Position numbers and translations under genes: made by a program. Source: an uncultured Gammaproteobacteria bacterium (GTDB lineage Bacteria; Patescibacteriota; Patescibacteriia; Magasanikbacterales; UBA922). From it: 64,000 nucleotides of DNA. Below the pieces are notes generated by a model. It saw only the letters and a list, made by a program, of their open reading frames with translations, searched no databases and had not been told where the DNA came from. The stretch lies in NCBI GenBank assembly GCA_964592785.1, contig CAZQHU010000001.1, forward strand, positions 45,687-109,686, in the 5' to 3' direction. Within the stretch, counting starts at the first letter, position 1. Each line of letters starts with the position of its first letter. This document shows positions 1 through 64,000 of the stretch, one piece after another.

Positions 1-422
1 GTCAAGATGAAGTAATTTATAAAAATTTGTTTGGTGCCGGACTTTTGCAAGTTGATAAAGCTGTGGAATATGCCTGGGAACGGCGGATTGATGAAAGTTA
101 TTTGCAGTTATTGGAAAAAGATACGCCTGCCAGCAATACTCTGGTTGTTGATATAAATGACGATGGTAAAGAAGAATCAATTATTGCCAAAGATGGACAA
201 ATAATTATTTATGATTCTTTAGGCAATTTACAAAGGAAATTTTTAGCTTTTGATAATCCAGAAAAATTAAATTTGATTTTAATGGCTTTGGATTTTGATC
301 GTGATGGTAAACAGGATTTGGCAGTCTATGCCCGCGGGAGTAATTTGCCAATAAGAATTTGGAATTATAAAATTAAAAAAATTTGGGAACACCAACCAAA
401 TGTAAGTCAATTTAAAAAATAA
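1..422 (+). CDS. C-terminal fragment of a secreted repeat protein (FG-GAP/VCBS-like Asp-rich repeats); the ORF runs off the window start
   Basis: Repeated DxDxDGxxD-like motifs (DINDDGKEE, DFDRDGKQD); stop at 420-422; the upstream part lies outside the window. Confidence 0.4.
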   Translation, partial: QDEVIYKNLFGAGLLQVDKAVEYAWERRIDESYLQLLEKDTPASNTLVVDINDDGKEESIIAKDGQIIIYDSLGNLQRKFLAFDNPEKLNLILMALDFDRDGKQDLAVYARGSNLPIRIWNYKIKKIWEHQPNVSQFKK

Positions 423-463
423 GGTTTGCACCCCTACTGCTTGTCGTGGTATAATTAAATCCT

Positions 464-1492
464 ATGTTGCAATCAAGGCCGATTTTTGAAAAGAAAAATG
501 TTTTGGTAACCGGTGGTGCCGGGTTTTTGGGCTCGCATCTATGTGAGAGGCTTTTGCGTGAGGCCAAAGTTATTTGTGTGGATGATTTGTCCAATTCTAC
601 TATCCAAAATATTGATCATCTTTTACAATACCCTGATTTTGAGTTTATTAAATTGGATGTAAATAAGCCGATTGATTTGGAGCAGTTTGATGAATTAGAC
701 AAGTTCAAACTCAAATTTCAAGGTATTCAGGAAATATATCATCTAGCTTGTCCGACCAATATTAAAAATTTTACTGATTTAAAATTACATTCTTTGTGGG
801 CCAATTCTGCGGCTATGCTCTATACCTTGGATTTGGCAGTCAAGTACAAAGCCAAATATGTTTTTGCTTCTAGTTCAGTAGTTTACGGACCGAGTACTCC
901 AGCCAAGAAAATTTTTAAAGAAGAAGACAATGGACTTGTTGATCAACTTTCACCACGAGCTTGTTATGATGAGGGCAAGAGATTTGCCGAGACCTGTGTG
1001 GCCACTTACAAACAAGTTTTTGGTGTAGATGCCAAAATCGCCAGAGTTTTTACCACTTATGGACCAAGAATGAAATTGCGTGATGGTCTTTTGATCCCGG
1101 ATTTTATTATTGATGCTCTAGAAGGTAGGGATTTGGTTATTTATGGTGGGGAAGATATGGAGACCTCGCTTTGTTATGTTTTGGATATGGTTGATGGTTT
1201 GATTCGCCTCATGAAGACTGGTCCAGAAGTGGAATTGGTGAATCTTGGTGGTGATGAATTATTTAATATCAGCAAGGTGGCACAAAAAATTATAGAAATG
1301 ACCAATTCCAATTCGCGCATTACTTTTGCGGATCCTCTGTTGTTTTTGACTGCCAAGGGTATGCCGGATTTGGTTCGTGCCAAGGATCAATTATCTTGGT
1401 TACCTTTGGTAAACTTGGAAGACGGTTTACGCAAGACTATTGATTATACCATTGCCAAAAAAGAAATGTTTGAGTTCAATCATAATAAATAA
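464..1492 (+). CDS. NAD-dependent epimerase/dehydratase, UDP-glucuronate decarboxylase (UXS)-like
   Basis: N-terminal VTGGAGFLGSHL Rossmann motif; catalytic YDEGKRFAE (YxxxK); IYHLACP; overall UXS-like order. Confidence 0.8.
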   Translation: MLQSRPIFEKKNVLVTGGAGFLGSHLCERLLREAKVICVDDLSNSTIQNIDHLLQYPDFEFIKLDVNKPIDLEQFDELDKFKLKFQGIQEIYHLACPTNIKNFTDLKLHSLWANSAAMLYTLDLAVKYKAKYVFASSSVVYGPSTPAKKIFKEEDNGLVDQLSPRACYDEGKRFAETCVATYKQVFGVDAKIARVFTTYGPRMKLRDGLLIPDFIIDALEGRDLVIYGGEDMETSLCYVLDMVDGLIRLMKTGPEVELVNLGGDELFNISKVAQKIIEMTNSNSRITFADPLLFLTAKGMPDLVRAKDQLSWLPLVNLEDGLRKTIDYTIAKKEMFEFNHNK

Positions 1493-1494
1493 TT

Positions 1495-2154
1495 ATGTTT
1501 TTGGCTATAGTACCAGCTTTTAATGAAGAAAAAACCATTGGTTCCGTAGTGCGGGACCTTTTTAGTCTTGTAGATCAGGTGGTGGTAGTGGATGATCGTT
1601 CTTCCGATAGGACAGCTCAAGTGGCCAAAGAAAATGGAGCAATTGTTTTACAACATAAAATAAATCGCGGTCAGGGTGCAGCTTTGGAAACTGGGCATGA
1701 ATATGCTCGTCAATCGGAAGCAGATTTTGTATTACATTTTGATGCTGATGGACAGTTTGATCCAAATGATATTTTGCCAGCTTGGGAAAAATTGAAACAA
1801 GAGCAGGCTGATTTACTTTTGGGTTCCAGATTTTTGGATGGGCGTTCTCAATTACCTTGGACTAAAAAGTTTTTATTTTTGCCTTTGGGTCGTTTGATTC
1901 AGCAGCTGTTTTTTGGTATTAAAAATAGTGACGCGCATAATGGTTTTAGAATTTTGAATAAAAAAGCTTTGCAAAAAATAAAAATTACTCAAGACCGAAT
2001 GGCTCATGCCACAGAAATTATTATTTTGGCTCAAAAAAATAATTTAAAAATCATTGAATTTCCTGTTAAAGTAATTTATCATCGCTATGGTCAAGGTTTG
2101 GGTGGTGGCCTCAAAATTTTACAGGATTTGTTCACTGGTAAATTTTTAGATTAG
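1495..2154 (+). CDS. Family 2 glycosyltransferase (DPM1/GtrB-like)
   Basis: LAIVPAFNEEKTIGSVV...VVVDDRSSDRT, typical GT2 DxD-containing N-terminus. Confidence 0.75.
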   Translation: MFLAIVPAFNEEKTIGSVVRDLFSLVDQVVVVDDRSSDRTAQVAKENGAIVLQHKINRGQGAALETGHEYARQSEADFVLHFDADGQFDPNDILPAWEKLKQEQADLLLGSRFLDGRSQLPWTKKFLFLPLGRLIQQLFFGIKNSDAHNGFRILNKKALQKIKITQDRMAHATEIIILAQKNNLKIIEFPVKVIYHRYGQGLGGGLKILQDLFTGKFLD

Positions 2155-2157
2155 GAT

Positions 2158-2745
2158 ATGGAATTAGGAGCTGCACAAAAAATATTTGACCAATTATTTT
2201 CCGAAGTCAATGGTTTTCAACTGTCTTATTCTTTACAAAATTTAGAAAATAATGAAGATATTAGAAATCGAGATTTAACTTATGGCGAGATTGATTTTCA
2301 AGGCTTTTTTAAAATTTTATTAGATGTTCCTGGTATTCAGGAACGAAAGGTCTTTTATGATTTGGGTTCTGGAGTTGGCAAAGCTGTAGTGGCTGCAGCT
2401 TTACTGGGTGCTTTTGAAGAAGTGGTGGGAGTGGAAATTTTGCCAGGTTTGCACCGAGAAGCAGTCAAGGTTTCTGAATTTTTACCCACAGTAAATTCCC
2501 AGATTACTTTTTTACAAAAAAATTTTTTGGAGGTAGATTTAAGTCGGGCTGATCTGGTCTATACTCATTCCACTTGTTTTTCCAAAGATCTAATGTGTGC
2601 TATGGAAAAAACTTTTGAAAGTTTGCCTGCGGGGGCGATTGTCTTGACGGTTTCCCAATCTTTGCCTAAAATGGAGATAATAAAGACAGGTAAATACCCT
2701 TTTAGTTGGGGAGAGGGGACGGTTTATTTTCATTTAAAATCTTAA
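2158..2745 (+). CDS. Putative class I SAM-dependent methyltransferase
   Basis: DLGSGVGKAV glycine-rich motif I followed by an acidic residue (VEIL). Confidence 0.5.
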   Translation: MELGAAQKIFDQLFSEVNGFQLSYSLQNLENNEDIRNRDLTYGEIDFQGFFKILLDVPGIQERKVFYDLGSGVGKAVVAAALLGAFEEVVGVEILPGLHREAVKVSEFLPTVNSQITFLQKNFLEVDLSRADLVYTHSTCFSKDLMCAMEKTFESLPAGAIVLTVSQSLPKMEIIKTGKYPFSWGEGTVYFHLKS

Positions 2746-2755
2746 AACCAAATTC

Positions 2756-2832
2756 CTCCCCCTATAAGGGGGAGGTAGGAGGGGTTTGCCAATTTGTGCA
2801 ACCCCACCCTAACCCTCCCCTTGTAGGGGAGG
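2756..2832. repeat. Pair of GC-rich perfect palindromes (CCTCCCCCTATAAGGGGGAGG and CCCTCCCCTTGTAGGGGAGGG); member of the poly-C/poly-G hairpin repeat family
   Basis: Read directly: two perfect hairpins in an intergenic spacer; related copies at 12698-12790 and 59438-59520. Confidence 0.7.
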
Positions 2833-2844
2833 GAAGAAAAAAAT

Positions 2845-3180
2845 ATGCTTTTAATTTTTCAAATTTTATTTTCATTGTTTGTTTTGACTGCTTTTTTTTC
2901 TGTACTCAAAAAACGTCAAGAAGGATTATTGGGACCCAAAGGATCTTGGTTTTGGTTTTTATTCTGGTTGGTAGCAGGAGTGGCTGTCTGGTGGCCAGAC
3001 AGTACAGTTATTTTGGCCAATGCTTTGGGGATTGGTCGAGGATCTGATTTGGTGTTATATGTGGCAATGATAGTGTTATTTTATTTGGTATTTAAATTAC
3101 ATATAAAATTGGAGAGTGTAGGAAGAGATATTACCAAAGTAGTCAGGGATAAGGCTATCAAAGATATAGAAAAATTATGA
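2845..3180 (+). CDS. Small two-TM membrane protein, DUF2304-like (commonly paired with GT2 genes)
   Basis: Two hydrophobic helices plus a charged C-terminus; lies between GT2 and GT1 genes; 4-bp ATGA overlap with the next gene. Confidence 0.5.
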   Translation: MLLIFQILFSLFVLTAFFSVLKKRQEGLLGPKGSWFWFLFWLVAGVAVWWPDSTVILANALGIGRGSDLVLYVAMIVLFYLVFKLHIKLESVGRDITKVVRDKAIKDIEKL

Positions 3181-4367
3181 AAATAGCTCACATTGTCTGC
3201 ACTTATCCTCCCTACTATGGCGGTATGGGTAATGTTGTTTTCAATTTGGCCAATGAATTATCTACCCTGGGTCATGAAGTGGAAGTTTTGACTCCCGGAT
3301 TTTATGAAAATAAAGAAATTAGAGATCGAGAAGTAGAACCAGTAAAAAATCATGTGCCTGAATTGACTGAACAAATTGATTATGTCACTCGTTTGACTCC
3401 TCGAATTCAATATGGTAATGCCGCTTATTTGCCTCAAATTCAAAATGAGTTGGATCGTTTTGATTTAGTTCATTTACATTATCCTTTTTTTGGTACAGCC
3501 AATTTGGTGCGACGTTGGAAAAAAAAGCATCCAGAAAAACCCTTGGTGATTACTTACCACATGGATACTCGTTCACCTGGTTGGAAAGGATTATTTTTTA
3601 AATATTATGCCAAATTTTGGCTACCAAAAATTTTATCCACCGCTGACAAATTATTGGTAAGTTCTTTTGATTATTTGGAAAATTCTGATGCCGCCGAACT
3701 TTTTGCTCGCACTCGAGCCAAATGGGAAGAATTGCCACTCGGGGTAGATACGGAAAGATTTTTTCCTGCTGATCCTTTGGTTGAATTGGTTAGAGAAATA
3801 AATTTAGATTTACAATTACCAACAGTTTTGTTTGTAGGTGGTATGGATGCGGCGCACTATTTCAAAGGAGTAAATATTCTTTTACAAGCTTTGTATATTT
3901 TGAAAAGGAATAATACCCCAGTTCAAGCAGTATTAGTAGGAGAAGGGGAATTGCGCACAGTTTTTGAAGAAAGATCGAGATTGATGGGTTTGACAGATTT
4001 GGTGCATTTCGTGGGTAAGGTGAGTGAAGAAAAATTGCCGGAGTATTATCATTTGGCCAATTTGTTGGTTTTGCCTTCACTCAATCGTGGTGAGGCCTTT
4101 GGCATGGTGATCTTGGAGGCCTTTGCTTCGGGTGTGCCCGTGGTAGCTAGCGATTTGCCGGGTGTGCGAGCAGTGGCGGGTTCTGGTGGAGTTCTGGTGC
4201 CTGCCGGTAAGCCAGAAGAATTGGCGGAAGCGATTTATGGTTATTTTGATGATTTGGATTTAGTAAGAACTATGCCAGAGAAAGTGCGGCTTTTATCAGA
4301 AGAAGTTTATGCTTGGCCCCGTATTGCCAAAAAATTGGATAATATTTATCAACAGCTTGCGCAATAG
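3177..4367 (+). CDS. Family 1 (GT4-type) glycosyltransferase
   Basis: C-terminal EAFGMVILEA (E-x7-E) motif and GT-B architecture. Confidence 0.8.
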   Translation: MKIAHIVCTYPPYYGGMGNVVFNLANELSTLGHEVEVLTPGFYENKEIRDREVEPVKNHVPELTEQIDYVTRLTPRIQYGNAAYLPQIQNELDRFDLVHLHYPFFGTANLVRRWKKKHPEKPLVITYHMDTRSPGWKGLFFKYYAKFWLPKILSTADKLLVSSFDYLENSDAAELFARTRAKWEELPLGVDTERFFPADPLVELVREINLDLQLPTVLFVGGMDAAHYFKGVNILLQALYILKRNNTPVQAVLVGEGELRTVFEERSRLMGLTDLVHFVGKVSEEKLPEYYHLANLLVLPSLNRGEAFGMVILEAFASGVPVVASDLPGVRAVAGSGGVLVPAGKPEELAEAIYGYFDDLDLVRTMPEKVRLLSEEVYAWPRIAKKLDNIYQQLAQ

Positions 4368-4432
4368 ATGCCAATTTGGTATTATATCAAAAGTTAAATT
4401 TTTAATTTTTAAAATTAGTTTAATTAATCTCT

Positions 4433-5185
4433 ATGGAAGAAAACAAAAAAAGTTTTTTTGAAAATCTTTCCAAAGCACAAGCTTTTGTCTTTGGAATAGT
4501 AGGGGCTTTTTTGGTGCTTTGTACCATTGGCTTTTTTATTTTGTTGGGGATAATATTTGGTGGTAATGCCAAATCTTCCGGTTCTGAAAGTTTGGTTGAA
4601 GCCAGCGGTAATGCTAAAAAATTTAATCAATGCTTGGATGAGGGAAAATATGCTAGCATCGTAACTTCAGATATGAATTTGGGTACTAGTTTGGGAGTTC
4701 AGGGTACACCGGCTACTTTTATCAATGGTTATCTTATTTCCGGGGCTTTTCCTTATACTATCGTCAAACAAGTTTTGGATGATGTTTTGGCTGGTAAAGA
4801 TCCAACCAAAAGCTGGGATACTGCTAACTATGGCGAACTTACTAAAGTCAACATGCCAGAACTTGAAGACGTTCTCTGGTATGGTAATGACAAGGCCAAA
4901 GTTTCTATAGTGGAATTCAGTGATTTTGAATGCCCGTATTGTAATCGCTTTTATGATACTATGGAACAGATTTTATCTGAATATAAAGATAAAATAAGAT
5001 TTACTTATCGTCATTTTCCATTATCATTCCATCCACAAGCACAAAAAGCAGCAGAAGCTTTTGAATGCGCCAAAGAGCAAGGCAAAGCTTGGGAAATGTA
5101 TGATGCTCTATTTGATCAAGCCAAAGCTAGCACTTTGAGTGTAAACAATTTCAAGAAGGCAGCTGATGAGATTGGGTTGAAGTGA
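4433..5185 (+). CDS. Membrane-anchored DsbA-like thiol:disulfide oxidoreductase
   Basis: N-terminal TM helix; thioredoxin-fold CPYC active site (FECPYCNRF). Confidence 0.7.
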   Translation: MEENKKSFFENLSKAQAFVFGIVGAFLVLCTIGFFILLGIIFGGNAKSSGSESLVEASGNAKKFNQCLDEGKYASIVTSDMNLGTSLGVQGTPATFINGYLISGAFPYTIVKQVLDDVLAGKDPTKSWDTANYGELTKVNMPELEDVLWYGNDKAKVSIVEFSDFECPYCNRFYDTMEQILSEYKDKIRFTYRHFPLSFHPQAQKAAEAFECAKEQGKAWEMYDALFDQAKASTLSVNNFKKAADEIGLK

Positions 5186-5189
5186 GGAA

Positions 5190-5600
5190 ACAGGAATTGT
5201 GAATCAAGGAATAAGGAGAATAAAAAGTTTTACTGATTTGGATGCATGGAAAGAAGGACATAAATTGGTTTTGGAAATATATAGGACTACTAAAAATTTT
5301 CCTAAAGAAGAAATTTTTGTGTTGACAAATCAAATGAGACGTTGTGTCGTGTCAATTACTTCAAATATAGCCGAAGGTTTTAGTAGACAGTCTTATAAGG
5401 AAAAAATACAGTTTTATTCAATATCCTTAGGATCAATTACTGAGTTACAGAACCAACTTTTGATAGCTAGAGATATCAGTTATATTAATGAAGAGTCTTT
5501 TCAAGAAATTGCTCAGCAAGCGGTTAAAGTACATAAAATTACTAATGGATTGATTAAAGCTTCAAAAACCATTATTCATAATTCCTAATTCTTAATTCAT
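5190..5600. mobile_element. Small cassette with imperfect terminal inverted repeats (GGAATTGTGAAT / ATTCATAATTCC) carrying a four-helix-bundle protein gene
   Basis: IR arms at about 5192-5209 and 5572-5600; the AGGAATAA-rich subterminal motif recurs at 45443-45472. Confidence 0.45.
5199..5588 (+). CDS. Four-helix-bundle protein (TIGR02436; the family also found in 23S rRNA intervening sequences)
   Basis: Characteristic RRCVVSITSNIAEGFSR and FYSISLGSITELQNQL motifs. Confidence 0.75.
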   Translation: MNQGIRRIKSFTDLDAWKEGHKLVLEIYRTTKNFPKEEIFVLTNQMRRCVVSITSNIAEGFSRQSYKEKIQFYSISLGSITELQNQLLIARDISYINEESFQEIAQQAVKVHKITNGLIKASKTIIHNS

Positions 5601-5608
5601 CAAATGCT

Positions 5609-5923
5609 ATGGGTAAGTTTAAAAAAGGCCTTTTTCTCGGTGGTCTTTTGGGAGCAGGACTTATGTGGCTCTCTACCACCAAGAAAGGTAAAGAAGTACG
5701 TGAACAAATGTTGGATCATGCCGCTGAAATTTATGTAAAGTTAAAAGAAGAAGTAATTAATTCTCCACAATACACAGATTTAACCAAGAATAAATATGTG
5801 CAATTAGTGAGAGAATATGTGGATAAATATGCCATTCAAAATGGGCTGGCTGAGAATGTGAAGAATATGGTGGTGAAAGTTTTGAACGCCCAATGGGATA
5901 AATTGAGAGAAGAAATAAAGTAA
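5609..5923 (+). CDS. YtxH-like membrane-anchored protein
   Basis: GLFLGGLLGAGLMWLSTTKKGKEVRE N-terminus followed by a coiled coil. Confidence 0.45.
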   Translation: MGKFKKGLFLGGLLGAGLMWLSTTKKGKEVREQMLDHAAEIYVKLKEEVINSPQYTDLTKNKYVQLVREYVDKYAIQNGLAENVKNMVVKVLNAQWDKLREEIK

Positions 5924-5929
5924 GTAAAA

Positions 5930-6030
5930 ACCCCCCAGGCTTCGCCCTTCGGGCTACGCCTGGCAAGCTAATATTATTATTAACATATCATACTAGCTTG
6001 CCAGGCGTAACGAAGTGAAGCCTGGGGGTT
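5930..6030. repeat. Long imperfect hairpin (about 40-bp arms) built from two inverted copies of the GGCTTC..ACGCCNGGCAAGCTA repeat; probable bidirectional terminator
   Basis: Arms CCCCCAGGCTTC...TACGCCTGGCAAGCTA / TAGCTTGCCAGGCGTA...GAAGCCTGGGGG with an AT-rich loop; flanked by A and T runs. Confidence 0.6.
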
Positions 6031-6035
6031 TTTAT

Positions 6036-6111
6036 TGGTCGGGCTAGGCAGACTTGAACTGCCGACCTCATCGTCCCGAACGATGCGCGCTACCAACTGC
6101 GCTATAGCCCG
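6036..6111 (-). tRNA. tRNA-Pro (anticodon CGG), CCA encoded
   Basis: Hand-folded cloverleaf: acceptor CGGGCUA/UAGCCCG, D-arm GCGC-AGUUGGUA-GCGC, anticodon stem CAUCG/CGAUG with loop UUCGGGA, T-arm GGCAG-UUCAAGU-CUGCC, discriminator A plus CCA. Confidence 0.85.
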
Positions 6112-6209
6112 AGGTTAGCAGATAATGTACTCCTATTTAGAAGAAAAATCAAGCATTGAGCTTGATTTTTAAATGTGGTAAAATATAGAGGTAAATTTTA
6201 AGAAAAATT

Positions 6210-7244
6210 ATGAAAACATTGAAATCATATTTTGAGGAGGCCATAAAAAATCAAGCTTCAGATTTGCATCTGGTGGCAGGTGAAAAACCCATGTTGCGTG
6301 TGCATGGTGAATTACAAGATATTGAAGATAAAACACTTCCCAATAAAGAATTGGAGGCGGCCATTTTGGGACTTTTGACAGCTGAACAAAAAAAGCGTTT
6401 TACAGAAGAATTGGAATTGGATTTTGGTTATGAATACGATGGAGTAAGGTTTAGAGTAAATTTACATCAACAAGAAGGACAAATTGGTTTGTCAGCCCGT
6501 TTGATTCCTGAAACTATACCCACACCAGAAGAATTGCGTTTTGAACCAACACTTTTAAACTTTACCAAATTGATGGATGGGTTGGTCTTGGTGGTGGGTC
6601 CCACTGGCCATGGTAAATCTACCACTTTGGCCAGTATGATAGAAGAGATAAATAAAAGCAGGAAAACTCATATTATTACGGTGGAAGATCCAATTGAATT
6701 TATTTTTGAAGATAAAGAAAGTCTTATTGAACAGCGAGAAATAGGTGTGGATACCAAATCTTTTGCCAATGCTTTGAAACATGTTTTGCGCCAGGACCCC
6801 AATGTAATTTTAGTAGGGGAAATGAGAGATCCAGAAACAATTGCCACTGTTTTGACTGCGGCAGAGACAGGACACTTGGTTTTTTCCACTCTTCACACTT
6901 CTAGTGCGGCTGAAGCAGTAGAACGTATAGTAGATGTTTTTGAAGGTTCCAAACAAAAACAGATTCTAATTCAGTTATCTTCAGTATTGAGGGGGATAGT
7001 GGCTCAGCAGTTATTACCAGGCAAAGATGGCAAAAGAGTAGCTGCTAGAGAAATTTTGATAAACACGCCGGCTGCTGCAAATCTTATTCGTGAGAATAAT
7101 ATCGCCCAGATTTCCAGCGCTATACAAACCGGGGCAAAAGATGGAATGGTCAGTATGGAAAATTCTTTAAAAGCATTGGTAAAAGAAGGTCTTATTGAAG
7201 AAGAAGTGGCTGAAAGAAGAACTGGTAGACAAAAAAGAATTTAA
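6210..7244 (+). CDS. pilT: Type IV pilus retraction ATPase PilT
   Basis: Walker A GPTGHGKSTT; DPIEF; GEMRD; TGHLVFSTLHT; collinear with PilT along its whole length. Confidence 0.85.
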   Translation: MKTLKSYFEEAIKNQASDLHLVAGEKPMLRVHGELQDIEDKTLPNKELEAAILGLLTAEQKKRFTEELELDFGYEYDGVRFRVNLHQQEGQIGLSARLIPETIPTPEELRFEPTLLNFTKLMDGLVLVVGPTGHGKSTTLASMIEEINKSRKTHIITVEDPIEFIFEDKESLIEQREIGVDTKSFANALKHVLRQDPNVILVGEMRDPETIATVLTAAETGHLVFSTLHTSSAAEAVERIVDVFEGSKQKQILIQLSSVLRGIVAQQLLPGKDGKRVAAREILINTPAAANLIRENNIAQISSAIQTGAKDGMVSMENSLKALVKEGLIEEEVAERRTGRQKRI

Positions 7245-9030
7245 TTTACTTGTGTCTTATTTGAGAGCAAAAAATGGTGACAAATTTAAACCGATAGGCC
7301 ATGATCCTCGTTTACGGCTGTTTTTGTTAATCTTTTTTTTGTTGACCGTCATCATTTGTGGTAGATTGGTGATTTTAATGTTTTTTCAACATGATTTTTA
7401 TTTAGCCATGGCAGCAGGAAACCATGATTTTTATGATTTACTTCATCCCAAACGTGGAGAGGTATTTGTTCAGGATACTCGTACTGGTGAAGAATTTCCT
7501 TTGGCTATGAATAAAGATTATTTTTTACTTTATGCTGACACCAGGGCGATTGAGAATGATGAAACTGCTGAAAAAACAGCAGAAAAGTTATCAGAAATTT
7601 TGCAATATGATGATGAAAAAAAATTGACGCTTTATTTACAACTTAATAAGCGGACAGATCCTTATGAACCAATTGAAAATAAATTGGAGCAAGATTTAGT
7701 AGATAAAATTAAGGAATTATCTTTACCAGGTATAAATTTTATTCGTCAATCTCATCGCTATTACCCCGAAGACGAGTTGGCATCTTCAGTTATCGGTTTT
7801 TTGGGAAAGGATGAACAAGGTAATGACATTGGCCGATATGGTGTAGAAGGTTACTGGCAAAAAGAATTGGCCGGTAAAGGTGGTTTTTTGGCTGGAGCCA
7901 AGACCGCTGGTGGCGGTTTGGTGGCTTTGTCGGATTGGTCTATTGATAAGGCTGAAAATGGTGCCGATCTGGTGCTTACGATTGATAGAACTTTGCAATA
8001 TAAAGCTTGTGAAATTTTACGACAAGGAAAAGAAAAGTTTGGGGCTGTTTCTGCTTCTTTGGTAATGCTCAATCCGCAGACTGGTGCGATTTTGGCTATG
8101 TGTTCTTTGCCGGATTTTGATCCTAATAATTATGGTTTTGTTTCTTCAACTGCTAATTATAATAATAGTACAATTTTTACTCCTTATGAACCAGGTTCGG
8201 TTTTCAAGCCAATTACCATGGTGGCAGCGCTTAATGAAGAACTGATTAAACCAACAACTACTTTTGTGGATACAGGGGAAAGAGCCGGCATTTGTCATAA
8301 GCCAATTAAAAACGCGGCAGGTAAAATTTATGGTTCGCAAGATATGAACGGAGTTTTGGAAAATTCTATCAATACCGGGATGGTTTTTGTGGCAGAAAAA
8401 TTGGGAAAGAAAAAATTTGTGGAATATGTGGAAAATTTTGGTTTTGGGGTAAGGGAGGGGATAGAATTGGACACAGAAGTTACTGGTAATATCAGTACGC
8501 TTTATGAAAAAAAGGGTGACAATATAGATTGTTACGCAGCTACTGCTTCTTTTGGGCAAGGTATTACAGCCACACCTTTGCAATTGGCTATGGCTTATGG
8601 AGCGATTGCCAATGGTGGTAAATTACTAAAACCTTATATTGTAGAAGAGATTCGTTATAGTAGTGGTAAAATAGAAAAAATTAAACCCCAGGAAATCAGA
8701 CAAATTTTGGATAATAGATCAACTGTTTTATTGCGAGCTATGCTCGTGAATGTAGTAGATCATGGTCATGCCAAATTGGCCGGAGTTAAAGGTTATTATA
8801 TTGGTGGTAAAACTGGTACAGCTCAAATCCCTGGTCTAGGCGGTTATAGTTTAGATACCAACCACAGTTTTGTTGGTATAGCGCCGATTGATGATCCAAA
8901 ATTTGTGATGGTGGTCAAGTTTGAAAAACCGCAGATGGAGTGGGCTGAATCTACAGCTAGCCCGGTATTTGGTGAGATTGCCAAATTTGCTTTGCAATAT
9001 TATAAAATACCCCCAAGCCGTGAGGATTGA
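7195..9030 (+). CDS. Penicillin-binding protein 2 / FtsI-type transpeptidase. The annotated start overlaps pilT by 50 nt; a GTG at 7252 is an alternative start
   Basis: N-terminal TM helix; SVFKP (SxxK), SIN (SxN), KTGT motifs. Confidence 0.8.
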   Translation: MKKKWLKEELVDKKEFNLLVSYLRAKNGDKFKPIGHDPRLRLFLLIFFLLTVIICGRLVILMFFQHDFYLAMAAGNHDFYDLLHPKRGEVFVQDTRTGEEFPLAMNKDYFLLYADTRAIENDETAEKTAEKLSEILQYDDEKKLTLYLQLNKRTDPYEPIENKLEQDLVDKIKELSLPGINFIRQSHRYYPEDELASSVIGFLGKDEQGNDIGRYGVEGYWQKELAGKGGFLAGAKTAGGGLVALSDWSIDKAENGADLVLTIDRTLQYKACEILRQGKEKFGAVSASLVMLNPQTGAILAMCSLPDFDPNNYGFVSSTANYNNSTIFTPYEPGSVFKPITMVAALNEELIKPTTTFVDTGERAGICHKPIKNAAGKIYGSQDMNGVLENSINTGMVFVAEKLGKKKFVEYVENFGFGVREGIELDTEVTGNISTLYEKKGDNIDCYAATASFGQGITATPLQLAMAYGAIANGGKLLKPYIVEEIRYSSGKIEKIKPQEIRQILDNRSTVLLRAMLVNVVDHGHAKLAGVKGYYIGGKTGTAQIPGLGGYSLDTNHSFVGIAPIDDPKFVMVVKFEKPQMEWAESTASPVFGEIAKFALQYYKIPPSRED

Positions 9031-9039
9031 CAAAATAAT

Positions 9040-9256
9040 ATTTTTATAATATAATTTTTACACTTTGGTTGTCGTTTCCGGCTTCACTAACGTTACGCCG
9101 GGCAAGTCAATTATTTAAGGCCCGTTCGTCCCACCTCCGCTAAAGCTACGGCGGGCAGGCTAGTGGCTAGTCCCGATTTTGGCTTCGCGATCAAAATCGA
9201 AGATCCTCGATTCAGCTCGGAGCCGAATCGGGAGACACATGGTTCCCCGCCTGCAT
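9040..9256. repeat. Array of degenerate copies of the CTTCACTAACGTTACGCCGGGCAAGCTA-type hairpin repeat (family 2) preceding tRNA-Glu
   Basis: Units at about 9058-9095 and 9120-9160 plus small extra hairpins; the six-frame ORF 9163..9420 is an artefact across these repeats and the tRNA. Confidence 0.6.
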
Positions 9257-9328
9257 GCCGTCATCGTCTAATGGTTAGGACGCCAGGTTCTCATCCTGGT
9301 AATCGGGGTTCGATTCCCCGTGGCGGTA
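9257..9328 (+). tRNA. tRNA-Glu (anticodon CUC)
   Basis: Acceptor GCCGUCA/UGGCGGU; D-arm GUCU-AAUGGUUA-GGAC; anticodon stem CCAGG/CCUGG with loop UUCUCAU; T-arm CGGGG-UUCGAUU-CCCCG; 4-nt variable loop; no encoded CCA. Confidence 0.8.
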
Positions 9329-9329
9329 C

Positions 9330-9470
9330 AAGAATTACGGCGGGCAGGTCATCCATGCAACAAGGGTTCAATTTCCTTACGGGCTACCAGACTTCGTTAA
9401 AGCTTCGCCTGACAAGCTAGAACTATTATCTTAATAGATTTAGCTTGTCCGGCGTAGTCCGCTAGGACGT
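9330..9470. repeat. Family-2 repeat copies, including an inverted pair forming a hairpin (GCCTGACAAGCTAG...TAGCTTGTCCGGCG) between two tRNAs
   Basis: Same unit as at 5930-6030 and 9040-9160. Confidence 0.6.
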
Positions 9471-9476
9471 AGACGG

Positions 9477-9550
9477 GTCAGAGTAGCTCAGTCGGTTAGA
9501 GCGTAGCATTCATAACGCTAAGGTCGAGAGTTCGATCCTCTCCTCTGACA
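9477..9550 (+). tRNA. tRNA with CAU anticodon (elongator Met, or Ile2 if lysidinylated)
   Basis: Acceptor GUCAGAG/CUCUGAC (G1-C72, so not an initiator); D-arm GCUC-AGUCGGUUA-GAGC; anticodon loop UUCAUAA; T-arm GAGAG-UUCGAUC-CUCUC; A31/C39 mismatch noted. Confidence 0.75.
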
Positions 9551-9581
9551 CAAAACCCTGCATTTATATGCAGGGTTTGTT
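9551..9581 (+). terminator. Rho-independent terminator after the tRNA cluster
   Basis: AAAACCCTGCATTTATATGCAGGGTTTGTT hairpin plus T tract. Confidence 0.7.
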
Positions 9582-9603
9582 GTATAAAATATTTGTGTAT
9601 TTT

Positions 9604-9882
9604 TTACTTTTTCAAAGCATCTTTTAATCCTTTACCAGCTTTGAATTTTGGCACACGCACTGGAGGAATTTGAATTTTTTCGCTGGGGTTTTGAGGATTG
9701 ACACCAACTCGGCCAGCACGAGTCTTGGCGGAAAAAGCACCAAAGCCAGCGATAGTTACTTCACCATTATTTTTAATGGTTTCGGTGATGATGTCTGTCA
9801 ACGCCTCCACCATGGCTTCTCCTTCTTTTTTGGAAAGGCCAACTTTTTCAGCAATTTTTTGTGCGAGTTCTGCTTTGTTCAT
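9604..9882 (-). CDS. hup: HU-family nucleoid-associated DNA-binding protein
   Basis: 92 aa; MNKAELAQKIAEK...GFGAFSAKTRAGRVGVNPQNPSEKIQIPPVRVPKFKAGKGLKDALK. Confidence 0.85.
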   Translation of the reverse strand: MNKAELAQKIAEKVGLSKKEGEAMVEALTDIITETIKNNGEVTIAGFGAFSAKTRAGRVGVNPQNPSEKIQIPPVRVPKFKAGKGLKDALKK

Positions 9883-10048
9883 AAAGAATGAATTAAGAAT
9901 AAAGTATTATGACTAAGTTAATTATTTAGCTTAATCTACACTAATATTGTATATTTTTAATTTTTTGATGTCAATAGAGCGAAATTTTTTATCTGTGGAC
10001 AAAAATAGTTCATAAAGTTTGTAAAGTTATAAAGTCTATAAATTAAAA

Positions 10049-10082
10049 AACCGCCCCGTATATTGTGGGGCGGTTTTTTTAT
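10049..10082. terminator. Bidirectional intrinsic terminator (downstream of rny)
   Basis: AAAAAACCGCCCCGTATATTGTGGGGCGGTTTTTTT. Confidence 0.7.
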
Positions 10083-10096
10083 GGTTTTAGTTTGTT

Positions 10097-11641
10097 TTAT
10101 CTGGCGTATTCGACAACACGAGTCTCACGAATTACATTTACGCGTATTTCTCCAGGATATTGTAATTCATTTTCAATTTTTCTGGCAATATCTTTGGCTA
10201 GATTGTAAGCTTGATAATCATCAACATCATCAGATTTTACAAATACTCGCACTTCACGTCCAGCTTGGATAGCATAAACTTTATCAATGCCAGGGAAGTC
10301 AGAAGCAGTTTTTTCCAGTTCTTCCAAACGGGCTACATATTGTTCGTAAGTATCACGTCGAGCGCCAACTCTGGAGCCAGAAATAGCATCCGCTGCTTTA
10401 GCGATTTGAGTGTAGACATTTTCTGGTTTGTCATCATGGTGATGGGCAGCAGCATCGCAAGTATCTTCATCCAGAGCAAATTTTTTCAAAATAGTCAGAC
10501 CAATTTCTGGGTGTGTTCCTTGGGTTTCTTGGTCTACAGCTTTGCCAATATCATGGAAGAATCCAGCTTTTTTGGCTTTGGCACCATCAAAGCCAAGCTC
10601 TTCGGCAATCATAGCCGAAAGTTGAGCCACTTCAATAGAGTGATTCAAAACATTCTGACCATAAGAAGTCCGGTATTTGAGACGGCCCACAATGGAAACT
10701 AATTTTGGATCGAGACCGGTAATACCAAGTTTATAAAGGGCCTCTTCACCAGCTTTTTTAATGTCAATTGCCAACTCTTTTTTGGCTTCTTCAATAAATT
10801 CTTCAATTCTCGCTGGTTGGATGCGACCATCTTTGATCAATTTTTCCAGAGCCAATTGACAAACGCGACGACGGATAGGGGAGAACCCTGAGATAAGGAT
10901 CATGTCAGGAGTTTCATCAATAATAAGTTCACAACCAGTTAGTTTTTCAATAGTTTTGATATTTCTACCATCTTTACCAATGATTCTGCCTTTCATTTCA
11001 TCACTGGGTAGTGGCACAGCTGTAGAAGTAGTTTCTGAAGAATGATCGGAAGCACAACGTTGAATAGCATCCATAACTATTTCCCGAGCTTTGTTTTCAT
11101 AAGTTTCAGAATTTTCTCTTTCTAGTTTAATGATTCTACTCATTAAATCATCTTTGACTTGTTTTTCTATGCGAGTTAATAATTCTTCGTGAGCCTCATC
11201 ACGACTTAATCCAGATAATCTTTGGAGTTCCTGTAGTCCTTTTTCATAGGCCTCATCAACTCGAGTTTTGATTGATTGTATTTCCTCAACCTTTTTTTGT
11301 AATTTTTCTTTACGTTCCTCAAATTCCAAAAGCTGTTTGTCAAACATGCTTTCGCGTTGTTCTAGACGTTTTTGAATTTGTGACAATTCTTGGCGTCTTT
11401 GATTTTCTTCCAATTTGGCTTCATCAATAGCTTTCAGAGCCTTTTCTTTGGCTTTGAGCAAAAGCTCTTGTTCTTTGTTTTTGGCTTCAATGATAATTTT
11501 TTCGGCTTTGGTTTCAGCAGAATTGGCTTGTGCTTGAGCGATTTGTTTTCTCAAGATATAACCCAAAGCCAAACCCACTGCGATACCAATACCAGAGAAG
11601 GCAATTATCACAAATATTTGTGTAGACATAAAAATTCTCAA
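10097..11641 (-). CDS. rny: Ribonuclease Y
   Basis: N-terminal TM, coiled coil, KH domain (GRIIGKDGRNIKTIE), HD domain (HSIEVAQLSAMIAEELG...FHDIGK). Confidence 0.9.
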   Translation of the reverse strand: MRIFMSTQIFVIIAFSGIGIAVGLALGYILRKQIAQAQANSAETKAEKIIIEAKNKEQELLLKAKEKALKAIDEAKLEENQRRQELSQIQKRLEQRESMFDKQLLEFEERKEKLQKKVEEIQSIKTRVDEAYEKGLQELQRLSGLSRDEAHEELLTRIEKQVKDDLMSRIIKLERENSETYENKAREIVMDAIQRCASDHSSETTSTAVPLPSDEMKGRIIGKDGRNIKTIEKLTGCELIIDETPDMILISGFSPIRRRVCQLALEKLIKDGRIQPARIEEFIEEAKKELAIDIKKAGEEALYKLGITGLDPKLVSIVGRLKYRTSYGQNVLNHSIEVAQLSAMIAEELGFDGAKAKKAGFFHDIGKAVDQETQGTHPEIGLTILKKFALDEDTCDAAAHHHDDKPENVYTQIAKAADAISGSRVGARRDTYEQYVARLEELEKTASDFPGIDKVYAIQAGREVRVFVKSDDVDDYQAYNLAKDIARKIENELQYPGEIRVNVIRETRVVEYAR

Positions 11642-12053
11642 ATATACTATTGAGAGTCCGAAAAAATCATTGGCTGATTATGCCAACTCAAAAAGATGGT
11701 CCCTAAACAGGGTTGCGGTTACTTTAGAAGAAGAGTAAATTGCCTTATTTAAGCAAAATTTCTTGACTAACATAATGCATTTCCATTCTTTCCTAACGTT
11801 TTTTTCGGTTTCAATAGCTTTATTATTTAATGCCTTAAGTATAGCTGAAAACAGACTATTTGTCAAGATTTAAGATTTGCGAAGAGAAAAGGTTTATGGC
11901 TGTGGATAAATCCAATGTACATAAAAATTTATGTAAATTGGATCAAGGTGGTGAACGAAACGCAAATGCGACGTACATCACCATAGGTGGGCACATAAGC
12001 CCGCCGGAGTATATGATCTCCGGTTTCCCTCCTTGATCGTCGAACGATCTGGA

Positions 12054-12302
12054 TTACACCAGTGTCCAATTTCTGCCGTTGGTATTAATCTTGATCGTAG
12101 TTCTGGCTTTCTTCGGGTGGCGTTCGTCGGCGTTGACGATGACTACCAGGTTGTGGTCGATGACCACACCGAACCCGTCTCTGATGTCTCTGACGCAAGA
12201 GATCTTCCCTGTTCGTCCACTGTACTTGCCCCTCAGCATCAGGACGCGTGCTCTTCGAGCAACGAGTTCGTCATTGGTTTCTTTCAGTTGCTGTTGTTCC
12301 AT
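12054..12302 (-). CDS. Hypothetical 82-aa protein in a GC-rich island
   Basis: GGAGG ribosome-binding site 7 nt upstream of the ATG; promoter-like TTGACT-17-TATTTT overlapping the truB terminator; local GC far above the surrounding sequence. Confidence 0.4.
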   Translation of the reverse strand: MEQQQLKETNDELVARRARVLMLRGKYSGRTGKISCVRDIRDGFGVVIDHNLVVIVNADERHPKKARTTIKINTNGRNWTLV

Positions 12303-12329
12303 TTTAACCTCCAATTGAATAAACCAAAA

Positions 12330-12362
12330 CCCTGTGGTAAAAATACCACAGGGTTTTGGTTT
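12330..12362 (-). terminator. Intrinsic terminator of truB
   Basis: AAACCCTGTGGTATTTTTACCACAGGGTTT hairpin. Confidence 0.6.
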
Positions 12363-12370
12363 AGTCAATT

Positions 12371-13108
12371 TTACTTAGTGATAGTTTTGGCCTGGTTTAG
12401 ATCATATGATCCAATCGCTGTTCTTTTTAATTCTTCGCAATAAGCGCCACAGCCAAGTTTTTGGCCAATATCATTGGCAAGGGTGCGGATATAAGTTCCT
12501 GTTGAACAATTTACTTCAATTTTTAAGTCAGGATAGCTATATTCCAATAATTTTATATTATAAATCTCTATTTTTTGTTTTTTGCGTTTTATATTTTTTC
12601 CTTTTCTGGCCAGTTTATACAGTTTTTGGCCGTTTATTTTTTTAGCGGAGAACATGGGGGGGAGTTGTTTTTGTTTGCCGATGAACTTTTTTAAAACTTT
12701 TTCAATTACCCCCCTTGAAAAAGAGGGGCGAGGGGGGATATTGGCCAAGAATTTTGACAACATCCCCCTTATTCCCTCTTTTTTAAGTGGGAGAATATTT
12801 CCTGTCTTATCAAAAGTATCACTAACATATCCAAGTTTGATTGTTGCAATATAAGTTTTGGGAAGATTTTTAAATTCATCCAGTTTTCTGGTTGCTTCGC
12901 GGCCAATACCAACAATTAAAAGGCCGGTCGCAAAAGGATCTAGTGTTCCACTGTGACCTACCTTCGCCTTGCAGGCTTCGGTGGGCAAGCCATTTTTTTT
13001 TCTTTCCTGGTAAATTTGTTTTCTAATATAATTAACCACGTCAAAGCTGGTCCAACCTGCCGGCTTATTAATCAATAAAAAATTATGATATAATTCAGTC
13101 ATATGCAA
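12371..13108 (-). CDS. truB: tRNA pseudouridine(55) synthase TruB, with an in-frame GC-hairpin repeat insertion at about 12698-12790
   Basis: LLINKPAGWTSFDVV and GHSGTLDPFATGLL catalytic region; insertion translated as LPLKKEGIRGMLSKFLANIPPRPSF. Confidence 0.85.
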   Translation of the reverse strand: MHMTELYHNFLLINKPAGWTSFDVVNYIRKQIYQERKKNGLPTEACKAKVGHSGTLDPFATGLLIVGIGREATRKLDEFKNLPKTYIATIKLGYVSDTFDKTGNILPLKKEGIRGMLSKFLANIPPRPSFSRGVIEKVLKKFIGKQKQLPPMFSAKKINGQKLYKLARKGKNIKRKKQKIEIYNIKLLEYSYPDLKIEVNCSTGTYIRTLANDIGQKLGCGAYCEELKRTAIGSYDLNQAKTITK

Positions 13109-14065
13109 AACAATAATACTCTTGGTTGGGGAGTGAAGTCAACAGCTGGCGCTGAGATCTGGGATAGTGAGCCAATTTTTAAAAATGAAAAAATAAATTA
13201 TAAAGATTGGCTCAAACTTCTTTTTTATCCTAAGAAATGGTTTTTGTATCGCTGGGTGAAGAGCGGGGTGAACAAGGTGGAAAAAGAAAATAATATTGTT
13301 AGAGTGTTAGACGTAGGATGTGGCACAGGCGCAAGTCTAGTTGATTTTAAAAGAATTTTTGGTAGAAAAGTTGAGGTTTATGGAGTAGAGGTGGTGCGTT
13401 TGCAAGTAGATTTGGCCAAAGAAAAAATAAGCAAATATGGAGTCTGGTCAGAAGTGAAGTGGTATGATGGGCAAGAATTGCCTTTTTCAGAAAATTATTT
13501 TGATGCTATATATACTTCTGATGTTTTGGGCCATGTGGCTGATGTGCGTTCTTGGCTTGGTGAATTGAATAGGGTTTTAAAATCTGGTGGAACTTTAGCG
13601 ATGTTTGCTGAATCAAAGCTCGGCAAGCACGCTTACATTCGCAATTATTTATCTGAGCATGGTTTGAATGTTGATCCTCATGCTGAGTTTCATATCTCAC
13701 TTTATTCCAAAAATATTTTACAAGAATATTTGGAAGCAGCGGGTTTTCAAATTAAAAAAATGTATAGTGCTTTTTGGGCAAGTTTTTTGGTGCATCCAGA
13801 TGAGTTTTATCATGCATTACAACGTCATCCTGAGCGAAGCCCACAAGGCGGAGTCGAAGGATCTCTTAGTTCTCGGGATGTTTCGGCTTTGCTCAACATG
13901 ACAATTAGAATTTTAAAATTTATTAATAAAGTTTTGTATAAAATCAAGAAAAAACTCCATCCCTATTCTACAGCTTTGTGTGAGTTGTATGGTTTGGTGG
14001 AGATGTATTTGGTTGGTAGATTTGTAGAAGCCCAAGGATATGTGATATTGGCTAAGAAGAAATAA
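13103..14065 (+). CDS. Class I SAM-dependent methyltransferase with an in-frame family-1 repeat insertion (13834-13875)
   Basis: VLDVGCGTGASLVD motif I; insertion translated as HPERSPQGGVEGSL. Confidence 0.6.
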   Translation: MQNNNTLGWGVKSTAGAEIWDSEPIFKNEKINYKDWLKLLFYPKKWFLYRWVKSGVNKVEKENNIVRVLDVGCGTGASLVDFKRIFGRKVEVYGVEVVRLQVDLAKEKISKYGVWSEVKWYDGQELPFSENYFDAIYTSDVLGHVADVRSWLGELNRVLKSGGTLAMFAESKLGKHAYIRNYLSEHGLNVDPHAEFHISLYSKNILQEYLEAAGFQIKKMYSAFWASFLVHPDEFYHALQRHPERSPQGGVEGSLSSRDVSALLNMTIRILKFINKVLYKIKKKLHPYSTALCELYGLVEMYLVGRFVEAQGYVILAKKK

Positions 14066-14202
14066 AAACACCCACCATGAAAGTGGGTGTTTTTAATATT
14101 TTCAATCTCCGGTTTGTACTTGTCACAAATATTTATGGCAAGTAGGTGTGCCGGAGAGTGAGGATATGTGATGCCGGCACATGCGTGGGTGAAGTTATCG
14201 GT

Positions 14203-14850
14203 CTAGACGAGGAGGATGAAGCTGTTGTCGTTCGATGGGTAGCCAGAGGAGTGTCTATAGGTTACCTCGTTGTCAGTAACCTTGAAGACATCAGTTGATG
14301 CTGGCATCTCGCGTTCCCTTCGAACAATACAAACTTCTTTGCCTGTGAGTTGTTTTCGATGTTCTCGGACGAACGCGATGACCTCTTGCAAGGTTGCTGA
14401 ACGTCTTCCCAGAACCTTGTAGACCACCTGTTCGATGGTTTCTTCGAATTTGCTCAGATTGCACATTGGCCCAAATCCAGCAAGAGGGAAAAGGAAAACT
14501 GGAAGGGCATAAGTGGTTGTCCTTTCACTGAAATTGAGGAAATGTGAGACAAGATGACCACTTTGCGTTCTTTCCGTGCATTTGAACAAACGATTGAACT
14601 CTTCTTCGTTTACGGCCTGGCCGTTCATGTTGAGTACGAAGCGTTCGCAAGTGACGCCGACCACCGACTTTCCAGCTGATGCGGGCAAGTCTTGGGCCCT
14701 GGTCAACACCAGTTTTCTCCTGATGATCATCAAGAGTCTGGACCAGTTGTCCAGGACCCATTGGATGACCATCTCCGCCTCGGGGTATTTCCCGGACGTG
14801 AGATCATGTAGAACTCCCCATCCATCAGGTCTGTCCTTTTTCGTTCCCAT
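14203..14850 (-). CDS. Hypothetical 215-aa protein, GC-rich island B (start placed at the ATG with an AAGGAG RBS; the six-frame ORF extends to 14952)
   Basis: Composition contrasts with flanks; AAGGAGAAcatcATG; no recognisable motifs. Confidence 0.4.
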   Translation of the reverse strand: MGTKKDRPDGWGVLHDLTSGKYPEAEMVIQWVLDNWSRLLMIIRRKLVLTRAQDLPASAGKSVVGVTCERFVLNMNGQAVNEEEFNRLFKCTERTQSGHLVSHFLNFSERTTTYALPVFLFPLAGFGPMCNLSKFEETIEQVVYKVLGRRSATLQEVIAFVREHRKQLTGKEVCIVRREREMPASTDVFKVTDNEVTYRHSSGYPSNDNSFILLV

Positions 14851-15187
14851 GATGTTCTCCTTTACCCATCTGGTAATGACGGTTTCAGCTACCGAGCTTT
14901 TGCTCTTGACCGAAGCCGATAAGCCAGACGAGCGCATGTGGGCTAGGACCAATTCCTAGCTCTAGATTTTATATACCATATATTGTTTATTTTGTAAAGC
15001 TAGTGCACCTATATCAATCATTGGGAGCAAACAATTTTTGATTAATTATTCATTATAAATTAAAAAATCCGCTTAAAACGGATTTTTTAATTTCAATTAT
15101 TTACAAATAATTTTGTAAACACTTGAGTCACCCCGGTCCTCCAGGTCCGAGTGCTCCTACAGTGTAGGAAAGGTGCAGGACAGTTGG

Positions 15188-15541
15188 TCACAACATGCCC
15201 CAATAGAAGAGTTTGGAGACAAGTGGAATATTGAAAACGGCGCCGATGATGGTTTCGACACTTCCTTCTGAGGGTGTCTTGTAGAAGACAAATGCAGGAA
15301 TGCCACAGATGCTGTGGGCCTTGGCAATTGTTGGGCAATTGTCCGCATTGAATTCCACAATCTTGAGTCGGTGGCCGAATTCTTCGGCTATATGGTTGAG
15401 ACGATCTATGGCAAGCCCACAGGGTTGGCACCAATCTGTCCAGAAGAAAACTAGCACTGGTATGGGCGATTTGGTCACTTCTTGTTCGAAGTTTGTCGTG
15501 GTCCCGTGCGTTACCTGCTCGTGAAATCTTGGCATTGCCAT
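15188..15541 (-). CDS. Thioredoxin (GC-rich, second copy; distinct from native trxA at 24035)
   Basis: WCQPCGLA active site in a thioredoxin-length protein; the overlapping ORF 15093..15617 is an artefact. Confidence 0.75.
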   Translation of the reverse strand: MAMPRFHEQVTHGTTTNFEQEVTKSPIPVLVFFWTDWCQPCGLAIDRLNHIAEEFGHRLKIVEFNADNCPTIAKAHSICGIPAFVFYKTPSEGSVETIIGAVFNIPLVSKLFYWGML

Positions 15542-15659
15542 TAGAGTCTCTCCTGCAGAAGTAATTGTTCAAACATCTTCCAATATGATTTTTATAATAA
15601 ATCTTATTTTTTGTCAATAGTTCATACTTGGCATTTTATTTTAACGTGTTATAATTAAA

Positions 15660-17867
15660 ATGGTTAATTTTAAAAGCCATTTTTTTATGTCAAATAATCC
15701 AATACATTTAGATTTACAAAATAAAAATTTAGAGGATTTACCAGGTATTGATGTAGCCAAATTTAATGAGTTGGCTCGTATTATGCGTGGTTTTATTTTT
15801 GCCACAGTAGAGGCGGCGCGTAGTGGACACCCTGGCGGGCCATCGGCCAAAGTGGAACAGTTTCTTGGCATGGTACTTGGTGGGACAATGGCTTTTGATG
15901 CATTGGATCCCAAAAACCCTGGTCGAGATAGAGTGATTTGGTCGGCGGGACATTGCTCACCTGGCTTGTACGCTGGCTTGGCTTTAATTTATGAAAGTTT
16001 GAGAAAAGCTGGAATAAAATTTGATAAAGAAAAATTGCAAACTTATTTGCCAGAAGATTTGGTTCGCTTTCGCCATCCCGATGGGCCACAGGGTCATATT
16101 GAAAATTATAATCCTTTAACAGATTTTGCCACTGGCCCTTCTGGACATGGTTTGTCTGGTGCTGGTGGTATGGCAGTAGTACACAAATCATGTGGACTGG
16201 ATACGCGAGTTTGGGTGTTTATGGGTGATGCTGAGAGTGAAGAGGGTATGAGTTATGAGGCGCGCAATCTTATCAACACTTTGGGATTGGATAATGTGAT
16301 TGTTAGTCTTGATTATAATCATTATGGGATTGATGGCGATATTGATGAAGTGATTGCTACTCCATATATCAATCATTGGTTGGGGTTGGGTTGGAATGTG
16401 ATTGAAATTGATGGGCACAATATTTTGCAGTGCGTTCATGCTTATCGACAGGCGGCCAAAGGATTTGGAAACAGCAGTCCAACAGTAGTTTTGGCACATG
16501 CTATCAAAGGCAAGGCCTATGGACAAAAAGAAAATACTGCAGATTCACATGGTACGCCAGCCAAATTTGATGAGTATGTACAAATCATGAAAGAATTAGG
16601 ATTTGAGATTCCAGGAGTTGAAAAAGAAGTGTTGAAAGATGTTGAAGTGGTGAGTGAAGCAATTACTTCGGAGTTAGCAGGATATGTGAAAGAAAGACTT
16701 GAAAGTCAAAAGTCAAAAGTCAAAAGTCAAAAAGAATTGACTGGTCAAATGGAGAAAACATTGGCTGGGCGTCAGTTAGTCAATCCAACTAGTATAAAAC
16801 GACCAAAAGAATTACCGACAGAGCTTATTTTTGAACCTGGAACAAAAGTGGCGACTAGAAAAGCCACTCAAGCCTGGTTTGAATGGTTGATGAAACAAAC
16901 AGCATTTTTTTATGCAGGAACAGGGGACTTGAGCAAATCTATTCTTACTGATAAAGCAGAAAAAGTGTTTGGAATAATGTCTCGTGAAAATCCTTTGGGT
17001 AGGGGAATTCGTTTTGGGATAGCTGAGCAAAACATGGCCATGTGGTCTACCGCCCTTACAACCGATCGTTTACCGGGAGGATTTGCACCAGTTTCAGTTT
17101 TTTCTTCTTATGCAGTGTTTACTTCCATGATGACCAATTGTGTACGTTTGACTTTGATCAATAATCATTTAAATCCAGAAAACAAAGGCTTTTTTATTTT
17201 ACTAGCGGCGCATGATGGCCCAGAAACAGGCGAGGACGGACCTACTCATCAGGGGATGTATTGGATGAGTATGTTCACCGCTTATCCAGGAATAAAAGTT
17301 TATAAACCAATGGATGCCAATGAAACAATTGAAATGCTTTTTTACGCTCTAGAACGCGGTGAGCCGATCGCTTTGTCAGTGAGTCGTCCAGATACTATTG
17401 TTTTGGATAGAAGTATTGGAAATTCAAAAGCTAGTGAGGCGGTAAATGGGGCATATGTGTTCTACGAAAGTCAAAAGTCTTTAAAGTCCATAAAGTCAAA
17501 AGTCGTGATTGTGGTTGCTGGTGGAATTACTTTGGCGAATACGATGGAGACAGTGCCGGAGTTGGAAAAACAGGGATTGAGTGTGAAAGTATTAGCAGTA
17601 ACTTCTCCCCAGCTTTTTGAAGAGTTGAGGAAAAATGATCCAAAGAAAGCCGAGGAAATATTTTCTGCTGAAGACAGAAAAAATGTGATAGCCATACACA
17701 ATGGTTGGAAAGGGTTTCTTTATCCGTTTCTTTTGCCAGAAGATTATCTGGAGCGAAATATTGGCATTGATACTTATCTCAAATCCGGCAATATAAAGGA
17801 AGTGTATGAATTGGCTGGGTTGACGACGGAAAATATTAAACAGAAAATTTTAAATATTAAAAAATAA
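15660..17867 (+). CDS. tkt: Transketolase (alternative start at 15687) with two in-frame KS-repeat insertions
   Basis: SGHPGGPSAKVEQFLGMVLGG TPP-binding N-terminus and GDAESEEG motif; insertions at 16703-16733 and 17467-17505. Confidence 0.85.
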   Translation: MVNFKSHFFMSNNPIHLDLQNKNLEDLPGIDVAKFNELARIMRGFIFATVEAARSGHPGGPSAKVEQFLGMVLGGTMAFDALDPKNPGRDRVIWSAGHCSPGLYAGLALIYESLRKAGIKFDKEKLQTYLPEDLVRFRHPDGPQGHIENYNPLTDFATGPSGHGLSGAGGMAVVHKSCGLDTRVWVFMGDAESEEGMSYEARNLINTLGLDNVIVSLDYNHYGIDGDIDEVIATPYINHWLGLGWNVIEIDGHNILQCVHAYRQAAKGFGNSSPTVVLAHAIKGKAYGQKENTADSHGTPAKFDEYVQIMKELGFEIPGVEKEVLKDVEVVSEAITSELAGYVKERLESQKSKVKSQKELTGQMEKTLAGRQLVNPTSIKRPKELPTELIFEPGTKVATRKATQAWFEWLMKQTAFFYAGTGDLSKSILTDKAEKVFGIMSRENPLGRGIRFGIAEQNMAMWSTALTTDRLPGGFAPVSVFSSYAVFTSMMTNCVRLTLINNHLNPENKGFFILLAAHDGPETGEDGPTHQGMYWMSMFTAYPGIKVYKPMDANETIEMLFYALERGEPIALSVSRPDTIVLDRSIGNSKASEAVNGAYVFYESQKSLKSIKSKVVIVVAGGITLANTMETVPELEKQGLSVKVLAVTSPQLFEELRKNDPKKAEEIFSAEDRKNVIAIHNGWKGFLYPFLLPEDYLERNIGIDTYLKSGNIKEVYELAGLTTENIKQKILNIKK

Positions 17868-17933
17868 CTGTCATTCCTGCGAAGGCAGGAATCCAGATTT
17901 TTGATTAGATTCCCACCTTCCCGGGAATGACAA
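17868..17933. repeat. Inverted pair of GTCATTCCTGCGAAGGCAGGAATC-type repeats (family 5) forming a hairpin
   Basis: CTGTCATTCCTGCGAAGGCAGGAATC...GATTCCCACCTTCCCGGGAATGACA; further copies at 33784-33847, 34181-34245 and 44010-44076. Confidence 0.7.
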
Positions 17934-17940
17934 TAAAAAT

Positions 17941-19341
17941 ATGCAAATACCAAAATTTCTCACAGACAAAAATCTCACACCTAACGTCACTATCAATCCT
18001 GCGTTAAATTATCTAGGCACTGAAACAGCTTTTGGTTTTGGCGCAGAAGTAATAAAAGTAGAGAGCTCTAGTAAGTTTTCGCAAGTTTATAAATTTCATG
18101 TTGGCGATACTGGTCCGACTACACCTCAGCCGATCATTGAAACAGCTATTCAAGCACTCAAAAATAAAATGACCAAGTATGGGCATTTTCAGGGTTATCC
18201 AGCGGTTAGACAAAACATTGCCAAATATTGGAGTGAGATTCGGGGTGTGGAAATTAAGCCTGAAAATATTTTATTAGAGCCGGCTGGCAAGTCAGCTATT
18301 GAACTAGCTTTACAAACCCTTATTGCTCCGGGAGATAAAATCATTGTTCAGGATCCTGGATATCCGGTATATGAATCTTTGGCAGAGTTTTATCATCACG
18401 GATCTGTTTTACACTGGCAAGCGTTCAAAGATCAAGAGAAGCAAACTTTGGAGTTTAGAGTTGAAGATTTGGAAAAATTATTGACGGAAAATAAACAAGT
18501 CAAATTATTGGTCATCAATACTCCGCAAAATCCTACTGGCATGATAATTGGACAAGAGAAGTTGGAAGCGGTAGCTGAATTGGTTAGAAAATATAAATTC
18601 TTTGTAATTTTTGATGATATTTATGATCAGATAACTTTTGGTGGACGTCAGCATTTTTCTTTTATTTCTATCCCCGGTATGCTCGATTGGACAGTGAATT
18701 TAAATGGTTATTCCAAAAATTACGCGATGACTGGTTGGCGTTTAGGATTTTGTGTAGCACCAGAGTGGCTTATAGAAATTTTTGGTCGATTGGCGATTAA
18801 TAAATGGAGTAATGTAAATAAGATGGAGCAGATAGTTGCTGGTGCTATTTATGGTGATATAGAATTGGAGGGTTTTAAATATCCAAGTGTGCGTGGACAA
18901 GTACAGGAAATAATTAATAAAGATTTTATTGAATATGAAAAAAAAGGCGGGTTTGTTTCCGAAAGCTTAAATTTGCTTCAGCCGTATGTAGTTTGCAATG
19001 AAGCTGAAGGGGCATTTTATTTATTTCCCAGTTTTCAACGAGTTTTGGATTTAAAATATGTTAAAGAAGATTTAGGTTTAAAAACAGATGTAGATTTGCG
19101 CAATTGGTTTTTACATGAGAAGGGGATAGCTACGTTGTCTGGTAGAGATTTTGGAGCTAGAGGGGCGGGCCATATTCGCTTTTCTTATGCTGAAGACAGA
19201 AATAAGCACATTATTCCGGGCATGAAGCATGTTTTGAAAGTGATTATAGAATTAATTGAAAAGAGTGGGGAAGTGTCGCCTTTGAAAGCAGAAGAAGTGG
19301 ATGAGAAAATACAGAAATTACAAGAGAAATATTTTGTTTAG
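17941..19341 (+). CDS. Class I/II PLP-dependent aminotransferase
   Basis: NTPQNPTG motif; YSKNYAMTGWRLGF (lysine plus arginine region). Confidence 0.7.
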   Translation: MQIPKFLTDKNLTPNVTINPALNYLGTETAFGFGAEVIKVESSSKFSQVYKFHVGDTGPTTPQPIIETAIQALKNKMTKYGHFQGYPAVRQNIAKYWSEIRGVEIKPENILLEPAGKSAIELALQTLIAPGDKIIVQDPGYPVYESLAEFYHHGSVLHWQAFKDQEKQTLEFRVEDLEKLLTENKQVKLLVINTPQNPTGMIIGQEKLEAVAELVRKYKFFVIFDDIYDQITFGGRQHFSFISIPGMLDWTVNLNGYSKNYAMTGWRLGFCVAPEWLIEIFGRLAINKWSNVNKMEQIVAGAIYGDIELEGFKYPSVRGQVQEIINKDFIEYEKKGGFVSESLNLLQPYVVCNEAEGAFYLFPSFQRVLDLKYVKEDLGLKTDVDLRNWFLHEKGIATLSGRDFGARGAGHIRFSYAEDRNKHIIPGMKHVLKVIIELIEKSGEVSPLKAEEVDEKIQKLQEKYFV

Positions 19342-19378
19342 TCTTGCACATTTTTGATTTTTTGTATAATTTATCTAT

Positions 19379-19549
19379 ATGGAAGAAGTATCTAATAATT
19401 ACAATATAGAAAAGGAGAAAATTTGGAAACAATTTTTGCAGAGAATAAGCCAGATAAGGAAGGATTTTTTTGCAAAGCTATCAGTCATACGTTCTCAGAA
19501 TGACCAAAAAAAGATAGAAGATGTAAAAAATAAAATAAATAATATTTAA
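19379..19549 (+). CDS. Possible small protein (56 aa)
   Basis: ATG downstream of a TATAAT box; lysine-rich; not in the ORF track because it is under 60 aa. Confidence 0.2.
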   Translation: MEEVSNNYNIEKEKIWKQFLQRISQIRKDFFAKLSVIRSQNDQKKIEDVKNKINNI

Positions 19550-19559
19550 TTTTAATAAT

Positions 19560-20165
19560 ATGGATGAGGAAATGCTTCCACAACCAGTTGAAATAGGTGA
19601 AAATCAAAGAAGGTTGGAATTATTGGAAACAGTACCATCGGATTTTGGAAATGCAACAGAAGAAGTAGTATCCAGTCTTACTGGGGATGTTAAAAGTGCA
19701 GTGGATCCAAATGATCCTAGACAAGAAGAGCTAGCACAAAAAGCAATAGAAAAGGCAGAAAAGGAAAAAAGATACGCATTTGCTAGAGTAATTTTGCTTG
19801 AGGTTATTGGCAAATATCCAGGTCTTGAAGTGAATAGCATGGCTATTTTGGGTAAAGCCACTAGTTTTAGAGAGGGTGAGGAAAAATCTTCTGTGTTTAT
19901 GGATAATTTTAAAAAAGTGATTGTGGATATGATAAAGTCGGGTCTTAGTCCTTCGCAAATAGAAAGAAAAAAGGATAAAAATCAGCCAAAAAATGAAGTA
20001 AGATTGCCCAGGGCAGGAGTTGTATCAGTAGAGGGGAGAAATGATTTTATTAGAGGAACAAATATGACTGTCACAGAATATGTGGATGAAGCATATAAAA
20101 AAGTTTTATGGGCTTGTGAAGAATATGGGAAAGCTTATAACGCCATGATTGAAGGTACTTCATAA
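19560..20165 (+). CDS. Hypothetical protein
   Basis: 201-aa ORF with host-like composition followed by a strong terminator. Confidence 0.4.
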   Translation: MDEEMLPQPVEIGENQRRLELLETVPSDFGNATEEVVSSLTGDVKSAVDPNDPRQEELAQKAIEKAEKEKRYAFARVILLEVIGKYPGLEVNSMAILGKATSFREGEEKSSVFMDNFKKVIVDMIKSGLSPSQIERKKDKNQPKNEVRLPRAGVVSVEGRNDFIRGTNMTVTEYVDEAYKKVLWACEEYGKAYNAMIEGTS

Positions 20166-20316
20166 AAATATATAAATTTGGACAAAAATAAAAACCCCCG
20201 CCTTTCAGTTAACTTTCGAGGCGGGGTTTATTTTTGAGGTAGCCCCTAGGCGCGTGTTGAGGGCACGGCTTTGGGGCTTGGTTTGGAGGGCATAGAACCT
20301 CCGATTTTCCGACGCC

Positions 20317-20535
20317 TCACCTGCTGGCATGGCGTACGGGTAAAGAAAGAGCCTCGCGGTCGATCGCGATCGGTCGTCTGTCGATCCGAGAAGCGGCATA
20401 GAAGCCGTCTATGAGGACCGAGCCGTCCGGAGCGAAACCAACCACTTGGACGATACCATGCCCCTCACAATGGAACCAACGTCCCACTTGGGGTTCACGG
20501 TCATCGTCAACCAGAAATTCCTTACGTCCTTCCAT
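20317..20535 (-). CDS. Hypothetical 72-aa protein in GC-rich island C
   Basis: GGAGGTGAAAAATG ribosome-binding site; composition contrast with flanks. Confidence 0.4.
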   Translation of the reverse strand: MEGRKEFLVDDDREPQVGRWFHCEGHGIVQVVGFAPDGSVLIDGFYAASRIDRRPIAIDREALSLPVRHASR

Positions 20536-20653
20536 TTTTCACCTCCTTTGTGGAAGGGATAAGAGTAGTATAGGTTGTTGATAAGAATTTTTTAAGAAAC
20601 TTGTCAAGAGTTAATAAATATTTGTCTTATTTACATTTTGTCCACTTTTTTAA

Positions 20654-20682
20654 TTGACAATTTTTAAAAAATTAAGTAACAT
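20654..20682 (+). promoter_or_regulatory. Sigma70-like promoter TTGACA-N17-TAACAT
   Basis: Read directly; matches the promoter architecture at 26866 and 41985. Confidence 0.45.
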
Positions 20683-20689
20683 TTATTTG

Positions 20690-21107
20690 ACGTTGGTCCA
20701 GCGACGTTGCCTTTGGGGATAAGATCCTCACAACGTGTCCTGGAGTAAACCAACGAGTAGTCGAGGGGGCTAAGCCCCAATGTATAAGGATGGCCCACGT
20801 GCCATCCGAAGAACGGCGGTTCCTATACCGCCATGTACACTGGCGGGTTGGCTGCAAGATGCCAACCGCCACTCGCGGGCGCACGTCGCCCGGGTTCCCG
20901 GGGGCTGTGGTTACTTTGCCCCCACGCACTTCAGTGGCTTGCTACCTTTCGAGGCGCAGGCTTAGCTCTCCTGGATTTCCGGGACTGAAGTGACTGCTGA
21001 TGGTTCCCGTCGTGGTACTGTCCAAGGAGGGGGGAAGATTAGAGCAGATAATGTCTTCCCGCACCTCATACTTTAGACACCACCCAAAAGGGTGGTGTTT
21101 TTTTATT
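20690..21107 (+). ncRNA. Candidate structured noncoding RNA of about 415 nt, promoter to intrinsic terminator, GC-rich, class unknown
   Basis: Promoter at 20654-20682; terminator ACACCACCCAAAAGGGTGGTGTTTTTTT at the 3-prime end; multiple internal hairpins; only short ORFs in all frames. Confidence 0.35.
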
Positions 21108-21214
21108 TTGTTAAATTACTTAATTTTGTCTATGGATGAGATAATAATATCTAAGAGATGGATTTTATAGTATGAAGTTGACATTTTTGGCTAATTTATA
21201 TATAATCAAAACAC

Positions 21215-21310
21215 TTTTAGGAATGTCATGCTGAACTTGTTTCAGCATCTTTCCATAAAATGTATTTTTTAAATGATTTGTATTGAGAAAGACCCTGAAA
21301 CAGGTTCAGG
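21215..21310. repeat. Twin-hairpin repeat element (ATGCTGAACTTGTTTCAGCAT ... ACCCTGAAACAGGTTCAGGGT) immediately upstream of infB; second copy at 36985-37080
   Basis: Near-identical copy after the pyrH-like gene; the two hairpins are inverted copies of each other. Confidence 0.65.
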
Positions 21311-23350
21311 GTGATAAACATTATGAACGTCACAGAACTCGCTAGACAATTGAGAATAAACACCAAAGAATTGTTGGATGTACTCCCGCAGTATGGTTTT
21401 GATATCGGAGCTAGAGCGGTAAAAGTAGATGACAAAGTTGCAGATAAGATTATGCGTCAGTGGAGGTATATTAAGCGAGATTTGGAAGAAAAGAAAAAGA
21501 AAGAAATAGAAGAGAGAAAACTCAAAGAAAAGGAATTGCGTCGAGAAAGTGGTCAGACAGTAGAACTACCAGAAGTGATTACAGTTAGACTTTTTGCAGA
21601 AAAATTAAATTTACCGGTTACTCAGATTATTACCGAGCTCATGAAGAATGGTATTTTGGCCAATCAAAATCAAAATATTGATTATGATACAGCGGCTATC
21701 TTAGCTGGTGAGTTGGGTTTTTTTGTAAAAAAAGAAGAAGGTGAAACCATTCGTAAAGCTCAGAGTGAAGAAGAAAAGGCCAAAGCTCTGGAAGAAGCTT
21801 TGAGTAAATTGGAAAATTTGGAACCTCGTTCTCCTGTGGTAGTAGTGATGGGTCATGTTGATCATGGTAAGACCAAATTATTGGATTCTATTAGAAATGC
21901 CAATATTATTGATACTGAAGCCGGTGGCATTACTCAGCATATTGGTGCTTATCAGACTATCTGGAAAGACCCCAAGACCAAAGAAGAAAGAGCTCTTACT
22001 TTCATTGATACACCGGGCCATGAAGCTTTTACAGTGATGCGCAGTCGTGGAGCCAAGATTGCGGATATTGCTATTATGGTGGTGGCGGCCGATGATAGTG
22101 TCAAACCTCAGACTGAGGAAGTTATCAAGATTATTCAAGCAGCCAAATTGCCGTTTGTCGTGGCGATCAATAAGATCGATAAAGAAGGCGCCGATCCTAC
22201 CCGGGTGCGCGCAGATTTGGCGCAACGAGGTATTCAGAGTGATGAATGGGGTGGTGCTGTGCCTATGGTAGATATCTCTGCTAAACAAAATTTAAACATA
22301 GACAAATTATTGGATGTCATTCTCTTGGTGGCGGATATGAATGCTGATAAAATTCAAGCTAACCCTCATATTCCAGCGATTGGTACGATTATTGAATCAC
22401 ATGTGGATAAGGGGATGGGTCCGGTGGCCACTGTTCTAGTACAAGCCGGGACTCTACGTACCAATGATCCTTTGGTAGTTAATGGTGAAATTTATGGAAA
22501 AGTAAGAGCCATGAAAAACTACAAAGGCGAAAATATTAGTGAAGCTATTCCTTCCACCCCTGCGCAAATTATTGGTTTCAAAGTGGCTCCAGAAGTAGGG
22601 GATATTCTAGATGTAGGCAGGGCTGACAACGCTGAGAAAATCGATGTGCGTCAAAAACGTGGTTTGCAAACCGGAGCGGAAAAACAAACCATTGTCGTGG
22701 CCGAAGAAGGAGATGAAAACGTCAAAAAAACTTTAAATCTACTTATCAAAGCCGATGTTTTGGGTTCTTTGGAAGCGATCATTGGTTCTTTGGAAAAATT
22801 GAAACATGAAGAAGTGGGAGTAAAAATTGTTGGTAAGGGCTTGGGTAATATTACAGAGGATGATGTGCATAAGGCCGAAGCCGGTGAAGCGTTGGTTGTG
22901 GGTTTCAATGTAAATGCCACGGGCATTGCCGAGGAATTGATGAATGATAAAAATATCCAGTTCAAACACTATGATATTATTTATGATTTGATCAATTGGG
23001 TAAAAGAAGAGCTGGAGAAAATGTTAGATGTAGAAAAAATTGTTACAGAAATAGGCCGAGTAAAAGTTTTAGCTATTTTTAGAACTGATAAAAATGCCAT
23101 GACTATAGGCGGAAGAGTGGAGGATGGTAAAGTTATTCCTGGTTTATTGGCGCGTATCAAGCGTGATGGTCTATTGATCGGTACCGGAAAGATTTCTCAG
23201 TGTCAAGTCGGTCAAGCAGTAATGAAAGAAGTAATTCAAGGCACAGAATGTGGTATGCGTTTTGAAGGAAGAGAAAAAATTGAAGAAGGTGATGTTTTGG
23301 AGATTTACCGAGAAGAAAGTAAGATTAGAAAAATTATTTTTGAAAAATAA
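21311..23350 (+). CDS. infB: Translation initiation factor IF-2
   Basis: G-domain VVVMGHVDHGKTKLLD, DTPGHEAF, NKID; full-length architecture. Confidence 0.9.
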   Translation: MINIMNVTELARQLRINTKELLDVLPQYGFDIGARAVKVDDKVADKIMRQWRYIKRDLEEKKKKEIEERKLKEKELRRESGQTVELPEVITVRLFAEKLNLPVTQIITELMKNGILANQNQNIDYDTAAILAGELGFFVKKEEGETIRKAQSEEEKAKALEEALSKLENLEPRSPVVVVMGHVDHGKTKLLDSIRNANIIDTEAGGITQHIGAYQTIWKDPKTKEERALTFIDTPGHEAFTVMRSRGAKIADIAIMVVAADDSVKPQTEEVIKIIQAAKLPFVVAINKIDKEGADPTRVRADLAQRGIQSDEWGGAVPMVDISAKQNLNIDKLLDVILLVADMNADKIQANPHIPAIGTIIESHVDKGMGPVATVLVQAGTLRTNDPLVVNGEIYGKVRAMKNYKGENISEAIPSTPAQIIGFKVAPEVGDILDVGRADNAEKIDVRQKRGLQTGAEKQTIVVAEEGDENVKKTLNLLIKADVLGSLEAIIGSLEKLKHEEVGVKIVGKGLGNITEDDVHKAEAGEALVVGFNVNATGIAEELMNDKNIQFKHYDIIYDLINWVKEELEKMLDVEKIVTEIGRVKVLAIFRTDKNAMTIGGRVEDGKVIPGLLARIKRDGLLIGTGKISQCQVGQAVMKEVIQGTECGMRFEGREKIEEGDVLEIYREESKIRKIIFEK

Positions 23351-23354
23351 TTTT

Positions 23355-23942
23355 ATGTCAGATTTACAAAAATTAAGGGGGTTTGCTTCAATGGAACGTT
23401 TTGCCAAAATAACCAATGATAAAGGTGAACCAGTACTCAACTCAGCAGTGGATATAGAAATAGTCAAAAGTCAGGATATGGATTTTAAACAGATAGAAGC
23501 CAAAGGTGAAAAAGATCCAAAAATGGTCAATTCTCCAACCATAGAAGAAAGTAAAGATTTTGGTGGAGAAAAATTATTTCAAAAATATTTGGAAATTATT
23601 TTTAGAAAATTTCCAGGTGAGATTTATCGGGCTGGAAATGTTAATGAGCGCGCTTTGGGTGATCGGGTAAAGTTGACACAAGGAAGAGGGGAATATATTT
23701 ATATAATTCCAGTCTCTTTGTCTGAACAAATGAAAAAACTTTTGGAAGAACCAGTAGATTTGGGTGTGGATGATCCAGGTATAGAATTTTCCAAAATGAC
23801 TGGCTTGAGTGAAGATATTTTGGACCAAAACAATCTTGGTTTTACTCGTAAAATGGAAATCAATGGGCAATTTTTTACGGTTAAGTTTTTGTATGGTCAA
23901 GAAAAAGAAGTATCTCCTGGCTCTTATCAGGAGGCTGCTTGA
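23355..23942 (+). CDS. Hypothetical protein (start moved to the ATG after the infB stop)
   Basis: ORF with the same codon bias as the host; no recognisable motif. Confidence 0.4.
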   Translation: MSDLQKLRGFASMERFAKITNDKGEPVLNSAVDIEIVKSQDMDFKQIEAKGEKDPKMVNSPTIEESKDFGGEKLFQKYLEIIFRKFPGEIYRAGNVNERALGDRVKLTQGRGEYIYIIPVSLSEQMKKLLEEPVDLGVDDPGIEFSKMTGLSEDILDQNNLGFTRKMEINGQFFTVKFLYGQEKEVSPGSYQEAA

Positions 23943-24034
23943 TCGGAGTTATCCACTTCTTGCCAGTATTTTTTTAGAATGTTAAAATAGACCCTGTACT
24001 GCAAAAGTACAGGGTTAATTTTTTAATATTTATT

Positions 24035-24361
24035 ATGTCACACGTAAATTTGACAGATCAAAATTTCGAGGAGGAAGTAGTTAAATCAACAGTTCCGGTG
24101 TTGGTAGATTTTTGGGCGCCCTGGTGTGGTCCTTGCCAGATGATGGGTCCGATTGTTGAAGAGTTGGCAGGTGAACTTGATGCCAGTAAAGTGAAAATTG
24201 CCAAGCTTAATGTTGATGAAAATCAGGTTTCAGCTGGGAAATTTCAAGTAATGAGTATTCCCACTTTCCTTGTTTTCAAAGGTGGTCAAGTTGTTGATCA
24301 AATGGTCGGTGGTGTACCAAAAGAAAAGTTGAAAGAGATGCTGGAAAAACACCTGGCTTAA
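24035..24361 (+). CDS. trxA: Thioredoxin
   Basis: WCGPC active site, 108 aa. Confidence 0.85.
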   Translation: MSHVNLTDQNFEEEVVKSTVPVLVDFWAPWCGPCQMMGPIVEELAGELDASKVKIAKLNVDENQVSAGKFQVMSIPTFLVFKGGQVVDQMVGGVPKEKLKEMLEKHLA

Positions 24362-24464
24362 AAAAGTGATAAAAATATTTAAACAATCCTGATCTATTCA
24401 GGATTGTTTGCTTTTGGAATATGTTATATAATAATTATAGTTTAGTTTTAATTTATTCAATTAT

Positions 24465-25391
24465 ATGAAGAAAAATTGGAAAATATTTCTGGGCATTGTT
24501 ATTTTGGTTTTGGTGGTAGTCTTGGCTTTTTTTGCTTTGTCTAGCAGTAGGAAAATTGCTGACAAAAATGGTTTATCTTTTTCGGTCAATGAGATGGCTA
24601 GAGATACTGCCAGTTTTGGAGTTTCTTTTGGTGGTGTTTCTGGTTCAGCTATGAAGATTGCTACAGCACCAGAAGCTGATAGTTATAACCAAGAATCTCA
24701 AAACATCAAAGAAAGAATGATTATCAAAACCGGCTCTCTATCTATGGTGGTAGAAGATGTGAGAGAGGGGGTACGCCAAATTATTCAATATGCCACTGAT
24801 AATGCAGGCTTTGTGGTGCACAGTAATATTTATAAGTCAGGCTTGTCACCAGTAGGTGAAGTCAGTATCCGCATTCCGGTTGCGCTTTTTGACAGCGGTC
24901 TAGGAGAAATAAAAAAACTTGGGGAAGTTAAGAGTGAGTCAGTCAATGGTCAAGATGTTACCGAAGAATATGTAGACCTTGATTCCCAGTTAAAAAATTT
25001 GCGAGCAGCAGAAAACCAATTTTTACAGATTATGAGTCGGGCAGTGAAGATTGAAGATGTGTTGGCAGTACAAAGAGAATTGACCAATGTCCGCGGTCAG
25101 ATTGAAAGTATTCAAGGTCGAATGAAATATTTGACCCAAAGCGTGGAAATGTCCACTTTGACCGTTTATTTATCCACCGATCCTAGTGTTTTGCCGGCAG
25201 TTGATCAAGAAAATAAATGGAAACCCTGGGCTGAGATCAAAGCCGCCGCTAGAAGTCTTTTGGAGGTAGGCAAGAGTTTGGCGAATTTTGTTATTTGGCT
25301 AGTGATTTTTATTCCTGTCTGGTTGGTGGTAGGTTTGGTGGTTTGGATGGTGTTGAGAATCATTAAGAAGAGAAAAAATTTAAACATGTAA
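24465..25391 (+). CDS. Membrane-anchored protein with N- and C-terminal TM helices (DUF4349-like architecture)
   Basis: Signal-anchor, coiled-coil middle, C-terminal hydrophobic segment. Confidence 0.4.
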   Translation: MKKNWKIFLGIVILVLVVVLAFFALSSSRKIADKNGLSFSVNEMARDTASFGVSFGGVSGSAMKIATAPEADSYNQESQNIKERMIIKTGSLSMVVEDVREGVRQIIQYATDNAGFVVHSNIYKSGLSPVGEVSIRIPVALFDSGLGEIKKLGEVKSESVNGQDVTEEYVDLDSQLKNLRAAENQFLQIMSRAVKIEDVLAVQRELTNVRGQIESIQGRMKYLTQSVEMSTLTVYLSTDPSVLPAVDQENKWKPWAEIKAAARSLLEVGKSLANFVIWLVIFIPVWLVVGLVVWMVLRIIKKRKNLNM

Positions 25392-25409
25392 AGATTAGTT
25401 AAAAAGTTT

Positions 25410-25490
25410 TTAAAGTTCATAAAGTTTATAAAGTATCAGATTTTGTTTGGTCTTTATACTTTATGGACTTTTTACTTTATAAACTTAGGT
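25410..25490. repeat. Inverted pair of AAAGTTCATAAAGT-type repeats (family 3) forming an intergenic hairpin
   Basis: AAAGTTCATAAAGTTTATAAAGTATCAG...CTTTATACTTTATGGACTTTTTACTTTATAAACTT. Confidence 0.6.
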
Positions 25491-25554
25491 AGTTATCCAC
25501 TATTGAAAGGTTTTTGAACGAGTAGTAGAATATATGGGCTTTTAAAAAATATTT

Positions 25555-26814
25555 ATGAACAATCAATTTGAAAATGCTTTGGCCCAGTTAGATAAGGCAG
25601 CCAGAATCATGAACCTAGATAAAAATATTCATGAGGTTTTGAAATATCCGGATAGAGTTTTGACTGTGGCTATTCCGGTCAAGATGAATAGTGGTGAAAC
25701 AAAAGTCTTTACTGGTTTTAGATCTCAATACAATGATGCACTTGGTCCTTATAAAGGCGGAATTCGCTATCATTCGGGTGTTAGTCTGGAAGAAGTGAAA
25801 GCTTTGTCTTTTTGGATGATGATTAAATGCGCTACTGTAAATATTCCTATGGGTGGTGGCAAGGGTGGAATAATAGTTGATTCCAAGCAATTATCGGAAA
25901 ATGAATTGGAACAACTTTCTCGTGGTTATGTGCAGAAATTATGGCGTTATTTTGGTTCAGACAAAGATGTGCCAGCTCCTGATATGTACACCAATGGCAA
26001 GATCATGGGTTGGATGAGGAATGAGTTTGAAAAATTATCTGGTCAAGCAGATCCAGGATTTATCACTGGCAAATCTCTAGCTGATGGTGGTTCAGAAGGT
26101 AGAGAAACTGCCACAGCTCAAGGCGGGCTCTATACTGTGAGAGAATTGGCCAAAAGAGTTGGTTTGAAACCAGAGGAAACTACTGTGGCTGTGCAGGGCA
26201 TGGGTAATGTTGGGGGTTTTATGGCAAAATTATTAAAGCAAGATGGTTATCGAGTGGTAGCGATTAGTGATTCCAAAGGTGGAGTTGTAGTAAGGAATAA
26301 GGAAGAAGGAATAAAGAATAATGAGCGTTTGAATCTTGATGAAGTTTTTCAACATAAAGAAAAAACCGGTTCATTATCAGGTTTGGCAGTAGTACAAAAT
26401 ATTTCCAATTCAGAACTTTTGGAGTTACCAGTGGATATTCTGATTCCAGCAGCTATGGAAAATCAGATTACTATGGATAATGTGAATAATATCAAAGCAA
26501 AATATATTGTGGAGATGGCTAATGGTCCAACAACACCAGAAGCTGATGAAATTTTGAAAGAGAGAGGAGTAATCCTTGTTCCTGATGTTTTGAGTAATGC
26601 TGGTGGTGTGACAGTGTCATATTTTGAGTGGTATCAAAATGTACATAATGAAAAATGGAATGAAGCAGAAGTTTTTGCCAAGCTTGAGCCAATCATGATT
26701 ACCGCTTTTAATGAAGTTTGGGAGACAAAAGAAAAATATAATATTGATATGAGAACTGCGGCTTTTATCAAAGCGATTGAGAGGGTGGCAGGGCGTATGT
26801 CATCCCGAGCGTAG
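25555..26814 (+). CDS. gdh: Glutamate dehydrogenase (Glu/Leu/Phe/Val dehydrogenase family); the 3-prime end overlaps a family-1 repeat
   Basis: KGGIRYH region, GGGKGG motif, Rossmann GMGNVGG. Confidence 0.85.
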   Translation: MNNQFENALAQLDKAARIMNLDKNIHEVLKYPDRVLTVAIPVKMNSGETKVFTGFRSQYNDALGPYKGGIRYHSGVSLEEVKALSFWMMIKCATVNIPMGGGKGGIIVDSKQLSENELEQLSRGYVQKLWRYFGSDKDVPAPDMYTNGKIMGWMRNEFEKLSGQADPGFITGKSLADGGSEGRETATAQGGLYTVRELAKRVGLKPEETTVAVQGMGNVGGFMAKLLKQDGYRVVAISDSKGGVVVRNKEEGIKNNERLNLDEVFQHKEKTGSLSGLAVVQNISNSELLELPVDILIPAAMENQITMDNVNNIKAKYIVEMANGPTTPEADEILKERGVILVPDVLSNAGGVTVSYFEWYQNVHNEKWNEAEVFAKLEPIMITAFNEVWETKEKYNIDMRTAAFIKAIERVAGRMSSRA

Positions 26815-26865
26815 TCGAGGGATCTCTTTGTTATAAAATACCTGCCTCTTCGGCGGGTTTTGTTG

Positions 26866-26894
26866 TTGACATTTTTTTTGATAGTTGTAAGATA
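26866..26894 (+). promoter_or_regulatory. Sigma70-like promoter TTGACA-N16-TAAGAT
   Basis: Read directly; near-identical to the promoter at 41985-42012. Confidence 0.45.
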
Positions 26895-26923
26895 AAGTTA
26901 TCTCGTTGGCATGGAGGTGCCAG

Positions 26924-27070
26924 ATGGATTCGATCAGTCCTGGATGGGTGGTCATTGGCCTGGTGGGTCTGTTCATCTTCGGATTTCTCATCCGGAGGGC
27001 AGTGACAGTGCACCGCCACAACGCGCGCGTCTCGGATTCCGAGAAGAAGACGGAGGAGGCGACGTGCTGA
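26924..27070 (+). CDS. Small hydrophobic peptide (48 aa; single TM then a basic/acidic tail), GC-rich island D
   Basis: GGAGGtgccagATG ribosome-binding site; MDSISPGWVVIGLVGLFIFGFLIRRAV...; own promoter and terminator. Confidence 0.4.
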   Translation: MDSISPGWVVIGLVGLFIFGFLIRRAVTVHRHNARVSDSEKKTEEATC

Positions 27071-27147
27071 AGGTCGCCACACCCGAGTGCAGTCGGGTGA
27101 AGTTTCGTAGGAGTGGGCGCGTACTGCATAGCGCGCCCCTTCACAAC

Positions 27148-27186
27148 AAAAAACCACCTCGAATTTTCGGGGTGGGTTTATTTTAG
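27148..27186 (+). terminator. Intrinsic terminator after the small peptide gene
   Basis: AAAAAACCACCTCGAATTTTCGGGGTGGGTTTATTTT. Confidence 0.6.
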
Positions 27187-27458
27187 GGAAGTACAGAGGG
27201 TGTCACCAGACACACCCCCTGTACGAGAAAGGAACGGTTTTCCTCAATACGTTGGGTTCAAGGAACCCTGTCTTTGTCCACGGCACAAGAGCAAGTAACT
27301 GGAAATGGGGGTTGGGGCTCAAGCATCGTCGGCATGAGACGGGGTTGGAACAGGCACAAGGCACTGCGACGAACCACAGACGTATGGGCGGCGAGGAAAC
27401 TGGCAATCGTATTAGACCATGATTTTTCTAAAAAGTAAACTTATTTTGTGGATAAAAA

Positions 27459-27718
27459 ATCCCCGCGTCAAATGCGGGGTTTAAAAATGAGGCGTCCCGG
27501 GCGACGGAGCAAGGTGCCTCCGTCGCCCGGGGAAAGGAACACGTCAGTTCAGCATGAGGGCACTTACGTCCCCTTAGTTAAGGGCGGGGTCATCACACCT
27601 CGCGCCCGTAGCCACACTGGTCTTTTTCTTTTGGTTCACTCGTCGCTACTACAAAAGAGGTTGGGCAGGCGCAGAACGCGCCCTCAACCGGATCCAGTTT
27701 TGAACCGACTGAACTGAC
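27459..27718 (-). ncRNA. Candidate structured RNA of about 260 nt on the minus strand (12-bp terminal closing helix ACGUCAGUUCAG/CUGAACUGACGU, a large GC hairpin, and a terminator)
   Basis: Promoter-like TTTACA-N17-TTAAAT at 27725-27760 on the minus strand; terminator CCCCGCATTTGACGCGGGGATTTTTT. Confidence 0.3.
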
Positions 27719-27798
27719 GTTACTATATTTAAACACATTATATTTAATTTGTAAATGCCTTGATTTTTTAGTTTGAAAAGAGTAAAATAAGATTAAAT

Positions 27799-28578
27799 AT
27801 GTTAAATTACGCTAAACAAATTACCAAAGAAGCCGGCAAATTGGCTTTGGGTTATTATAAAGATGGGGTTGCTTTTAAAGTAAAAAGTGAACCAAGTGAT
27901 CTTGTTACCGAAGCTGATACTGCTGTTAATGATTTTTTGGTTAAGAAAATTAAGAAGAAATTTCCTAAACATGGAATTATTAGTGAAGAATTGGAAGAAC
28001 CAATAAATTCTCACGCTGAGTATGTTTGGGTGTTGGATCCCATAGATGGCACAGGAAATTTTGCTGCTCATATCCCAATGTGGTGTGTGATGGTGGGGAT
28101 TGAAAAGAAAGGCAAGCCTTTTATTGGGGTTGTTTATGATCCAATACAAGATGAACTTTATTATGCTGAAGCAGGCAAGGGTGCATTTTTAAACGGTAAA
28201 AAAATCCATGTCAATAACAAAGAGAAAGTTGATTTTAGTTTTTTGTCAGTTTGTCCTGGGCGCTATATGCCGGGTAATCCTTATTCATCAGAAGAATATC
28301 CAAGATATGCTAAATTTTTACAAAATTTAATGGGTGATAAAGGTTTTTGGTTTACTTATTATCGTTGTAATATTTCTTTTTGTCATTTGGCCAAAGGCAG
28401 TATTGATGGAGTAATAATGAATGGTTGTCTTTATCATGATTATCTGGCTCCCTATGTGATAGCTACCGAAGCTGGGGCCAAATTTACCGATAGCTATGGT
28501 AAGAAGTGGACCAAAGAGAAGAAGGATTCAGTCATTGCCAATCCCAAAATGCATAAAAATTTGCTTCGTTTATTCTGA
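27799..28578 (+). CDS. Inositol monophosphatase family protein (SuhB/IMPase-like)
   Basis: WVLDPIDGTGNF motif. Confidence 0.75.
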   Translation: MLNYAKQITKEAGKLALGYYKDGVAFKVKSEPSDLVTEADTAVNDFLVKKIKKKFPKHGIISEELEEPINSHAEYVWVLDPIDGTGNFAAHIPMWCVMVGIEKKGKPFIGVVYDPIQDELYYAEAGKGAFLNGKKIHVNNKEKVDFSFLSVCPGRYMPGNPYSSEEYPRYAKFLQNLMGDKGFWFTYYRCNISFCHLAKGSIDGVIMNGCLYHDYLAPYVIATEAGAKFTDSYGKKWTKEKKDSVIANPKMHKNLLRLF

Positions 28579-28671
28579 ACGAAGTGAAGAATCTTTTTTA
28601 AATAATTAAATATTCATCTAAAATGTGCGAGGTAGGAAAGATCCTTCGCTTCGCTCAGGATGACTGGCAGT

Positions 28672-31600
28672 ATGTCAAAATACGATCATAAAAAAATTGA
28701 AAGTAAATGGCCCGCCTCCGCTAAAGCTACGGCGGGTAAACACTATGATCCGAAGGCTATTGAAAATAAATGGCAATTATTTTGGGAACGTGATAAAACT
28801 TTTGAAGTTACTGAGGATGAAACTAAAAAGAAATTTTATGTTTTGGATATGTTTCCTTATCCTTCTGGTGCTGGTCTTCATGTTGGTCATCCGAAGGGCT
28901 ATATTGCGACTGATGTTATGGCTCGCATGAAAATGATGCAGGGCTTCAATGTTCTTCATCCAATGGGTTGGGATGCTTTTGGACTTCCAGCAGAGAATTA
29001 TGCAATTGCGAATAAAGTTCATCCTTCGGTGGCGACAGCCAAAAATATTGAAACTTTCAAAAAGCAACTGGGTTTACTAGGTTTTACTTATGATTGGGAG
29101 AGGGAAGTGAATACTACTGATCCAAATTATTACAAATGGACCCAGTGGGCCTTTATTCAAATGTTTAAGCGTGGTTTGGCTTATGAATCTTTTGAACCGA
29201 TCAACTGGTGCCCCACTTGTCAGACTGGCCTTGCTAATGAAGATCTTGAAGATGGTAAGTGCGAACGTTGTGGCACTTTGGTCGAACGTAAGCCATTACG
29301 TCAATGGGTTTTGAAAATTACAGATTATGCTGAAAGATTATTAAATGATATTGATAAATTAGAACAATGGCCAGAACCGATCAAAGAAATGCAAAGAAAT
29401 TGGATTGGGAAGAGTGAAGGTGCAGAAATAAACTTTCGCGTCATGTTGAGCGAAGTCGCGTCGGACGCGACGAAGTCGAAACATCCCGTGGAACAAAGGG
29501 ATCCTTCCCCGCAAGGCGGGGCTCAGGATGACGATGTGGTGCTTACAGTTTTTACCACTCGTCCTGACACTCTTTTTGGGGTAACATATATGGTCGTTGC
29601 TCCTGAACATCCGTTGCTCGGGAATAATGAATTAGGAATTAAGAATTATGATGAAGTGTTGGGGTACATTGCCAAAGCAAAAAACAAATCAGACTTAGAA
29701 CGTACAGAATTACAGAAAGAAAAGACTGGAGTCGAGTTGAAGGGAGTGAAGGCAGTCAACCCAGTGAATGGCGAAGAGATCCCTATTTTTGTAGCGGATT
29801 ATGTTTTGATGAATTATGGCACTGGAGCCATCATGGCTGTGCCAGCACATGATGAGAGAGATTTTGAGTTTGCAAAGAAGTTTGGTTTGCTAATGAAAGA
29901 AGTAGTAGTTGAACAAGTAAATTCTCGTTTTAGTGATTCTGAGCCACGCAGAATAGCTATAGCCATTGTTGAAAATGATAAAGGGGAAATTCTTATACAA
30001 TCAGATACCCGTAATAATAAAACCACTTATTGTTTGCCAGGTGGGGGGGTAGATGAAGGAGAAGACATTAGAGAGGCATCTTTGAGGGAAATTAAAGAAG
30101 AGACGGGTTATATCGAATTTGAGAGTATAAAGAAAGTGGGAACTTTGGAAGCAAATTATTACAATCCTAGAAGAGAAATTAACCGACAAGCTTTAGCCAC
30201 CTGTTTTTCAATGAAATTAAAAAGTAATAAAAAGATAGAAGTTCAATTTTCTGAAACAGAAAAACAAGGGTTGATTAAACACTCTTGGTTGAGTAAGGAG
30301 GAAGCAATGAAAGTTTTATCAAGCGAAAATGCTTCTTCTGGTGAGGATCTTGCTTTATTTAAACGTTATTTGAAGAATAAAGATGAAGCCTTTTCAAATT
30401 TAGGTGTTGTTATCAATTCTGACTTCTTAAACGGCTTAGAAACAAGAGACGCCAAAGAAAAAATGATTCAATATTTAGAAGAAAAAAATATTGGTAAAAG
30501 AAAAGTGCAATACAAACTTCGTGATTGGGTATTTTCTCGTCAACGTTATTGGGGTGAACCAATTCCGCTTGTTCATTGTGAGAATTGTGAGAATAAAAAA
30601 TATAATTATATTTTTATTCATGGTTTTTCTTCAAGTTCTGAAAGAGGTTTTAAACCTTGGTTGAAAGAAGAATTAGAAAACAGAGGTCATAAGGTTTGGA
30701 ATCCTGATTTACCAAATACCAATAATCCTAGTGTTAATGAACAAGCTGAATTTATTTTGAAAAATTCACCATTTGCCATTGATGATAATTTAGTTTTGGT
30801 TGGACACAGTTTGGGTGGACCAGCGATTTACCGAATTTTAGAATCAATAAGCCACAAGATTGCTCGGGCTGTTTTGGTTGATCCGGTAGTTCGTCCACGA
30901 TTTAATGATCAAGATCGTCCAGAAGTGGTGGCTAGTTGTGATTGGAAGTTTAATTGGAAAAAAATAAAAAATAATTGTCAGCAATTTATTATTTTGGGTG
31001 ATATAAATAGACCAATTATAAAAAAGGAACATTTAATAGAGTTAGAAAAAAATCTATCAGCTGATTTATGGTGGGTGACTCCAAGAAATTATCATTTTAG
31101 CAGTCGTAATGGTGCAGTAGAAGATGAACCGACAATATTAAAAGCGGCCGTAGCTAATGGCTGGATTCCAGTTCCAGAAAAAGACTTGCCACTGGAACTT
31201 CCCAAAGTAGAAAACTATGAACCAAGTGGAACAGGGGAATCACCTTTGGCCAATATTGAAGAATGGGTGAATACCAAGTGTCCGGTGTGTGGTGGGCATG
31301 CTAAACGAGAAACAAACACTATGCCGCAGTGGGCGGGAAGCTGTTGGTATTACCTACGCTATTGTGATCCGAAGAATAAAAAAGAATTAATTAATAAAGA
31401 AAAAGAAAAATATTGGAATCCAGTGGATCTTTATGTTGGTGGAGCAGAACATGCTACTCGTCACCTCATCTATGCTAGATTTTGGCATAAGTTTCTTTAT
31501 GATATTGGCGTAGTTTCTCATGAGGAGCCATTTATCAGATTACAAAATGTGGGTTTGATTTTGGCCGAAGATGGTCGCAAGATGAGTAAGCGCTGGAATA

Positions 31601-32250
31601 ATGTAATTAATCCTGATGATGTTGTTGCAGAATATGGTGCGGATGCCATGCGACTTTATGAAATGTTTATGGGTCCATTTGATCAGCCAGTAGCTTGGAG
31701 TACTCAGGGAGTGGTAGGGATGAGAAGGTTTTTGGAGAAGGTATGGGCACTCAAGTCAAAAGTTCATAAAGTCGAAAAGTCTGTAAAGTCTAATATTGAT
31801 ACCTTATTACATCAAACTATCAAAAAGGTATCTGAAGATATTGAAGCCATGCGATATAATACAGCCATCTCTCAAATGATGATATTGGTAAACGAAATGA
31901 TCAAAGAAGAAAAATTATTCCTTACTCATTATTCTTTATTCCTTCAATTATTGTCACCGTTCGCTCCACATATAGCCGAAGAATTATGGAGTGAATTGGG
32001 AAATAAAGAATCAATCTTCAAATTTGATTGGCCAAAATATGATCCAGCTTTGATTCAAGACGAAAAGATTACTATTGCCGTACAAGTAAATGGTAAATTG
32101 CGTGATACTTTTGATATTCCAGTTGATATGTCTGAAGAAGAAATTAAAAAATTAACTCTGTCATCTGAAAAAGTTCAAAAATGGCTAGAGGGTAAAGAGC
32201 CAAAGAAAGTTATTTATGTGAAAGGTAGGCTAGTGAGTGTGGTGGTGTGA
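28672..32250 (+). CDS. leuS: Leucyl-tRNA synthetase with an inserted NUDIX domain (about 29944-30390), an inserted alpha/beta serine-hydrolase domain (about 30598-31160), and several in-frame short-repeat insertions. The ORF track start at 28660 is an alternative
   Basis: HVGHPKGY (HIGH), CP1 editing domain TTRPDT, KMSKR; Nudix box GGGVDEGEDIREASLREIKEETG; hydrolase IFIHGF...GHSLGG; both insertions are flanked by LeuRS segments conserved in other bacteria (RDWVFSRQRYWGEPIPLVHC, IPVPEKDLP). Confidence 0.9.
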   Translation: MSKYDHKKIESKWPASAKATAGKHYDPKAIENKWQLFWERDKTFEVTEDETKKKFYVLDMFPYPSGAGLHVGHPKGYIATDVMARMKMMQGFNVLHPMGWDAFGLPAENYAIANKVHPSVATAKNIETFKKQLGLLGFTYDWEREVNTTDPNYYKWTQWAFIQMFKRGLAYESFEPINWCPTCQTGLANEDLEDGKCERCGTLVERKPLRQWVLKITDYAERLLNDIDKLEQWPEPIKEMQRNWIGKSEGAEINFRVMLSEVASDATKSKHPVEQRDPSPQGGAQDDDVVLTVFTTRPDTLFGVTYMVVAPEHPLLGNNELGIKNYDEVLGYIAKAKNKSDLERTELQKEKTGVELKGVKAVNPVNGEEIPIFVADYVLMNYGTGAIMAVPAHDERDFEFAKKFGLLMKEVVVEQVNSRFSDSEPRRIAIAIVENDKGEILIQSDTRNNKTTYCLPGGGVDEGEDIREASLREIKEETGYIEFESIKKVGTLEANYYNPRREINRQALATCFSMKLKSNKKIEVQFSETEKQGLIKHSWLSKEEAMKVLSSENASSGEDLALFKRYLKNKDEAFSNLGVVINSDFLNGLETRDAKEKMIQYLEEKNIGKRKVQYKLRDWVFSRQRYWGEPIPLVHCENCENKKYNYIFIHGFSSSSERGFKPWLKEELENRGHKVWNPDLPNTNNPSVNEQAEFILKNSPFAIDDNLVLVGHSLGGPAIYRILESISHKIARAVLVDPVVRPRFNDQDRPEVVASCDWKFNWKKIKNNCQQFIILGDINRPIIKKEHLIELEKNLSADLWWVTPRNYHFSSRNGAVEDEPTILKAAVANGWIPVPEKDLPLELPKVENYEPSGTGESPLANIEEWVNTKCPVCGGHAKRETNTMPQWAGSCWYYLRYCDPKNKKELINKEKEKYWNPVDLYVGGAEHATRHLIYARFWHKFLYDIGVVSHEEPFIRLQNVGLILAEDGRKMSKRWNNVINPDDVVAEYGADAMRLYEMFMGPFDQPVAWSTQGVVGMRRFLEKVWALKSKVHKVEKSVKSNIDTLLHQTIKKVSEDIEAMRYNTAISQMMILVNEMIKEEKLFLTHYSLFLQLLSPFAPHIAEELWSELGNKESIFKFDWPKYDPALIQDEKITIAVQVNGKLRDTFDIPVDMSEEEIKKLTLSSEKVQKWLEGKEPKKVIYVKGRLVSVVV

Positions 32251-32255
32251 TGAAT

Positions 32256-32714
32256 GGAACACGGATTTAACGGATTAAACGGATTTTAACGAATTATAAA
32301 TTATGCTTCAGGAGGAAATAAGTAGTAAAGTATTACGAGCATACTATAATGTTTATAATACCTTGGGTTATGGTTTTTTGGAGAAAGTTTATGAAAATGC
32401 CATGGTAATTGAATTACGAAAATTGGGTTTACATGGTAGAAGACAAGTACCAATCAAAGTTTATTATGATGATTTACAGGTTGGGGATTATTATGCTGAT
32501 ATTATTATTGAAGATAAAATAATAGTAGAATTAAAAGCAGCCGAAGCTCTGTGTGAAGAACATGAAGCTCAATTGATAAATTATCTTAGAGCTACTTCTA
32601 TTGAAGTTGGCTTTTTATTAAATTTTGGTAAGAAACCAGAATTTAAAAGGAAAATATTTGAAAATAAATATAAGAAATCCGTTCCGATTTGTTAAATTTG
32701 TTCAATCCGTGTTC
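32256..32714. mobile_element. Cassette flanked by an 11-bp perfect terminal inverted repeat (GAACACGGATT / AATCCGTGTTC) carrying a GxxExxY gene
   Basis: Left arm GGAACACGGATTTAACGGATTAAACGGATT, right arm AATCCGTTCCGATTTGTTAAATTTGTTCAATCCGTGTTC; inserted between leuS and comEC. Confidence 0.55.
32303..32695 (+). CDS. GxxExxY protein (TIGR04256, PD-(D/E)XK-like)
   Basis: GYGFLEKVYENAM...LNFGKKPEFKR hallmark motifs. Confidence 0.7.
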   Translation: MLQEEISSKVLRAYYNVYNTLGYGFLEKVYENAMVIELRKLGLHGRRQVPIKVYYDDLQVGDYYADIIIEDKIIVELKAAEALCEEHEAQLINYLRATSIEVGFLLNFGKKPEFKRKIFENKYKKSVPIC

Positions 32715-32722
32715 TATTATTT

Positions 32723-34216
32723 ATGATAGAAAAAATTATCAATTCAAAAAGCAAGACGTTTTTGGCGCTTTGCTTTTGTTTTTTATTAGGAGTTTTGTTT
32801 ATTTCTATTTTTGATTGGCGCTTTGCTTTTGTCTATTTATATTCATTATTATTCATCATCATATCATTTATTATTTATTTTTGGTCTAATAAAAAATTAT
32901 TATTTTTATTTTTTTGTTTTCTGATTTTTTTGCTGGGCGTGGTCCGTTATCAATTGTCTTTTTGGGGGCAGGAAATTTCAACCGGTATAAAAGAATTTAC
33001 AGCTTATATTTCGTCTGAACCAGATGTGCGGACAGATGGGGTGCGCTATATTGTCAAGTCAGATTTTGGTAAAGTTTATTTAAAAGAGCCATTATACCCA
33101 CGCTATAGTTATGGTGATGAACTTGAAATAAAATGTGATTTACAAAAACCAGAAGTTGGTTCAGACGGTTTTCGCTATGATATGTATTTGGCGCGCTATG
33201 GAGTTTTTACAGTTTGCAATAAGACCACAATAGAAAAAATTGGCACAAACAAAGAAAATTTTTTATTGAGAGGGATTTTTAATTTTAAAAATACCATTGC
33301 CAATAGAATAAATAAACTTTGGCATGAACCGTATGCTAGCTTTATGGCCGGGCTACTCTATGGTTATCGCGGGGGACTGGGGAGTTTGAATGAATTATTT
33401 AGTCGAACAGGTGTCACGCATATTATTGCCATTTCTGGTTATAATATTACCATCATAGTAACAATACTCATGACGATTTTTGTTAATTTTTATATTCCAC
33501 GTAAGAAAGCTTTTTGGATGATTGTTGCAGGAGTTATTTTATTTGTAATTTTTACTGGAGCATCAGCCTCGGTCGTGCGAGCGGGCATCATGGGAATAAT
33601 AGTACTTTTAGCCAAACAAATGGGGAGATTGTCTCGAGTAGGGAATGTCCTAGTCTTAACTGCCGTAATAATGGCTTTACAAAATCCTTTGATTTTACTT
33701 TGGGATGCTGGTTTTCAATTGTCTTTTATTTCTACTCTAGGTTTGGTTTATTTGTCACCACTTATTAATTCTCTCATCCCCGTGAAAGCAGGAATCTTGG
33801 CTATAAAAAATAAGATCCCCGCCTTCGCGGGGATGATAGAGGTTTTACAAGAATCGGTTGTTTCCACTTTTTCGGCGATCATTGCTACTTTGCCATTGAT
33901 TCTATTTCAATTTGGCCGACTGTCTATAGTCGCGCCTGTGGTTAATATGCTTATTCTTTGGTTGATTCCTTTTTTGATGTTAAGTGGTTTTTTGGCATTA
34001 TTATTTAGTTTTTTATTTTTTCCTTTGGGTCAAGTGGTCGCCTGGTTGAGCTGGGTAGGACTCAAATACATTACGACAATAGTTGAGTGGTTTGCCAGCT
34101 TAAAATTTGCTGCTATTGATCTACAAATAACTTGGTGGATGATGGCAGTCTTGTATGGAGTTATGATATACTTTATCACACGTCATCCCCGCGAAGGCGG
34201 GGATCTCGTTAGGTAA
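32723..34216 (+). CDS. comEC: ComEC/Rec2 DNA-internalisation competence protein (DUF4131 plus competence domain), with in-frame family-5 repeat insertions at 33784-33847 and 34181-34205
   Basis: Polytopic; MAGLLYGYRGGL...THIIAISGYNITI competence-domain motifs. Confidence 0.8.
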   Translation: MIEKIINSKSKTFLALCFCFLLGVLFISIFDWRFAFVYLYSLLFIIISFIIYFWSNKKLLFLFFCFLIFLLGVVRYQLSFWGQEISTGIKEFTAYISSEPDVRTDGVRYIVKSDFGKVYLKEPLYPRYSYGDELEIKCDLQKPEVGSDGFRYDMYLARYGVFTVCNKTTIEKIGTNKENFLLRGIFNFKNTIANRINKLWHEPYASFMAGLLYGYRGGLGSLNELFSRTGVTHIIAISGYNITIIVTILMTIFVNFYIPRKKAFWMIVAGVILFVIFTGASASVVRAGIMGIIVLLAKQMGRLSRVGNVLVLTAVIMALQNPLILLWDAGFQLSFISTLGLVYLSPLINSLIPVKAGILAIKNKIPAFAGMIEVLQESVVSTFSAIIATLPLILFQFGRLSIVAPVVNMLILWLIPFLMLSGFLALLFSFLFFPLGQVVAWLSWVGLKYITTIVEWFASLKFAAIDLQITWWMMAVLYGVMIYFITRHPREGGDLVR

Positions 34217-34245
34217 TAAGATTCCTGCTTTCGCAGGAATGACAT
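34181..34245. repeat. Family-5 inverted repeat pair spanning the comEC stop codon
   Basis: CGTCATCCCCGCGAAGGCGGGGATC...ATTCCTGCTTTCGCAGGAATGAC. Confidence 0.65.
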
Positions 34246-34254
34246 TTATTAAAT

Positions 34255-34890
34255 ATGATAAAAGTCAAAGTTTTAAATTCAAAAAATGGCTATGATTTAT
34301 TGGCCGATTATTATACAAAGAAAGAAAAATACTGGGATAGTTTTGAAAAAGATCAAGTATTAACTTTGCTTGGTGATGTAAAAGCTAAGAAAATTCTAGA
34401 TGTAGGTGCAGGTAATGGACGTCTAGGTCTACGTTTGGCTAAATTAGGTGCAGAAGTGACAGCGCTTGATGTTTCCGAAGAGATGTTGAATAAAATAAAA
34501 ATTAAAAATTTAAAATTAAAAATTAATACTGTGATTGGCGAGGCCGAGGATTTGCCTTTTGAAGACGAAAGTTTTGATATTGTGATTGCTACTTTTTTAA
34601 TTGTGCATTTGAAAAGTTTAACTAGATTTTTTGATGAAGTTTACCGTGTACTTAAACCAGCCCTTCGGCAAGGCTCAGGGCAAGGTGGAAAGTTTTTAGT
34701 AACCAATATCAATCAGCGCAAAGCGCCAGAAATTAAAATTGGTAAAGATGTGGTAGAAGTGGAATCATATTATCACCGACCAGAGAGTGTGGTAGAAGAG
34801 TTGGAGAATTTAGCTTTTTCTGTGGAAGAAAATAAGTTTGTCAAAGAAAAAGAAGTGTGGGTGAATCAGATTGTTTTGGCTAGAAAGTAG
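34255..34890 (+). CDS. Class I SAM-dependent methyltransferase (UbiE/COQ5-like)
   Basis: ILDVGAGNGRLGLRLA motif I, DVSEEML, acidic post-II. Confidence 0.65.
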   Translation: MIKVKVLNSKNGYDLLADYYTKKEKYWDSFEKDQVLTLLGDVKAKKILDVGAGNGRLGLRLAKLGAEVTALDVSEEMLNKIKIKNLKLKINTVIGEAEDLPFEDESFDIVIATFLIVHLKSLTRFFDEVYRVLKPALRQGSGQGGKFLVTNINQRKAPEIKIGKDVVEVESYYHRPESVVEELENLAFSVEENKFVKEKEVWVNQIVLARK

Positions 34891-34894
34891 TGTT

Positions 34895-34995
34895 CGTCAT
34901 TCTGAGCGAAATGAGCGTTAGCGAATGTAGCCGAAGAATCTCGTCTAGAAAGGGATCTTTCGACTTCGTTCACTCCGTTCACTTCGCTCAAAATG
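34895..34995. repeat. Two inverted family-1 repeats (GTCATTCTGAGCGAA...TTCGCTCAAAATGAT) in an intergenic spacer
   Basis: Read directly; same unit as the in-frame intragenic copies. Confidence 0.65.
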
Positions 34996-35004
34996 ATGAG
35001 TATG

Positions 35005-35907
35005 AAAAAATTTATTTTCATAATTTTTATTTTACTTTTGATAGTGCTTGGTTTATTGTGGAAAATAAAAAGTGAGTCGTCACCCAATCTAGCTGTAGAG
35101 ACGATAGCAGAAGAAACAGAAAAAAATTTAAAAATTACTTTCCTAGACATTGGACAAGGGGATGCTAGTTTTATTGAATTTATTGATGGCCAGCAAATGC
35201 TCATTGATTGTGGGATTGATGCTAGAATCTTGGAAGCTCTAGGCAGGGTAATGCCTTATTATGACAGAGTAATAGATTATTTAGTTGTCACTCATCCGGA
35301 CAATGATCACTACGGTGGCTGTATAGATGTTTTGGATAGATTTGAAGTGAAAAATATTATTTATAATGGCCTAGAAAAATCTGCTGATAAATTTTGGCAA
35401 GAATTTTGGCAGAGAATAGAAAATGAAAATGCCAATTATTTTAAGATTGAAAAATTAGATGTTTGGGAAGTTGCAAGTACAACTATGACTTTTTATTATC
35501 CCAATCATGATTTGGCAGAAAATTTAAACATTCCTGGGAGTGATAAAAAAGCCAGTGATAATAATACTTCTATAATTTTTGAATTAAATTATCTGGGCCA
35601 TGAAATTTTGTTTACTGGTGATATGGAAGAGACTTTGGAAAAATATTTATTAAGTGTTTTTGCCGAGAAACTTGATAGTGATATTTTGAAAGTCGGGCAT
35701 CATGGCAGTGCCACAGCTTCAAGTCAGGAATTTTTGAAAATAGTCTCTCCCAAGTATGCTGTAATTTCTACAGATAAAAATAATAAATTTGGTCATCCTT
35801 CACTTCGGATTTTGAAACGATTGGAACGTTCTGAAACAGAGATTTTACGAACAGATTTGCAGGGTGATATTGTCTGTGAAATTGGGGAGCAAATAAGTTG
35901 CCAATAG
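35005..35907 (+). CDS. Metallo-beta-lactamase-fold protein, ComEC C-terminal-domain-like, encoded separately (ORF track start 34993)
   Basis: FLDIGQGDA...VVTHPDNDHYGG...VGHHGS motifs. Confidence 0.7.
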   Translation, partial: KKFIFIIFILLLIVLGLLWKIKSESSPNLAVETIAEETEKNLKITFLDIGQGDASFIEFIDGQQMLIDCGIDARILEALGRVMPYYDRVIDYLVVTHPDNDHYGGCIDVLDRFEVKNIIYNGLEKSADKFWQEFWQRIENENANYFKIEKLDVWEVASTTMTFYYPNHDLAENLNIPGSDKKASDNNTSIIFELNYLGHEILFTGDMEETLEKYLLSVFAEKLDSDILKVGHHGSATASSQEFLKIVSPKYAVISTDKNNKFGHPSLRILKRLERSETEILRTDLQGDIVCEIGEQISCQ

Positions 35908-35934
35908 TATAATTTTTTGCTAATATAAACTTAT

Positions 35935-36273
35935 ATGAAATTAATACTACGTTGGGTTATCAATGCCGGAGTGTTATTGCTCCTAGCTAATTATTTACCA
36001 GGAATAACAGTCTCTGGTTGGTATACGGCGCTTATCACTGCCCTAGTTTTGGGTTTGGTAAATGCTCTTATCAAGCCTTTATTGATTATTCTTACTTTGC
36101 CGATCAATATTTTGACTCTGGGCCTGTTTACTTTGGTTATCAATGCTTTATTGTTTTGGTTTGTAGGGACTTTTATTCAAGGTTTTTCAGTGGCTGGTTT
36201 TTGGCCAGCCTTTTGGGGTGCTTTGATTTTGAGTTTAGTAAGCTGGTTTGTTAGTAGTTTACTTAAAAAATAA
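35935..36273 (+). CDS. DUF360 / phage-holin-4-like small membrane protein
   Basis: Four hydrophobic helices; VNALIKPLLIILTLP and GFWPAFWGALILS signature. Confidence 0.55.
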   Translation: MKLILRWVINAGVLLLLANYLPGITVSGWYTALITALVLGLVNALIKPLLIILTLPINILTLGLFTLVINALLFWFVGTFIQGFSVAGFWPAFWGALILSLVSWFVSSLLKK

Positions 36274-36274
36274 T

Positions 36275-36973
36275 ATGTCCAATTATAAAATTATTTCTGT
36301 CGGTGGCTCAATTATTATTCCCAAAACTGGGTTTGATATTAAATTTCTCAAAGCTTTTAGAAAATTGATTTTGGATCGGGTAAAAAAAGGTGATAAATTT
36401 ATTCTAGTTATTGGTGGCGGAGCGACTTGTCGATATTATCAAGAGGCTTTGAAAAAAGTAAATAAAGTTAGTGATACAGATTTGGATTGGCTAGGGATCG
36501 CTTCTACACATTTTAATGCGGAGTTAGTGAGATTAATGTTTAGTGGTTATTCCTATCCCGAGGTAATTAAAAATCCTACCAAGAAATTAGAAATTAAGAA
36601 ACTAAGAAACTGGCCAATTATTATCGCTGGTGGCTGGAAACCTGGCTGTTCTACAGATAAGGATGCTGTGCTATTGGCAGAGAATTTTGGTGCCAAAGAA
36701 ATGTTGAATTTATCAAATATAGAATATGTTTATGATAAAGATCCTAATAAATTTAAAAATGCTAAGAAAATAGAAAATATAACTTGGAAAGACTTCCGTA
36801 AAAATATTGTTGGTTATAAATGGGTGCCGGGTAAAAATGTGCCTTTTGATCCAATGGCTGCTGGCTTGGCCGAGAAGTTGAAATTGAAAGTAGAAATATT
36901 ACGAGGAACAGATTTGGTAGAGGTGAAGAATGCTTTGGTGGGAAAGAAATTTAGAGGAACGGTAGTTGAATAG
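36275..36973 (+). CDS. pyrH: Amino-acid-kinase-fold protein, archaeal-type UMP kinase-like
   Basis: IISVGGS...VIGGGATCRYY...PGCSTDKDAVLLAE. Confidence 0.6.
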   Translation: MSNYKIISVGGSIIIPKTGFDIKFLKAFRKLILDRVKKGDKFILVIGGGATCRYYQEALKKVNKVSDTDLDWLGIASTHFNAELVRLMFSGYSYPEVIKNPTKKLEIKKLRNWPIIIAGGWKPGCSTDKDAVLLAENFGAKEMLNLSNIEYVYDKDPNKFKNAKKIENITWKDFRKNIVGYKWVPGKNVPFDPMAAGLAEKLKLKVEILRGTDLVEVKNALVGKKFRGTVVE

Positions 36974-36984
36974 TGTGATATTTG

Positions 36985-37080
36985 TCATGCTGAACTTGTT
37001 TCAGCATCTTTTCCAAATTTTATTCAGCGTAGCAAGTATGATTTTATAAAAGACCCTGAAACAAGTTCAGGGTGACAAAC
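36985..37080. repeat. Second copy of the twin-hairpin element (see 21215-21310), followed by a terminator
   Basis: GTCATGCTGAACTTGTTTCAGCATCTT...GACCCTGAAACAAGTTCAGGGTGA. Confidence 0.65.
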
Positions 37081-37121
37081 CGCCTTGCCAAAGGCGGTTT
37101 TTTTGTTTATATTAAGATAAT

Positions 37122-38213
37122 ATGGAAGAGTCAAATTTTCAGGTATATTCAACTTCTGAAGAGGCCTGGAAAGCCATGTTTCAGGCGATTTTAGGGGCCA
37201 CCAAGTCAATTTATTGGGAATTGTATGTTTTTGTGGATGACGAGGCTGGTGGGCCTTTTTTTGAGGTTTTGGAAAATAAGGCTCGAGAAGGAGTGGACGT
37301 CAAATTGACTATTGATTCCCTGGGAAGTTTTTGGTTATCCAAGAAACGTGTTGAATCTTTGAAAATGGCCGGAGTTGATTTACGTTTTTTCCACGAAAGG
37401 AAAAATCGTTATCGTGGTTGGTGGAAAAGACTGTGGGCCAGAACGCATCGAAAAATTTTGATTATAGATGAAGAAACGGGCTTTATTGGCGGGGTTAATA
37501 TTGATAAAAAAATGCGTGATTGGTTGGATGTGCAAGTGAAAATAATTGGCACACCTGTACGTTCACTCTTACGAGCTTTTGCTAAAAATTATTTGATCTG
37601 CGGTGGGGAAAAGTCCAAAGTTAAACATTTATTAAAATATCGTTTTAGAACAGATCAAGAAAAGCTTCGTTTTGTCTATGATGAACCGCATAAAAGCCAT
37701 TCGCGAGCACGTAAAAAATATACAGAAGCTCTACGCAGAGCTAAAAAAAGAGTAATTTTTTTCTCCCCTTATTATTTTCCAGATAGAAAATTTCTGCATG
37801 CTTTGTGGCAAGCCAAAAAACGTGGTATTAGAATTGATTTGCTTATTCCCTTTCGAGCTGATGTAAAAATTTTGGCCTATGCCAACTATTTTTGGTTTGC
37901 TCTGATGAGAAAGATGGGGGTAAATATTATTTTTTCTTCAAAAATGATGCATGGCAAAGGAGTGATTGTGGATGATGAGTGGGCCATGGTTGGTTCTAGT
38001 AATTTGGAACAAACCAGTTTCTACAATAATTATGAAGCAAATTTACATCTTCGTGATAAAAGATTAGTTGATATTTTAAAATCAAATGTGGAGAAATGGC
38101 TCCTGGATTCAGTACAATTTGACGAAAATAAATGGTCCAAGAGGGGAGTTTGGCATAAATTTAATGAATGGCTGGCAGTAAAATTATATAAACTTTGGTA
38201 TGGTGATAAATAG
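37122..38213 (+). CDS. Phospholipase D-family protein (cardiolipin synthase-like), two HKD motifs
   Basis: HRKILIIDEETGFIGGVNI and HGKGVIVDDEWAMVGSSNL. Confidence 0.75.
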   Translation: MEESNFQVYSTSEEAWKAMFQAILGATKSIYWELYVFVDDEAGGPFFEVLENKAREGVDVKLTIDSLGSFWLSKKRVESLKMAGVDLRFFHERKNRYRGWWKRLWARTHRKILIIDEETGFIGGVNIDKKMRDWLDVQVKIIGTPVRSLLRAFAKNYLICGGEKSKVKHLLKYRFRTDQEKLRFVYDEPHKSHSRARKKYTEALRRAKKRVIFFSPYYFPDRKFLHALWQAKKRGIRIDLLIPFRADVKILAYANYFWFALMRKMGVNIIFSSKMMHGKGVIVDDEWAMVGSSNLEQTSFYNNYEANLHLRDKRLVDILKSNVEKWLLDSVQFDENKWSKRGVWHKFNEWLAVKLYKLWYGDK

Positions 38214-38232
38214 AAATTAGAAATAATCAATT

Positions 38233-39507
38233 ATGGATCAGGAAAATAAAATTCAACCGTTAGCAGACAAAATGAGACCGCGTACTTTTAGTGAGTTTTT
38301 TGGTCAGGAGGAAATTGTGGGTGAGGAAAAACTATTACGTAAACTAATCGAGAGCGATCAGTTGTCTAGTTTAATTTTTTGGGGTCCACCCGGTGTGGGT
38401 AAGACTACTTTGGCGCAGATTATTGCTGAGAAAACCAAATCATATTTTGTGGTACTTTCAGCAGTTGATAGTGGTAAAGAGGATTTACGCAAAGTGGTAA
38501 AAGAAGCTAAAGATCGCTTGCATGGATTGGAGCAACAAAAAACAATTTTATTTATTGATGAAATTCATCGTTGGAGTAAGGCCCAACAAGATGCGCTTTT
38601 GCCATTAGTTGAAAGAGGGGATTTGATTTTGATTGGCGCGACGACGGAAAATCCTTCGTTTGAAATTATTGGTCCGCTTTTATCTCGTTCACGAGTGTTT
38701 ATTTTGAAAAAATTAGAAGATAAAGATATTATAAAAATAATTGTTCAGGCTTTAGCAGATAAAGAAAGGGGATTGGGGAATTATAATGTAAAAATAGATA
38801 AAGAGGCTTTGGAACTTTTGGCGGGTTTAGCAGCAGGTGATGCACGAGTGGCGTTGAATGGGTTGGAACTTGCGTTCAAGTCCAAAGTCCAAAAGCCTGC
38901 CCGCCAAGCTGGCATGACAGGCGGGTCCGTAAAGTCTAAAGTTGTGATTGAGGTGGGTGATATTAAAGAATCATTACAAAAGACGCACTTAATCTTTGAC
39001 AAAAAGGGTGAAGAGTTTTACAATCTTATTTCTGCTTTACACAAATCCATGCGGGGGAGTGATACTAATGCTAGTTTATATTGGTTGGCAAGAATGGTAG
39101 AAGGTGGGGCTGATCCACTCTATGTAGCACGCCGGATTTTACGTTTTGCGGCAGAAGATATTGGCGTGGCAGATTCTAGGGCTTTGCTGGTGGCTAATGC
39201 GGCCTATGATGCTTGTCATAAACTGGGATTTCCCGAGTGCAATGTTCACTTGGCCGAAGCTGTGGTTTATTGCGCTCTAGCCAAAAAGTCCAATTTATTA
39301 TACACTGCTTATAACCAAGCGGCGGAAGACGCTAAAAACACTTCACATCTAGGTGTTCCACTACATCTCCGTAATGCACCAACCAAGTTTATGAAAGAGA
39401 TTAGATATTCCAAAGGATACAAGTATACACCAGATTACAAGCCCGAAGATGCAAAACAGGATTACTTGCCGAAGGAGTTGAAAGGAAGAGCGTATTTAAA
39501 AAAATAA
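38233..39507 (+). CDS. rarA: Replication-associated recombination protein RarA/MgsA with an in-frame composite repeat insertion (38874-38943)
   Basis: GPPGVGKTTLAQIIA Walker A, DEIHRW, C-terminal MgsA domain. Confidence 0.85.
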   Translation: MDQENKIQPLADKMRPRTFSEFFGQEEIVGEEKLLRKLIESDQLSSLIFWGPPGVGKTTLAQIIAEKTKSYFVVLSAVDSGKEDLRKVVKEAKDRLHGLEQQKTILFIDEIHRWSKAQQDALLPLVERGDLILIGATTENPSFEIIGPLLSRSRVFILKKLEDKDIIKIIVQALADKERGLGNYNVKIDKEALELLAGLAAGDARVALNGLELAFKSKVQKPARQAGMTGGSVKSKVVIEVGDIKESLQKTHLIFDKKGEEFYNLISALHKSMRGSDTNASLYWLARMVEGGADPLYVARRILRFAAEDIGVADSRALLVANAAYDACHKLGFPECNVHLAEAVVYCALAKKSNLLYTAYNQAAEDAKNTSHLGVPLHLRNAPTKFMKEIRYSKGYKYTPDYKPEDAKQDYLPKELKGRAYLKK

Positions 39508-39514
39508 AAGTAAT

Positions 39515-40306
39515 ATGAGAGAAGAAGAAGCTAGAGAAATATTGAAACAAAGAGTTGAAAAGTTAATGTCCAATAGGGCTTTTTTACGTTTTGCCAGAAG
39601 TTTTTTGGTTTATCAAGAAATATATGGCAGTACGGATAGTATTAAGAAGAAAAAAGAAATGAGGCAGAAGATGGGGGATGTTTTTAATGGTATTTTTTTT
39701 GGAACTGTAATAGATAGAGAAGAATTATGTACAAATTTAGCAGAATTTTTCAGAGAGCTTTTTATTGAATGTGAAAAAGGTCAATTTGATACTAAAAAGT
39801 TGGCTGAAAAATTGGCGCTATCCTCGTTTTATGAAAGATTTGATTCAGAATGGAATAGTAAACCAGAAGTTTCTGAACATGATGAACAGATTAATGAATT
39901 GGTACTTTATACAAAACATCCAGATTACCCCATTATGATTCATATAAAGCCAGCTAATCTCGATACTAAGGACTTTGTGCCAAAGTTGGTTGAAGGTTTT
40001 AGAATTATTGCTGGAAAAATGAAGAGTGGGGAGATTGATGAATCTTATAAAGATGTAGTGATGAAGTCTTGGCTTTTGTCTGGAAAGTTTTGGGATGAAA
40101 TCAAAAAAATTTTTGGTGATACGGTCAAAGGCTATCTGTCCTTGGGTAAAGAAGATACCAAACCGGAAGATGTCAATGTTGCTTTGATTTATAATAGAAA
40201 GTCTTTAGAAGAATATTTAAAAAGTGGAGAAGTGCCATTAATTGGGATTATTACGTTGACAAGGGAACAATTTTTAGAAAGGTTTGGTAGTGTAAATCCC
40301 CTCTAG
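39515..40306 (+). CDS. Hypothetical protein
   Basis: Host-like composition; stop codon lies inside the left terminal repeat of the adjacent cassette. Confidence 0.4.
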   Translation: MREEEAREILKQRVEKLMSNRAFLRFARSFLVYQEIYGSTDSIKKKKEMRQKMGDVFNGIFFGTVIDREELCTNLAEFFRELFIECEKGQFDTKKLAEKLALSSFYERFDSEWNSKPEVSEHDEQINELVLYTKHPDYPIMIHIKPANLDTKDFVPKLVEGFRIIAGKMKSGEIDESYKDVVMKSWLLSGKFWDEIKKIFGDTVKGYLSLGKEDTKPEDVNVALIYNRKSLEEYLKSGEVPLIGIITLTREQFLERFGSVNPL

Positions 40307-40730
40307 AGAGGGGTGCCGACCCGCCAATTTGGCGGGGAGGCGGGGTGTGTGACCGTGGTTTGCAAAATTATGCCAGTTATTAACTACCAACAATCATTAA
40401 AACAAAAGGCCCGGGAACTACGCAAACATTCCACACTAGGCGAAGTAATACTCTGGAAATATTTAAAAAATAAACAAATGTTGGGTTTTGACTTTCATCG
40501 TCAAAAATCAATCCACAACTATATTGTAGACTTTTATTGCCCCAAATTAATGTTAGCAATAGAAATAGATGGTTTTGCTAGTCATGATATGAAGTCAGAT
40601 TACGATAAACAGAGACAAGAGTTTTTGGAAAATAAAGGCCAAAAACTTTTAGAAAATTATATCACTAACCAACGGTAACACACCCCGTCTCCGACTGCGA
40701 CGTCGGAGCCACCCCTCTCTAGAGGGGATT
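40295..40730. mobile_element. 436-bp cassette flanked by 21-bp perfect terminal inverted repeats (AATCCCCTCTAGAGAGGGGTG) carrying a DUF559 endonuclease-like gene
   Basis: Left 40295-40315, right 40710-40730 (exact reverse complement); subterminal GGGGTGTGT(G/T)ACC is also shared. Confidence 0.65.
40370..40678 (+). CDS. DUF559 (Vsr-like very-short-patch-repair endonuclease fold) protein
   Basis: LRKHSTLGEVILWKYLKNKQMLGFDFHRQKSIHNYIVDFYCPKLMLAIEIDGFASH matches the DUF559 core. Confidence 0.65.
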   Translation: MPVINYQQSLKQKARELRKHSTLGEVILWKYLKNKQMLGFDFHRQKSIHNYIVDFYCPKLMLAIEIDGFASHDMKSDYDKQRQEFLENKGQKLLENYITNQR

Positions 40731-40737
40731 AATATTT

Positions 40738-41367
40738 ATGAAAAAATTTTTACTCCACACCTGCTGTGCGCCGTGTAGTATCGCCATTATAGATGAACTC
40801 AAAGATAAGTTTGATTTGACAGTCTTTTTTTATAATCCAAATATTTTTCCAGAAGAAGAATATTTGAAGCGCAAGAAATATGTTATTCAAGTTTGTGAAG
40901 AATGGGGTGTGAAGATGATAGATTGGGATTATGAAGTAGAGAAATGGAACGAGACAGTTAAGGGTTTAGAGAATGAACCAGAGGGAGGAGCGCGGTGTGC
41001 GGTGTGTTTCAAAATGCGTTTAGAAAAAACTGCCAAGTATGCCAAAGAAAATAATTTTGATATTTTTTCTACCAGCCTTACTTCTGGGCGAACTAAGCGC
41101 GCAGAAATAATCAACCCTATTGGTCAGTTATTGGCAGATAAATATGGACTTGAATATTTAGCTGAAGATTGGAAAAAAGGTGGACGACCCACCTCCGCTA
41201 CCACCTTCGCTGAAGCTTCGGCGGTCAAGAAAGCTACGGCGGGCAAGCAGGAAAGTAGACAAGAAAAAGCTACTAGGTTGGTTAATGAGCGAGGGATTTA
41301 TCGGCAGAATTATTGTGGATGTAAGTATTCTTTAAAATTGAATTACATAGATAATAATAAAAAATAG
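40738..41367 (+). CDS. queH: Epoxyqueuosine reductase QueH (DUF208) with an in-frame family-2 repeat insertion (41188-41250)
   Basis: N-terminal LLHTCCAPCS motif and C-terminal NYCGC; insertion translated as PTSATTFAEASAVKKATAGKQ. Confidence 0.75.
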   Translation: MKKFLLHTCCAPCSIAIIDELKDKFDLTVFFYNPNIFPEEEYLKRKKYVIQVCEEWGVKMIDWDYEVEKWNETVKGLENEPEGGARCAVCFKMRLEKTAKYAKENNFDIFSTSLTSGRTKRAEIINPIGQLLADKYGLEYLAEDWKKGGRPTSATTFAEASAVKKATAGKQESRQEKATRLVNERGIYRQNYCGCKYSLKLNYIDNNKK

Positions 41368-41423
41368 TTGACAAAGTATCGTTTTTTTGATATAATGATA
41401 TTACTATTATTAATATTCATTGT

Positions 41424-41936
41424 ATGAAAAGTGACTTAGCACTTCAACAATTGTCTGCTTTAATTAAAGAACGTTCCGTTACCATTTGTTCCAAAGAAGA
41501 AATTGATAGTATTTATAGTAAGGACAGATGGCCAAAACCAGGTAGACTTCCAAAAGAAACAAATGATGGAGACGCTGAATTTTATCATAGTGATAAAGGT
41601 GTAGATGGATTTCGTATTTTGTATAAATCGGGTGATGGTAGTATTAAACAGTTTGTTGTAACAGAAAAAGAAATAGAAAGTGGCGCTTTCGATGGAGTAA
41701 AAACAAGTGATGATTTTATATATTTATTATTGGATGCTCAATTTAGATTAACTTTAAATGATGTAGCACGTAATGAACATGGGCCTTTAGATCAAACTAT
41801 CCAGGCTGTTACAGACTATAAACGCGAAAGAGAATTAGCTGAGGCATCTGCAGCTAGACAGCGGGAGGAAAAACTTAAAAAAGAGGAAGAAGCAAGAATA
41901 CTGAAAGAGAGAACAGAAGGTGGTTTCCGTTTTTGA
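41424..41936 (+). CDS. Hypothetical protein
   Basis: 170-aa ORF followed by the terminator AAAACCGACCAAGTGGTCGGTTTTTTG. Confidence 0.4.
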   Translation: MKSDLALQQLSALIKERSVTICSKEEIDSIYSKDRWPKPGRLPKETNDGDAEFYHSDKGVDGFRILYKSGDGSIKQFVVTEKEIESGAFDGVKTSDDFIYLLLDAQFRLTLNDVARNEHGPLDQTIQAVTDYKRERELAEASAARQREEKLKKEEEARILKERTEGGFRF

Positions 41937-42019
41937 TGTGTATTTATATAATATAAAACCGACCAAGTGGTCGGTTTTTTGTTCTTGACATTTTTTATGT
42001 TTATGTTAAGATTGTTTGG

Positions 42020-42283
42020 CTGATGAACCTTGCGTCACGTGTATGGATGGCCTGAGAGCCATAGCACTGATGTGAGTTTTGTTGGCTGGGGGCTGACAGC
42101 GGTCCGATACGGACTGAGTTTTCGACGAAAGTCGACGATTGTGGTCTCGGACCGCTGTCGCCCCTGTTTTGAACGGAGGCTAAGGGGGTGTGTTTTTCTG
42201 TATACACATCCCCCGCGTTCCAAATAAATAAATTTTGTTTATTTAGAATGAAAAATAATCCCGATATTATGTCGGGATTATTT
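42020..42283 (+). ncRNA. Candidate GC-rich structured RNA (promoter TTGACA-N16-TAAGAT at 41985-42012; long helix GGGGCTGACAGCGGTCCGA/TCGGACCGCTGTCGCCCC; terminator)
   Basis: Promoter nearly identical to that of island D; nested hairpins; terminator AATCCCGATATTATGTCGGGATTATTTTT. Confidence 0.3.
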
Positions 42284-42698
42284 TTATCTTTCTTCCTTTG
42301 TCTATGTGTTCAATTTTTATTTTTTTTACTTTCTTTCCTTTCAACAATCTACGCAATTTTTCTGGCCATTCAATAATACAGACCGTATCGGGCGCGCCGA
42401 TGTAGTCTTCGGCACCGATTTCAATTAGTTTTTCTTCATTTTCTAGTCGATATGTATCTATATGGACAAGACTTTTGACTTTAGAGACTTTAAGACTTTT
42501 GACTTCGTACACGTTCATGAGTGAAAAAGTGGGGGAGGTGATATTTTTTTTCACGCCAAAATATTCCGCTATGCCTTTGGTGAGGGTAGTTTTTCCAGCG
42601 CCTAGGTCACCTTCAAGTAATATAACATCACCGCCTTGGAAAGTGGTAGCTATTTTTTTGCCGAGATTGATTGTTTCTTTTTGATTTTTGGTTATCAT
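42267..42698 (-). CDS. tsaE: tRNA t6A biosynthesis protein TsaE (YjeE P-loop ATPase), with an in-frame KS-repeat insertion
   Basis: [15 protein letters not shown] Walker A; insertion translated as [13 protein letters not shown] at 42466-42510. Confidence 0.75.
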
Positions 42699-43945
42699 GC
42701 AAGTTCAGGATAAAGAGGAAATTTCTTTGTCAGTTCAATAACTTGTGTTTTAATATTTTTTAATTTTTCTTCGTCTTGCCAATTTATAATTGCTTCGTTC
42801 ATCCAGTCAGCAATAATTTCCATTTCTGCTTCTTTCATGCCACGAGTAGTTAGAGCCGGTGTACCAAAGCGAATACCAGATGGGTCCATTGGACTTCGTG
42901 GATCATCTGGGATCATATTTTTATTGAGAGTGATGCCGGCGATATCTAGCGCATCTTGGGCTTGTTTACCAGTTACACCTTTGGAAGAAAAAACATCAAC
43001 CAGAAGTAGATGATTGTCTGTACCACCAAAACAAAGTTTGTAGCCAAATTCATTAAATTTTTTCTCCAGCACTTTGGCATTGGTTTTTATTTGTCGAGCA
43101 TAATCTGCAAAAGCTGGTTCTAGAGCTTCTTTAAAAGCTACAGCTTTGGCAGCAATATTATTTTCATGCGGTCCACCTTGGAGTCCAGGGAAAACAGCTT
43201 TGTCAATTTGTTTGGCAAATTTTTCTTTACACATAATCATTCCACCTCTGGGACCACGCAGAGTTTTGTGAGTAGTAGTAGTGACTACATCAAAGATTGG
43301 CACTGGATTATTCATTTGTTTGCCAGCAATGAGACCACCAATGTGTGAAACATCAGCCATGGTGATCGCTCCTACTTCGTCAGCAATGATTTTTATTTTT
43401 TCATATTCAATCTCGCGTGAATAAGCTGAATAACCAACAAGAATCATTTTTGGTTTGTGTTCTAGTGCCATTTGGCGGAGATTATCCAAATCAATATTAC
43501 CTTCAGCATTGGTTTTGTAGCGGATAAAATTAAAAACTTTGGCCATGTAAGTGACTGGATGGCCGTGAGTTAGGTGCCCACCATGAGAAAGATCCATTCC
43601 AAGAATAGTATCACCAGGTTCGAGAAGTCCGAAATAAACTGCCACATTCATAGGTGCTCCAGAAAGAGGCTGGACATTTACATGTTCGGCTTGAAAAAGC
43701 TCTTTGGCACGGTCGATAGCTAGGCCTTCGGCGACATCAATAAACTGACAACCTCCGTAATAGCGTTTGCCAATATAGCCTTCGGAATATTTATTGGTCA
43801 TTACTGAGCCCAAGGCCTCAAGCACTGCCAGAGAAACAAAGTTTTCACTGGGAATCATTTCAATACCTTCTTCTTGGCGGGCCAGTTCGTTTTTTATTGC
43901 CTCAGCGACTTTTGGGTCAAAGTCTGATAATTTTAGTTTGTTCAT
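42695..43945 (-). CDS. glyA: Serine hydroxymethyltransferase
   Basis: [26 protein letters not shown]-lysine region. Confidence 0.9.
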
Positions 43946-44009
43946 AATACTTTGTAATTATTGAAATTTAAGTGTTTTTATGGTATCATAATGGGGTACA
44001 ATAATCAAA

Positions 44010-44076
44010 CGTCATTCCTGCGAAGGCAGGAATCTTTCTTTAAATCAAATAAGATTCCCGCTTTCGCGGGAATGAC
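44010..44076. repeat. Family-5 inverted repeat pair (GTCATTCCTGCGAAGGCAGGAATC ... GATTCCCGCTTTCGCGGGAATGAC)
   Basis: Read directly; intergenic between glyA and the next gene. Confidence 0.7.
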
Positions 44077-44085
44077 ATACAATTT

Positions 44086-44991
44086 ATGACTTGGATATTT
44101 TTTGCTCTAGGAGCTAGATTTCTTTGGTCGTGGACTAATATTGGGGATAGATTTCTTTTGACTAAAAAGATCAAAAATCCTTTGGTTTATTTAGTCGTTG
44201 GTTTTTTGGTTGATATTTTTATTATTCCTTTGTGGTTATTTTTTGGGCTACAATGGTATGGTTGGAATAATTTATTTTTGATTATTTTTCAAGCTATCTT
44301 ATTTTTTTCCGGGACTTTTTTGTATATTTTATCAATCCAGAGGGAAGAAGCTTCACGTGTAAATTTACTTTGGAATATAATGCCACTACATGGGCTTTGG
44401 CTCTCTTGGTTGATTTTGGGAGAAAAATTATCAAACAATCAATTATTAGCTCTCTTAATTTTGTTGATTGCCAGTATTTTGGCTGGTTTGCATGCCGTTG
44501 GTAAAGAAAAATTTAAATTTTCAGTAAGTTTTTGGCTAATGTTGGCGAGCACTTTTCTTTACGTGAGTGCTGATGTAATAACGCGTTATCTAACCCAAAA
44601 TAATATTTCAGCTTTGCATTTGGCTGGTTATCAGTTGTTTATTCTACCTATTTTAGCTGGGTTATTTTTCTTTTTTAAAAATTTCCGTCAGCAATTTTAT
44701 TTAGAAAAAAATAATTATACTTGGAAAATTTTATTGATTCTTGTTGTCATGGCCCTATTTAGTCGTGTGGGTGTATTGTTTAATATGAAAGCTTTGAGCT
44801 ATGGTCACATTGCTCTGGTCAATGTTTTGGAGGGTGCTCAAGCAATTATGGTTTTTTTAATTGCTCTTCTGTTTACTTACTTTGCCCCCAAAATTATTAA
44901 AGAAGAAATTGATCGTAAAAATTTAATATTAAAACTTGTGGCTTTGGTTTTGATGGTGGTGGGCATTGCAGTTTTGAATTTGAATGTGTGA
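44086..44991 (+). CDS. Polytopic membrane protein (about 10 TM; DMT/EamA-like transporter guess)
   Basis: Hydrophobicity pattern only. Confidence 0.4.
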   Translation: MTWIFFALGARFLWSWTNIGDRFLLTKKIKNPLVYLVVGFLVDIFIIPLWLFFGLQWYGWNNLFLIIFQAILFFSGTFLYILSIQREEASRVNLLWNIMPLHGLWLSWLILGEKLSNNQLLALLILLIASILAGLHAVGKEKFKFSVSFWLMLASTFLYVSADVITRYLTQNNISALHLAGYQLFILPILAGLFFFFKNFRQQFYLEKNNYTWKILLILVVMALFSRVGVLFNMKALSYGHIALVNVLEGAQAIMVFLIALLFTYFAPKIIKEEIDRKNLILKLVALVLMVVGIAVLNLNV

Positions 44992-45092
44992 TAGTTTATA
45001 AAGCTCATAAAGTCAAAAGTCCATAAAGTAAAAGTATTGATGTTTTATTGTTTAAATGATAAAATGTTTTTACTTTAATAATATCTAAAATT

Positions 45093-45443
45093 ATGCAAGA
45101 CATTCAAGAGATTTGGGCGAGGATTCAAGGCATTAAAAAACAACAAAAAGATTTGCGTGCAGCCTATAAAGAAGCACTCCAGGCATCGCTAGAATATGTG
45201 GAGCTTTCTGACAAACTCAAAACCATGCGCGAGAGAAAGAAACAAATCGAAAATAGCGTGAAAAATGATTTTGCTAGTGAATTTACCAAGTTGGATGATT
45301 TGAAAATAGATTTGGAATCTGATATGACCATGCTTTCTGATTTAGCAATGACCAAATTTATGAAAGGGGAGACAGTGGAAATAAAAGATGAGTATGATAA
45401 TGTTTATGAGCCGGTGTTTAGTGTGAAATTTAAAAAGACTTAG
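45093..45443 (+). CDS. Hypothetical coiled-coil protein
   Basis: 116-aa ORF followed by a terminator. Confidence 0.4.
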   Translation: MQDIQEIWARIQGIKKQQKDLRAAYKEALQASLEYVELSDKLKTMRERKKQIENSVKNDFASEFTKLDDLKIDLESDMTMLSDLAMTKFMKGETVEIKDEYDNVYEPVFSVKFKKT

Positions 45444-45631
45444 TCAAGGAATAATGAATAAAGAATAAGGAATAAAAAATGCCCCGTATATTGCGAGGCA
45501 TTTTTATTTAGATTCATCAGTTCCCCAAAATTTTTATTTTTTAAAAACTTTGGGGATATGGAACTGACGAAGAACAAAAGGTACAAGCGAATCAGCCCCA
45601 CATCCCAGCGCGAAAAAACGCAGAGCAGGAG

Positions 45632-45910
45632 CTAGGCATCCAGGCGACCGGCATTGTCCAGGGAGAAGTAGAACCTCACATCGGTCAGGGTGAGGGGGGC
45701 GCTGGGATCCTCGGGGACTTCGTATTCGATGTAGAGAAGTCTTCCGCTGATCTTGGCCTCACAGAGGAACTGCGCCATTCCTCGGCCTTGGAATCGGCAG
45801 ACCCGTTGTGGGCCCACTTCGAAGGTGCAAAATCCTTCGCCGTTCGGCCCGGTGAGAGTGAGCAAGCTCACTCTTGCACTCTTGAACTGCATGGGCATCT
45901 TCCCTGGCAT
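45632..45910 (-). CDS. Hypothetical 92-aa protein in a GC-rich island
   Basis: GAGGAAACGAAATG ribosome-binding site; composition contrast with flanks. Confidence 0.4.
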   Translation of the reverse strand: MPGKMPMQFKSARVSLLTLTGPNGEGFCTFEVGPQRVCRFQGRGMAQFLCEAKISGRLLYIEYEVPEDPSAPLTLTDVRFYFSLDNAGRLDA

Positions 45911-45989
45911 TTCGTTTCCTCGTTGTTGAAACCCAAAATAACATTAGCCCAAAAATGTTTTTTTGTCAAGAGTAAACAAAAAAACTGGC

Positions 45990-47642
45990 TTAAACCAGTT
46001 TTTTCGTCATATAGGTTTTTTCTAGTTTGTAGCCAAGTTTTCGATAATAATCTCTTACTCCCACGCCAGAAATTACTGCGATTTTTTGGTATTTATTTTT
46101 CTTGGCGATTTTCTCGGCTTCAGCTACCATTTTTTTTCCCAGGCCTTTGTGTTGACTAGCAGTCTTTTCATCTTTGCCAACGTTGACCAGTTGACCGTAA
46201 GTGTGGAGTTCGCGGATGAAAGCCAAGTTTTCTAAGTTTATTAAGTTTTTTAAGTTGACTAAATTATTTTGATTTGGAAGTCGGAGACGGAGAAAAGCGA
46301 AGACTACCTGTCTTTTGTTGTCTTCAAAAGAGAGAAAATATTCTGTACCACCAGTAGTTTTATATTTTTCTATAAATAGTTTTGGTTCAAGTGTTTTTTT
46401 GTTTTTATGTTTTATTGCTTTTATGTCAATATGCCCAACTTCTCGACAACGGAGACAATGACAGACAAGACCACGTTTGCTCATTTCTTTTTTTAATTCT
46501 TCGCGTAGATTGGTGATAGCGTTGCCAGCTTCGATATCAGGATTGGGGATGTCGCGAATAAGACGAGAAATACGGCAATAGCGTGGCGTGGCAGTCTTCA
46601 TTTTTATGAGAGTTTCAAACAGTTTTTTATCTGAGTAAGGTTTGTATCTCCCGGCTTTATACCATTTATACAATTTTGCTGATTTGATCACTGTACAAGG
46701 ATAAATTTTTATCATATCTGGTTTGAATCCCGGATCAGAAAAAAGTAATTTATACATTTCTAAATCATGTTTTGGAGTGGTTCCTGGTAAATCTGGCATA
46801 AAGTGAAGATCTACTTTAAATCCAGCTTGGCGGAGCAGGAGCATAGCATCTTTGAATTGTTTTACAGTGTGTCCACGATCAACAAGTTTTAGTATTTTAT
46901 CATCCGGGGCTTGGAGACCAAGTTCAATCCTGGTACAGCCCATTTGTCGCATGTGAAAGATTGTTGTGGGATTGACAGCGTCGGGCCGAGTTTCTAGAGT
47001 GAGCCCGATGATGCGGTGTTTGGCTTTTTCATTTTTGCGTTGGGCTTCTCTCAGAGCTCTTTGTAGGGAAGAAAGGGATTCTTCGACTTCGGTCTTCGTC
47101 CTTCGCTCAGGATGACCAAAATCGTTGCATGCACGAAAAGACTCCAATATAAACCAATACTGGTACTTTAGCGGGTAGGCATTCCAAGTTCCACCTTTGA
47201 TAATAAATTCAATTTTGTCAGTTGGATGACCATTTTGTTCTAGCATCATTATGCGACGACGCATTTGTTCATAAGGGTCAAATTTTAGAGCCAAAGCCCG
47301 AGCAGCGGCCGGTTCACTAGATAAATAACTTTTGGGCATTTTTGTTTCAGTAGGACAATAAACACAATCTCCTGGGCAATTGTAGGGCTTAGTCAGGGAA
47401 GTAATGATAGCCACTCCAGAGAGGGTGCGGATCTGGGCTTTACGCAAGAAAAATTCAAACTGCTTGTCATTTTTTAGACTTTTATTTTTTAATAATTTCT
47501 GGTAAGCTAGTAACAGTTTATGATTTGCAGGTTGAGAAATTTTAAGTTTACCACAAATTTTTCGGCGCAGTTCATCAAATTCAACCTTGGATTTAGGCTT
47601 GTGTTCATAAATATAAATAATAATTTTTTCTAAATTATTCAT
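45990..47642 (-). CDS. Elp3-like radical-SAM / GNAT protein (tRNA U34 carboxymethyluridine synthase homologue) with an in-frame family-1 repeat insertion (47074-47118)
   Basis: CPGDCVYCP (CxxxCxxC) radical-SAM motif; C-terminal GNAT QHKGLGKKMVAEAE. Confidence 0.8.
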   Translation of the reverse strand: MNNLEKIIIYIYEHKPKSKVEFDELRRKICGKLKISQPANHKLLLAYQKLLKNKSLKNDKQFEFFLRKAQIRTLSGVAIITSLTKPYNCPGDCVYCPTETKMPKSYLSSEPAAARALALKFDPYEQMRRRIMMLEQNGHPTDKIEFIIKGGTWNAYPLKYQYWFILESFRACNDFGHPERRTKTEVEESLSSLQRALREAQRKNEKAKHRIIGLTLETRPDAVNPTTIFHMRQMGCTRIELGLQAPDDKILKLVDRGHTVKQFKDAMLLLRQAGFKVDLHFMPDLPGTTPKHDLEMYKLLFSDPGFKPDMIKIYPCTVIKSAKLYKWYKAGRYKPYSDKKLFETLIKMKTATPRYCRISRLIRDIPNPDIEAGNAITNLREELKKEMSKRGLVCHCLRCREVGHIDIKAIKHKNKKTLEPKLFIEKYKTTGGTEYFLSFEDNKRQVVFAFLRLRLPNQNNLVNLKNLINLENLAFIRELHTYGQLVNVGKDEKTASQHKGLGKKMVAEAEKIAKKNKYQKIAVISGVGVRDYYRKLGYKLEKTYMTKKLV

Positions 47643-47645
47643 GTT

Positions 47646-48329
47646 ATGGATTACATCAAATTAAATAATGAAACTTATAATAAGATTGCTCGTCTTTTTG
47701 ATATGACCCGTCGTTGGCTTTGGGATGATTTGAAGCCTTTGAAAAAATATACCAAAGATGGCTTTCATATTCTTGACCTGGGTTGTGGGTCAGGCCGATT
47801 ATACCATCTTTTTCAAGATTTTCAAGACATTCAATACATTGGTCTTGATCAAAGTGAGGAACAGATAAAAATTGCCAGAGAAAAATTTCCTGGTGTTGAT
47901 TTTCGAATAGGAGAGATGACGACTTTGCCTTTTGCGGATGGCGAGTTTGATGTACTGTATTGTATTGCTACTTTTCATCATTTGCCGGATGAAGAAACAA
48001 GGATAAAATCATTGCGAGAAATGGTTAGAGTGACTAAGCCCGGTTCGTATATTTTGCTTACCAATTGGAATATGTATTCTGAAACAGCTTATAAGCTAGT
48101 TGAAAAAGGAAAGTTCAAAGAAGTTTCCAAAGGTGATTTTTTGATTCCCTGGATGAATTCACAAGGTGAAGTTTTGGGTGAACGATATTATCATGGATTT
48201 ATCACAGAAGAATTGGAAAGATTATTTAAAAAAGTAGGTTTAGAATTAGTAGATCAGTATTATTCTACTAAAGGAGTAGGAAGTAGTAAAACAAACCCCG
48301 GGAATATTGTGAGTATTTTAAGAAGATGA
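47646..48329 (+). CDS. Class I SAM methyltransferase, Trm9/ALKBH8-MT-like
   Basis: ILDLGCGSGRLY motif I; YCIATFHHLPDEETR (Trm9-like HH motif); divergent from the Elp3-like gene. Confidence 0.55.
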   Translation: MDYIKLNNETYNKIARLFDMTRRWLWDDLKPLKKYTKDGFHILDLGCGSGRLYHLFQDFQDIQYIGLDQSEEQIKIAREKFPGVDFRIGEMTTLPFADGEFDVLYCIATFHHLPDEETRIKSLREMVRVTKPGSYILLTNWNMYSETAYKLVEKGKFKEVSKGDFLIPWMNSQGEVLGERYYHGFITEELERLFKKVGLELVDQYYSTKGVGSSKTNPGNIVSILRR

Positions 48330-48347
48330 TTTATCCACAGATTTTCT

Positions 48348-48382
48348 TGAAATCGTAAAAAATCGCTGTTATACTTTAATCA
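48348..48382 (+). promoter_or_regulatory. Near-consensus sigma70 promoter TTGAAA-N17-TATACT
   Basis: Read directly. Confidence 0.5.
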
Positions 48383-48388
48383 GTATGA

Positions 48389-48500
48389 CTCAACAAATGT
48401 CTTTCAGCATTTATTTTATTAAGAACCTCTGTTAACGGTGGGGCTTTTGTTGCAGTCTACAAATAGAAAGTTAGTCCACCGTAAACGGTGGTTTTTTATT
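48389..48500 (+). ncRNA. Candidate small RNA of about 110 nt between the strong promoter and the intrinsic terminator CCACCGTAAACGGTGGTTTTTT
   Basis: No ORF over 15 codons; two related hairpins; class unknown. Confidence 0.35.
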
Positions 48501-48566
48501 TAGTATTCACGCTCAGAATATAGAAATATTTTGATCGGGGATTCTAAATTGATAAAGGAGGGTGGC

Positions 48567-48803
48567 ATGGTTCCAGATGCCGATGTTTACCAAAGGTTCC
48601 AGATCATTCTGGAGAGCAGTCTCACGGGAAAGGTTTACGAGAAGTGGGCGGCGACAAGCTACCTGCCAATCGTGGCTGGAGCAGTGTTGCGACGGGTGGC
48701 TTCTTTTCCTATGGAGGAGGAATCTAACCGCGCAGTGGTGGAGGCTGCACGCAAGTGTCTTTCAGAAGGCGCTGGCAATGAGGTGTCGCCATGCGTTGTC
48801 TGA
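48567..48803 (+). CDS. Hypothetical 78-aa protein, GC-rich island F
   Basis: AAAGGAGGGTGGCATG ribosome-binding site. Confidence 0.4.
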   Translation: MVPDADVYQRFQIILESSLTGKVYEKWAATSYLPIVAGAVLRRVASFPMEEESNRAVVEAARKCLSEGAGNEVSPCVV

Positions 48804-49118
48804 AGATGCGAAGGAGGTTTTTGTTCTTTCTTTTTTTACCCGCTGGTTCATGGAGGTAAGCCAAGCGGGGTTCGTCTTAGGCAATAATACTTGTTGTTTA
48901 AGATAAATACTATATGAAACAAAATACAATAAATTTTTATTTCTTTTATTTTAATTACTACAGGCGGTGTGTTGTTTAGTTTTGTTTAAAAAATAAAAGA
49001 CAACCACTGCCAAGTGGTTGTTTTATTTTGTTCTTTAAATTTTAATGTCTCAGAAGGTGGTCAGGAAGTTCCTGATTAATGATGGGTCACTAATAAAAAG
49101 GAGGGCGTTGTGGAGGAA

Positions 49119-49184
49119 ATGACTTGGGAGGAGATCGTTCGGTCCATGGGTAAGTCGGTGGGTCCTTCTGGTAATGGCTGTTGA
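49119..49184 (+). CDS. Possible 21-aa leader/micro-ORF (MTWEEIVRSMGKSVGPSGNGC) directly upstream of, and translationally coupled to, the next gene
   Basis: AAAAAGGAGGG ribosome-binding site; its stop sits beside the next RBS. Confidence 0.25.
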   Translation: MTWEEIVRSMGKSVGPSGNGC

Positions 49185-49198
49185 AAGGAGGAATGACG

Positions 49199-49558
49199 AT
49201 GTTTAGACTGCCTAAAGGTGTTTGTTTCTTCTTTATGAAAGATCCTGCTGATCGGGGGGTTCACCATCACCGCGGTAGAGGTCATAGGAGGACTGAAGAT
49301 CTGCCGGTCAAAGACCACGAACTTGGTCTAGGGTTTGAAGCTTGGGCGAGAAAGAAGGTGAGAGTTCCCACTGAACAGGAGACTCGTACCTACACCTATC
49401 ATCCGCTCATCACCGAACACTGCTTGGCTTGTGGTTGTCCACCAGATCGTCTGGGTGGTGGCCTTAACACCATTCCTTTCCCTGTTTTCACTTTGAAAGT
49501 GGACAGAGAAGGTGTGGTACGCCATGTTTGTGGTAAGGAGGTTTTCCGAATGAAGTAA
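49199..49558 (+). CDS. Hypothetical 119-aa Cys/His-rich protein, GC-rich island F
   Basis: AAAGGAGGAATGACGATG ribosome-binding site; HCLACGC...HVCGKE possible metal-binding site. Confidence 0.4.
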   Translation: MFRLPKGVCFFFMKDPADRGVHHHRGRGHRRTEDLPVKDHELGLGFEAWARKKVRVPTEQETRTYTYHPLITEHCLACGCPPDRLGGGLNTIPFPVFTLKVDREGVVRHVCGKEVFRMK

Positions 49559-49595
49559 TTCGGAACGTCTGCCGGCGCGTTAGTCCGGCACTCAC

Positions 49596-50489
49596 TTATC
49601 TTCCAGTAATGAGACAAACAACTGCTCCAGTAAATTTCCAATTATTTTCAATCGCCTTTTTCAATCCAGCTACTGAAAGAGCGCTGTTTGGAGAAATTTT
49701 TATTTTGCAAGTTTCTTCTATCAGGTTGATTGAATCTCTAATCTCTGAGTCTGTCACCACCCAACCTTTGCCTTGGGTATTTTTTAAAATTTCTAAGATT
49801 TTTTCTTTGCGGTGAGCTATATTGTCAACAATTGCATCAGCCAAAGATGTGTCAGTTTTTTCTTCTGAATCTACCATTGGGTGGCAGGCAGTGGTTTGAA
49901 CAATATGAATTTGCGTTGGACAGTTTAATTTTTTAAAAGCTTCACCAAGTGCTTGAGCAGTAGTGCCACTGGAAGTAGGAACAAAAACTGCTTGTAAATT
50001 GGGGATTTTGCTCAGTTCTTCTGCCAATTCAAAATAACCTTCAAGTGCCAGGTCATCAGTGGATTGGCGCAAGAATTTTTTTGTGCCATTCTTATCTTCC
50101 AAAAAAGCTTCTTGCTTGGGATTTTCTACTTGTTCTAGAGAAATATTTTGGTCTTCAATTACAGTCATCAAGATTTTTAATTTTTCCGGATTAATATTTT
50201 TACCAATATAAATTTTCAATTTTATTTTTTGTTCATTATTTCGATTGTGAGCTTGAACAGCATGAATGGCGGCGAGTGCGGCATTGCCCGAAGAAGAAAT
50301 GACAAACTCTTGATAGGGTCCACCAATCGTTTCAGTATAAGGTCCAACTTTTGAATATTTTTTGATCATTATTGGCAGGGATCTTCCTTTGTGTGAACCA
50401 TATTTATGAAGATCTTCTCGTTTGAGATAAACTTCCGGAGTATTTAGAGTTTCTGCTAATTCAGGGTAAGACTGTTGAATAGTTTTCAT
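49596..50489 (-). CDS. PLP-dependent fold-type II enzyme (threonine synthase / cysteine synthase-like)
   Basis: KREDLHKYGSHKGR (PLP-lysine motif GS[FH]K[DG]R), SSGNAA glycine loop. Confidence 0.6.
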   Translation of the reverse strand: MKTIQQSYPELAETLNTPEVYLKREDLHKYGSHKGRSLPIMIKKYSKVGPYTETIGGPYQEFVISSSGNAALAAIHAVQAHNRNNEQKIKLKIYIGKNINPEKLKILMTVIEDQNISLEQVENPKQEAFLEDKNGTKKFLRQSTDDLALEGYFELAEELSKIPNLQAVFVPTSSGTTAQALGEAFKKLNCPTQIHIVQTTACHPMVDSEEKTDTSLADAIVDNIAHRKEKILEILKNTQGKGWVVTDSEIRDSINLIEETCKIKISPNSALSVAGLKKAIENNWKFTGAVVCLITGR

Positions 50490-50530
50490 AGTTGTGTTAT
50501 ACTTTGCTTGTTAAATATTTATTTTAAAAT

Positions 50531-50695
50531 ATGAAATTAATTTGTCCAGAATGTAAAAATAATGTTGATTTGTCAATTTATCCCAATTTGGCAATAGAAC
50601 AGGTGATAGAGTGTAATGTGTGTGGAATTTCTTTGTTGGTGACAGAAATGAATGACGAGGAAATTCAGACAGAAGTGGTGGATGAGGGGAAATAA
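50531..50695 (+). CDS. 54-aa zinc-ribbon protein with an acidic C-terminus (LysW-like appearance)
   Basis: CPEC...CNVCG pair; not in the ORF track because it is under 60 aa; terminator at 50726-50757. Confidence 0.4.
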   Translation: MKLICPECKNNVDLSIYPNLAIEQVIECNVCGISLLVTEMNDEEIQTEVVDEGK

Positions 50696-50748
50696 TGCGG
50701 ACTAACGCAGACTTACGCAGAATAAACGCAGAAAACATTTCTGCGTTT

Positions 50749-51306
50749 TTATTTTTTAAATAGTTTTTGTTTGAATTCTTTTAATTTTCCTTGGTACTTT
50801 AATCTTAAAATATCAATTACCATATCCTGGGAACGAAAATTTTCTTTTAAAATAATTTTCATAAAGTCTTGAAAATTTACTTTCAAGATTTTTATTTTTT
50901 CTCCATTATCCAATGCTTGTTTTTGGATTGACACACAGTTACGAGCAACATAGTTATACATTGTCCATTCAATTTTATGATATAGTGCTTTGGTGGTAAT
51001 CAACTCCCAATCATTGGAAATACATCCGGATTCTTCCAAGAGTTCGCGTTTAGCTGCTTGGAGTGGTGATTCACCAGGATCAATTCGTCCACCAAAAACA
51101 GAATAAAAATAATTTTTATATTGTGGTTGTTTCTGTTTGGCTAAAAGAATTTTTTTATCTGAGGTCGTGGCAATAATTTGTACTGTATCTGGACGTTTAA
51201 GCATTTCAAAAGTAGCCATTGATCCATCATACATTTTTTGAGGCCATTGGTAAACATCAAAAATCACTCCTTTGAATACTCGTTTGGCTTGTTTGGGTAT
51301 TTTCAT
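50749..51306 (-). CDS. NUDIX hydrolase
   Basis: Nudix box GGRIDPGESPLQAAKRELLEESGC. Confidence 0.75.
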   Translation of the reverse strand: MKIPKQAKRVFKGVIFDVYQWPQKMYDGSMATFEMLKRPDTVQIIATTSDKKILLAKQKQPQYKNYFYSVFGGRIDPGESPLQAAKRELLEESGCISNDWELITTKALYHKIEWTMYNYVARNCVSIQKQALDNGEKIKILKVNFQDFMKIILKENFRSQDMVIDILRLKYQGKLKEFKQKLFKK

Positions 51307-51376
51307 AGTAATCTCGAGTCACAGCGAGAGATCCCTTTTCATTGGGTTAAACTTCGCTTAATTATTTATTATTGTT

Positions 51377-53017
51377 TTATATTTTAAAAAGGGATTCCTC
51401 ACCCTGTTGGGTTCGGAATTTTGAAATTAGTTCTTCAATCATTCCGCGGAAACCATGGCTACCACAAAAAACTATAGTAACCTTATTTTGTTTGATTAAA
51501 TAATTTACTAATTCTTCATCATCATCAATATATTTTACATTGGGGTGGGTCTTGGCAATGATTTTTGTCAGTTCGCTTCCTTCCCAGTGTTTTAATTTTT
51601 CTGAAGTTTTTAATTTGGTTAGTTTAGGAATAATTACTTCGTCAGCGTTTTCAAAAGCATTATTATAGCTTGGTTCAGATTGTGGTTGGCGATTGCCGGT
51701 ATTGGGTTCGAAGATGCAGAAGATTTTGGTTCTGTCATTTTGAGCCCCGCCTTGCGGGGAAGAATCCCGACGGGATCCTTCGTCACTTCGTTCCTCAGGA
51801 TGACGCTTGTATATGTTGGCTAAATTTTCCAAAACACTTTTGGCTTTGGCGGGGGAGTGAGCAATATCATCAAAAATAGTAATATTTTCATTTTCAAATC
51901 TTTTTTCCAGTCTTCTTTTTAGGCCTTGAAATTTAGCGATTGCTTGAATAATTTTTTCTGGTTCAATACCAATTTGGTGAGCCATGGCGAAAGCGCCGGT
52001 GATGTTTTCAACATTGTAAGAACCCAAGGTTTTAGTTTGTAGCTTATAGTTTTTAGAATCATGTATAATTTCAAACTGCAAACCAGATTTGTCCATTGTC
52101 ACATTGCCACATTGATACGTTGTCGATGGGGAAAATCCATATGTGATAATTTGGCAATTTGACAATTTGACAATGTTTTTTGTTTTTTCACCTGCTACAA
52201 TTATGCCATTCTTTGGCACAGACTTAATTAATTTTTCAAACGCCTGAAAATAACTTTTTTCAGTGGGATAAACATCCGCATGATCCCATTCTATGGCTGT
52301 CAAAAGCAGGTGAGTGGGGTGATAATGAAAAAATTTGGCGCCATCATCCCAGCGAGAAGATTTGTATTCATCACCTTCAAGTACTGACCAATCGTCATCT
52401 TGAGCGGATCCGCCAGTTGGCGGAGGAGTCGAAAGATCCCTTGTAAGAAGTAAGGGATTCTTCGACTTCGTCGCGTCTGGCGCGACTTCGCTCAGAATGA
52501 CGTTTCCTAAGCTAGCACTATCAAACTCATCAATCACAATTCCTCCAAACATATAACTGGGATTATAACCACATTCTGACAGGATAAAAGAGAGTAGGGC
52601 AGAAGTCGAGGTCTTACCATAGGTACCAGCACAAACAATTGAATTTTCTTTAACAAAATATTTTTCAATAGCTTCTGGATAAGATAAATAATTTAATTTA
52701 TTTTTTTGAACATAGAGCCACTCAGGATTTGTAGAACTAGCGACATTGCCGACTATTACTAAATGGTCATTTTTTCCTCCTTCGCTACCACCTTCGCCAA
52801 GGCTTTGGCGGTCAAGAAAGCTTCGGAGGACGAAGTCTGGATGCCAGCCTGGATAGAAATCTATCTGATGTTTTTCTAGATTGGTAGAAACTGGAGGAAA
52901 GAAACCGACATCAGATCCGGACACCTCAAAACCAGCTTTTTTGAAAGCTATAGCGAGAGCCGACATGGCTACTCCACAGATGCCGATGAAATGAATTTTG
53001 TGAATTTTGTTGTTCAT
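51377..53017 (-). CDS. murC: Mur ligase (MurC/Mpl-type) with three in-frame repeat insertions
   Basis: IHFIGICGVAMSALAIAFKKAGFEVSGSD N-terminus, GTYGKTSTS P-loop; insertions at 51734-51804, 52394-52503 and 52775-52838. Confidence 0.8.
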   Translation of the reverse strand: MNNKIHKIHFIGICGVAMSALAIAFKKAGFEVSGSDVGFFPPVSTNLEKHQIDFYPGWHPDFVLRSFLDRQSLGEGGSEGGKNDHLVIVGNVASSTNPEWLYVQKNKLNYLSYPEAIEKYFVKENSIVCAGTYGKTSTSALLSFILSECGYNPSYMFGGIVIDEFDSASLGNVILSEVAPDATKSKNPLLLTRDLSTPPPTGGSAQDDDWSVLEGDEYKSSRWDDGAKFFHYHPTHLLLTAIEWDHADVYPTEKSYFQAFEKLIKSVPKNGIIVAGEKTKNIVKLSNCQIITYGFSPSTTYQCGNVTMDKSGLQFEIIHDSKNYKLQTKTLGSYNVENITGAFAMAHQIGIEPEKIIQAIAKFQGLKRRLEKRFENENITIFDDIAHSPAKAKSVLENLANIYKRHPEERSDEGSRRDSSPQGGAQNDRTKIFCIFEPNTGNRQPQSEPSYNNAFENADEVIIPKLTKLKTSEKLKHWEGSELTKIIAKTHPNVKYIDDDEELVNYLIKQNKVTIVFCGSHGFRGMIEELISKFRTQQGEESLFKI

Positions 53018-53088
53018 TAATATTTGGTTAGTATTTTTCTAGTATTCATGAAATATTAAACATATACTAAAAAAATATTAACAAAATA

Positions 53089-53802
53089 TTATTTAAGGAT
53101 TTCTTTCAGCTCATTTAAACTATCACTCCATTTCTCACCATCAAACCATTCCAATCCTGTGAATTGTAGTTTGTAAGTGTCAGTTGGACGTTGGGCAGAT
53201 CCCAAGTAAATATATTTTTTATTATTTTCTTTGGCGTAGAGAATAGCTCGGAGCATCATACCCATGCCGAGGTTGGATAAACCGACCGTTAAAGAATAGA
53301 AAGGATAGGAGTAGTGTAGGATTTCGTTCGTTTCGTGACAGATGGCGTAGCCGATGATGAGGTCATCCTGAGCGGATCCGCCAGTTGGCGGAGGAGTCGA
53401 AGGATCCCTTTCTAACTCGGGATTCTTCACTTCGTTCAGAATGACGTATTTGAAAAGTTTATTAAAATTATGTTCAGTCGTTAATAATTCTTTTATCTTG
53501 TTGGCAGAAAAAACTCCTTTACCAAATTTAGTTTCGTAAAAATCTTTAGCAATTTTACCAATTTGCCAGTTGTAACTAGTAACTGGTAACTCGTAACTAG
53601 TAAATGTTAAGTTTTCAGTTTTTTTTAAAATGCGTTTATTTTCGCTTGACAATTTAAACTTGTTCAAATCAATTCGTAAACTTCGCGTTTGGTACATGCT
53701 TCCCAAGTGTTCGCGGGTGAATAAATAACCCTCGTTGTAGAGAGAGTTGATGTTGTCGTCGGAAAAATTAGTAGTAGTTTTTTCGTTCCATTTTAGGTAC
53801 AT
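53089..53802 (-). CDS. Ate1/Bpt-like aminoacyl-tRNA--protein transferase (tentative) with an in-frame family-1 repeat insertion (53363-53446)
   Basis: C-terminal YIYLGS...YKLQFTGLEWFDGEKW resembles the Bpt/Ate1 C-domain. Confidence 0.4.
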   Translation of the reverse strand: MYLKWNEKTTTNFSDDNINSLYNEGYLFTREHLGSMYQTRSLRIDLNKFKLSSENKRILKKTENLTFTSYELPVTSYNWQIGKIAKDFYETKFGKGVFSANKIKELLTTEHNFNKLFKYVILNEVKNPELERDPSTPPPTGGSAQDDLIIGYAICHETNEILHYSYPFYSLTVGLSNLGMGMMLRAILYAKENNKKYIYLGSAQRPTDTYKLQFTGLEWFDGEKWSDSLNELKEILK

Positions 53803-53803
53803 A

Positions 53804-54037
53804 TTACTTCACCCAAAAATAATATATGGGTACGAATTGTCCAATACCTGTGGTTCTTACATCAATACACTGGGTATTAGGAGGACATATTTGTTTAGAG
53901 TTTGTTTCAATAATTTTGCAATAGGATGGTGGTTTGGTGGACATCGTGACTTCCAAACACTTTTCAGAGATGATGAAATTTATTGTAGTAAGAATACCAA
54001 CTATAATTATTATTAATAGAATTATTTTTTTTGACAT
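53804..54037 (-). CDS. Small membrane-anchored Cys-containing protein
   Basis: N-terminal hydrophobic anchor; paralogue-like to the next gene. Confidence 0.35.
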   Translation of the reverse strand: MSKKIILLIIIIVGILTTINFIISEKCLEVTMSTKPPSYCKIIETNSKQICPPNTQCIDVRTTGIGQFVPIYYFWVK

Positions 54038-54064
54038 AAATTTTAATTTAATAAGTAGAATATA

Positions 54065-54412
54065 CTATCCTAAGCAAATTGCGTTGTCCTTTGAAGTACA
54101 AAATTCATATGATTCAGCTTGTGGATCCCAACCATTTTTGCATTGCATCCAAGTACAAGCATTTTGTTTTTCACACGATTCTTTTGTTTTTAGTTTGTGA
54201 CAGGTTTCATATTCTTTACGAAGTTGTTGTTGTTTGATAATACATTTTGTAAATTCTTCGCCCTTGAATTGGCTACACATTTGTTTATCCGAATTTTGTG
54301 TATTAATTTTTTCTATTTCGTAATGATAAACTAATTGATAAATTAAAACTGACGCGCAAACAACAATTAATATAAGTATCCAATATGGTAGTTTGAGGGA
54401 GAGTATTTTCAT
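54065..54412 (-). CDS. Small membrane-anchored Cys-rich protein
   Basis: Signal anchor plus 8 Cys. Confidence 0.4.
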   Translation of the reverse strand: MKILSLKLPYWILILIVVCASVLIYQLVYHYEIEKINTQNSDKQMCSQFKGEEFTKCIIKQQQLRKEYETCHKLKTKESCEKQNACTWMQCKNGWDPQAESYEFCTSKDNAICLG

Positions 54413-54418
54413 ATTAGT

Positions 54419-55540
54419 TTAATACAGCGCTATCCAAAGTCCTAAGAGCACCATCGCTCCATGGGCGATCCAAAAACGCATAACAGTTTTTTCTTCTGTC
54501 CACCCTAGGAGTTCAAAATGATGATGCAGTGGGGCCATCTTGAAAATTCTTCGTCCCCAAGTATAGCGACCAAAAATTTGAATAATTACAGAAACCAATT
54601 CTACATAAAAAATAAAACCAAAGAAGGGGAGTAGGAGCATTTTATTTATAACAATAGCATTTATTGCCAATAAAGCTCCCAAACCAAGTGAACCAACATC
54701 ACCCATTTGAAAACGAGCTGGTTTGACATTGAAATAAGTGTAAGTAATCAATGCTCCAGAAGCAGTGGCATTTAATAGAGTAATTTCGTGGTAACCAGTA
54801 AGCCAGCTAAGAATAGTCAAAGTGGAAAAAGTAATAATAAGCGAACCACCAGCTAGTCCGTCCATGCCATCGGCTACATTTACGGCATTGGCAGTAAACA
54901 TGACAAAGAAAATAATAATTGGCATGATCCACCAGCCAATATCTACTAGGCCATCAAAAGGAATAAAAATTTCCCGCCAGCTTTCTCCCAGTTTAAAATA
55001 GATCCAATAAGCAGTAATGGCTCCAGCTGCAAATTGTAAAAGCAATTTTTCATGAACATGTACGCCTCTTCCTGGATGAGAACCGAGTGATAGAGCCAGA
55101 CGTTTAAAAATAGACCAAGGCAAAGTAATAATTAACCAGAGACGATATCTCCAGTCAGCATGCACCCGAATAAGAGTAAGAATTTGTTTGATTTTTCTAT
55201 TTCTTCTTTCATGTCCATAAATATGCATCACATCATCAATGCCACCCAAGAGTGCAGCGAGTAACATTACACCGATTGGCACCCAGGTAAAGCTTCGTTC
55301 CCAGTTGAAGAAATAAGTAATAATAGCGACAGTGATAATAACTAAAAGTCCACCCATGATTGGTGTGCCAGTTTTTTGGGTGATACCCAAGGTAGCATCA
55401 TAATCTCCCCGTCTGGTAAGCTTGAAATGATAAAGAAATTTAATCAAAACTGGAGCCCAAACAAAAGCCAAAACAGCCGAAAAAATACCGAAACTAATAG
55501 CGGTTTTGAGTTCTGGCAATGTTCCCAAAGGGATATTCAT
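54419..55540 (-). CDS. mraY: Phospho-N-acetylmuramoyl-pentapeptide transferase MraY
   Basis: NAVNVADGMDGLAGG motif, polytopic. Confidence 0.85.
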   Translation of the reverse strand: MNIPLGTLPELKTAISFGIFSAVLAFVWAPVLIKFLYHFKLTRRGDYDATLGITQKTGTPIMGGLLVIITVAIITYFFNWERSFTWVPIGVMLLAALLGGIDDVMHIYGHERRNRKIKQILTLIRVHADWRYRLWLIITLPWSIFKRLALSLGSHPGRGVHVHEKLLLQFAAGAITAYWIYFKLGESWREIFIPFDGLVDIGWWIMPIIIFFVMFTANAVNVADGMDGLAGGSLIITFSTLTILSWLTGYHEITLLNATASGALITYTYFNVKPARFQMGDVGSLGLGALLAINAIVINKMLLLPFFGFIFYVELVSVIIQIFGRYTWGRRIFKMAPLHHHFELLGWTEEKTVMRFWIAHGAMVLLGLWIALY

Positions 55541-55716
55541 AAGTCTAGATTATTTTATCAACAATTGACTAAAAAATCAAGTTTTGAAAATGCTTGAAAA
55601 ATTTTTGGATTTGTGTTTAAATAAATTGAAAGCTTGAATAAAAGAGCTGATGAGGTTGGGATTTACTCGTCCTAGTAGAGTTGATTTGGTCAGCTCTTTC
55701 ACAACTGGAGGCAATC

Positions 55717-56871
55717 ATGTCCATTGGTGGAGTGGTCATCACTACGGGCGTAGCCTGTGCCAAACTGGATCTGCTCAAGGTCATGATCGAGATGGTTCTC
55801 CAGGCAGGTCTTCAGCCGGTGTTGCGGATCAATACCGCGCATCACGGCAGTCCGTTGTTCCAGCAGATACTGGACGTGACCTGTGAAGCTAGGTATGCGT
55901 ATCCGGAAGGTGAAGTCCTGCTTCAGATGGACTTGCCTGGTCCGAAAATCCGCGCGCGGATTGCAAGCGGGGTCAAGGAAAGGGAACTCAAGCCTGGTGA
56001 TGAGATCTTCTTCGGCCATGAAGGCTGTCTACCGCAGTTCTCGTTCAACAATGGCCGTGAACTTCTCTGCCCCAATCTGCCCGAAGTGCTCTTTGGGCTG
56101 GAGGCGGGGATGGACATTGTCATGGCCGACGGTGCATTCCGTTTCCAGGTGAAGGAAGTGGTGGAGCAAAATCGTCTATTCCTGCTCGTGGTCTTGAGGG
56201 CCAAGGAAGTGTTCAAGGATTACCGTGGTGTTTCCTTCCCGAAACGGAGAGGTATCGGTGGTATCTGCTGCCCCACTCAGGAAGACCTAGACCTGGTACC
56301 GCTGGTAGTTTCTTCGAGTGCGAACATCGTTGCCCAATCCTTCACGCTGAACGGTGATTCCATTCGCACTCTGCGTTCGCAGATCGAGAAGTGCGGTGGA
56401 AGGAACGTGCAGGTGATGGCTAAGCCGGAAAACCGCGATGCCTTGTACAACTGGAGGAGCATCTGCGAAGCGAGCGATTCACTGATGGTTCCTCGGGGTG
56501 ACCTGGCAGTGGAAGTCTCCCTTCTGGATCTGCCTTTCATCCAGCAGATACTGGTCATTTGGGGACGTTCCTACAACAAGCCGGTCACCATTGGTACGGG
56601 GCTCTTGCGTAGCATGCTCGAAGACGACGAGTATGCACGTTCGGAAGCCACGGATGTCACGGTGGCGATTCAGCAGCTCTGGGGGACCCCAGGCTTCGTG
56701 ATGCTGACGAACGAAACCTGCGAGGGTAAACACCCGGCCGAGACCGTGGCAGTGATCCTGGCGACGGTCCAGAGGAACAGGAAGTATTTGGAGATCCTTC
56801 ACCATCTGGTTCCGACTGACTTGGACAGGTTCGAGGAGGAATATCGGGGGCTTTTGGACAGTTGCACTTGA
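55717..56871 (+). CDS. Divergent pyruvate-kinase-like TIM-barrel protein lacking the C-terminal domain, GC-rich island G
   Basis: GGAGGcaatcATG ribosome-binding site; DLPGPKIR, MAKPENRDAL, MVPRGDLAVEV and KPVTIGTGLLRSM parallel the PK motifs DTKGPEIR, KIENQEG, MVARGDLG and KPVICATQMLESM. Confidence 0.6.
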   Translation: MSIGGVVITTGVACAKLDLLKVMIEMVLQAGLQPVLRINTAHHGSPLFQQILDVTCEARYAYPEGEVLLQMDLPGPKIRARIASGVKERELKPGDEIFFGHEGCLPQFSFNNGRELLCPNLPEVLFGLEAGMDIVMADGAFRFQVKEVVEQNRLFLLVVLRAKEVFKDYRGVSFPKRRGIGGICCPTQEDLDLVPLVVSSSANIVAQSFTLNGDSIRTLRSQIEKCGGRNVQVMAKPENRDALYNWRSICEASDSLMVPRGDLAVEVSLLDLPFIQQILVIWGRSYNKPVTIGTGLLRSMLEDDEYARSEATDVTVAIQQLWGTPGFVMLTNETCEGKHPAETVAVILATVQRNRKYLEILHHLVPTDLDRFEEEYRGLLDSCT

Positions 56872-56940
56872 TCTCCCTTGGGAGGTGGAGGGAATCGTGG
56901 TCTGGTTGATTAGTGCGATAAGTAGAAAGGAGGTGTGATC

Positions 56941-57279
56941 ATGATGCCTGAACTCGTCAGAACCTTTGGAGGACATCAGTTTCCGCTCTCCATTTACATG
57001 GGAGAGAGGAAGGTGGTGGTCCAGGTACCAGAAGAAGGAGAACTCAAGACCATCGAGCGTGGTTCTGGCAATGGCAGGAAGGTCATCCTCTACCCGCTGA
57101 CCATGGTCGATGGAGTGAATCACCGTTTCGTGTTCAATCACGAAAATGGTGTTCCGATTTCGGGCTACATCGAGGAAGCCAAGGGACACCGTCTCAAGCC
57201 GGGAGTGAAATTCACCTTTTCGGTGATCACGAGCGGTGGTCGGTGCCCGGTCCAGGCTCGAGTGGAACTGCAGTCATAG
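56941..57279 (+). CDS. Hypothetical 112-aa protein, GC-rich island G
   Basis: AAAGGAGGTGTGATCATG ribosome-binding site. Confidence 0.4.
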   Translation: MMPELVRTFGGHQFPLSIYMGERKVVVQVPEEGELKTIERGSGNGRKVILYPLTMVDGVNHRFVFNHENGVPISGYIEEAKGHRLKPGVKFTFSVITSGGRCPVQARVELQS

Positions 57280-57324
57280 TCCTGGGGGCTTGACTGACTG
57301 GCCGGCTTGTGTTAGGATAGTTTT

Positions 57325-57600
57325 GGCTAACTTCGCGTGAAGGGACCGCACGAATGCTCTGCTACGGGCGCGGTTGCGCGAATTTTGGCTGGCCCACAGG
57401 GGCCGGGTGGTGGGTCGTTTGGCACGACCCCCCAGGTTGGACACCGTTGCAAGATACGGCGACCATGGCCTTTCGGCCCACCACCCAACCCTGTCCACAA
57501 GGAGGACGGGGGTGTATTCTGCACCCCCCAAGTTCCAAACCAATAAACATTTGTTGATTGGGAATAACAAAAAATCGCTTTAAAGCGATTTTTTGTTTTA
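57325..57600 (+). ncRNA. Candidate GC-rich structured RNA (promoter TTGACT-N17-TAGGAT at 57290-57318; terminator AAAAAATCGCTTTAAAGCGATTTTTTGTTTT)
   Basis: Long-range pairing GGCCGGGTGGTGGG / CCCACCACCCAACC; many overlapping short ORFs on both strands, typical of non-coding GC-rich sequence. Confidence 0.3.
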
Positions 57601-58365
57601 TATTTTTAATCTTTTTATTACAAATTCTTTGGCTTTTTTCGCATACTCTTGCATTTGTGGTTCGGACCAAGTTTGTTCTAATAAATTTTTGTTGGGGTTG
57701 GTAATTGTAATTGTTTCTTGTCGGACGCCGTGGTTGTATTGTCCGTCGGTAGGGTATTGGAAGGAGTGAATATAGTTCAGAGTTCCTAGTTCAGAGTTCA
57801 CAGACTCTACTAGTAAAACATGGTTGTAATCTTGTTTTAGTCCTGCACCCATAATAATGATCATATCACCCGGTTGAATTTCTGATAATTTAATTTCAAA
57901 ACTATTTACTTTGTGATGGAAAGTTCCCACGCCAGTATTTTCAATCGGACGAAGTTTGACCAAAAATTTTCTGAGAGGATTTTTGAACCAAGGTCTTTTC
58001 AAAACCTTATGTAAACTGCCTTTGCCACGAGCCTGCATTTCAGCGTCTAGTATGTGATAAACCAGTCCCGAACAATCAATACCTAGATTATGGTTGATTA
58101 AAAATTTTTTTAATTCTTCATTATTCAGTTTGTTTAAATCAACTTTTTCTCGGAGTGAAAAAATAGTTGCTTCTTCTACAATATCTTCAGGGCTACCTTT
58201 GCCGATCATGGCGCGTAAACCTCCGCGAAGTCGAGCACGACGATTATTAAAATAAGGACAAGAAATTTGTTTGCCAGGGAAGGGAAGTTGGAGATATTTT
58301 TGAATAACTTGCAGGGCTTGAGGAGATAGACTATTCATAATTTTTAATTTGAAATTTTTAAACAA
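57598..58365 (-). CDS. NlpC/P60-family cysteine peptidase-like protein
   Basis: GIDCSGLVYHIL catalytic Cys context and a downstream His. Confidence 0.55.
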   Translation of the reverse strand: MFKNFKLKIMNSLSPQALQVIQKYLQLPFPGKQISCPYFNNRRARLRGGLRAMIGKGSPEDIVEEATIFSLREKVDLNKLNNEELKKFLINHNLGIDCSGLVYHILDAEMQARGKGSLHKVLKRPWFKNPLRKFLVKLRPIENTGVGTFHHKVNSFEIKLSEIQPGDMIIIMGAGLKQDYNHVLLVESVNSELGTLNYIHSFQYPTDGQYNHGVRQETITITNPNKNLLEQTWSEPQMQEYAKKAKEFVIKRLKI

Positions 58366-58372
58366 TTTTTAA

Positions 58373-59782
58373 TTATTTAATTTTCAATAAATTTACAATT
58401 TTATTACCAATTATACTAAATTCATTATGTTTTTTCATTATTCCAGTTTTGCTTTGAATGCGAATCAAATCCGAATTTAATTTTGTGTTGTTATACTGGA
58501 TGGTATTAAAATTATTTTTTTTGAGTTTTTCAATAATCTTATAATTATTTAATTTTTTAATCATTTGCTCATCGTTCATTCTCTGTATTATTTGTGCCCC
58601 GTCTTGGATTTTGATTAATGTCTGATTTTCTAAATTCATGTTTAACAAAGCTAGTAAATGCGCTTCAAAAGTTGTCATTCCGAGCGAAGTCGAGGAATCC
58701 CTTTTACATTGTTTAAGGGATCCCTCCACTCGTTTACACTCGGTCGGGATGACAGACCGTTGTAATTGTGATTCGTAGGTAGTGGAGGCCGGTTGTCGGC
58801 AATTGATTTCCAACAAATACAATTTGCCAGTCTTCTCGTGCATTACTATATCGATCCCAAATAAACCGCGCCAACCAGCTTTTTTGAGCCTTAGACCAAC
58901 ATCAGTGGCAATTTTTTTATATTGTGCAATTTGTTTTTTATTTAAAATTTTATGAGGCAATGCCCAATCATTTCCAATAGTAGAAAAAGGCAGATCAGTA
59001 AAAGGCTTGAGGCCGGTAATTTGGTAATTGATATTACCAACCATTATTTCAGAATTTGCAACTACATTATTGTTGGTAAAAAGTGGACCAGGAATATATT
59101 CAGCGATTCGTACTTCACGTTCAGGAAATTTTTGTTGCAGAGTTTGTAGTTGTTTTTTGGATTCAATTAGAGTAGTACCACTACCAGTGTGGGATCTATT
59201 AAATTGCAGAATAAATGGCCCGACTCCGCTTCGTTGCGCCAGGGTAAGTTTACCCCAGGCAATTTCTTTACACTTCAAAACTTTATATTTTGGTAAATAT
59301 TTTTTTAATGGTCCGAGCCAAGTAATTTGCGAAATTTTTTCTTCTACCTCATTGGAAATTCTAGCTGGAGGATTTAGAAGTTTCCAATTATTTTCAGCAC
59401 AAGTTTTTTCAATTTGTAAGGTGTTTTTGAATACCAAAATCCCCCCCGGCCCCCCTTTACAAAGGGGGGAAGTGTCCAATTTCCCCCTTAGAAAAGGGGG
59501 ATTAAGGGGGATATTGGCAATATTATTAATAAACTTCTTTACTTGTTTATTCTGTAGTAGCTCCCAAGTATCCAGAATCTTTTTTTCTTTGATAAGTAAG
59601 ACATTTTTGTGTTTTTGATAAGACTTGGCAAAGTCAGAAAAATTTGAGATAATAAAATAACCTTTGGTATTAACAGGTAGTCCTAGAGCGCGCTCAAGAT
59701 CACGCGTAACGTAGATTATGGGTTGTTTGGTTAGGTCAAGCATAACGAGGGTAATTATAATAAAATTAAGCAAAAAAATCAA
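58373..59782 (-). CDS. ATP-grasp domain protein with two in-frame repeat insertions (58674-58755 family 1; 59438-59520 GC-hairpin family)
   Basis: LFGIDIVMHEKTGKLYLLEINCRQPAST C-terminal ATP-grasp signature. Confidence 0.6.
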   Translation of the reverse strand: MIFLLNFIIITLVMLDLTKQPIIYVTRDLERALGLPVNTKGYFIISNFSDFAKSYQKHKNVLLIKEKKILDTWELLQNKQVKKFINNIANIPLNPPFLRGKLDTSPLCKGGPGGILVFKNTLQIEKTCAENNWKLLNPPARISNEVEEKISQITWLGPLKKYLPKYKVLKCKEIAWGKLTLAQRSGVGPFILQFNRSHTGSGTTLIESKKQLQTLQQKFPEREVRIAEYIPGPLFTNNNVVANSEIMVGNINYQITGLKPFTDLPFSTIGNDWALPHKILNKKQIAQYKKIATDVGLRLKKAGWRGLFGIDIVMHEKTGKLYLLEINCRQPASTTYESQLQRSVIPTECKRVEGSLKQCKRDSSTSLGMTTFEAHLLALLNMNLENQTLIKIQDGAQIIQRMNDEQMIKKLNNYKIIEKLKKNNFNTIQYNNTKLNSDLIRIQSKTGIMKKHNEFSIIGNKIVNLLKIK

Positions 59783-59784
59783 TT

Positions 59785-60753
59785 ATGCAAGAATATTATC
59801 AGCAGTTAAAAGAATTTGGCCATGTTCGTCTCAATGAACCATTATCCAAACACACAACTTTTAAAATTGGTGGACCAGCTGATTTTTTTATTGAAGTAAA
59901 TGAAGTTGCTAAATTAACTAAGTTATTAAATTTTTTGAATAGTGAGGGGATAAGCTGGTTTGTTCTAGGTGGTGGAAGTAATATTTTATTTAAAGACGAA
60001 AATTTTGAAGGAGTGGTAATAAAAATTAAGACTACAGACCACAGACTAACTCTCGGCCTGAGCTCGGATCGAAAGCAGACTATGGACACAATTATAGCAG
60101 ACAGTGGAGTGTTGTTGTCACAAATAGTAAATTTGGCAGTACAAAATAATTTATCAGGTATGGAGTGGGGGGTGGGAATACCGGGTACAGTCGGCGGAGC
60201 GGTACGTGGTAACGCCGGTGCCATGGGCTATGATACTTCTCGGGTAGTGGAAAAAGTAGAAGTTTGGCGCGATGGTGAAGTTTTGATTTTGAATAATAAT
60301 GAATGCGGTTTTTTTTATCGTGGTAGTGATTTTAAGAAAAATGGCGGAGTGATTTTACGCGCCTGGTTCAAGCTTGTGCCCGGGGAGAAACAGTCAATCG
60401 TGAATGAAGTGGGGCGTTTTTTGCAACAAAGACAAGGACGCTATCCGACTTTTCCTTCAGCCGGAAGTTTTTTTCAGAATATAGATATAGATAAATGGCC
60501 GGGAGATACCAAAAATTTACCAGAAATTTTTGTAGAGCGTAAAAAAATTCCAGTTGGTTGGCTAGTGGAGCAATGCAATTTGAAAGGTTATACTGTCGGT
60601 GGAGCCAAGGTTTCTGATGAGCATGGTAATTTTGTAGTCAATTTTAAAGAGGCTACCCAAGCAGAGATTTTGGCTGTGGTTGAGACAGTTCAAGAAAAAG
60701 TGTATAATAAATTTGGCGTAGAATTAAAACCTGAAGTAGAAATTATAAAATAA
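59785..60753 (+). CDS. murB: UDP-N-acetylenolpyruvoylglucosamine reductase MurB
   Basis: FKIGGPADFFIEV FAD-binding N-terminus, GGGSNILF. Confidence 0.85.
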   Translation: MQEYYQQLKEFGHVRLNEPLSKHTTFKIGGPADFFIEVNEVAKLTKLLNFLNSEGISWFVLGGGSNILFKDENFEGVVIKIKTTDHRLTLGLSSDRKQTMDTIIADSGVLLSQIVNLAVQNNLSGMEWGVGIPGTVGGAVRGNAGAMGYDTSRVVEKVEVWRDGEVLILNNNECGFFYRGSDFKKNGGVILRAWFKLVPGEKQSIVNEVGRFLQQRQGRYPTFPSAGSFFQNIDIDKWPGDTKNLPEIFVERKKIPVGWLVEQCNLKGYTVGGAKVSDEHGNFVVNFKEATQAEILAVVETVQEKVYNKFGVELKPEVEIIK

Positions 60754-60760
60754 TAAAAAT

Positions 60761-61105
60761 ATGCAAATAAAAATTAAAGGTACTGGCATCGACCTTACTG
60801 AGCCAATTAAAAATTATGTCATAGAAAAAATAGAAAGTTTGGAAAAATTTTTTGATAATATTCAATCGGCCGATGTGGATGTGGGTATGCAGTCGCATCA
60901 TCATCTCAAAGGCAAAGTTTATTATGCTGAAGTAAACTTATCAGTACCAGGTAAGTTGATAAGAGTAGTTAAAGAATCTGAAGATTTGTATAAAGCTATA
61001 GACAAAGTCAAAGATCATCTAAAAGTTGAACTGGAGAAGATGAAAGAAAAAAAACGTGCTCGAGATAAAAAAGTATTACGGGAAAACAAACAATATCAGG
61101 AATAA
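60761..61105 (+). CDS. hpf: Ribosome hibernation-promoting factor (HPF/RaiA)
   Basis: MQIKIKGTGIDLTEPIKNYVIEKIESLEKFFDNI, 114 aa, followed by a strong terminator. Confidence 0.8.
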   Translation: MQIKIKGTGIDLTEPIKNYVIEKIESLEKFFDNIQSADVDVGMQSHHHLKGKVYYAEVNLSVPGKLIRVVKESEDLYKAIDKVKDHLKVELEKMKEKKRARDKKVLRENKQYQE

Positions 61106-61275
61106 AAAATATCCGCCCCGCGTATTGCGGGGCGGATATTTTTAATTTTAGAACTGTCCGATATTATTTTAAATTTCTAGATTTAGAAATTTAAAGGGGG
61201 GATCGGACAGTTCTTTTGGGGAGTGCAGTCCCAAAGAACGACTGATCCCACGAAGCTGAAGTGGCGACCGGTCTT

Positions 61276-61527
61276 TTAACCGGTCGTGCAGTGCTTGCGT
61301 CCGTCGGGGGTCTCGGTGACCGTGACCCCGGGTTCGCCGACGTTCTGGCGACGATCGAGGGCTTCCTGGGTTCTCGGTGGTTCCCGGTGCTTGTCCTGGC
61401 CGCACTTGAAACAGAAGCGGCCCTCGGATTCGTGTCCGCAGTTAGGACACTTCTGGATCGGCGCCGGCCGAAGCCAGGACGGAGTCCGGTCGGGTCCGAT
61501 GTTGGCAGGTCGGGGTCGGAGTGGCAT
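61276..61527 (-). CDS. Small C4 zinc-ribbon protein, GC-rich island H
   Basis: CAGGAGGTTCACATG ribosome-binding site; CPNCGHESEGRFCFKCG. Confidence 0.45.
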   Translation of the reverse strand: MPLRPRPANIGPDRTPSWLRPAPIQKCPNCGHESEGRFCFKCGQDKHREPPRTQEALDRRQNVGEPGVTVTETPDGRKHCTTG

Positions 61528-61682
61528 GTGAACCTCCTGGTGTTTGCCTGCCTTATTTGTGGCAGGGAAAGAGAAATTGGCTCCATTTAACAGTATTTTC
61601 TAAACTTTGTCAAGGGTAGACAAAAGAGACAAATAGTGATACAATGCAGTTCATGGTTCAATAATTATAAAATAGTTATTTT

Positions 61683-64000
61683 ATGTCGTTTTTAACTAAA
61701 ATTTTTGGTGACCCTAACAAAAAGATTTTACGCGAGGTTCAGCCACTTGTAGAAAAAATAAATTCTTTGGAACCGGATTGGCAAAAATTGACGGATCAAC
61801 AATTGAAAGATAAAACTTTGGAATTTAAAAATCGTTTAGCTCAGGGAGAAACTCTTGATGAAATTCTTCCTGAAGCTTTTGCCACAGTGCGTGAAGTAGG
61901 CAGACGTGTTTTGAATATGCGTCATTTTGATGTTCAGCTTATTGGTGGCATAGTTTTGCATCGTGGGAACATTGCCGAGATGCGTACTGGTGAAGGAAAA
62001 ACTTTGGTAGCGACTTTGCCGGTTTACCTCAATGCACTCGAAGGCAAAGGCGTGCATGTGGTAACAGTCAATGATTATTTGGCCAAGCGTGATGCTGTTT
62101 GGATGGGCAAGATTTATGATTTTTTGGGTTTGAGCGTGGGTATAGTGCAAAACATGAGAGTGAGTTATCGCTATGATGCAAGTGTCAAGAAGAGTGAAGA
62201 GATTATGAATGAAGGCACAGCAAGTGATGAATTGGAGATAGAAAGTTTTAAAATTGAAGAGGATTTTATTCGCCCTTGTTCTCGACAAGAAGCTTATCGC
62301 TCGGATATTACTTATGGAACCAATAATGAATTTGGTTTTGATTATTTACGCGACAACATGGTGCAGAGTTTGGAAGAGATGGTGATGCGTCCGGGTGAGG
62401 AAATGCATTATGCGATTGTCGATGAAGTCGATTCCATTCTTATCGATGAAGCTAGAACACCGCTTATTATTTCTGCTCCTGCCGAAGAGGCGGCGGATCA
62501 ATACTATCAATTTGCAAAATTAGTTCGTCAACTTAAAGAAAATGAAGATTATAATGTTGATGAAAAAATGCGTAGCGCCACTCTTACCGAGGCAGGTATT
62601 GCTAAATTTGAAAAATGGTTGAATGTTGAAAATATTTATGCTGAAGGTGGAGTGAGAATAATCCATCATATTGAACAAGCGCTCAAAGCTGAGGTTCTTT
62701 TTAAGCGTGACAAAGATTACATGGTAGATGCCAATAATGAGGTTATTATTATTGATGAATTTACCGGACGCAAAATGCCAGGAAGACGTTATTCCGAAGG
62801 TTTGCATCAAGCGATTGAAGCCAAAGAAAATGTAGATATTAAACGTGAAAGTCAAACGTTGGCCACTATTACTTTTCAAAATTTATTTCGCATGTATCGC
62901 AAGCTTTGCGGTATGACTGGTACAGCCGCCACTGAAGCTGAAGAGTTTGGCAAAATTTATAATTTGGATGTGCTGACCATCCCTACCAACAAAAAAGATG
63001 GCAGAATTGATCATCCGGATAGGATTTATCGCACTGAAAATGGCAAATTTAAGGCAGTGGTAGAAAAAATAAAAGAATGCCAAGACAAAAACCAGCCAAT
63101 GCTTATTGGTACAATTTCTGTAGAAAAAAACGAAGAGTTGAGTGAATATCTAAATAGAAATGGGATTAAGCATGAAGTTTTGAATGCCAAGAATCATGAG
63201 CGTGAAGCTGAGATCATTGCTCAGGCTGGGCGTCCTGGGGTTATCACTTTGGCGACCAATATGGCTGGCCGTGGTGTGGATATTAAGCTTGGTGGCAACC
63301 CAGTAAACCTTGAAGAAGCGGAAATTGTCAAAAAGGCTGGGGGGTTATTTGTGCTTGGTACTGAAAGACATGAATCCAGGCGCATTGATAATCAGCTTCG
63401 TGGGCGTAGCGCCCGCCAAGGTGATCCAGGTCAAACTCAATTTTTTGTTTCCACCGAAGACGATTTGATGCGTATCTTTGCCGGAGAAAGAATGAAGGCC
63501 GTGATGACCACGCTCAAAGTTCCCGAAGACATGCCGATCGAACAGCGCATGATCACCAAAATGCTGGAGAGCGCCCAAAAAAAAGTTGAAGGTTTTCATT
63601 TTGACACTCGTAAGCACTTATTGGAATATGATGATGTCTTGAACAAGCATCGCGATGTAATCTACAAAAAACGCCGGGAAGTTTTGGAAAGTGAGAATTT
63701 GAAAAAGATTATTTTGGATTTGGTAGAACAAGAGATTGAACTGGTGGTTTCTTTTCATACCAATTTTGAAGATAAGCGGGAGTGGAATATTCAGGAAATT
63801 TTTGAAACCATGCAAACTATTTTTCCATTCAGTCCGGAAGAAAGAGAAAAATTATTGCATTTCAATAAAAATGGCAATAGCAAACTTGATGATGTACTAG
63901 TGAAGGAAGAAATGATTAAGTTTCTTATGGAAAAAGCTGGATTGGAATATGAAAAATTATCAGGACAAATTTTGGCGATGAGTGGTAATCAAGAAGAAGG
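61683..64000 (+). CDS. secA: Preprotein translocase ATPase SecA (N-terminal about 770 aa; continues beyond the window)
   Basis: [17 protein letters not shown]..., [13 protein letters not shown] Walker [19 protein letters not shown]. Confidence 0.9.

Follow-up and report, generated by a model that had tools for sequence, protein, structure and literature searches.

A predicted small membrane-protein gene with a structured 3'UTR and two strain-specific, sRNA-like cassettes downstream of gdh in Candidatus Magasanikbacteria

MgrB, AcrZ and MgtS are small bacterial membrane proteins that act by modulating larger ones. The defining traits of a type I toxin-antitoxin (TA) system are a complementary sRNA and the inheritance of toxin and sRNA together (PMC2887945, PMC8309996). 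An intergenic region that is long and GC-rich within an AT-rich genome is an accepted sign of structured RNA (PMC6429828, PMC8723152), and the GC-IGR/DIMPL approach flags candidate structured ncRNAs (PMC6429828, PMC8723152, PMC11109978).

Here we analysed a GC-rich island (island D) within a 64-kb stretch of DNA, hereafter the window. The island is bracketed by gdh (25555-26814) and an inositol-monophosphatase gene (27799-28578), and relatives of the encoded glutamate dehydrogenase place the window in Candidatus Magasanikbacteria (Patescibacteria/CPR), a group whose genomes are small, uncultured and poorly annotated. An earlier note on this DNA had placed the island well above its AT-rich background, which agrees with a GC content of 0.52 over 26753-27737 against 0.38 window-wide. 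The note had further listed a promoter-driven 48-aa hydrophobic peptide gene and, on the opposite strand, a strongly folded RNA, and had likened the arrangement to type I TA loci or small membrane-peptide modules. Its feature list was borne out with slightly corrected coordinates (Table 1). Our interpretation differs: we consider it likely, with a probability of roughly 0.7, that island D comprises three adjacent, independently inherited transcription units (U1, U2 and U3) and no two-component module. Our verdict is that U1 represents a new family of small membrane proteins encoded with a structured 3'UTR, while U2 and U3 are orphan, strain-specific sRNA-like cassettes.

Table 1. Features of island D, in positions of the window.
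Feature	Position	Strand	Content or basis
U1, whole unit	26866-27186	+	promoter, GGAGG, 48-aa peptide, two 3'UTR hairpins, terminator
U1 promoter, TTGACA-16-TAAGAT	26866-26893 (TTGACA 26866-26871; TAAGAT 26888-26893)	+	promoter scan, 10/12 consensus matches
U1 Shine-Dalgarno, GGAGG	26913-26917	+	6 nt upstream of ATG at 26924
U1 gene for a predicted 48-aa single-pass membrane peptide, unannotated	26924-27070	+	frame conservation, substitutions
U1 3'UTR hairpin 1, loop GUGCAG (conserved RNGC[A/G]G), stem 5-7 bp	27080-27099	+	alignment, covariance model
U1 3'UTR hairpin 2, loop ACUGCAUA (conserved CUGC, complementary to loop 1)	27115-27138	+	covariation
U1 intrinsic terminator	27154-27185 (stem 27154-27175, then T-run)	+	terminator scan
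U2, 245-nt GC-rich insertion	27187-27432		strain presence/absence, substitutions
U3 cassette: promoter, predicted ~266-nt RNA, terminator	27455-27757	-	this genome only
U3 promoter-like site, TTTACA-17-(TG)TTAAAT	27755-27727 (TTTACA 27755-27750; TTAAAT 27732-27727)	-	read from sequence
U3 core, predicted multi-branch domain with 12-13 bp closing helix	27541-27720	-	folding, inverted repeat
U3 14-bp G+C hairpin	27496-27531 (arms 27496-27509/27518-27531)	-	inverted-repeat check
U3 intrinsic terminator, 6-bp GC stem (27479-27461) then T6	27451-27479	-	terminator scan

The promoter, the GGAGG site and the 48-aa ORF of U1 are present as first described, the promoter now ending at 26893, and the terminator was recovered with its stem corrected to 27154-27175. 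The product of the ORF, MDSISPGWVVIGLVGLFIFGFLIRRAVTVHRHNARVSDSEKKTEEATC, contains one predicted transmembrane (TM) segment, W8-I23, followed by a charged tail, and the U1 mRNA folds with z = -4.1. Public annotation (NCBI, Logan) instead calls a 91-aa ORF (26911-27186) that extends across both hairpins and the terminator. This frame is wrong: between the window and its sister allele it accumulates 1 synonymous and 13 mostly radical changes, against 5 synonymous and 8 conservative ones in the 48-aa frame (I>V, F>A, R>K, H>Y, V>I etc.). A second pair of alleles, L118 and L135, differs by 6 synonymous and 15 non-synonymous changes in the peptide frame, which is the only frame open in that pair; across lineages, too, the 48-aa frame alone stays open and stops interrupt the others. 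The two ratios (5:8 and 6:15) put the dN/dS of the peptide only weakly below 1, so that selection on the protein is weak. Standard pipelines thus call a conserved small membrane-protein gene in the wrong frame, as a 91-aa "hypothetical".

Five more alleles or lineages of Magasanikbacteria carry a U1-type unit 3' of gdh (L001/L006, L003, L060, L118 and L135), with peptides of 45-71 aa (45 aa in L060, 68 aa in L003, 70 aa in L135 and 71 aa in L118). All of these homologues combine a GC-rich ORF, preceded by GGAGG or GGAGGG, with an N-terminal TM helix and a basic/acidic tail, and a TTGACA-16-TAA(T/C)AT promoter, equally spaced from the ORF, occurs in L003, L060, L118 and L135 (in the last by sequence reading). 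The peptides of the distant lineages are only about 25-35% identical to that of the window; the ORF is still open in six alleles or lineages, and an R-H/Y-N-A-R motif recurs C-terminal to the TM segment. As expected of a conserved small membrane-protein gene in the generic sense, U1 therefore presents a Shine-Dalgarno-preceded TM ORF whose position and architecture are kept in six alleles or lineages.

Codon composition sets the gene apart from its surroundings, with a GC3 of 0.76 in the 48-aa ORF against 0.27-0.30 in the flanking genes, and of 0.68-0.79 over the four peptide ORFs measured (the L060 ORF was left out). Such high values in an AT-rich genome (about 0.7-0.8 against about 0.3 for the genome) are unusual and point to selection at the level of the mRNA itself. 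Combined with the strong fold and a dN/dS little below 1, they could be taken to mean that U1 is a non-coding structured sRNA in which the 48-aa ORF is fortuitous. We regard this as very improbable, given that an ORF with a ribosome-binding site and a TM/charged-tail design has stayed open at such low identity, that the other frames carry stops and that the R-H/Y-N-A-R motif recurs. Judged from its sequence, U1 is a genuine gene passed on by vertical descent, and its predicted product is a small single-pass membrane protein. Its coding part varies unevenly: the window and L001 show 33 differences in about 6 kb (99.45% identity), 16 of which lie within the 92 nt of 26938-27029, the TM and juxtamembrane coding part of the peptide, which points to fast evolution or allelic exchange. 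The 3'UTR is identical between the two.

This 3'UTR contains two conserved hairpins that the earlier note had missed. In the stem of hairpin 1, A-U/G-C and C-G/U.G/G-C pairs covary or wobble between lineages, and hairpin 2 forms perfect stems of 8-11 bp with a different sequence in each of four lineages (L135 by sequence reading), at least two pair types being seen at 9 of its 11 positions. The GCAG and CUGC loops are complementary to each other: the window, L006 and L003 allow 6 contiguous pairs, L060, L118 and L135 only 4, and in L135 a G.U replaces an A-U pair. A covariance model of the 3'UTR, trained on the window, L006 and L003, picked up L060 independently (E = 1.5e-4; 439 kb searched) and matched nothing beyond L060 in these 439 kb of relatives. 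The two loops could kiss, and the resulting compact 3' structure may stabilise or regulate the mRNA. In the adjoining terminator stem, the L006 change G27170A turns a U.G into a U-A pair.

We propose that U1 would be transcribed from its strong sigma-70-type promoter and translated via GGAGG, yielding a peptide whose N-terminal TM helix precedes a tail that is first basic, then acidic; by the positive-inside rule, this tail would lie in the cytoplasm. Most likely, the peptide would modulate a membrane protein or a membrane property. Database searches gave it no family. A phmmer search with the 48-aa peptide against 1.84 billion representatives returned 0 matches, the gene was not found in a 15-billion-protein collection, and Pfam and NCBIfam gave sub-threshold generic TM noise for the peptide, PADLOC nothing. 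Searching with the mis-annotated 91-aa frame retrieved sister alleles only, and blastn of U1, U2 and U3 against 131 related loci retrieved sister strains only. At gathering thresholds, Rfam 15 identified three tRNAs in the whole window and zero families in island D; in E-value mode, the best matches over 26700-27900 were terminator look-alikes of 15-25 bits against thresholds of 38-72. The earlier statement that no family can be assigned thus stands for Rfam, Pfam, NCBIfam and PADLOC alike.

Sister-strain contigs, retrieved by exact-protein look-ups, revealed how the island is assembled. L001, L002 and L132 (SRR10276719-21) carry U1 only, L006 and L133 (SRR8925817, SRR8925793) carry U1 and U2, and this window alone carries U1, U2 and U3, which makes a natural series U1, U1+U2, U1+U2+U3 among near-identical strains. 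Over 21225-27186, L001 matches the window at 99.45% identity, with flanks at about 99.4%, and has the phosphatase promoter directly 3' of the peptide unit. The absence of U2 and U3 from this junction identifies them as separate, recent insertions or deletions; we propose that they would be recent strain-specific GC-rich insertions. U1 depends on neither of them.

U2, which the earlier note had not noticed, is a third separable GC-rich unit, located between U1 and U3. The differences between the window and L006 within it are all transitions (10/10), and the changes at paired sites keep pairing in 6/6 cases on the + strand and in 5/6 on the - strand. Alifold energies of -86 (+) and -71 (-) and the wobble-compatible changes favour the + strand slightly. 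None of its reading frames shows a synonymous excess between the window and L006. U2 is probably a structured RNA. For both U2 and U3, Rfam, phage/plasmid records (blastn with the island) and about 800 kb of related loci gave no match.

The anatomy of U3 was confirmed, including the 14-bp GC hairpin and the terminator, now read as 27479-27461 plus T6. The closing helix is real, its arms (27541-27552/27709-27720) being 100% complementary over 12 nt, a perfect inverted repeat with a chance expectation of 0.09 per window. As for the promoter-like element, a site is present by sequence reading, and the promoter scanner omits it because its -10 element TTAAAT fails the A-at-position-2 rule. The predicted start coincides with the first base of the closing helix. 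The U3 RNA folds with z = -6.4 (0/200 shuffles fold as well), and the core folds alike on both strands (z = -4.2 and -4.3). By these hallmarks, namely a promoter, a helix at the start site, a hairpin and a terminator on the same strand, U3 looks like a stand-alone sRNA gene. Its product would most likely be a stable and highly structured sRNA of about 266 nt that acts in trans or binds protein, independently of U1.

Further searches brought no relatives of U3. An exact-pattern scan of JGI metagenomes for the closing helix gave 0 matches and is insensitive, since it requires 24 exact bases; a single-sequence covariance model run over 439 kb matched only U3 itself; a protein search with its only long ORF (89 aa, + strand), made for U3 alone of U2 and U3, returned nothing; and for the A-rich loop no targets were found within the window. 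U3 is not kept even among sister strains and is thus no housekeeping RNA. An origin as a MITE or IS element was rejected as well: the 12-bp inverted repeat is internal (27541-27720 inside 27455-27757) and does not mark the insertion boundaries, the junctions show no target-site duplication, and no second copy exists in the window or in the 439 kb searched from relatives.

Because U3 lies directly 5' of the phosphatase gene at 27799 and its core folds equally on both strands, we also considered that its + strand might serve as a riboswitch-like cis-leader of that gene. This is extremely unlikely, as the conserved promoter of the gene (27760-27788), which is common to the U3-less strains, is situated downstream of U3. 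Moreover, the strong T-run terminator belongs to the minus strand, the + strand has no terminator or SD-sequestering element beyond the domain, Rfam gives no riboswitch match, and sister strains lacking U3 would express the same gene.

More weight is due to the view that U2, U3 or both are inert relics of GC-rich DNA that was acquired horizontally, and that their helices are leftovers or chance products with no functional RNA. Both are strain-specific, homologue-less singletons in the searches made, covariation is not assessable for them, and the window has other GC-rich islands, some with foreign-looking protein genes such as a pyruvate-kinase-like ORF (55681-56871). Nevertheless, we judge this view unlikely, if far from negligible. 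A promoter, a helix beginning at the predicted start, a same-strand intrinsic terminator and a fold of z = -6.4 would have to have come together in U3 by accident, together with an inverted repeat expected 0.09 times per window; in U2, the frames show no coding-like substitutions and the paired-site changes all keep pairing. We retain U2 and U3 as sRNA-like cassettes.

A hydrophobic peptide adjoining a structured RNA is not by that alone a type I TA system. Of the two likenesses drawn by the earlier note, that to a membrane-peptide module holds, in that five more alleles or lineages keep the frame, promoter, SD and TM-plus-charged-tail design, and that to a TA pair fails. U3 neither overlaps the U1 mRNA, from which it lies 270 nt away, nor complements it, the longest perfect match being 7 nt and the duplex energy no better than that of shuffles (z = +0.5), so that the toxin/antisense layout finds no support. 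The search for the peptide and the RNA as a pair in related genomes found carriers of U1, and U3 was absent from every other one.

A type I TA system could still be construed in two ways, with the peptide as membrane toxin and the antitoxin being either U3 acting in trans or a minus-strand U2 transcript whose 3' end overlaps that of U1 at a bidirectional terminator, as in bsrG/SR4. The 48-aa ORF does encode a small (<~60 aa) hydrophobic, membrane-spanning peptide with a toxin-like TM-plus-charged-tail shape, and its mRNA is highly structured (z = -4.1). The U1 terminator, being A-rich upstream and T-rich downstream, could also end minus-strand transcripts, including one of U2, for which sequence reading offers a weak promoter-like TTTACT-17-TCTAAT at 27438-27410; such a transcript would overlap U1 at the terminator only. 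Even so, we consider either arrangement improbable. No antisense sRNA or sRNA of extended complementarity accompanies the peptide gene, and no conserved antisense promoter over U1 was found in any lineage. Co-inheritance is missing too: U1 persists without U2 and U3 in L001, L002 and L132, and likewise in L003, L060, L118 and L135, where unrelated genes follow it downstream. The peptide matches none of the known type I toxin profiles (Hok, Ldr, Fst, TxpA etc.), and its fixed post-gdh position resembles vertical inheritance, unlike the mobility typical of TA systems.

Island D is one of many GC-rich promoter-to-terminator islands in the window that encode small proteins or strongly folding RNAs. 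An all-against-all comparison found promoter-like sequence alone in common, and CAGTTC/GAACTG, tried as a shared island-boundary motif, was dismissed with counts equal to chance. The islands are not all strain-variable, since island E is conserved in sister strains. Island C (41977-42232, +) has a TTGACA-17-TAAGAT promoter 81% identical to that of U1 over 36 nt, followed by an ORF-free GC-rich RNA of about 210 nt with the strongest fold of the window (z = -9.2); Rfam gave no match for this RNA, and a look-up of a flanking protein returned nothing. Island B (20176-21107) joins a minus-strand GC-rich ORF of 72 aa with a perfect AAGGAGGTG site (20317-20535) to a structured RNA-like unit of about 400 nt on the + strand that has a promoter and a terminator of its own (20690-21107, z = -6.4). 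The L001 contig begins just 3' of this island, and L003 has no GC-rich segment upstream of IF2. Four more regions (45544-45945, 61183-61601, 48550-49620 and 11930-12314) hold GC-rich mini-genes, in each of which a TTGACA promoter is combined with a strong SD and a terminator. Their products are orphan proteins of 78-92 aa, among them one that has a zinc-ribbon CxxC...CxxC, and the GC3 of these genes reaches about 0.7 against about 0.3 in their neighbours. A 1.9-kb block of 55% GC (55658-57600), which looks horizontally acquired, contains a 396-aa pyruvate-kinase-barrel-like ORF (Pfam PK, E = 7e-41), a 114-aa ORF and a strongly folding tail of 300 nt (z about -5 to -6).

Repeats are also dispersed through the window. 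Palindromic elements of about 35-50 nt, GTCATCCTGAGCG...GTCGAAGGATC, occur in both orientations (13824, 29439, 47068, 51734, 52394, 52454, 53362 and others), and a copy at 26803-26827 forms the last codons of gdh. The LeuRS gene (28660-32250, 1196 aa), with apparent NUDIX and alpha/beta-hydrolase domains (Pfam matches on the L001 orthologue), carries an in-frame insertion relative to L001 (1165 aa) at 29439-29532 that consists of two GTCATnnTGAGCG...GTCGAAnnATCCC repeat copies. Near-identical terminator hairpins, CCGCCCCGYRTATTGYGGGGCGG, occur three times (10046, 45474 and 61108), two of them adjoining the 3' ends of islands E and G, each after a long AT-looped hairpin. In another Magasanikbacteria genome (L016, 5440-6300), the post-gdh slot holds two tandem minus-strand GC-rich cassettes, both ending in a common sequence of about 50 nt, GTCGCTCACTTGGTTTAGTRTATTTACA..AAATATATTGAATCAAAAA, with a hairpin upstream whose loop can pair with the ACUUGG tail to form a pseudoknot, including one compensatory change.

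The locus shows that promoter-to-terminator RNA cassettes are quickly gained or lost in these reduced genomes. Two more far-reaching readings can be put forward. In the first, the gdh-linked peptide gene would found a family specific to Magasanikbacteria, whose potentially toxic membrane peptide is controlled by a GC-rich 3'UTR of kissing hairpins and by no antisense RNA; in the second, the self-contained cassettes U2 and U3 would be RNA genes of a new kind that CPR bacteria exchange horizontally. We offer these readings as speculation and think them quite improbable.

Among described systems, Hok/Sok, Fst, TxpA/RatA and BsrG/SR4 share with U1 a small single-TM peptide with a charged tail and a highly structured mRNA that stands alone between a promoter and a terminator of its own, and share with island D a structured RNA nearby on the opposite strand. 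Island D differs from them in that no RNA overlaps or complements the peptide mRNA, that the nearby RNAs are missing in most carriers of the peptide, that the peptide gene keeps a fixed slot 3' of gdh, and that its sequence matches no toxin family. The core of U3 resembles bacterial Y RNA/YrlA and 6S RNA in the pairing of its 5' and 3' ends in a long closing helix, but it has no Rfam match and no Ro/Rsr gene nearby, and its multi-branch shape is not 6S-like. U2, U3 and other islands of the window are of the same GC-rich, strongly folding intergenic kind as the candidates flagged by GC-IGR/DIMPL, whereas the published motifs are defined by covariation over many representatives and U2 and U3 are without any. 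Another parallel to U1 is offered by the small membrane proteins MgrB, AcrZ and MgtS (PMC10730256), which U1 resembles in size (45-71 aa), in having one predicted TM helix, in being monocistronic and in being overlooked by annotation. U1 is unrelated to them in sequence and is distinguished from their class by an unusually high GC3 and a conserved two-hairpin 3'UTR.

Follow-up and report, generated by a model that had tools for sequence, protein, structure and literature searches.

The housekeeping leuS gene of a Magasanikbacteria-like CPR bacterium encodes a leucyl-tRNA synthetase (LeuRS) that contains an inserted NUDIX domain and an inserted YdeN/RBBP9-type serine hydrolase domain, both predicted from their motifs and structural models to be complete, apparently active hydrolases. 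These inserts behave as cassettes, which sequence comparisons indicate are gained, lost and swapped in the LeuRS and isoleucyl-tRNA synthetases (IleRS) of related bacteria. Few enzymes are as conserved as the aminoacyl-tRNA synthetases, and in bacteria extra catalytic domains inside them are rare, and usually fixed. The earlier note on this DNA saw a single instance of a much wider modular phenomenon. Its suggestion that the architecture had not been described as a family is borne out by the literature searched, in which no description of hydrolase cassettes in LeuRS or IleRS was found, although such sequences have been public since 2016 (OGH95100.1 / A0A1F6PGA9), and JGI labels some of them 'leucyl-tRNA synthetase/predicted alpha/beta hydrolase family esterase'. 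The wider picture of cassettes in CPR synthetases is new. The reading we favour, with a probability of roughly 0.45, is that the cassettes work in cis, next to the LeuRS active sites, as modules for clean-up or proofreading.

A LeuRS core with three in-frame inserts

The window, meaning the whole 64,000-nucleotide stretch that was analysed, contains leuS as one continuous reading frame (Table 1), which had previously been put at about 1190 codons. It shares its syntenic position with insert-free leuS genes, which argues for it being the housekeeping copy. The full-length AF2 model of the product (pLDDT 86.6, pTM 0.79) matched E. coli LeuRS-tRNA (5on2_A) in a Foldseek comparison with an E value of 1e-75 and a TM score, normalised to the target, of 0.86. 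Invariance of LeuRS residues was judged in an alignment of 80 sequences (A3). The spacing of the zinc knuckle is that of the T. thermophilus-type ZN motif (PMC13454842). Within CP1, residues T299, T300, R301, D303, T304, H397, D398, R400 and D401 are all invariant, D398 in AHDERD being the editing-pocket Asp, while in the second cysteine knuckle C643 is nearly invariant and the other three residues (C640, C874, C877) fully so. All the catalytic and editing motifs are intact. AEDGR abuts KMSKR, and therefore the leucine-specific domain is absent. An Rfam search of the GC-rich stretch upstream found no match.

Table 1. Features of the LeuRS gene and its inserts (positions in the window; residue numbers refer to the LeuRS)
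Feature	Position	Strand	Basis or remarks
leuS, 1196 codons, one unbroken ORF	28660..32250	+	bacterial-type LeuRS hosting the inserts; TIGR00396 (leuS_bact) 1032 bits, cut-off 548.4
Recombination tract relative to near-identical strain L001	28877..31372	+	identity and dS profile; ~2.5 kb
HIGH motif, H74-V-G-H77, synthetic site	28879..28890	+	translation; H74, G76, H77 invariant in A3
ZN-domain zinc knuckle, C184-x2-C187-x13-C201-x2-C204	29209..29271	+	translation; C184, C201, C204 invariant in A3
Two units of dispersed GC-rich palindromic mini-repeat, in frame	29439..29532	+	inverted-repeat pairs I1, I4, I16
CP1 editing domain, N-terminal part	29527..29913	+	TTRPDT (aa 299-304, T-rich motif); GTGAIMAVPAHDERD (aa 387-401, D398)
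NUDIX cassette, aa 419-576, nested in CP1 editing domain (site A)	29914..30387	+	PF00293; limits from comparison with insert-free relatives
Nudix box, G462 to Y484, GGVDEGEDIREASLREIKEETGY	30043..30111	+	exact GX5EX7REUXEEXGU match in translation
CP1 C-terminal remainder and return to catalytic core	30388..30576	+	includes GVVINSDFLNG; aligns with insert-free relatives
Second cysteine knuckle, first CxxC, C640-E-N-C643	30577..30588	+	partner C874-P-V-C877 at 31279-31290
YdeN/RBBP9-type alpha/beta serine hydrolase cassette, aa 644-833 (site B)	30589..31158	+	PF06821, PF12697; YdeN 1uxo, RBBP9
KMSKS loop, K974-M-S-K-R978	31579..31593	+	translation; K974, M975, S976, K977 invariant in A3

The earlier note had located the NUDIX domain between CP1 and a leucyl-specific region. 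Instead, it lies inside CP1, beginning approximately 20 residues past D398: the PF13603 match (187.6 bits), which at aa 290-422 covers profile positions 18-146 of 185, halts at the insert and resumes after it. The complete NUDIX fold with a canonical Nudix box was borne out, both by the Pfam match (PF00293, aa 430-549; E 6e-15; score 55.9 bits, gathering threshold 21.1) and by the box itself (G462 x5 E468 x7 R476-E477-I478-K479-E480-E481-T482-G483-Y484). Modelled separately with AF2, the cassette reached a pLDDT of 94.7, and a fold search with this model returned 611 PDB NUDIX-type matches at E<=0.001. These neighbours form a flat list, a generic mixture of NTP and ApnA hydrolases that points to no particular substrate. 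The top PDB sequence match was the lupin Ap4A hydrolase, in an alignment limited to the Nudix-box region, and every NCBIfam subfamily cut-off was missed, with PRK00714 (RppH) variants scoring 23-31 bits against cut-offs of 116-139, and MutT 30 bits against 97.9. These comparisons neither support nor exclude the link to Ap4A proposed from the presence of a NUDIX module in a synthetase.

Relatives of this domain were gathered with a profile of the cassettes (A1). A query of a large protein collection with the window cassette alone had returned only four weak matches, missing even the parent protein because of a word-index limit. The G, E and EE positions of the Nudix box are conserved throughout NUDIX cassettes, and the box is retained in about 52 of 56, despite a mean identity of approximately 28%. 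The nearest relatives of the window NUDIX are other LeuRS cassettes. Most cassette types, the window's own excepted, are also near free-standing CPR NUDIX proteins (~160 aa), which share 40-58% identity with cassettes. At two of three free-standing loci there was no aminoacyl-tRNA synthetase nearby; the third, anecdotally, lies 300 bp upstream of ValRS.

The second insert is, as had been proposed from its IFIHGF and GHSLGG motifs, an RBBP9/YdeN-type serine hydrolase. Ser_hydrolase (PF06821) matches aa 651-748 with 30 bits against a gathering score of 22, Abhydrolase_6 (PF12697) also matches between the LeuRS modules, and the top PDB sequence matches are B. subtilis YdeN (1uxo; E 7e-8) and human RBBP9 (E 9e-7). 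Its reported position after HCENCE can be refined: it sits right behind HCENC, just past the return of CP1 to the catalytic core, and so follows the first CxxC of the paired second knuckle. Ser717 of GHSLGG is the predicted nucleophile, and His812 in YHF the putative catalytic His. The Ser, the FxD Asp (Asp750 in the window) and the His are invariant in alignment A4 (as S74, D107 and H169), and GHSxG, the His and the FxD Asp are so throughout the type-1 hydrolases. Asp781 (LGD781INRP) lies in the loop usual for the catalytic acid; in this loop, corresponding to RBBP9 Asp138, an acidic residue is usually present among type-1 cassettes, and its position varies. The hydrolase cassette is under purifying selection as strong as that on the LeuRS core, with a dN/dS of 0.089 relative to 0.077-0.118.

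Both domains occupy surface loops around CP1, and are predicted to fold autonomously and confidently (pLDDT ~90-97) on an intact LeuRS core. The conserved LeuRS flanks, and the clean junctions in insert-free relatives, agree with the earlier view of internal insertions rather than terminal fusions; the region originally delimited, 29944-31160, opens where the Pfam match to NUDIX begins and closes where the hydrolase cassette ends. Two inserts were thereby correctly recognised, but a third in-frame insert was missed. This is the mini-repeat, encoding 27 residues (aa 262-288; codons 29443-29523) in the N-terminal hairpin of CP1, as a loop predicted to be disordered (pLDDT <50). Further copies of the repeat occur in the window at 51734-51768, 52454-52502 and 53399-53428, and a near-identical strain is without the insert in leuS. 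That a repeat landed in frame in the CP1 hairpin suggests these loops tolerate insertions.

Cassettes in relatives and exchange between strains

Related CPR LeuRS host NUDIX, alpha/beta-hydrolase, Ham1/ITPase, HAD or LMW phosphatase domains, across at least five loops, and Saccharibacteria IleRS and one AlaRS also hold such inserted domains. Hydrolase and NUDIX cassettes are each found at three LeuRS sites, and the IleRS cassettes occupy the CP1 hairpin equivalent to the LeuRS site, which in both synthetases precedes the T-rich editing motif by a few residues. Pfam had no match to three additional types of cassette, one of 127 aa at site A, one of 187 aa ahead of GGAEHA, and one of 159 aa at the C-terminus. 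Among 53 long proteins with a close relative of the window hydrolase, 41 were LeuRS and one was AlaRS, while the best 80 GTDB species loci comprised 44 LeuRS, 10 Saccharibacteria IleRS and 26 free-standing hydrolases, such that all 54 embedded loci among these best 80 were in LeuRS or IleRS. The hydrolase occurs occasionally in proteins containing EngA, SecA or Inositol_P domains. The association of the hydrolase with editing synthetases appears, on these counts, non-random.

The presence of cassettes is very patchy, and unrelated to the divergence of the host gene. Firstly, 45 of 120 relatives are insert-free, including one (P0011) at approximately 87% identity. Secondly, cassette presence needs at least 26 and at least 23 state changes on the 120-taxon tree. 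Thirdly, the distances between cassettes show no correlation with those between cores (Spearman -0.004 and 0.08). In alignments with insert-free relatives, presence and absence correspond to clean in-frame indels, such as HCE(K/N)C[cassette]GW. Cassette borders were checked for direct and inverted repeats and target-site duplications, but only short, chance-level matches were found, and hence there is no transposon-like signature. An intein or other self-splicing element was considered and rejected: the window protein has no Hint or LAGLIDADG Pfam match, and neither the hydrolase junctions (...HCENC|ENKK and ...AVAN|GWIP) nor the NUDIX junctions (...KEVVVE|QVNS and ...NKDE|AFSN) fit splice residues.

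The cassettes appear to be exchanged by homologous recombination, along with flanking leuS sequence. In the near-identical strain L001 the same site is occupied by an unrelated NUDIX, which falls within the recombination tract listed in Table 1. Outside this tract the two strains are ~100% identical (99-100% over 14 kb), whereas inside it CP1 is only 63-77% identical, and the NUDIX cassette about 50%, the level of unrelated sequence; correspondingly, dS is 0 at aa 1-72 and 0.006 at aa 906-1196, but 0.35-1.9 within the tract. The same strains differ in a second divergent tract, at ~34900-35700, and hence such tracts are not peculiar to leuS. Among the LeuRS compared, P0001 and P0002 are 93% identical in both the core and the hydrolase, but only ~26% identical in the NUDIX. 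The nearest NUDIX is in P0035, whose core is the most distant of the set, and whose similarity leaps to 84% in the CP1 segment adjoining the cassette.

A proposed role in cis and its rivals

If the cassettes are clean-up or proofreading modules, they would be held adjacent to both LeuRS active sites, and placement on the synthetase would provide matched expression and proximity in very small genomes. The serine hydrolase would cleave alpha-aminoacyl esters or thioesters bearing a free alpha-amine, the candidate substrates being mis-acylated tRNA 3' ends, released aminoacyl esters, and homocysteine thiolactone from editing. The NUDIX would hydrolyse nucleoside-polyphosphate by-products or contaminants, such as ApnA and non-canonical or damaged NTPs. 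RBBP9 strips a single N-terminal amino acid, and requires a free alpha-amine (PMC8866121); valacyclovir, in which a nucleoside analogue is esterified with an amino acid, is likewise activated by RBBP9, according to a reference cited in PMC7730578. BPHL, which also hydrolyses valacyclovir, acts efficiently as a homocysteine thiolactonase (PMC4198189). The intact architecture, the conserved catalytic residues, the purifying selection on the hydrolase, the association with editing synthetases and the modularity of the cassettes also speak for this reading. The mixture of cassette families (NUDIX, Ham1, HAD, LMW-PTP and alpha/beta hydrolase) fits better with general 'house-cleaning' than with one LeuRS-specific chemistry, and as the canonical CP1 editing site is intact, the need for an extra deacylase is not obvious. 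Counterpoints to a role in cis are the insert-free close relatives and the occasional EngA, SecA and Inositol_P hosts, as well as the missed NUDIX subfamily cut-offs and the non-conserved triad acid of type-1 cassettes.

The main rival is passive fusion, in which small housekeeping hydrolases of streamlined CPR genomes came to lie in those loops of large essential genes that permit it, and work independently of LeuRS; the benefit would be limited to co-expression or a shield against gene loss, with cassettes shuffled by the recombination of alleles. That several unrelated hydrolase families serve as cassettes, that similar proteins exist free-standing in CPR bacteria, that close relatives dispense with the inserts, that EngA and SecA are occasional hosts, and that a repeat element lies in frame in the same CP1 hairpin are all in its favour. 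However, chance or neutrality alone would not predict the strong bias towards LeuRS, IleRS and AlaRS as hosts, nor the independent insertion of both families at several sites around CP1 and in the homologous IleRS hairpin. We regard it as plausible, but less likely than a role in cis.

A second rival, which we judge to be improbable, is that the cassettes are exchangeable immunity modules, destroying aminoacyl-nucleotide or nucleotide-analogue toxins directed against LeuRS or IleRS (Trojan-horse inhibitors such as those of the agrocin-84/TM84 and microcin-C types), or else further molecules of conflict. Frequency-dependent selection keeping cassettes diverse would result in cassette replacement between near-identical strains, as in the mosaic tract distinguishing the window from L001. 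The extreme diversity of the cassettes, with a phylogeny decoupled from the host gene, is also consistent with this explanation, as are hydrolase chemistries that would fit aminoacyl-nucleotide analogues, and the precedent of TM84, a toxin that targets LeuRS specifically and is matched by a dedicated LeuRS for self-immunity (PDB 3zgz, 5ah5; PMC5059758). Yet the PADLOC defence-system models provided nothing usable for either cassette: the hydrolase had no match, and the weak NUDIX match (31 bits to PDC-S07, a candidate model) reflects generic NUDIX similarity. Furthermore, no defence-island context was seen, the second divergent tract makes that in leuS less special, and selection on the hydrolase is purifying, not diversifying.

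A bolder proposal would be that the YdeN/RBBP9-like cassette is an unrecognised alpha/beta-hydrolase proofreading or detoxifying domain of editing synthetases (LeuRS, IleRS and AlaRS), hydrolysing alpha-aminoacyl esters and thioesters, such as mis-acylated tRNA and homocysteine thiolactone, at their site of production. The NUDIX, ITPase and HAD cassettes would join it in an 'accessory active-site' system carried by essential translation enzymes, one that varies between strains, is exchanged by recombination, and may be driven by conflict with toxins targeting aminoacyl-tRNA synthetases. In this full form, the proposal is speculative, and we consider it rather unlikely to be correct.

Lastly, that the extra length represents mis-assembly, a frameshifted join, an intein or other post-translationally removed element, or decaying junk is scarcely credible, for although the inserts have a lower GC content than their flanks (0.29-0.34 relative to 0.40-0.44), and the small one is truly a repeat element, the exact window protein and many relatives of the same architecture recur in independent NCBI, ENA, JGI and Logan assemblies, meaning it is not an assembly artefact, while the unbroken frame, conserved catalytic motifs, low hydrolase dN/dS, high pLDDT, and lack of intein domains or junction residues oppose the other variants.

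Across much of the CPR, interchangeable hydrolase cassettes thus have an essential synthetase as their scaffold, including the IleRS of human-associated Saccharibacteria. Should their substrates be products of the synthetic or editing sites, the cassettes would represent a novel form of quality control in translation, or of damage control for metabolites; otherwise, they would still be a natural nested insertion, of a domain within an inserted domain within a host, with allelic domain exchange inside an essential gene. Both the nesting and the exchange bear on protein engineering, through the permissive sites of LeuRS and IleRS, and on the packing of functions into reduced genomes. Automatic annotation is also corrected, as some cassette-bearing proteins are now labelled 'hypothetical'.

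Comparison with known systems

The window LeuRS resembles other bacterial LeuRS (TIGR00396; E. coli, T. thermophilus, N. gonorrhoeae) in having the HIGH and KMSKS motifs, ZN knuckle, CP1, anticodon-binding and C-terminal domains. Unlike these, it is lengthened by ~390 aa through its three in-frame inserts, and is without the leucine-specific domain; its AEDGRKMSKR resembles the GKDG linker of Mycoplasma mobile LeuRS (PMC3643597). The conserved ZN-domain Trp177 is replaced by Glu (CERC). In a survey of domain insertions (Protein Sci 2026, PMC13114784), aminoacyl-tRNA synthetases were frequent hosts, and the LeuRS editing domain was a classic inserted module; PF13603 was reported as insertion-exclusive, with zero cases as a host, whereas in the window PF13603 itself hosts the NUDIX, producing two levels of nesting.

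The hydrolase cassette is, like YdeN and RBBP9 (PF06821), a minimal alpha/beta hydrolase of ~190 aa, whose nucleophile sits in GHSxG and whose C-terminal His belongs to an HF motif. In RBBP9 the alpha-amine of the substrate is anchored by Glu108 (PMC8866121), and the invariant Asp (FxD) of the cassette is at most two residues away from the aligned position. The cassette differs in being embedded in a synthetase, in that the acid at the canonical triad position is not conserved across its type, and in having its own LPNTxxPxxxEQ motif. The NUDIX cassette shares the canonical box, and a ~150 aa alpha/beta/alpha fold (TM 0.6-0.7), with small NUDIX hydrolases (lupin 1f3y, Aquifex 3i7u, T. thermophilus Ndx1, RppH, NudJ/YmfB and MutT-like), but reaches no subfamily threshold, has 16-25% identity to any solved structure, and is nested in CP1.

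AlaX, YbaK and Dtd are free-standing trans-editing factors that work beside synthetases. Of the folds found as cassettes (NUDIX, alpha/beta hydrolase, Ham1 and HAD), none is a known editing fold. A parallel is the IleRS with a GNAT domain (NCBIfam NF040702), likewise an accessory catalytic module on an aminoacyl-tRNA synthetase. Unlike either this enzyme or the trans-editing factors, the modules described here are internal, nested, and of differing folds, and are both variable between close strains and exchangeable.

Hydrolase domains inside the window's LeuRS

The earlier note described leuS as a continuous gene for an enlarged leucyl-tRNA synthetase (LeuRS) with NUDIX and serine hydrolase inserts, and this was confirmed at window 29944-31160. 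The ORF (28660..32250, +) is unbroken, its 1196-aa product scored 1032 bits against the bacterial LeuRS model TIGR00396 (cut-off 548), and the Pfam matches follow the order class I catalytic domain, PF13603, PF00293, Ser_hydrolase/Abhydrolase_6 and anticodon-binding domain. The HIGH, KMSKS, ZN knuckle and TTRPDT motifs and Asp398 are present, and were invariant in an 80-sequence alignment, with a ZN motif spacing matching that described in PMC13454842; the leucine-specific domain is absent. The full-length AlphaFold2 model has a mean pLDDT of 86.6 and a pTM of 0.79, and its core superposes on E. coli LeuRS-tRNA with a TM of 0.86. Within the ZN domain, the CERC sequence (window 29260-29271, aa 201-204) replaces the Trp of the E. 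coli W177-R178 pair with a Glu that is invariant throughout the window LeuRS clade; PMC13454842 reports high conservation of this Trp and a part for it in amino acid activation, to which it is important.

Coordinates of the features discussed, in residues of the window LeuRS and nucleotides of the window unless another locus is named
Feature	Residues	Nucleotides	Basis or content
HIGH motif	74-77		
ZN knuckle	C184-x2-C187-x13-C201-x2-C204		
Third in-frame insert	262-288 (27 codons)	29439-29532	Two GC-rich palindromic mini-repeat units
LeuRS editing domain PF13603	290-422		Pfam
T-rich editing motif TTRPDT	299-304		
Editing Asp	Asp398		
NUDIX cassette (site A)	419-576	29914-30387	Limits against insert-free relatives
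NUDIX PF00293 match	430-549		Pfam, E 6e-15
Hydrolase cassette (site B)	644-833	30589-31158	Limits against insert-free relatives
Ser_hydrolase/Abhydrolase_6 match	651-754		Pfam
KMSKS motif	974-978		
Mini-repeat copies elsewhere		13824-13872, 47068-47116, 51734-51768, 52394-52502, 53362-53428	
IleRS with hydrolase cassette		L022 2390-7474; also L020, L023, L024, L026-L029, L031, L035	

Set against insert-free relatives, the inserts, or cassettes, have clean borders. The NUDIX cassette at site A breaks into PF13603 at position 146 of the 185 in the profile. It is thus nested within CP1, in turn an insertion in the Rossmann fold. Hence the window's leuS is a counterexample to a recent survey in which PF13603 was never a host domain (PMC13114784). 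The Nudix box agrees exactly with the consensus, and of 56 NUDIX cassettes nearly all keep it, despite a mean identity of ~28%. The hydrolase cassette at site B lies between HCENC and GWIPVPE, right behind the first CxxC of a CxxC...CxxC pair, and the nucleophile Ser (GHSxGG), His (HF) and Asp (FxD) are invariant in type-1 hydrolase cassettes. Its closest solved structures, B. subtilis YdeN (1uxo, E 7e-8) and human RBBP9 (E 9e-7), bear out the assignment first made from the sequence. Both cassettes are also predicted to be folded domains in the full-length AlphaFold2 model (pLDDT ~90-97), and the NUDIX domain modelled alone reached a pLDDT of 94.7.

The identical protein, and many relatives sharing its architecture, were found in independent NCBI, ENA, JGI and Logan assemblies. 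Between the window and L001, a near-identical strain with a syntenic Logan contig, the hydrolase cassette differs by 32 synonymous and 14 non-synonymous changes, and its dN/dS of 0.089 is level with that of the LeuRS core (0.077-0.118). Hence both inserts are apparently working domains, given their recurrence in independent assemblies, their predicted folding, their conserved catalytic residues and, for the hydrolase, this dN/dS. The protein is an apparently functional LeuRS scaffold bearing two autonomous, selected and catalytically equipped hydrolase domains, one in each of two loops flanking the editing domain.

A third insert derives from a dispersed, GC-rich, palindromic mini-repeat of the type GTCATCCTGAGCGAAG...hairpin...GTCGAAGGATCCC. 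It occupies the CP1 hairpin that hosts whole domains in relatives, is predicted to be disordered in the AlphaFold2 model, and is missing from L001. Upstream of leuS, window 26866-27183 holds a GC-rich (0.50-0.57) stretch of ~270 nt, non-coding in appearance, with a promoter-like site (TTGACA...TAAGAT) before it and a terminator hairpin at its end. This candidate structured non-coding RNA is 99% conserved in L001, and nothing in Rfam matched it above the gathering score. It is followed at 27187-27797 by a strain-specific GC-rich insertion of ~520 nt with several strong GC hairpins, in place of 88 nt in L001; Rfam returned nothing significant for it. Directly upstream of leuS is an Inositol_P (SuhB/CysQ-like) gene (27799-28578). 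Across five compared loci, this gene accompanies a hydrolase-cassette LeuRS in the window, L001 and L007, with neither present at L008 and L009, and one protein (P0361) is a Ser_hydrolase-Inositol_P fusion; the association may be coincidental or may reflect a functional link.

Distribution and exchange of the cassettes

The survey of LeuRS covered the 120 best matches to the window query, which are not a random sample, and those named were Candidatus Magasanikbacteria, Uhrbacteria, Parcubacteria and Patescibacteria; the window's own taxon was judged from the closest of its named relatives. Among these, 45 were without a large insert, 29 had an insert at site A only, 15 had the site B hydrolase only, 20 combined sites A and B without another large insert, and 11 had a combination that included the CP1 hairpin or the LLxDLD/WPE site. 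Site A held a NUDIX in 51/55 cases, and a ~127-aa cassette without a Pfam match in 4/55 (P0015, P0017, P0018, P0037). The LLxDLD-WPE site carries one NUDIX, or two in tandem, which group among the site A cassettes, while the CP1 N-terminal hairpin, just before TTRPDT, carries an alpha/beta hydrolase, a Ham1/ITPase (PF01725; as in P0093 and P0072) or a NUDIX. Additional insertion sites lie before GGAEHA and at the C-terminus, where cassettes of 187 aa (P0005) and 159 aa (P0043), respectively, had no Pfam match. A HAD_2 domain (PF13419; P0299, aa 428-583) is a further cassette type.

These hydrolase domains are modular, and are swapped via recombination. In a neighbour-joining tree built on 786 core columns from p-distance-derived values, cassette presence required a minimum of 26 state changes at site A and 23 at site B, counts that core recombination can inflate. 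Cassette and core divergence were uncorrelated (Spearman -0.004 and 0.08). The clearest example is the window compared with L001. The two are 99-100% identical across ~14 kb, except for a tract in leuS (28877-31372), one short tract and an intergenic indel, with dS being 0 before the leuS tract, 0.35-1.9 within it and 0.006 after. Their NUDIX cassettes share ~26% protein identity, and are therefore different cassettes at one site. The NUDIX closest to the window's own is carried by P0035, a LeuRS with a core more distant than any other in the set (59%), and similarity climbs to 84% in the CP1 segment adjoining the cassette, a pattern that marks an import through homologous recombination. Other presence/absence cases are clean in-frame indels in genes otherwise uniformly 80-95% identical, and no repeat or target-site signature was found in the cassettes' flanks. 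The second divergent tract (window ~34900-35700; ORF 34993-35907) has 75-89% identity to L001, hence recombination imports are not confined to leuS.

With the window's hydrolase as query, HMMER yielded 1208 relatives, and among the best 150 of these matches LeuRS accounted for 41 of 53 long hosts, one also having a HAD domain and one having the hydrolase at site A. AlaRS accounted for 1/53, with the hydrolase between the catalytic and editing parts, and a few others were EngA-, SecA-, Inositol_P- and peptidase-containing proteins. In the AlaRS (P0273; class II, 834 aa, 5.7-kb contig), the YdeN-like hydrolase occupies aa 417-590, before the tRNA_SAD editing region. The best 80 loci in GTDB species representatives comprised 44 LeuRS, 10 Saccharibacteria IleRS and 26 free-standing genes (~190 aa) from CPR and DPANN archaea. 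The LeuRS hosts belonged to Magasanik-, Falkow-, Doudna-, Kaiser- and Kerfeldbacteria, Paceibacterota, Saccharibacteria, Gracili- and Peribacteria, most having the hydrolase in the CP1 hairpin; titles such as "uncultured Gammaproteobacteria" and "Iainarchaeum" are probably mislabelled bins, and were not relied on. In the Saccharibacteria IleRS, the cassette immediately precedes the WTTTPWT editing motif, and the 1695-aa IleRS of L022 has an inserted LMW phosphatase, NUDIX and two serine hydrolases.

Free-standing CPR NUDIX proteins (~160 aa) share 40-58% identity with most cassette types, and those related to the window's own type gave weak matches alone. A separate, different NUDIX gene in the window (50752-51318, -; open frame of 189 codons) matched the cassette profile weakly (35 bits), hence the genome has at least one further NUDIX enzyme. 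Locus L005 (5562-8930) is a single case of NUDIX-synthetase gene adjacency: a 705-aa ValRS has a pair of neighbouring NUDIX genes ~300 bp upstream, and one member of the pair (P0126) comes from the free-standing family that is nearest to the LeuRS cassettes.

Candidate roles of the cassettes

We tentatively favour, with a probability of about 0.45, a role of the cassettes in clean-up or proofreading in cis, mainly because two paralogous synthetases have repeatedly and independently received the same families around CP1, and because of the strong host bias; spatial arguments derive from sequence positions. The serine hydrolase might cleave aminoacyl-tRNA 3' ends or aminoacyl esters, or possibly homocysteine thiolactone, which, according to Jakubowski, is reportedly made by LeuRS, IleRS and MetRS when editing homocysteine. 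These are candidates because the family's chemistry fits what LeuRS, IleRS and AlaRS handle or release. RBBP9 is an aminopeptidase forming an alpha-aminoacyl acyl-enzyme with a single amino acid, for which the alpha-amine must be free (PMC8866121), and a reference given in PMC7730578 has it cleaving an aminoacyl-nucleoside ester, in activating valacyclovir, the aminoacyl ester of a nucleoside analogue. BPHL, another valacyclovir hydrolase, is an efficient thiolactonase (PMC4198189). The NUDIX would by default act on nucleoside polyphosphates, either synthetase-made ApnA or non-canonical NTPs, and nucleotide "house-cleaning" is suggested by the Ham1/ITPase and HAD cassettes that occur alongside. 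Ap4A itself is possible without being specifically supported, since the top PDB sequence match, lupin Ap4A hydrolase, aligns in the box region alone, all NCBIfam subfamily cut-offs were missed by a wide margin, and its neighbours by fold are evenly mixed, with NudJ, MutT-like, Ap4A/Ap6A hydrolases, NudI and RppH among them (TM 0.6-0.7).

The main rival reading, somewhat less likely, is that housekeeping hydrolases were passively fused into permissive loops of essential genes. The repeated placement and host bias argue against it, and the variety of cassette families, their free-standing homologues, their dispensability in close relatives, the occasional other hosts and the exonised mini-repeat in the same CP1 hairpin argue for it. 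That one cassette has replaced another between near-identical strains would suit exchangeable immunity modules against synthetase-targeting toxins, but this is improbable, given the absence of a defence context or PADLOC support, the purifying selection, and the further recombination tract nearby. An artefact, intein or junk is extremely improbable, the intein reading having been rejected for want of a Hint match in Pfam and for its wrong junction residues.

Relation to known synthetases

The sequences are already public, as in Magasanikbacteria RIFOXYD2_FULL_41_14 (OGH95100.1 / A0A1F6PGA9), annotated as a hypothetical protein or Leucine--tRNA ligase, and an esterase is already noted in some JGI protein names. 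The architecture was not found described in the full-text literature searched on LeuRS or tRNA synthetases with Nudix, CPR taxa, insertions or fusions. Synthetases with accessory domains are already known in kind; what is new is the nesting inside CP1, the hydrolase families involved, the breadth across CPR LeuRS and IleRS, and the exchange of cassettes.

Follow-up and report, generated by a model that had tools for sequence, protein, structure and literature searches.

DUF559 is among the commonest uncharacterised nuclease domains of bacteria, and the very large family that carries it includes YcjD of E. coli. Short GC-rich palindromic repeats of obscure origin are common in CPR bacteria, Verrucomicrobiota, Bacteroidota and enterobacteria. 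MITEs with terminal inverted repeats, such as the Correia/NEMIS elements of Neisseria, provide a system with which small inverted-repeat units can be compared, and NEMIS elements are listed in PMC2267715. A second comparison is offered by REP/REPIN sequences and the RAYT transposases (PMC3116915, PMC3337134, PMC5581495). In addition, DUF559 has been grouped with E. coli Vsr and with the homing endonuclease I-Bth0305I (PDB 3r3p; PMC3424549).

Here, we describe a 436-bp cassette in which a DUF559 gene is enclosed by two inverted copies of a two-hairpin repeat module, and we examine how gene and module are associated in other genomes. The cassette lies in a stretch of 64,000 nucleotides (the window; GCA_964592785.1 CAZQHU010000001.1:45687-109686) from an uncultured Gammaproteobacteria bacterium. 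Its value lies in the family-wide pattern to which it belongs rather than in the window's own, apparently decayed copy, and the reproducible coupling of DUF559 with the module gives both the nuclease and the repeat a testable function.

The 436-bp cassette and its nuclease gene

The original prediction described a cassette of 436 bp with perfect 21-bp inverted ends, and this description is exact: AATCCCCTCTAGAGAGGGGTG at 40295-40315 is matched at 21/21 positions by the reverse complement of 40710-40730, and these two are its only matches in the 64-kb window when up to three mismatches are allowed, with 0.01 matches expected from shuffled sequences. The second, subterminal block that had been noticed, CGGGGTGTGTKACCGT, is likewise inverted (40341-40356 and 40672-40687) and extends into a longer pair of 26 nt with 85% complementarity (40336-40361 and 40667-40692). 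Between the outer and inner repeat blocks, each end of the cassette contains a GC hairpin of its own, and the sequences of these two hairpins differ. Altogether, the ends form two inward-facing modules that enclose the ORF with hardly any spare bases.

The left module (40295-40350, plus strand) consists of AAT (40295-40297), a first hairpin (CCCCTC-TAGA-GAGGGG, 40298-40313), a second hairpin within 40315-40341 with the core CCCGCC..GGCGGG, and a box, GGGGTGTGT (40342-40350). It scores 55.8 bits with our covariance model R1 (E=4e-18), and its DNA is predicted to fold with -17.2 kcal/mol (z=-4.0). The loop of its first hairpin holds the TAG stop codon (40304-40306, plus strand) of an upstream orphan ORF of 263 aa (39515-40306, plus strand), which therefore does end in the left repeat, as had been claimed; this ORF has no Pfam match and no homologue but itself among 5.8 billion proteins. 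The left module is followed, at 40351-40369 on the plus strand, by the extension of the subterminal inverted repeat and by a short 5' leader, GACCGTGGTTTGCAAAATT, ahead of the ATG, a region that is conserved in the alignment with a related cassette from Ca. Magasanikbacteria (L004). The DUF559 gene, encoding a Vsr-like PD-(D/E)XK protein of 102 aa (40370-40678, plus strand; Pfam E=3e-25), is the only cargo, as originally proposed: both the ORF list and Pfam give it as the sole ORF inside the cassette, where no transposase of the DDE or HUH type and no serine or tyrosine recombinase was found. Its TAA stop codon (40676-40678) shares its last base with the right module (40678-40730, minus strand), which comprises AAT (40730-40728), hairpin 1 (40727-40712), a hairpin 2 stem formed by 40689-40695 and 40702-40708, and the box (40686-40678). 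This module scores 60.3 bits with R1 (E=7e-20), with a predicted DNA fold of -13.4 kcal/mol (z=-3.0). The right repeat also abuts queH in the way that had been reported, since the ATG of this host gene, which lies outside the element (40738-41367, plus strand; Pfam QueH E=8e-62), follows it by 7 nt. R1 finds the two flanking modules only, and no second copy of the cassette was found in the 64-kb window. With Rfam, only three tRNAs reach the gathering score in the window, and nothing relevant appeared in 40200-40800 at E up to 10.

The protein of the window is a clear member of the DUF559 family (PF04480; E=3.1e-25, 88.6 bits against a cut-off of 20.6), with a match that covers profile positions 2-86 of 109 only. 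In our own DUF559 HMM it spans positions 4-96 of 125, where intact copies span 2-120. Compared with every homologue, the gene has an in-frame deletion of 54 bp at ~40649/40650, by which 18 residues are gone (RFTEIEVRKNIEAVLYTI in the closest homologue), among them those of the last helix and of an almost invariant R-F strand. PDB 3HRL is matched by the closest homologue, P0001 (E=3.7e-13), and the segment missing from the window's protein corresponds to residues 77-94 of this structure, inside the solved DUF559 domain. D54, E65, D67 and H72 are retained in the window's protein, yet the domain is incomplete. Given that the remaining protein is conserved, the deletion is probably recent, and the loss of 18 conserved residues has probably inactivated the nuclease. 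Both modules of the window are intact, with scores as good as any. Judged from these features, the cassette is most likely an inactive relic wedged between the orphan gene and queH.

The two-hairpin module and its coupling to DUF559

The 21-bp repeat is the 5' part of a module of 46-65 nt that starts with A(A/T/G)TCCCC and is laid out as AAT, hairpin 1 (CCCCTC-N4-GAGGGG), a T, an optional hairpin 2 closed by G-C, and the box GGGGTGTGT. The box repeats the 3' arm of hairpin 1, and the sequence of hairpin 2 is free; hairpin 2 is absent from a short form of 37-39 nt. The original prediction had pointed to a search for further copies of the repeat, and such copies exist: a scan of one genome per species (596 Gb) recovered the exact 21-mer in 36 genome stretches, with ~0.3 expected by chance and none in the window beyond the two known. 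The hosts include CPR bacteria (Ca. Magasanikbacteria, Falkowbacteria, Parcubacteria and Gracilibacteria), as well as Verrucomicrobiota (Lacunisphaera, Opitutaceae), Pelosinus, Ignavibacteria and Bacteroidota, and in nearly all of these stretches a short hairpin, variable in sequence, comes next after the 21-mer and precedes GGGGTGTGT. The 21-mer is conserved family-wide in distant phyla, and the perfect match of the two arms in the window is no sign of a recent insertion.

Covariation supports the second hairpin as a real structure. Among 37 seed sequences, it has 31 double-change cells, a count reached in 0/500 shuffles, and controls in which the hairpin was slid collapse; across 146 modules, 161 double changes were counted against 52.6, and 8/11 pairs have double changes. 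Wobble pairs are rare and show no strand bias (12 GT/TG versus 21 AC/CA), and this rarity, with no excess of G-U over A-C, favours a structure formed at the level of DNA rather than RNA. Moreover, the 5' arm, the 3' arm and the box vary in concert, as in the sets CTCCTC/GAGGAG/GGAGGTGTGT, CCCCCT/AGGGGG/GGGGGAT and CCTTCC/GGAAGG/GGAAGGTGT, and the two ends of a single cassette may differ in arm and box class. Such concerted change suggests that alternative pairing or fold-back copying may take place within each module.

These properties bear on the view that the protein is a host repair nuclease of the very-short-patch type and that the palindromes act in cis, as regulatory or insulating elements. 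The 5' and 3' copies could, for example, pair in the mRNA and limit the expression of a potentially toxic nuclease, or serve as terminators, and modules elsewhere would then be generic intergenic hairpins. The leader and the stop codon are indeed where the modules lie, Caulobacter has a DUF559 protein that works as a Vsr-like repair enzyme (PMC12907096), and the purifying selection and vertical inheritance of gene and modules described below would be expected of such a host function. On the plus strand, the right module also passes a simple terminator scan, with hairpin 1 followed by the T-rich tail ATTAATATTT. The left module, however, has no T-run, so that the scan is passed by the right copy only, and neither the conserved box nor the second hairpin is a terminator feature. 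The rare and unbiased wobble pairs point to DNA rather than RNA structure, the same module stands at many gene-less intergenic sites and in doublets, the cassette recurs as a unit at unrelated loci, and partial duplications and ORF stubs exist. We therefore consider a purely cis-acting role of the palindromes unlikely.

The module is closely coupled to DUF559 genes. All seven DUF559 genes that adjoin a 21-mer (7/7: the window, L004, L009, L018, L021, L035 and L036) have inward-facing modules close by on both sides, their box ends directed towards the gene. An independent set of 80 metagenomic loci, picked by protein similarity alone and then searched with the covariance model, had modules on both sides of the gene in 28/80 cases, on one side in 24/80 and on neither in 28/80, at the sensitivity of the model. 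In these 80 loci, module density was 2.89 per kb close to DUF559 (<=200/300 nt) and 0.14 per kb elsewhere, a 20-fold enrichment (p=7e-65), and of the 109 modules 77 faced inward and 32 the opposite way (p=2e-5). Cassette lengths cluster at 436-640 bp. About 25 DUF559 loci (~25) have long flanking repeats that are direct and not inverted; these consist of whole doublets, some of which include the leader and first codons of a second copy of the ORF, and they point to partial tandem duplication or to insertion beside existing ends. The unit of module and DUF559 gene is widespread, and we found no description of it in the openly accessible full-text literature.

If the arrangement were due to chance, two unrelated terminator palindromes would happen to stand around a small gene, and the one hairpin of the two that passes a simple terminator scan is what speaks for this. 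It is refuted by the 0.01 matches expected from shuffles, the 36 genome stretches, the bracketed loci and the density test; furthermore, the cassette has a second inverted block and a hairpin that covaries, and dozens of independent DUF559 loci are arranged in the same way. We regard a coincidence as extremely improbable. The repeats are not a pair of independent terminators, an outcome against which the original prediction had been set, but copies of a two-hairpin module that is conserved, shows covariation and occurs in many phyla.

Mobility and inheritance of the cassettes

The window's cassette is 84% identical, end to end, to the cassette L004 (6251-6728) of Ca. Magasanikbacteria GW2011_GWC2_37_14, whose neighbours are a prepilin peptidase gene on one side and a kinase-ligA pair on the other. 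The homology ends exactly at AATCCCC... and ...GGGGATT, the flanks are unrelated, and the repeats of the two cassettes are identical at 21/21 positions despite a dS that is saturated at 2.6. The genome of L004 also contains L005, a gene-less unit of 130 bp that keeps ~50 nt of the left end of the cassette and ~60 nt of the right and folds as one long hairpin (z=-11). Gene-less mini-units of this kind measure 110-135 bp. When adjacent modules were counted over all loci, inward pairs with gaps of 8-34 nt amounted to 7 cases and outward doublets with gaps of 0-18 nt to 29, and inward pairs with gaps of 321-470 nt are the DUF559 cassettes. The outward doublets of Verrucomicrobiota and Pelosinus lie in successive intergenic regions, between housekeeping genes; modules are dispersed as doublets in Bacteroidota loci as well, solo modules also occur in intergenic DNA, and the window has its two flanking copies only. 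Larger inward brackets that hold comF, recD2, nuoL, dGTPase or PBP2 were considered as cargo cassettes and rejected, as they are host genes that lie between doublets.

It could be supposed that the cassette is an autonomous inverted-repeat transposon that moves as a whole, by cut-and-paste or by copying, with DUF559 as its transposase and the ~130-bp gene-less pairs as MITEs mobilised in trans. This would account for the occurrence, in two genomes and at unrelated sites, of a discrete unit whose ends are inverted, and for gene-less pairs that keep both ends, and partial tandem copies and ORF stubs would suggest insertion beside existing ends. The junctions, often TA/AAT...ATT/TA with the slash marking the edge of the unit (TA/../AA in the window, TA/../TA in L004 and L005), are compatible with a TA target; because TA is palindromic, such a junction is ambiguous and can be read as target or as extension of the repeat. 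Across 36 cassettes, no consistent target duplication was found. Moreover, identical DUF559 proteins occur in one genomic context each: on all 24 contigs with P0036 its neighbours are serS and dus, and on all 10 with P0001 they are pilD and the kinase-ligA pair. These single contexts count against recent transposition, which would place identical proteins in several contexts. There is one copy in the 64-kb window, and carriage on plasmids is nearly absent, with weak matches in 5/72,556 records, all of them cyanobacterial. The larger inward brackets around housekeeping genes imply that inverted flanks alone define no element. We also know of no strand-transfer (joining) chemistry for a PD-(D/E)XK nuclease, which counts against a transposon and also against the partnership proposed below. 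PADLOC returned weak domain-level matches only.

Orthologous retention is a further argument against a transposon, which we judge to be an unlikely explanation overall. A relative with an 86% identical Dus has kept the cassette between serS and dus, and at the recD2-comF site of three Pelosinus genomes the cassette has been retained along with all of the doublets beside it. Both dN/dS (0.035 for the window against L004, where dS of 2.6 is saturated, and 0.12 and 0.18) and dS of DUF559 resemble those of neighbouring housekeeping genes. A comparison of the orthologous loci L118 and L129 shows conserved modules, in which one T-A pair has become C-G by a compensatory change, next to a scrambled leader and scrambled outer flanks. 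Based on these substitution patterns, the DUF559 gene and the modules are both under purifying selection, a picture that, together with single copy number and vertical inheritance, is drawn from three lineages only. As a separate observation, the repeat that flanks the 23S-rRNA-IVP gene beside dus in L132 differs from the DUF559 module.

The empty sites to which the original prediction looked did not turn up: no presence/absence polymorphism was found for any DUF559 cassette among the relatives and the P0036 and P0001 contigs. For the window's own cassette, the upstream ORF, being an orphan, offered no flank by which an empty site might be traced. As for the relatives at the serS-dus site, the contig of the 94% relative stops at the junction, and the 64-65% relatives lack synteny. 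Under the idea of homing, only the ORF moves: the nuclease would cut the centre of gene-less inward pairs, and repair would use an occupied copy as template, with the ~55-nt modules as homology arms. Homing fits with an ORF that is always placed exactly between inward modules, with the existence of gene-less pairs and with a target duplication that is neither expected nor seen. PHROG families annotated as homing endonucleases match weakly (E=2.5e-7), and the Vsr/DUF559 clade has a proven group I intron homing endonuclease (PMC3424549). Nevertheless, L005 keeps leader-like and 3'-end-like cassette sequence and so looks like a deletion product rather than a naive site, and it is unfilled although the intact cassette L004 is present in the same genome. 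Single copy number and vertical inheritance also speak against homing, which leaves the outward doublets and solo modules unexplained, and the unit is intergenic, outside any intron, intein or conserved target; its relatives have kept the cassette or no longer show synteny. Homing of the ORF thus seems improbable to us.

Taken together, the original view of a compact selfish insertion was half right. The cassette is a discrete unit, with a counterpart at an unrelated site in L004, it belongs to a family, and it has gene-less miniatures; on the other side stand the lack of an empty site, of a second copy in the window and of a clear duplication, as well as the single contexts and the orthologous retention. 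At the population level, the behaviour is that of REP/REPIN sequences and RAYTs. On the sequence comparisons made here, the cassette behaves as an old, mostly vertically inherited association of nuclease and repeat, and not as a recent MITE or homing insertion.

A proposed DUF559-repeat partnership and its closest parallels

From position only, the link between DUF559 and the module being purely positional, we infer a partnership in which the nuclease acts on the folded module and of which the window's cassette is a decayed member; we advance it tentatively, as the best of the readings considered and one that comes near to being probable without reaching it. In such a partnership, the nuclease would recognise the folded module, as single-stranded or cruciform DNA, and nick it, and host repair or replication would then, from time to time, place copies of modules at new sites and, in rare cases, a copy of the whole cassette. 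This would parallel the action of RAYTs on REP/REPIN sequences, but with another enzyme fold.

Several observations weigh against the partnership. No module accompanied 28/80 of the DUF559 genes at the sensitivity of the model, modules are rare away from the gene in the protein-picked loci (0.14 per kb), and a dispersed population has been seen in some genomes only. The differing arms and boxes at the ends of one cassette are awkward for simple sequence-specific recognition by one protein. There are, in addition, the ~25 loci with long direct flanking repeats, and no empty site was found for any cassette.

A possible lead comes from E. coli, where ycjD, itself a DUF559 gene, has its stop codon in the loop of a hairpin of the CCCTCTCCC/GAGGG type. 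The repeat on the 3' side of ycjD, laid out as a hairpin, TTA and GGGTGAGGG, was present in each of the 5,426 genomes, where it is dispersed over 18 places (median) and at most 32. We take this repeat to be Box C. Box C has been described as a sequence of 56 bp with 32 copies (PMC2267715). Its layout resembles that of the short form of the module (...GAGGGG TTA GGGGTGGGT); R1 gave no match in the E. coli ycjD region and, unlike the cassette, ycjD has no matching repeat copy upstream. The relation is a suggestive resemblance and should be treated as a lead only. In the openly accessible full-text literature, we found no paper that links DUF559 or YcjD to flanking repeats.

A more far-reaching proposal, for which we see some chance while thinking it rather unlikely, is that DUF559 proteins are the dedicated enzymes of a second, phyla-spanning, non-HUH class of REP-like repeats, with Box C possibly a divergent branch. 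The nuclease would recognise the folded two-hairpin module and nick it, and would thereby maintain or spread it. If this is true, long-lived intragenomic replicators of the REP/RAYT type would have a second class of enzyme. The coupling of DUF559 with the module also explains many odd C-terminal tails (HTP..PL followed by the stop) and "GC islands" in the annotations of AT-rich genomes.

Among the known systems, I-Bth0305I and Vsr belong to the same nuclease superfamily and clade as the cassette's protein, a group of which one member is documented to invade DNA as a selfish element. Unlike I-Bth0305I, the cassette stands alone between genes, outside any intron or conserved target gene, structured repeats frame it, and a pair of occupied and empty alleles was not found. 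With MITEs of the Correia/NEMIS kind, the gene-less units share their compact size of 110-135 bp, their inverted ends, their fold as a long hairpin, their intergenic position near gene starts and stops, and the TA that is often seen at the junctions; in contrast to MITEs, the parent carries a PD-(D/E)XK nuclease and not a DDE transposase, copy number is low, and there is no clear target duplication.

The comparison with REP sequences and RAYTs goes further. The differences are that the enzyme is a Vsr-like PD-(D/E)XK protein, whereas RAYT is an HUH Y1 transposase; that the module has two hairpins and a box that copies the 3' arm, unlike the GTAG head of REP; that nearly the same module sequence occurs across phyla, unlike lineage-specific REPs; and that a large dispersed population has been seen in some genomes only, and not in the window. 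Like the REP/RAYT system, the DUF559 cassette consists of a single-copy nuclease gene flanked by inverted short palindromic repeats, its module also stands in extragenic DNA outside the window, alone or in inverted doublets (the latter in Verrucomicrobiota, Pelosinus and Bacteroidota loci), and gene and repeats combine vertical inheritance, purifying selection on the enzyme, long persistence and a low turnover of copies.

Direct repeats and mixed ends at other DUF559 loci

Long direct repeats of 45-135 nt flank the genes for DUF559, a Vsr-like nuclease, at five of the compared loci (L036, L039, L055, L065 and L091) and at about 20 others. These repeats correspond to entire outward doublets, that is, pairs of adjacent modules (the conserved two-hairpin DNA repeat) facing away from each other, and some also take in the leader and initial codons of a second copy of the ORF. 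At L091, modules are arrayed in tandem and recur about every 152 nt. The arm/box class can also differ between the two ends of a single cassette, the DUF559 gene with its two inward-facing modules. In the L118 cassette, the left end (2437-2492) has the arm class CTCCTC and the right end (2869-2920) the class CCTTCC, and its ortholog L129 is likewise mixed, with the three-way match of 5' arm, 3' arm and box intact within each end. Comparison of L118 with L129 shows that both ends have been kept, with the adjacent DNA scrambled.

Variant modules and GC-rich elements within the window

A short variant of the module, built as CCCCCTT..AAGGGGG, a linker and then GGGGGATATTGGC, occurs twice, at 12710-12745 and 59483-59518 (also 59438-59480). 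Both copies are contained in long minus-strand ORFs and share their class with the CCCCCT/AGGGGG/GGGGGAT modules that adjoin a number of DUF559 genes from metagenomes; neither copy has a DUF559 gene nearby.

Several other GC-rich repeat families are present in the window. A segment of about 55-70 nt, CCACCTCCGCTACCACCTTCGC..GGCGGTCAAGAAAGCTACGGCGG, forms an in-frame insertion in queH (41180-41250) that divides the Pfam match of this gene into two parts; it recurs at 52776-52829 with 85% identity, and similar sequence is found at 9116-9179. The GTCATTCCTGCGAAGGCAGGAATC hairpin family (17859-17893, 33762-33836, 34181-34243 and 44000-44076) is shared, at 79-87% identity, with sequence coding for ligA in the Magasanikbacteria genome L004 (4931-5244). 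Additional families occur at 26781, 52394/53362 and 29482/51739.

At 41977-42235, a promoter-like box, TTGACA-N18-TAAGAT, lies downstream of a terminator and upstream of a GC-rich, ORF-poor stretch of about 200 nt that closes with a GGGGGTGTGT..ACACATCCCCC hairpin. This region, for which Rfam gives no match at gathering score, may encode a non-coding RNA. A second promoter box of this kind is located at 26858. GC content rises from 38% overall to 51% in the 2 kb at 56001-58000, where several GC islands exceed 80 nt (57213-57538); this stretch may represent foreign or structural-RNA-rich DNA.

Related genomes

The module is also present in L017, a MAG labelled "uncultured Gammaproteobacteria", where positions 2628-5141 share gene order and 67-73% nucleotide identity with window positions 28830-32198. 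The window is AT-rich and CPR-like, and the label of this MAG is probably wrong. At L132, a small gene of the 23S_rRNA_IVP (four-helix-bundle) family (2517-3008, adjoining dus) is enclosed by a repeat other than the module, consisting of direct and inverted AGCTTCCGCAGCT units, which suggests that further small genes in CPR genomes are likewise boxed by repeats.

Comparison with E. coli ycjD

The DUF559 gene of E. coli K-12, ycjD (L117 6200-6830, corresponding to NC_000913.3 1351200-1351830), ends in a CCCTCTCCC..GAGGG hairpin whose loop contains the stop codon. Downstream, part of the gene's 3' end is duplicated, and beyond this duplicate lies a dispersed repeat, which we take to be Box C, present in all 5,426 genomes at a median of 18 and a maximum of 32 places per genome. 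This ycjD-side repeat consists of a hairpin, TTA and GGGTGAGGG, a layout similar to that of the short form of the module.
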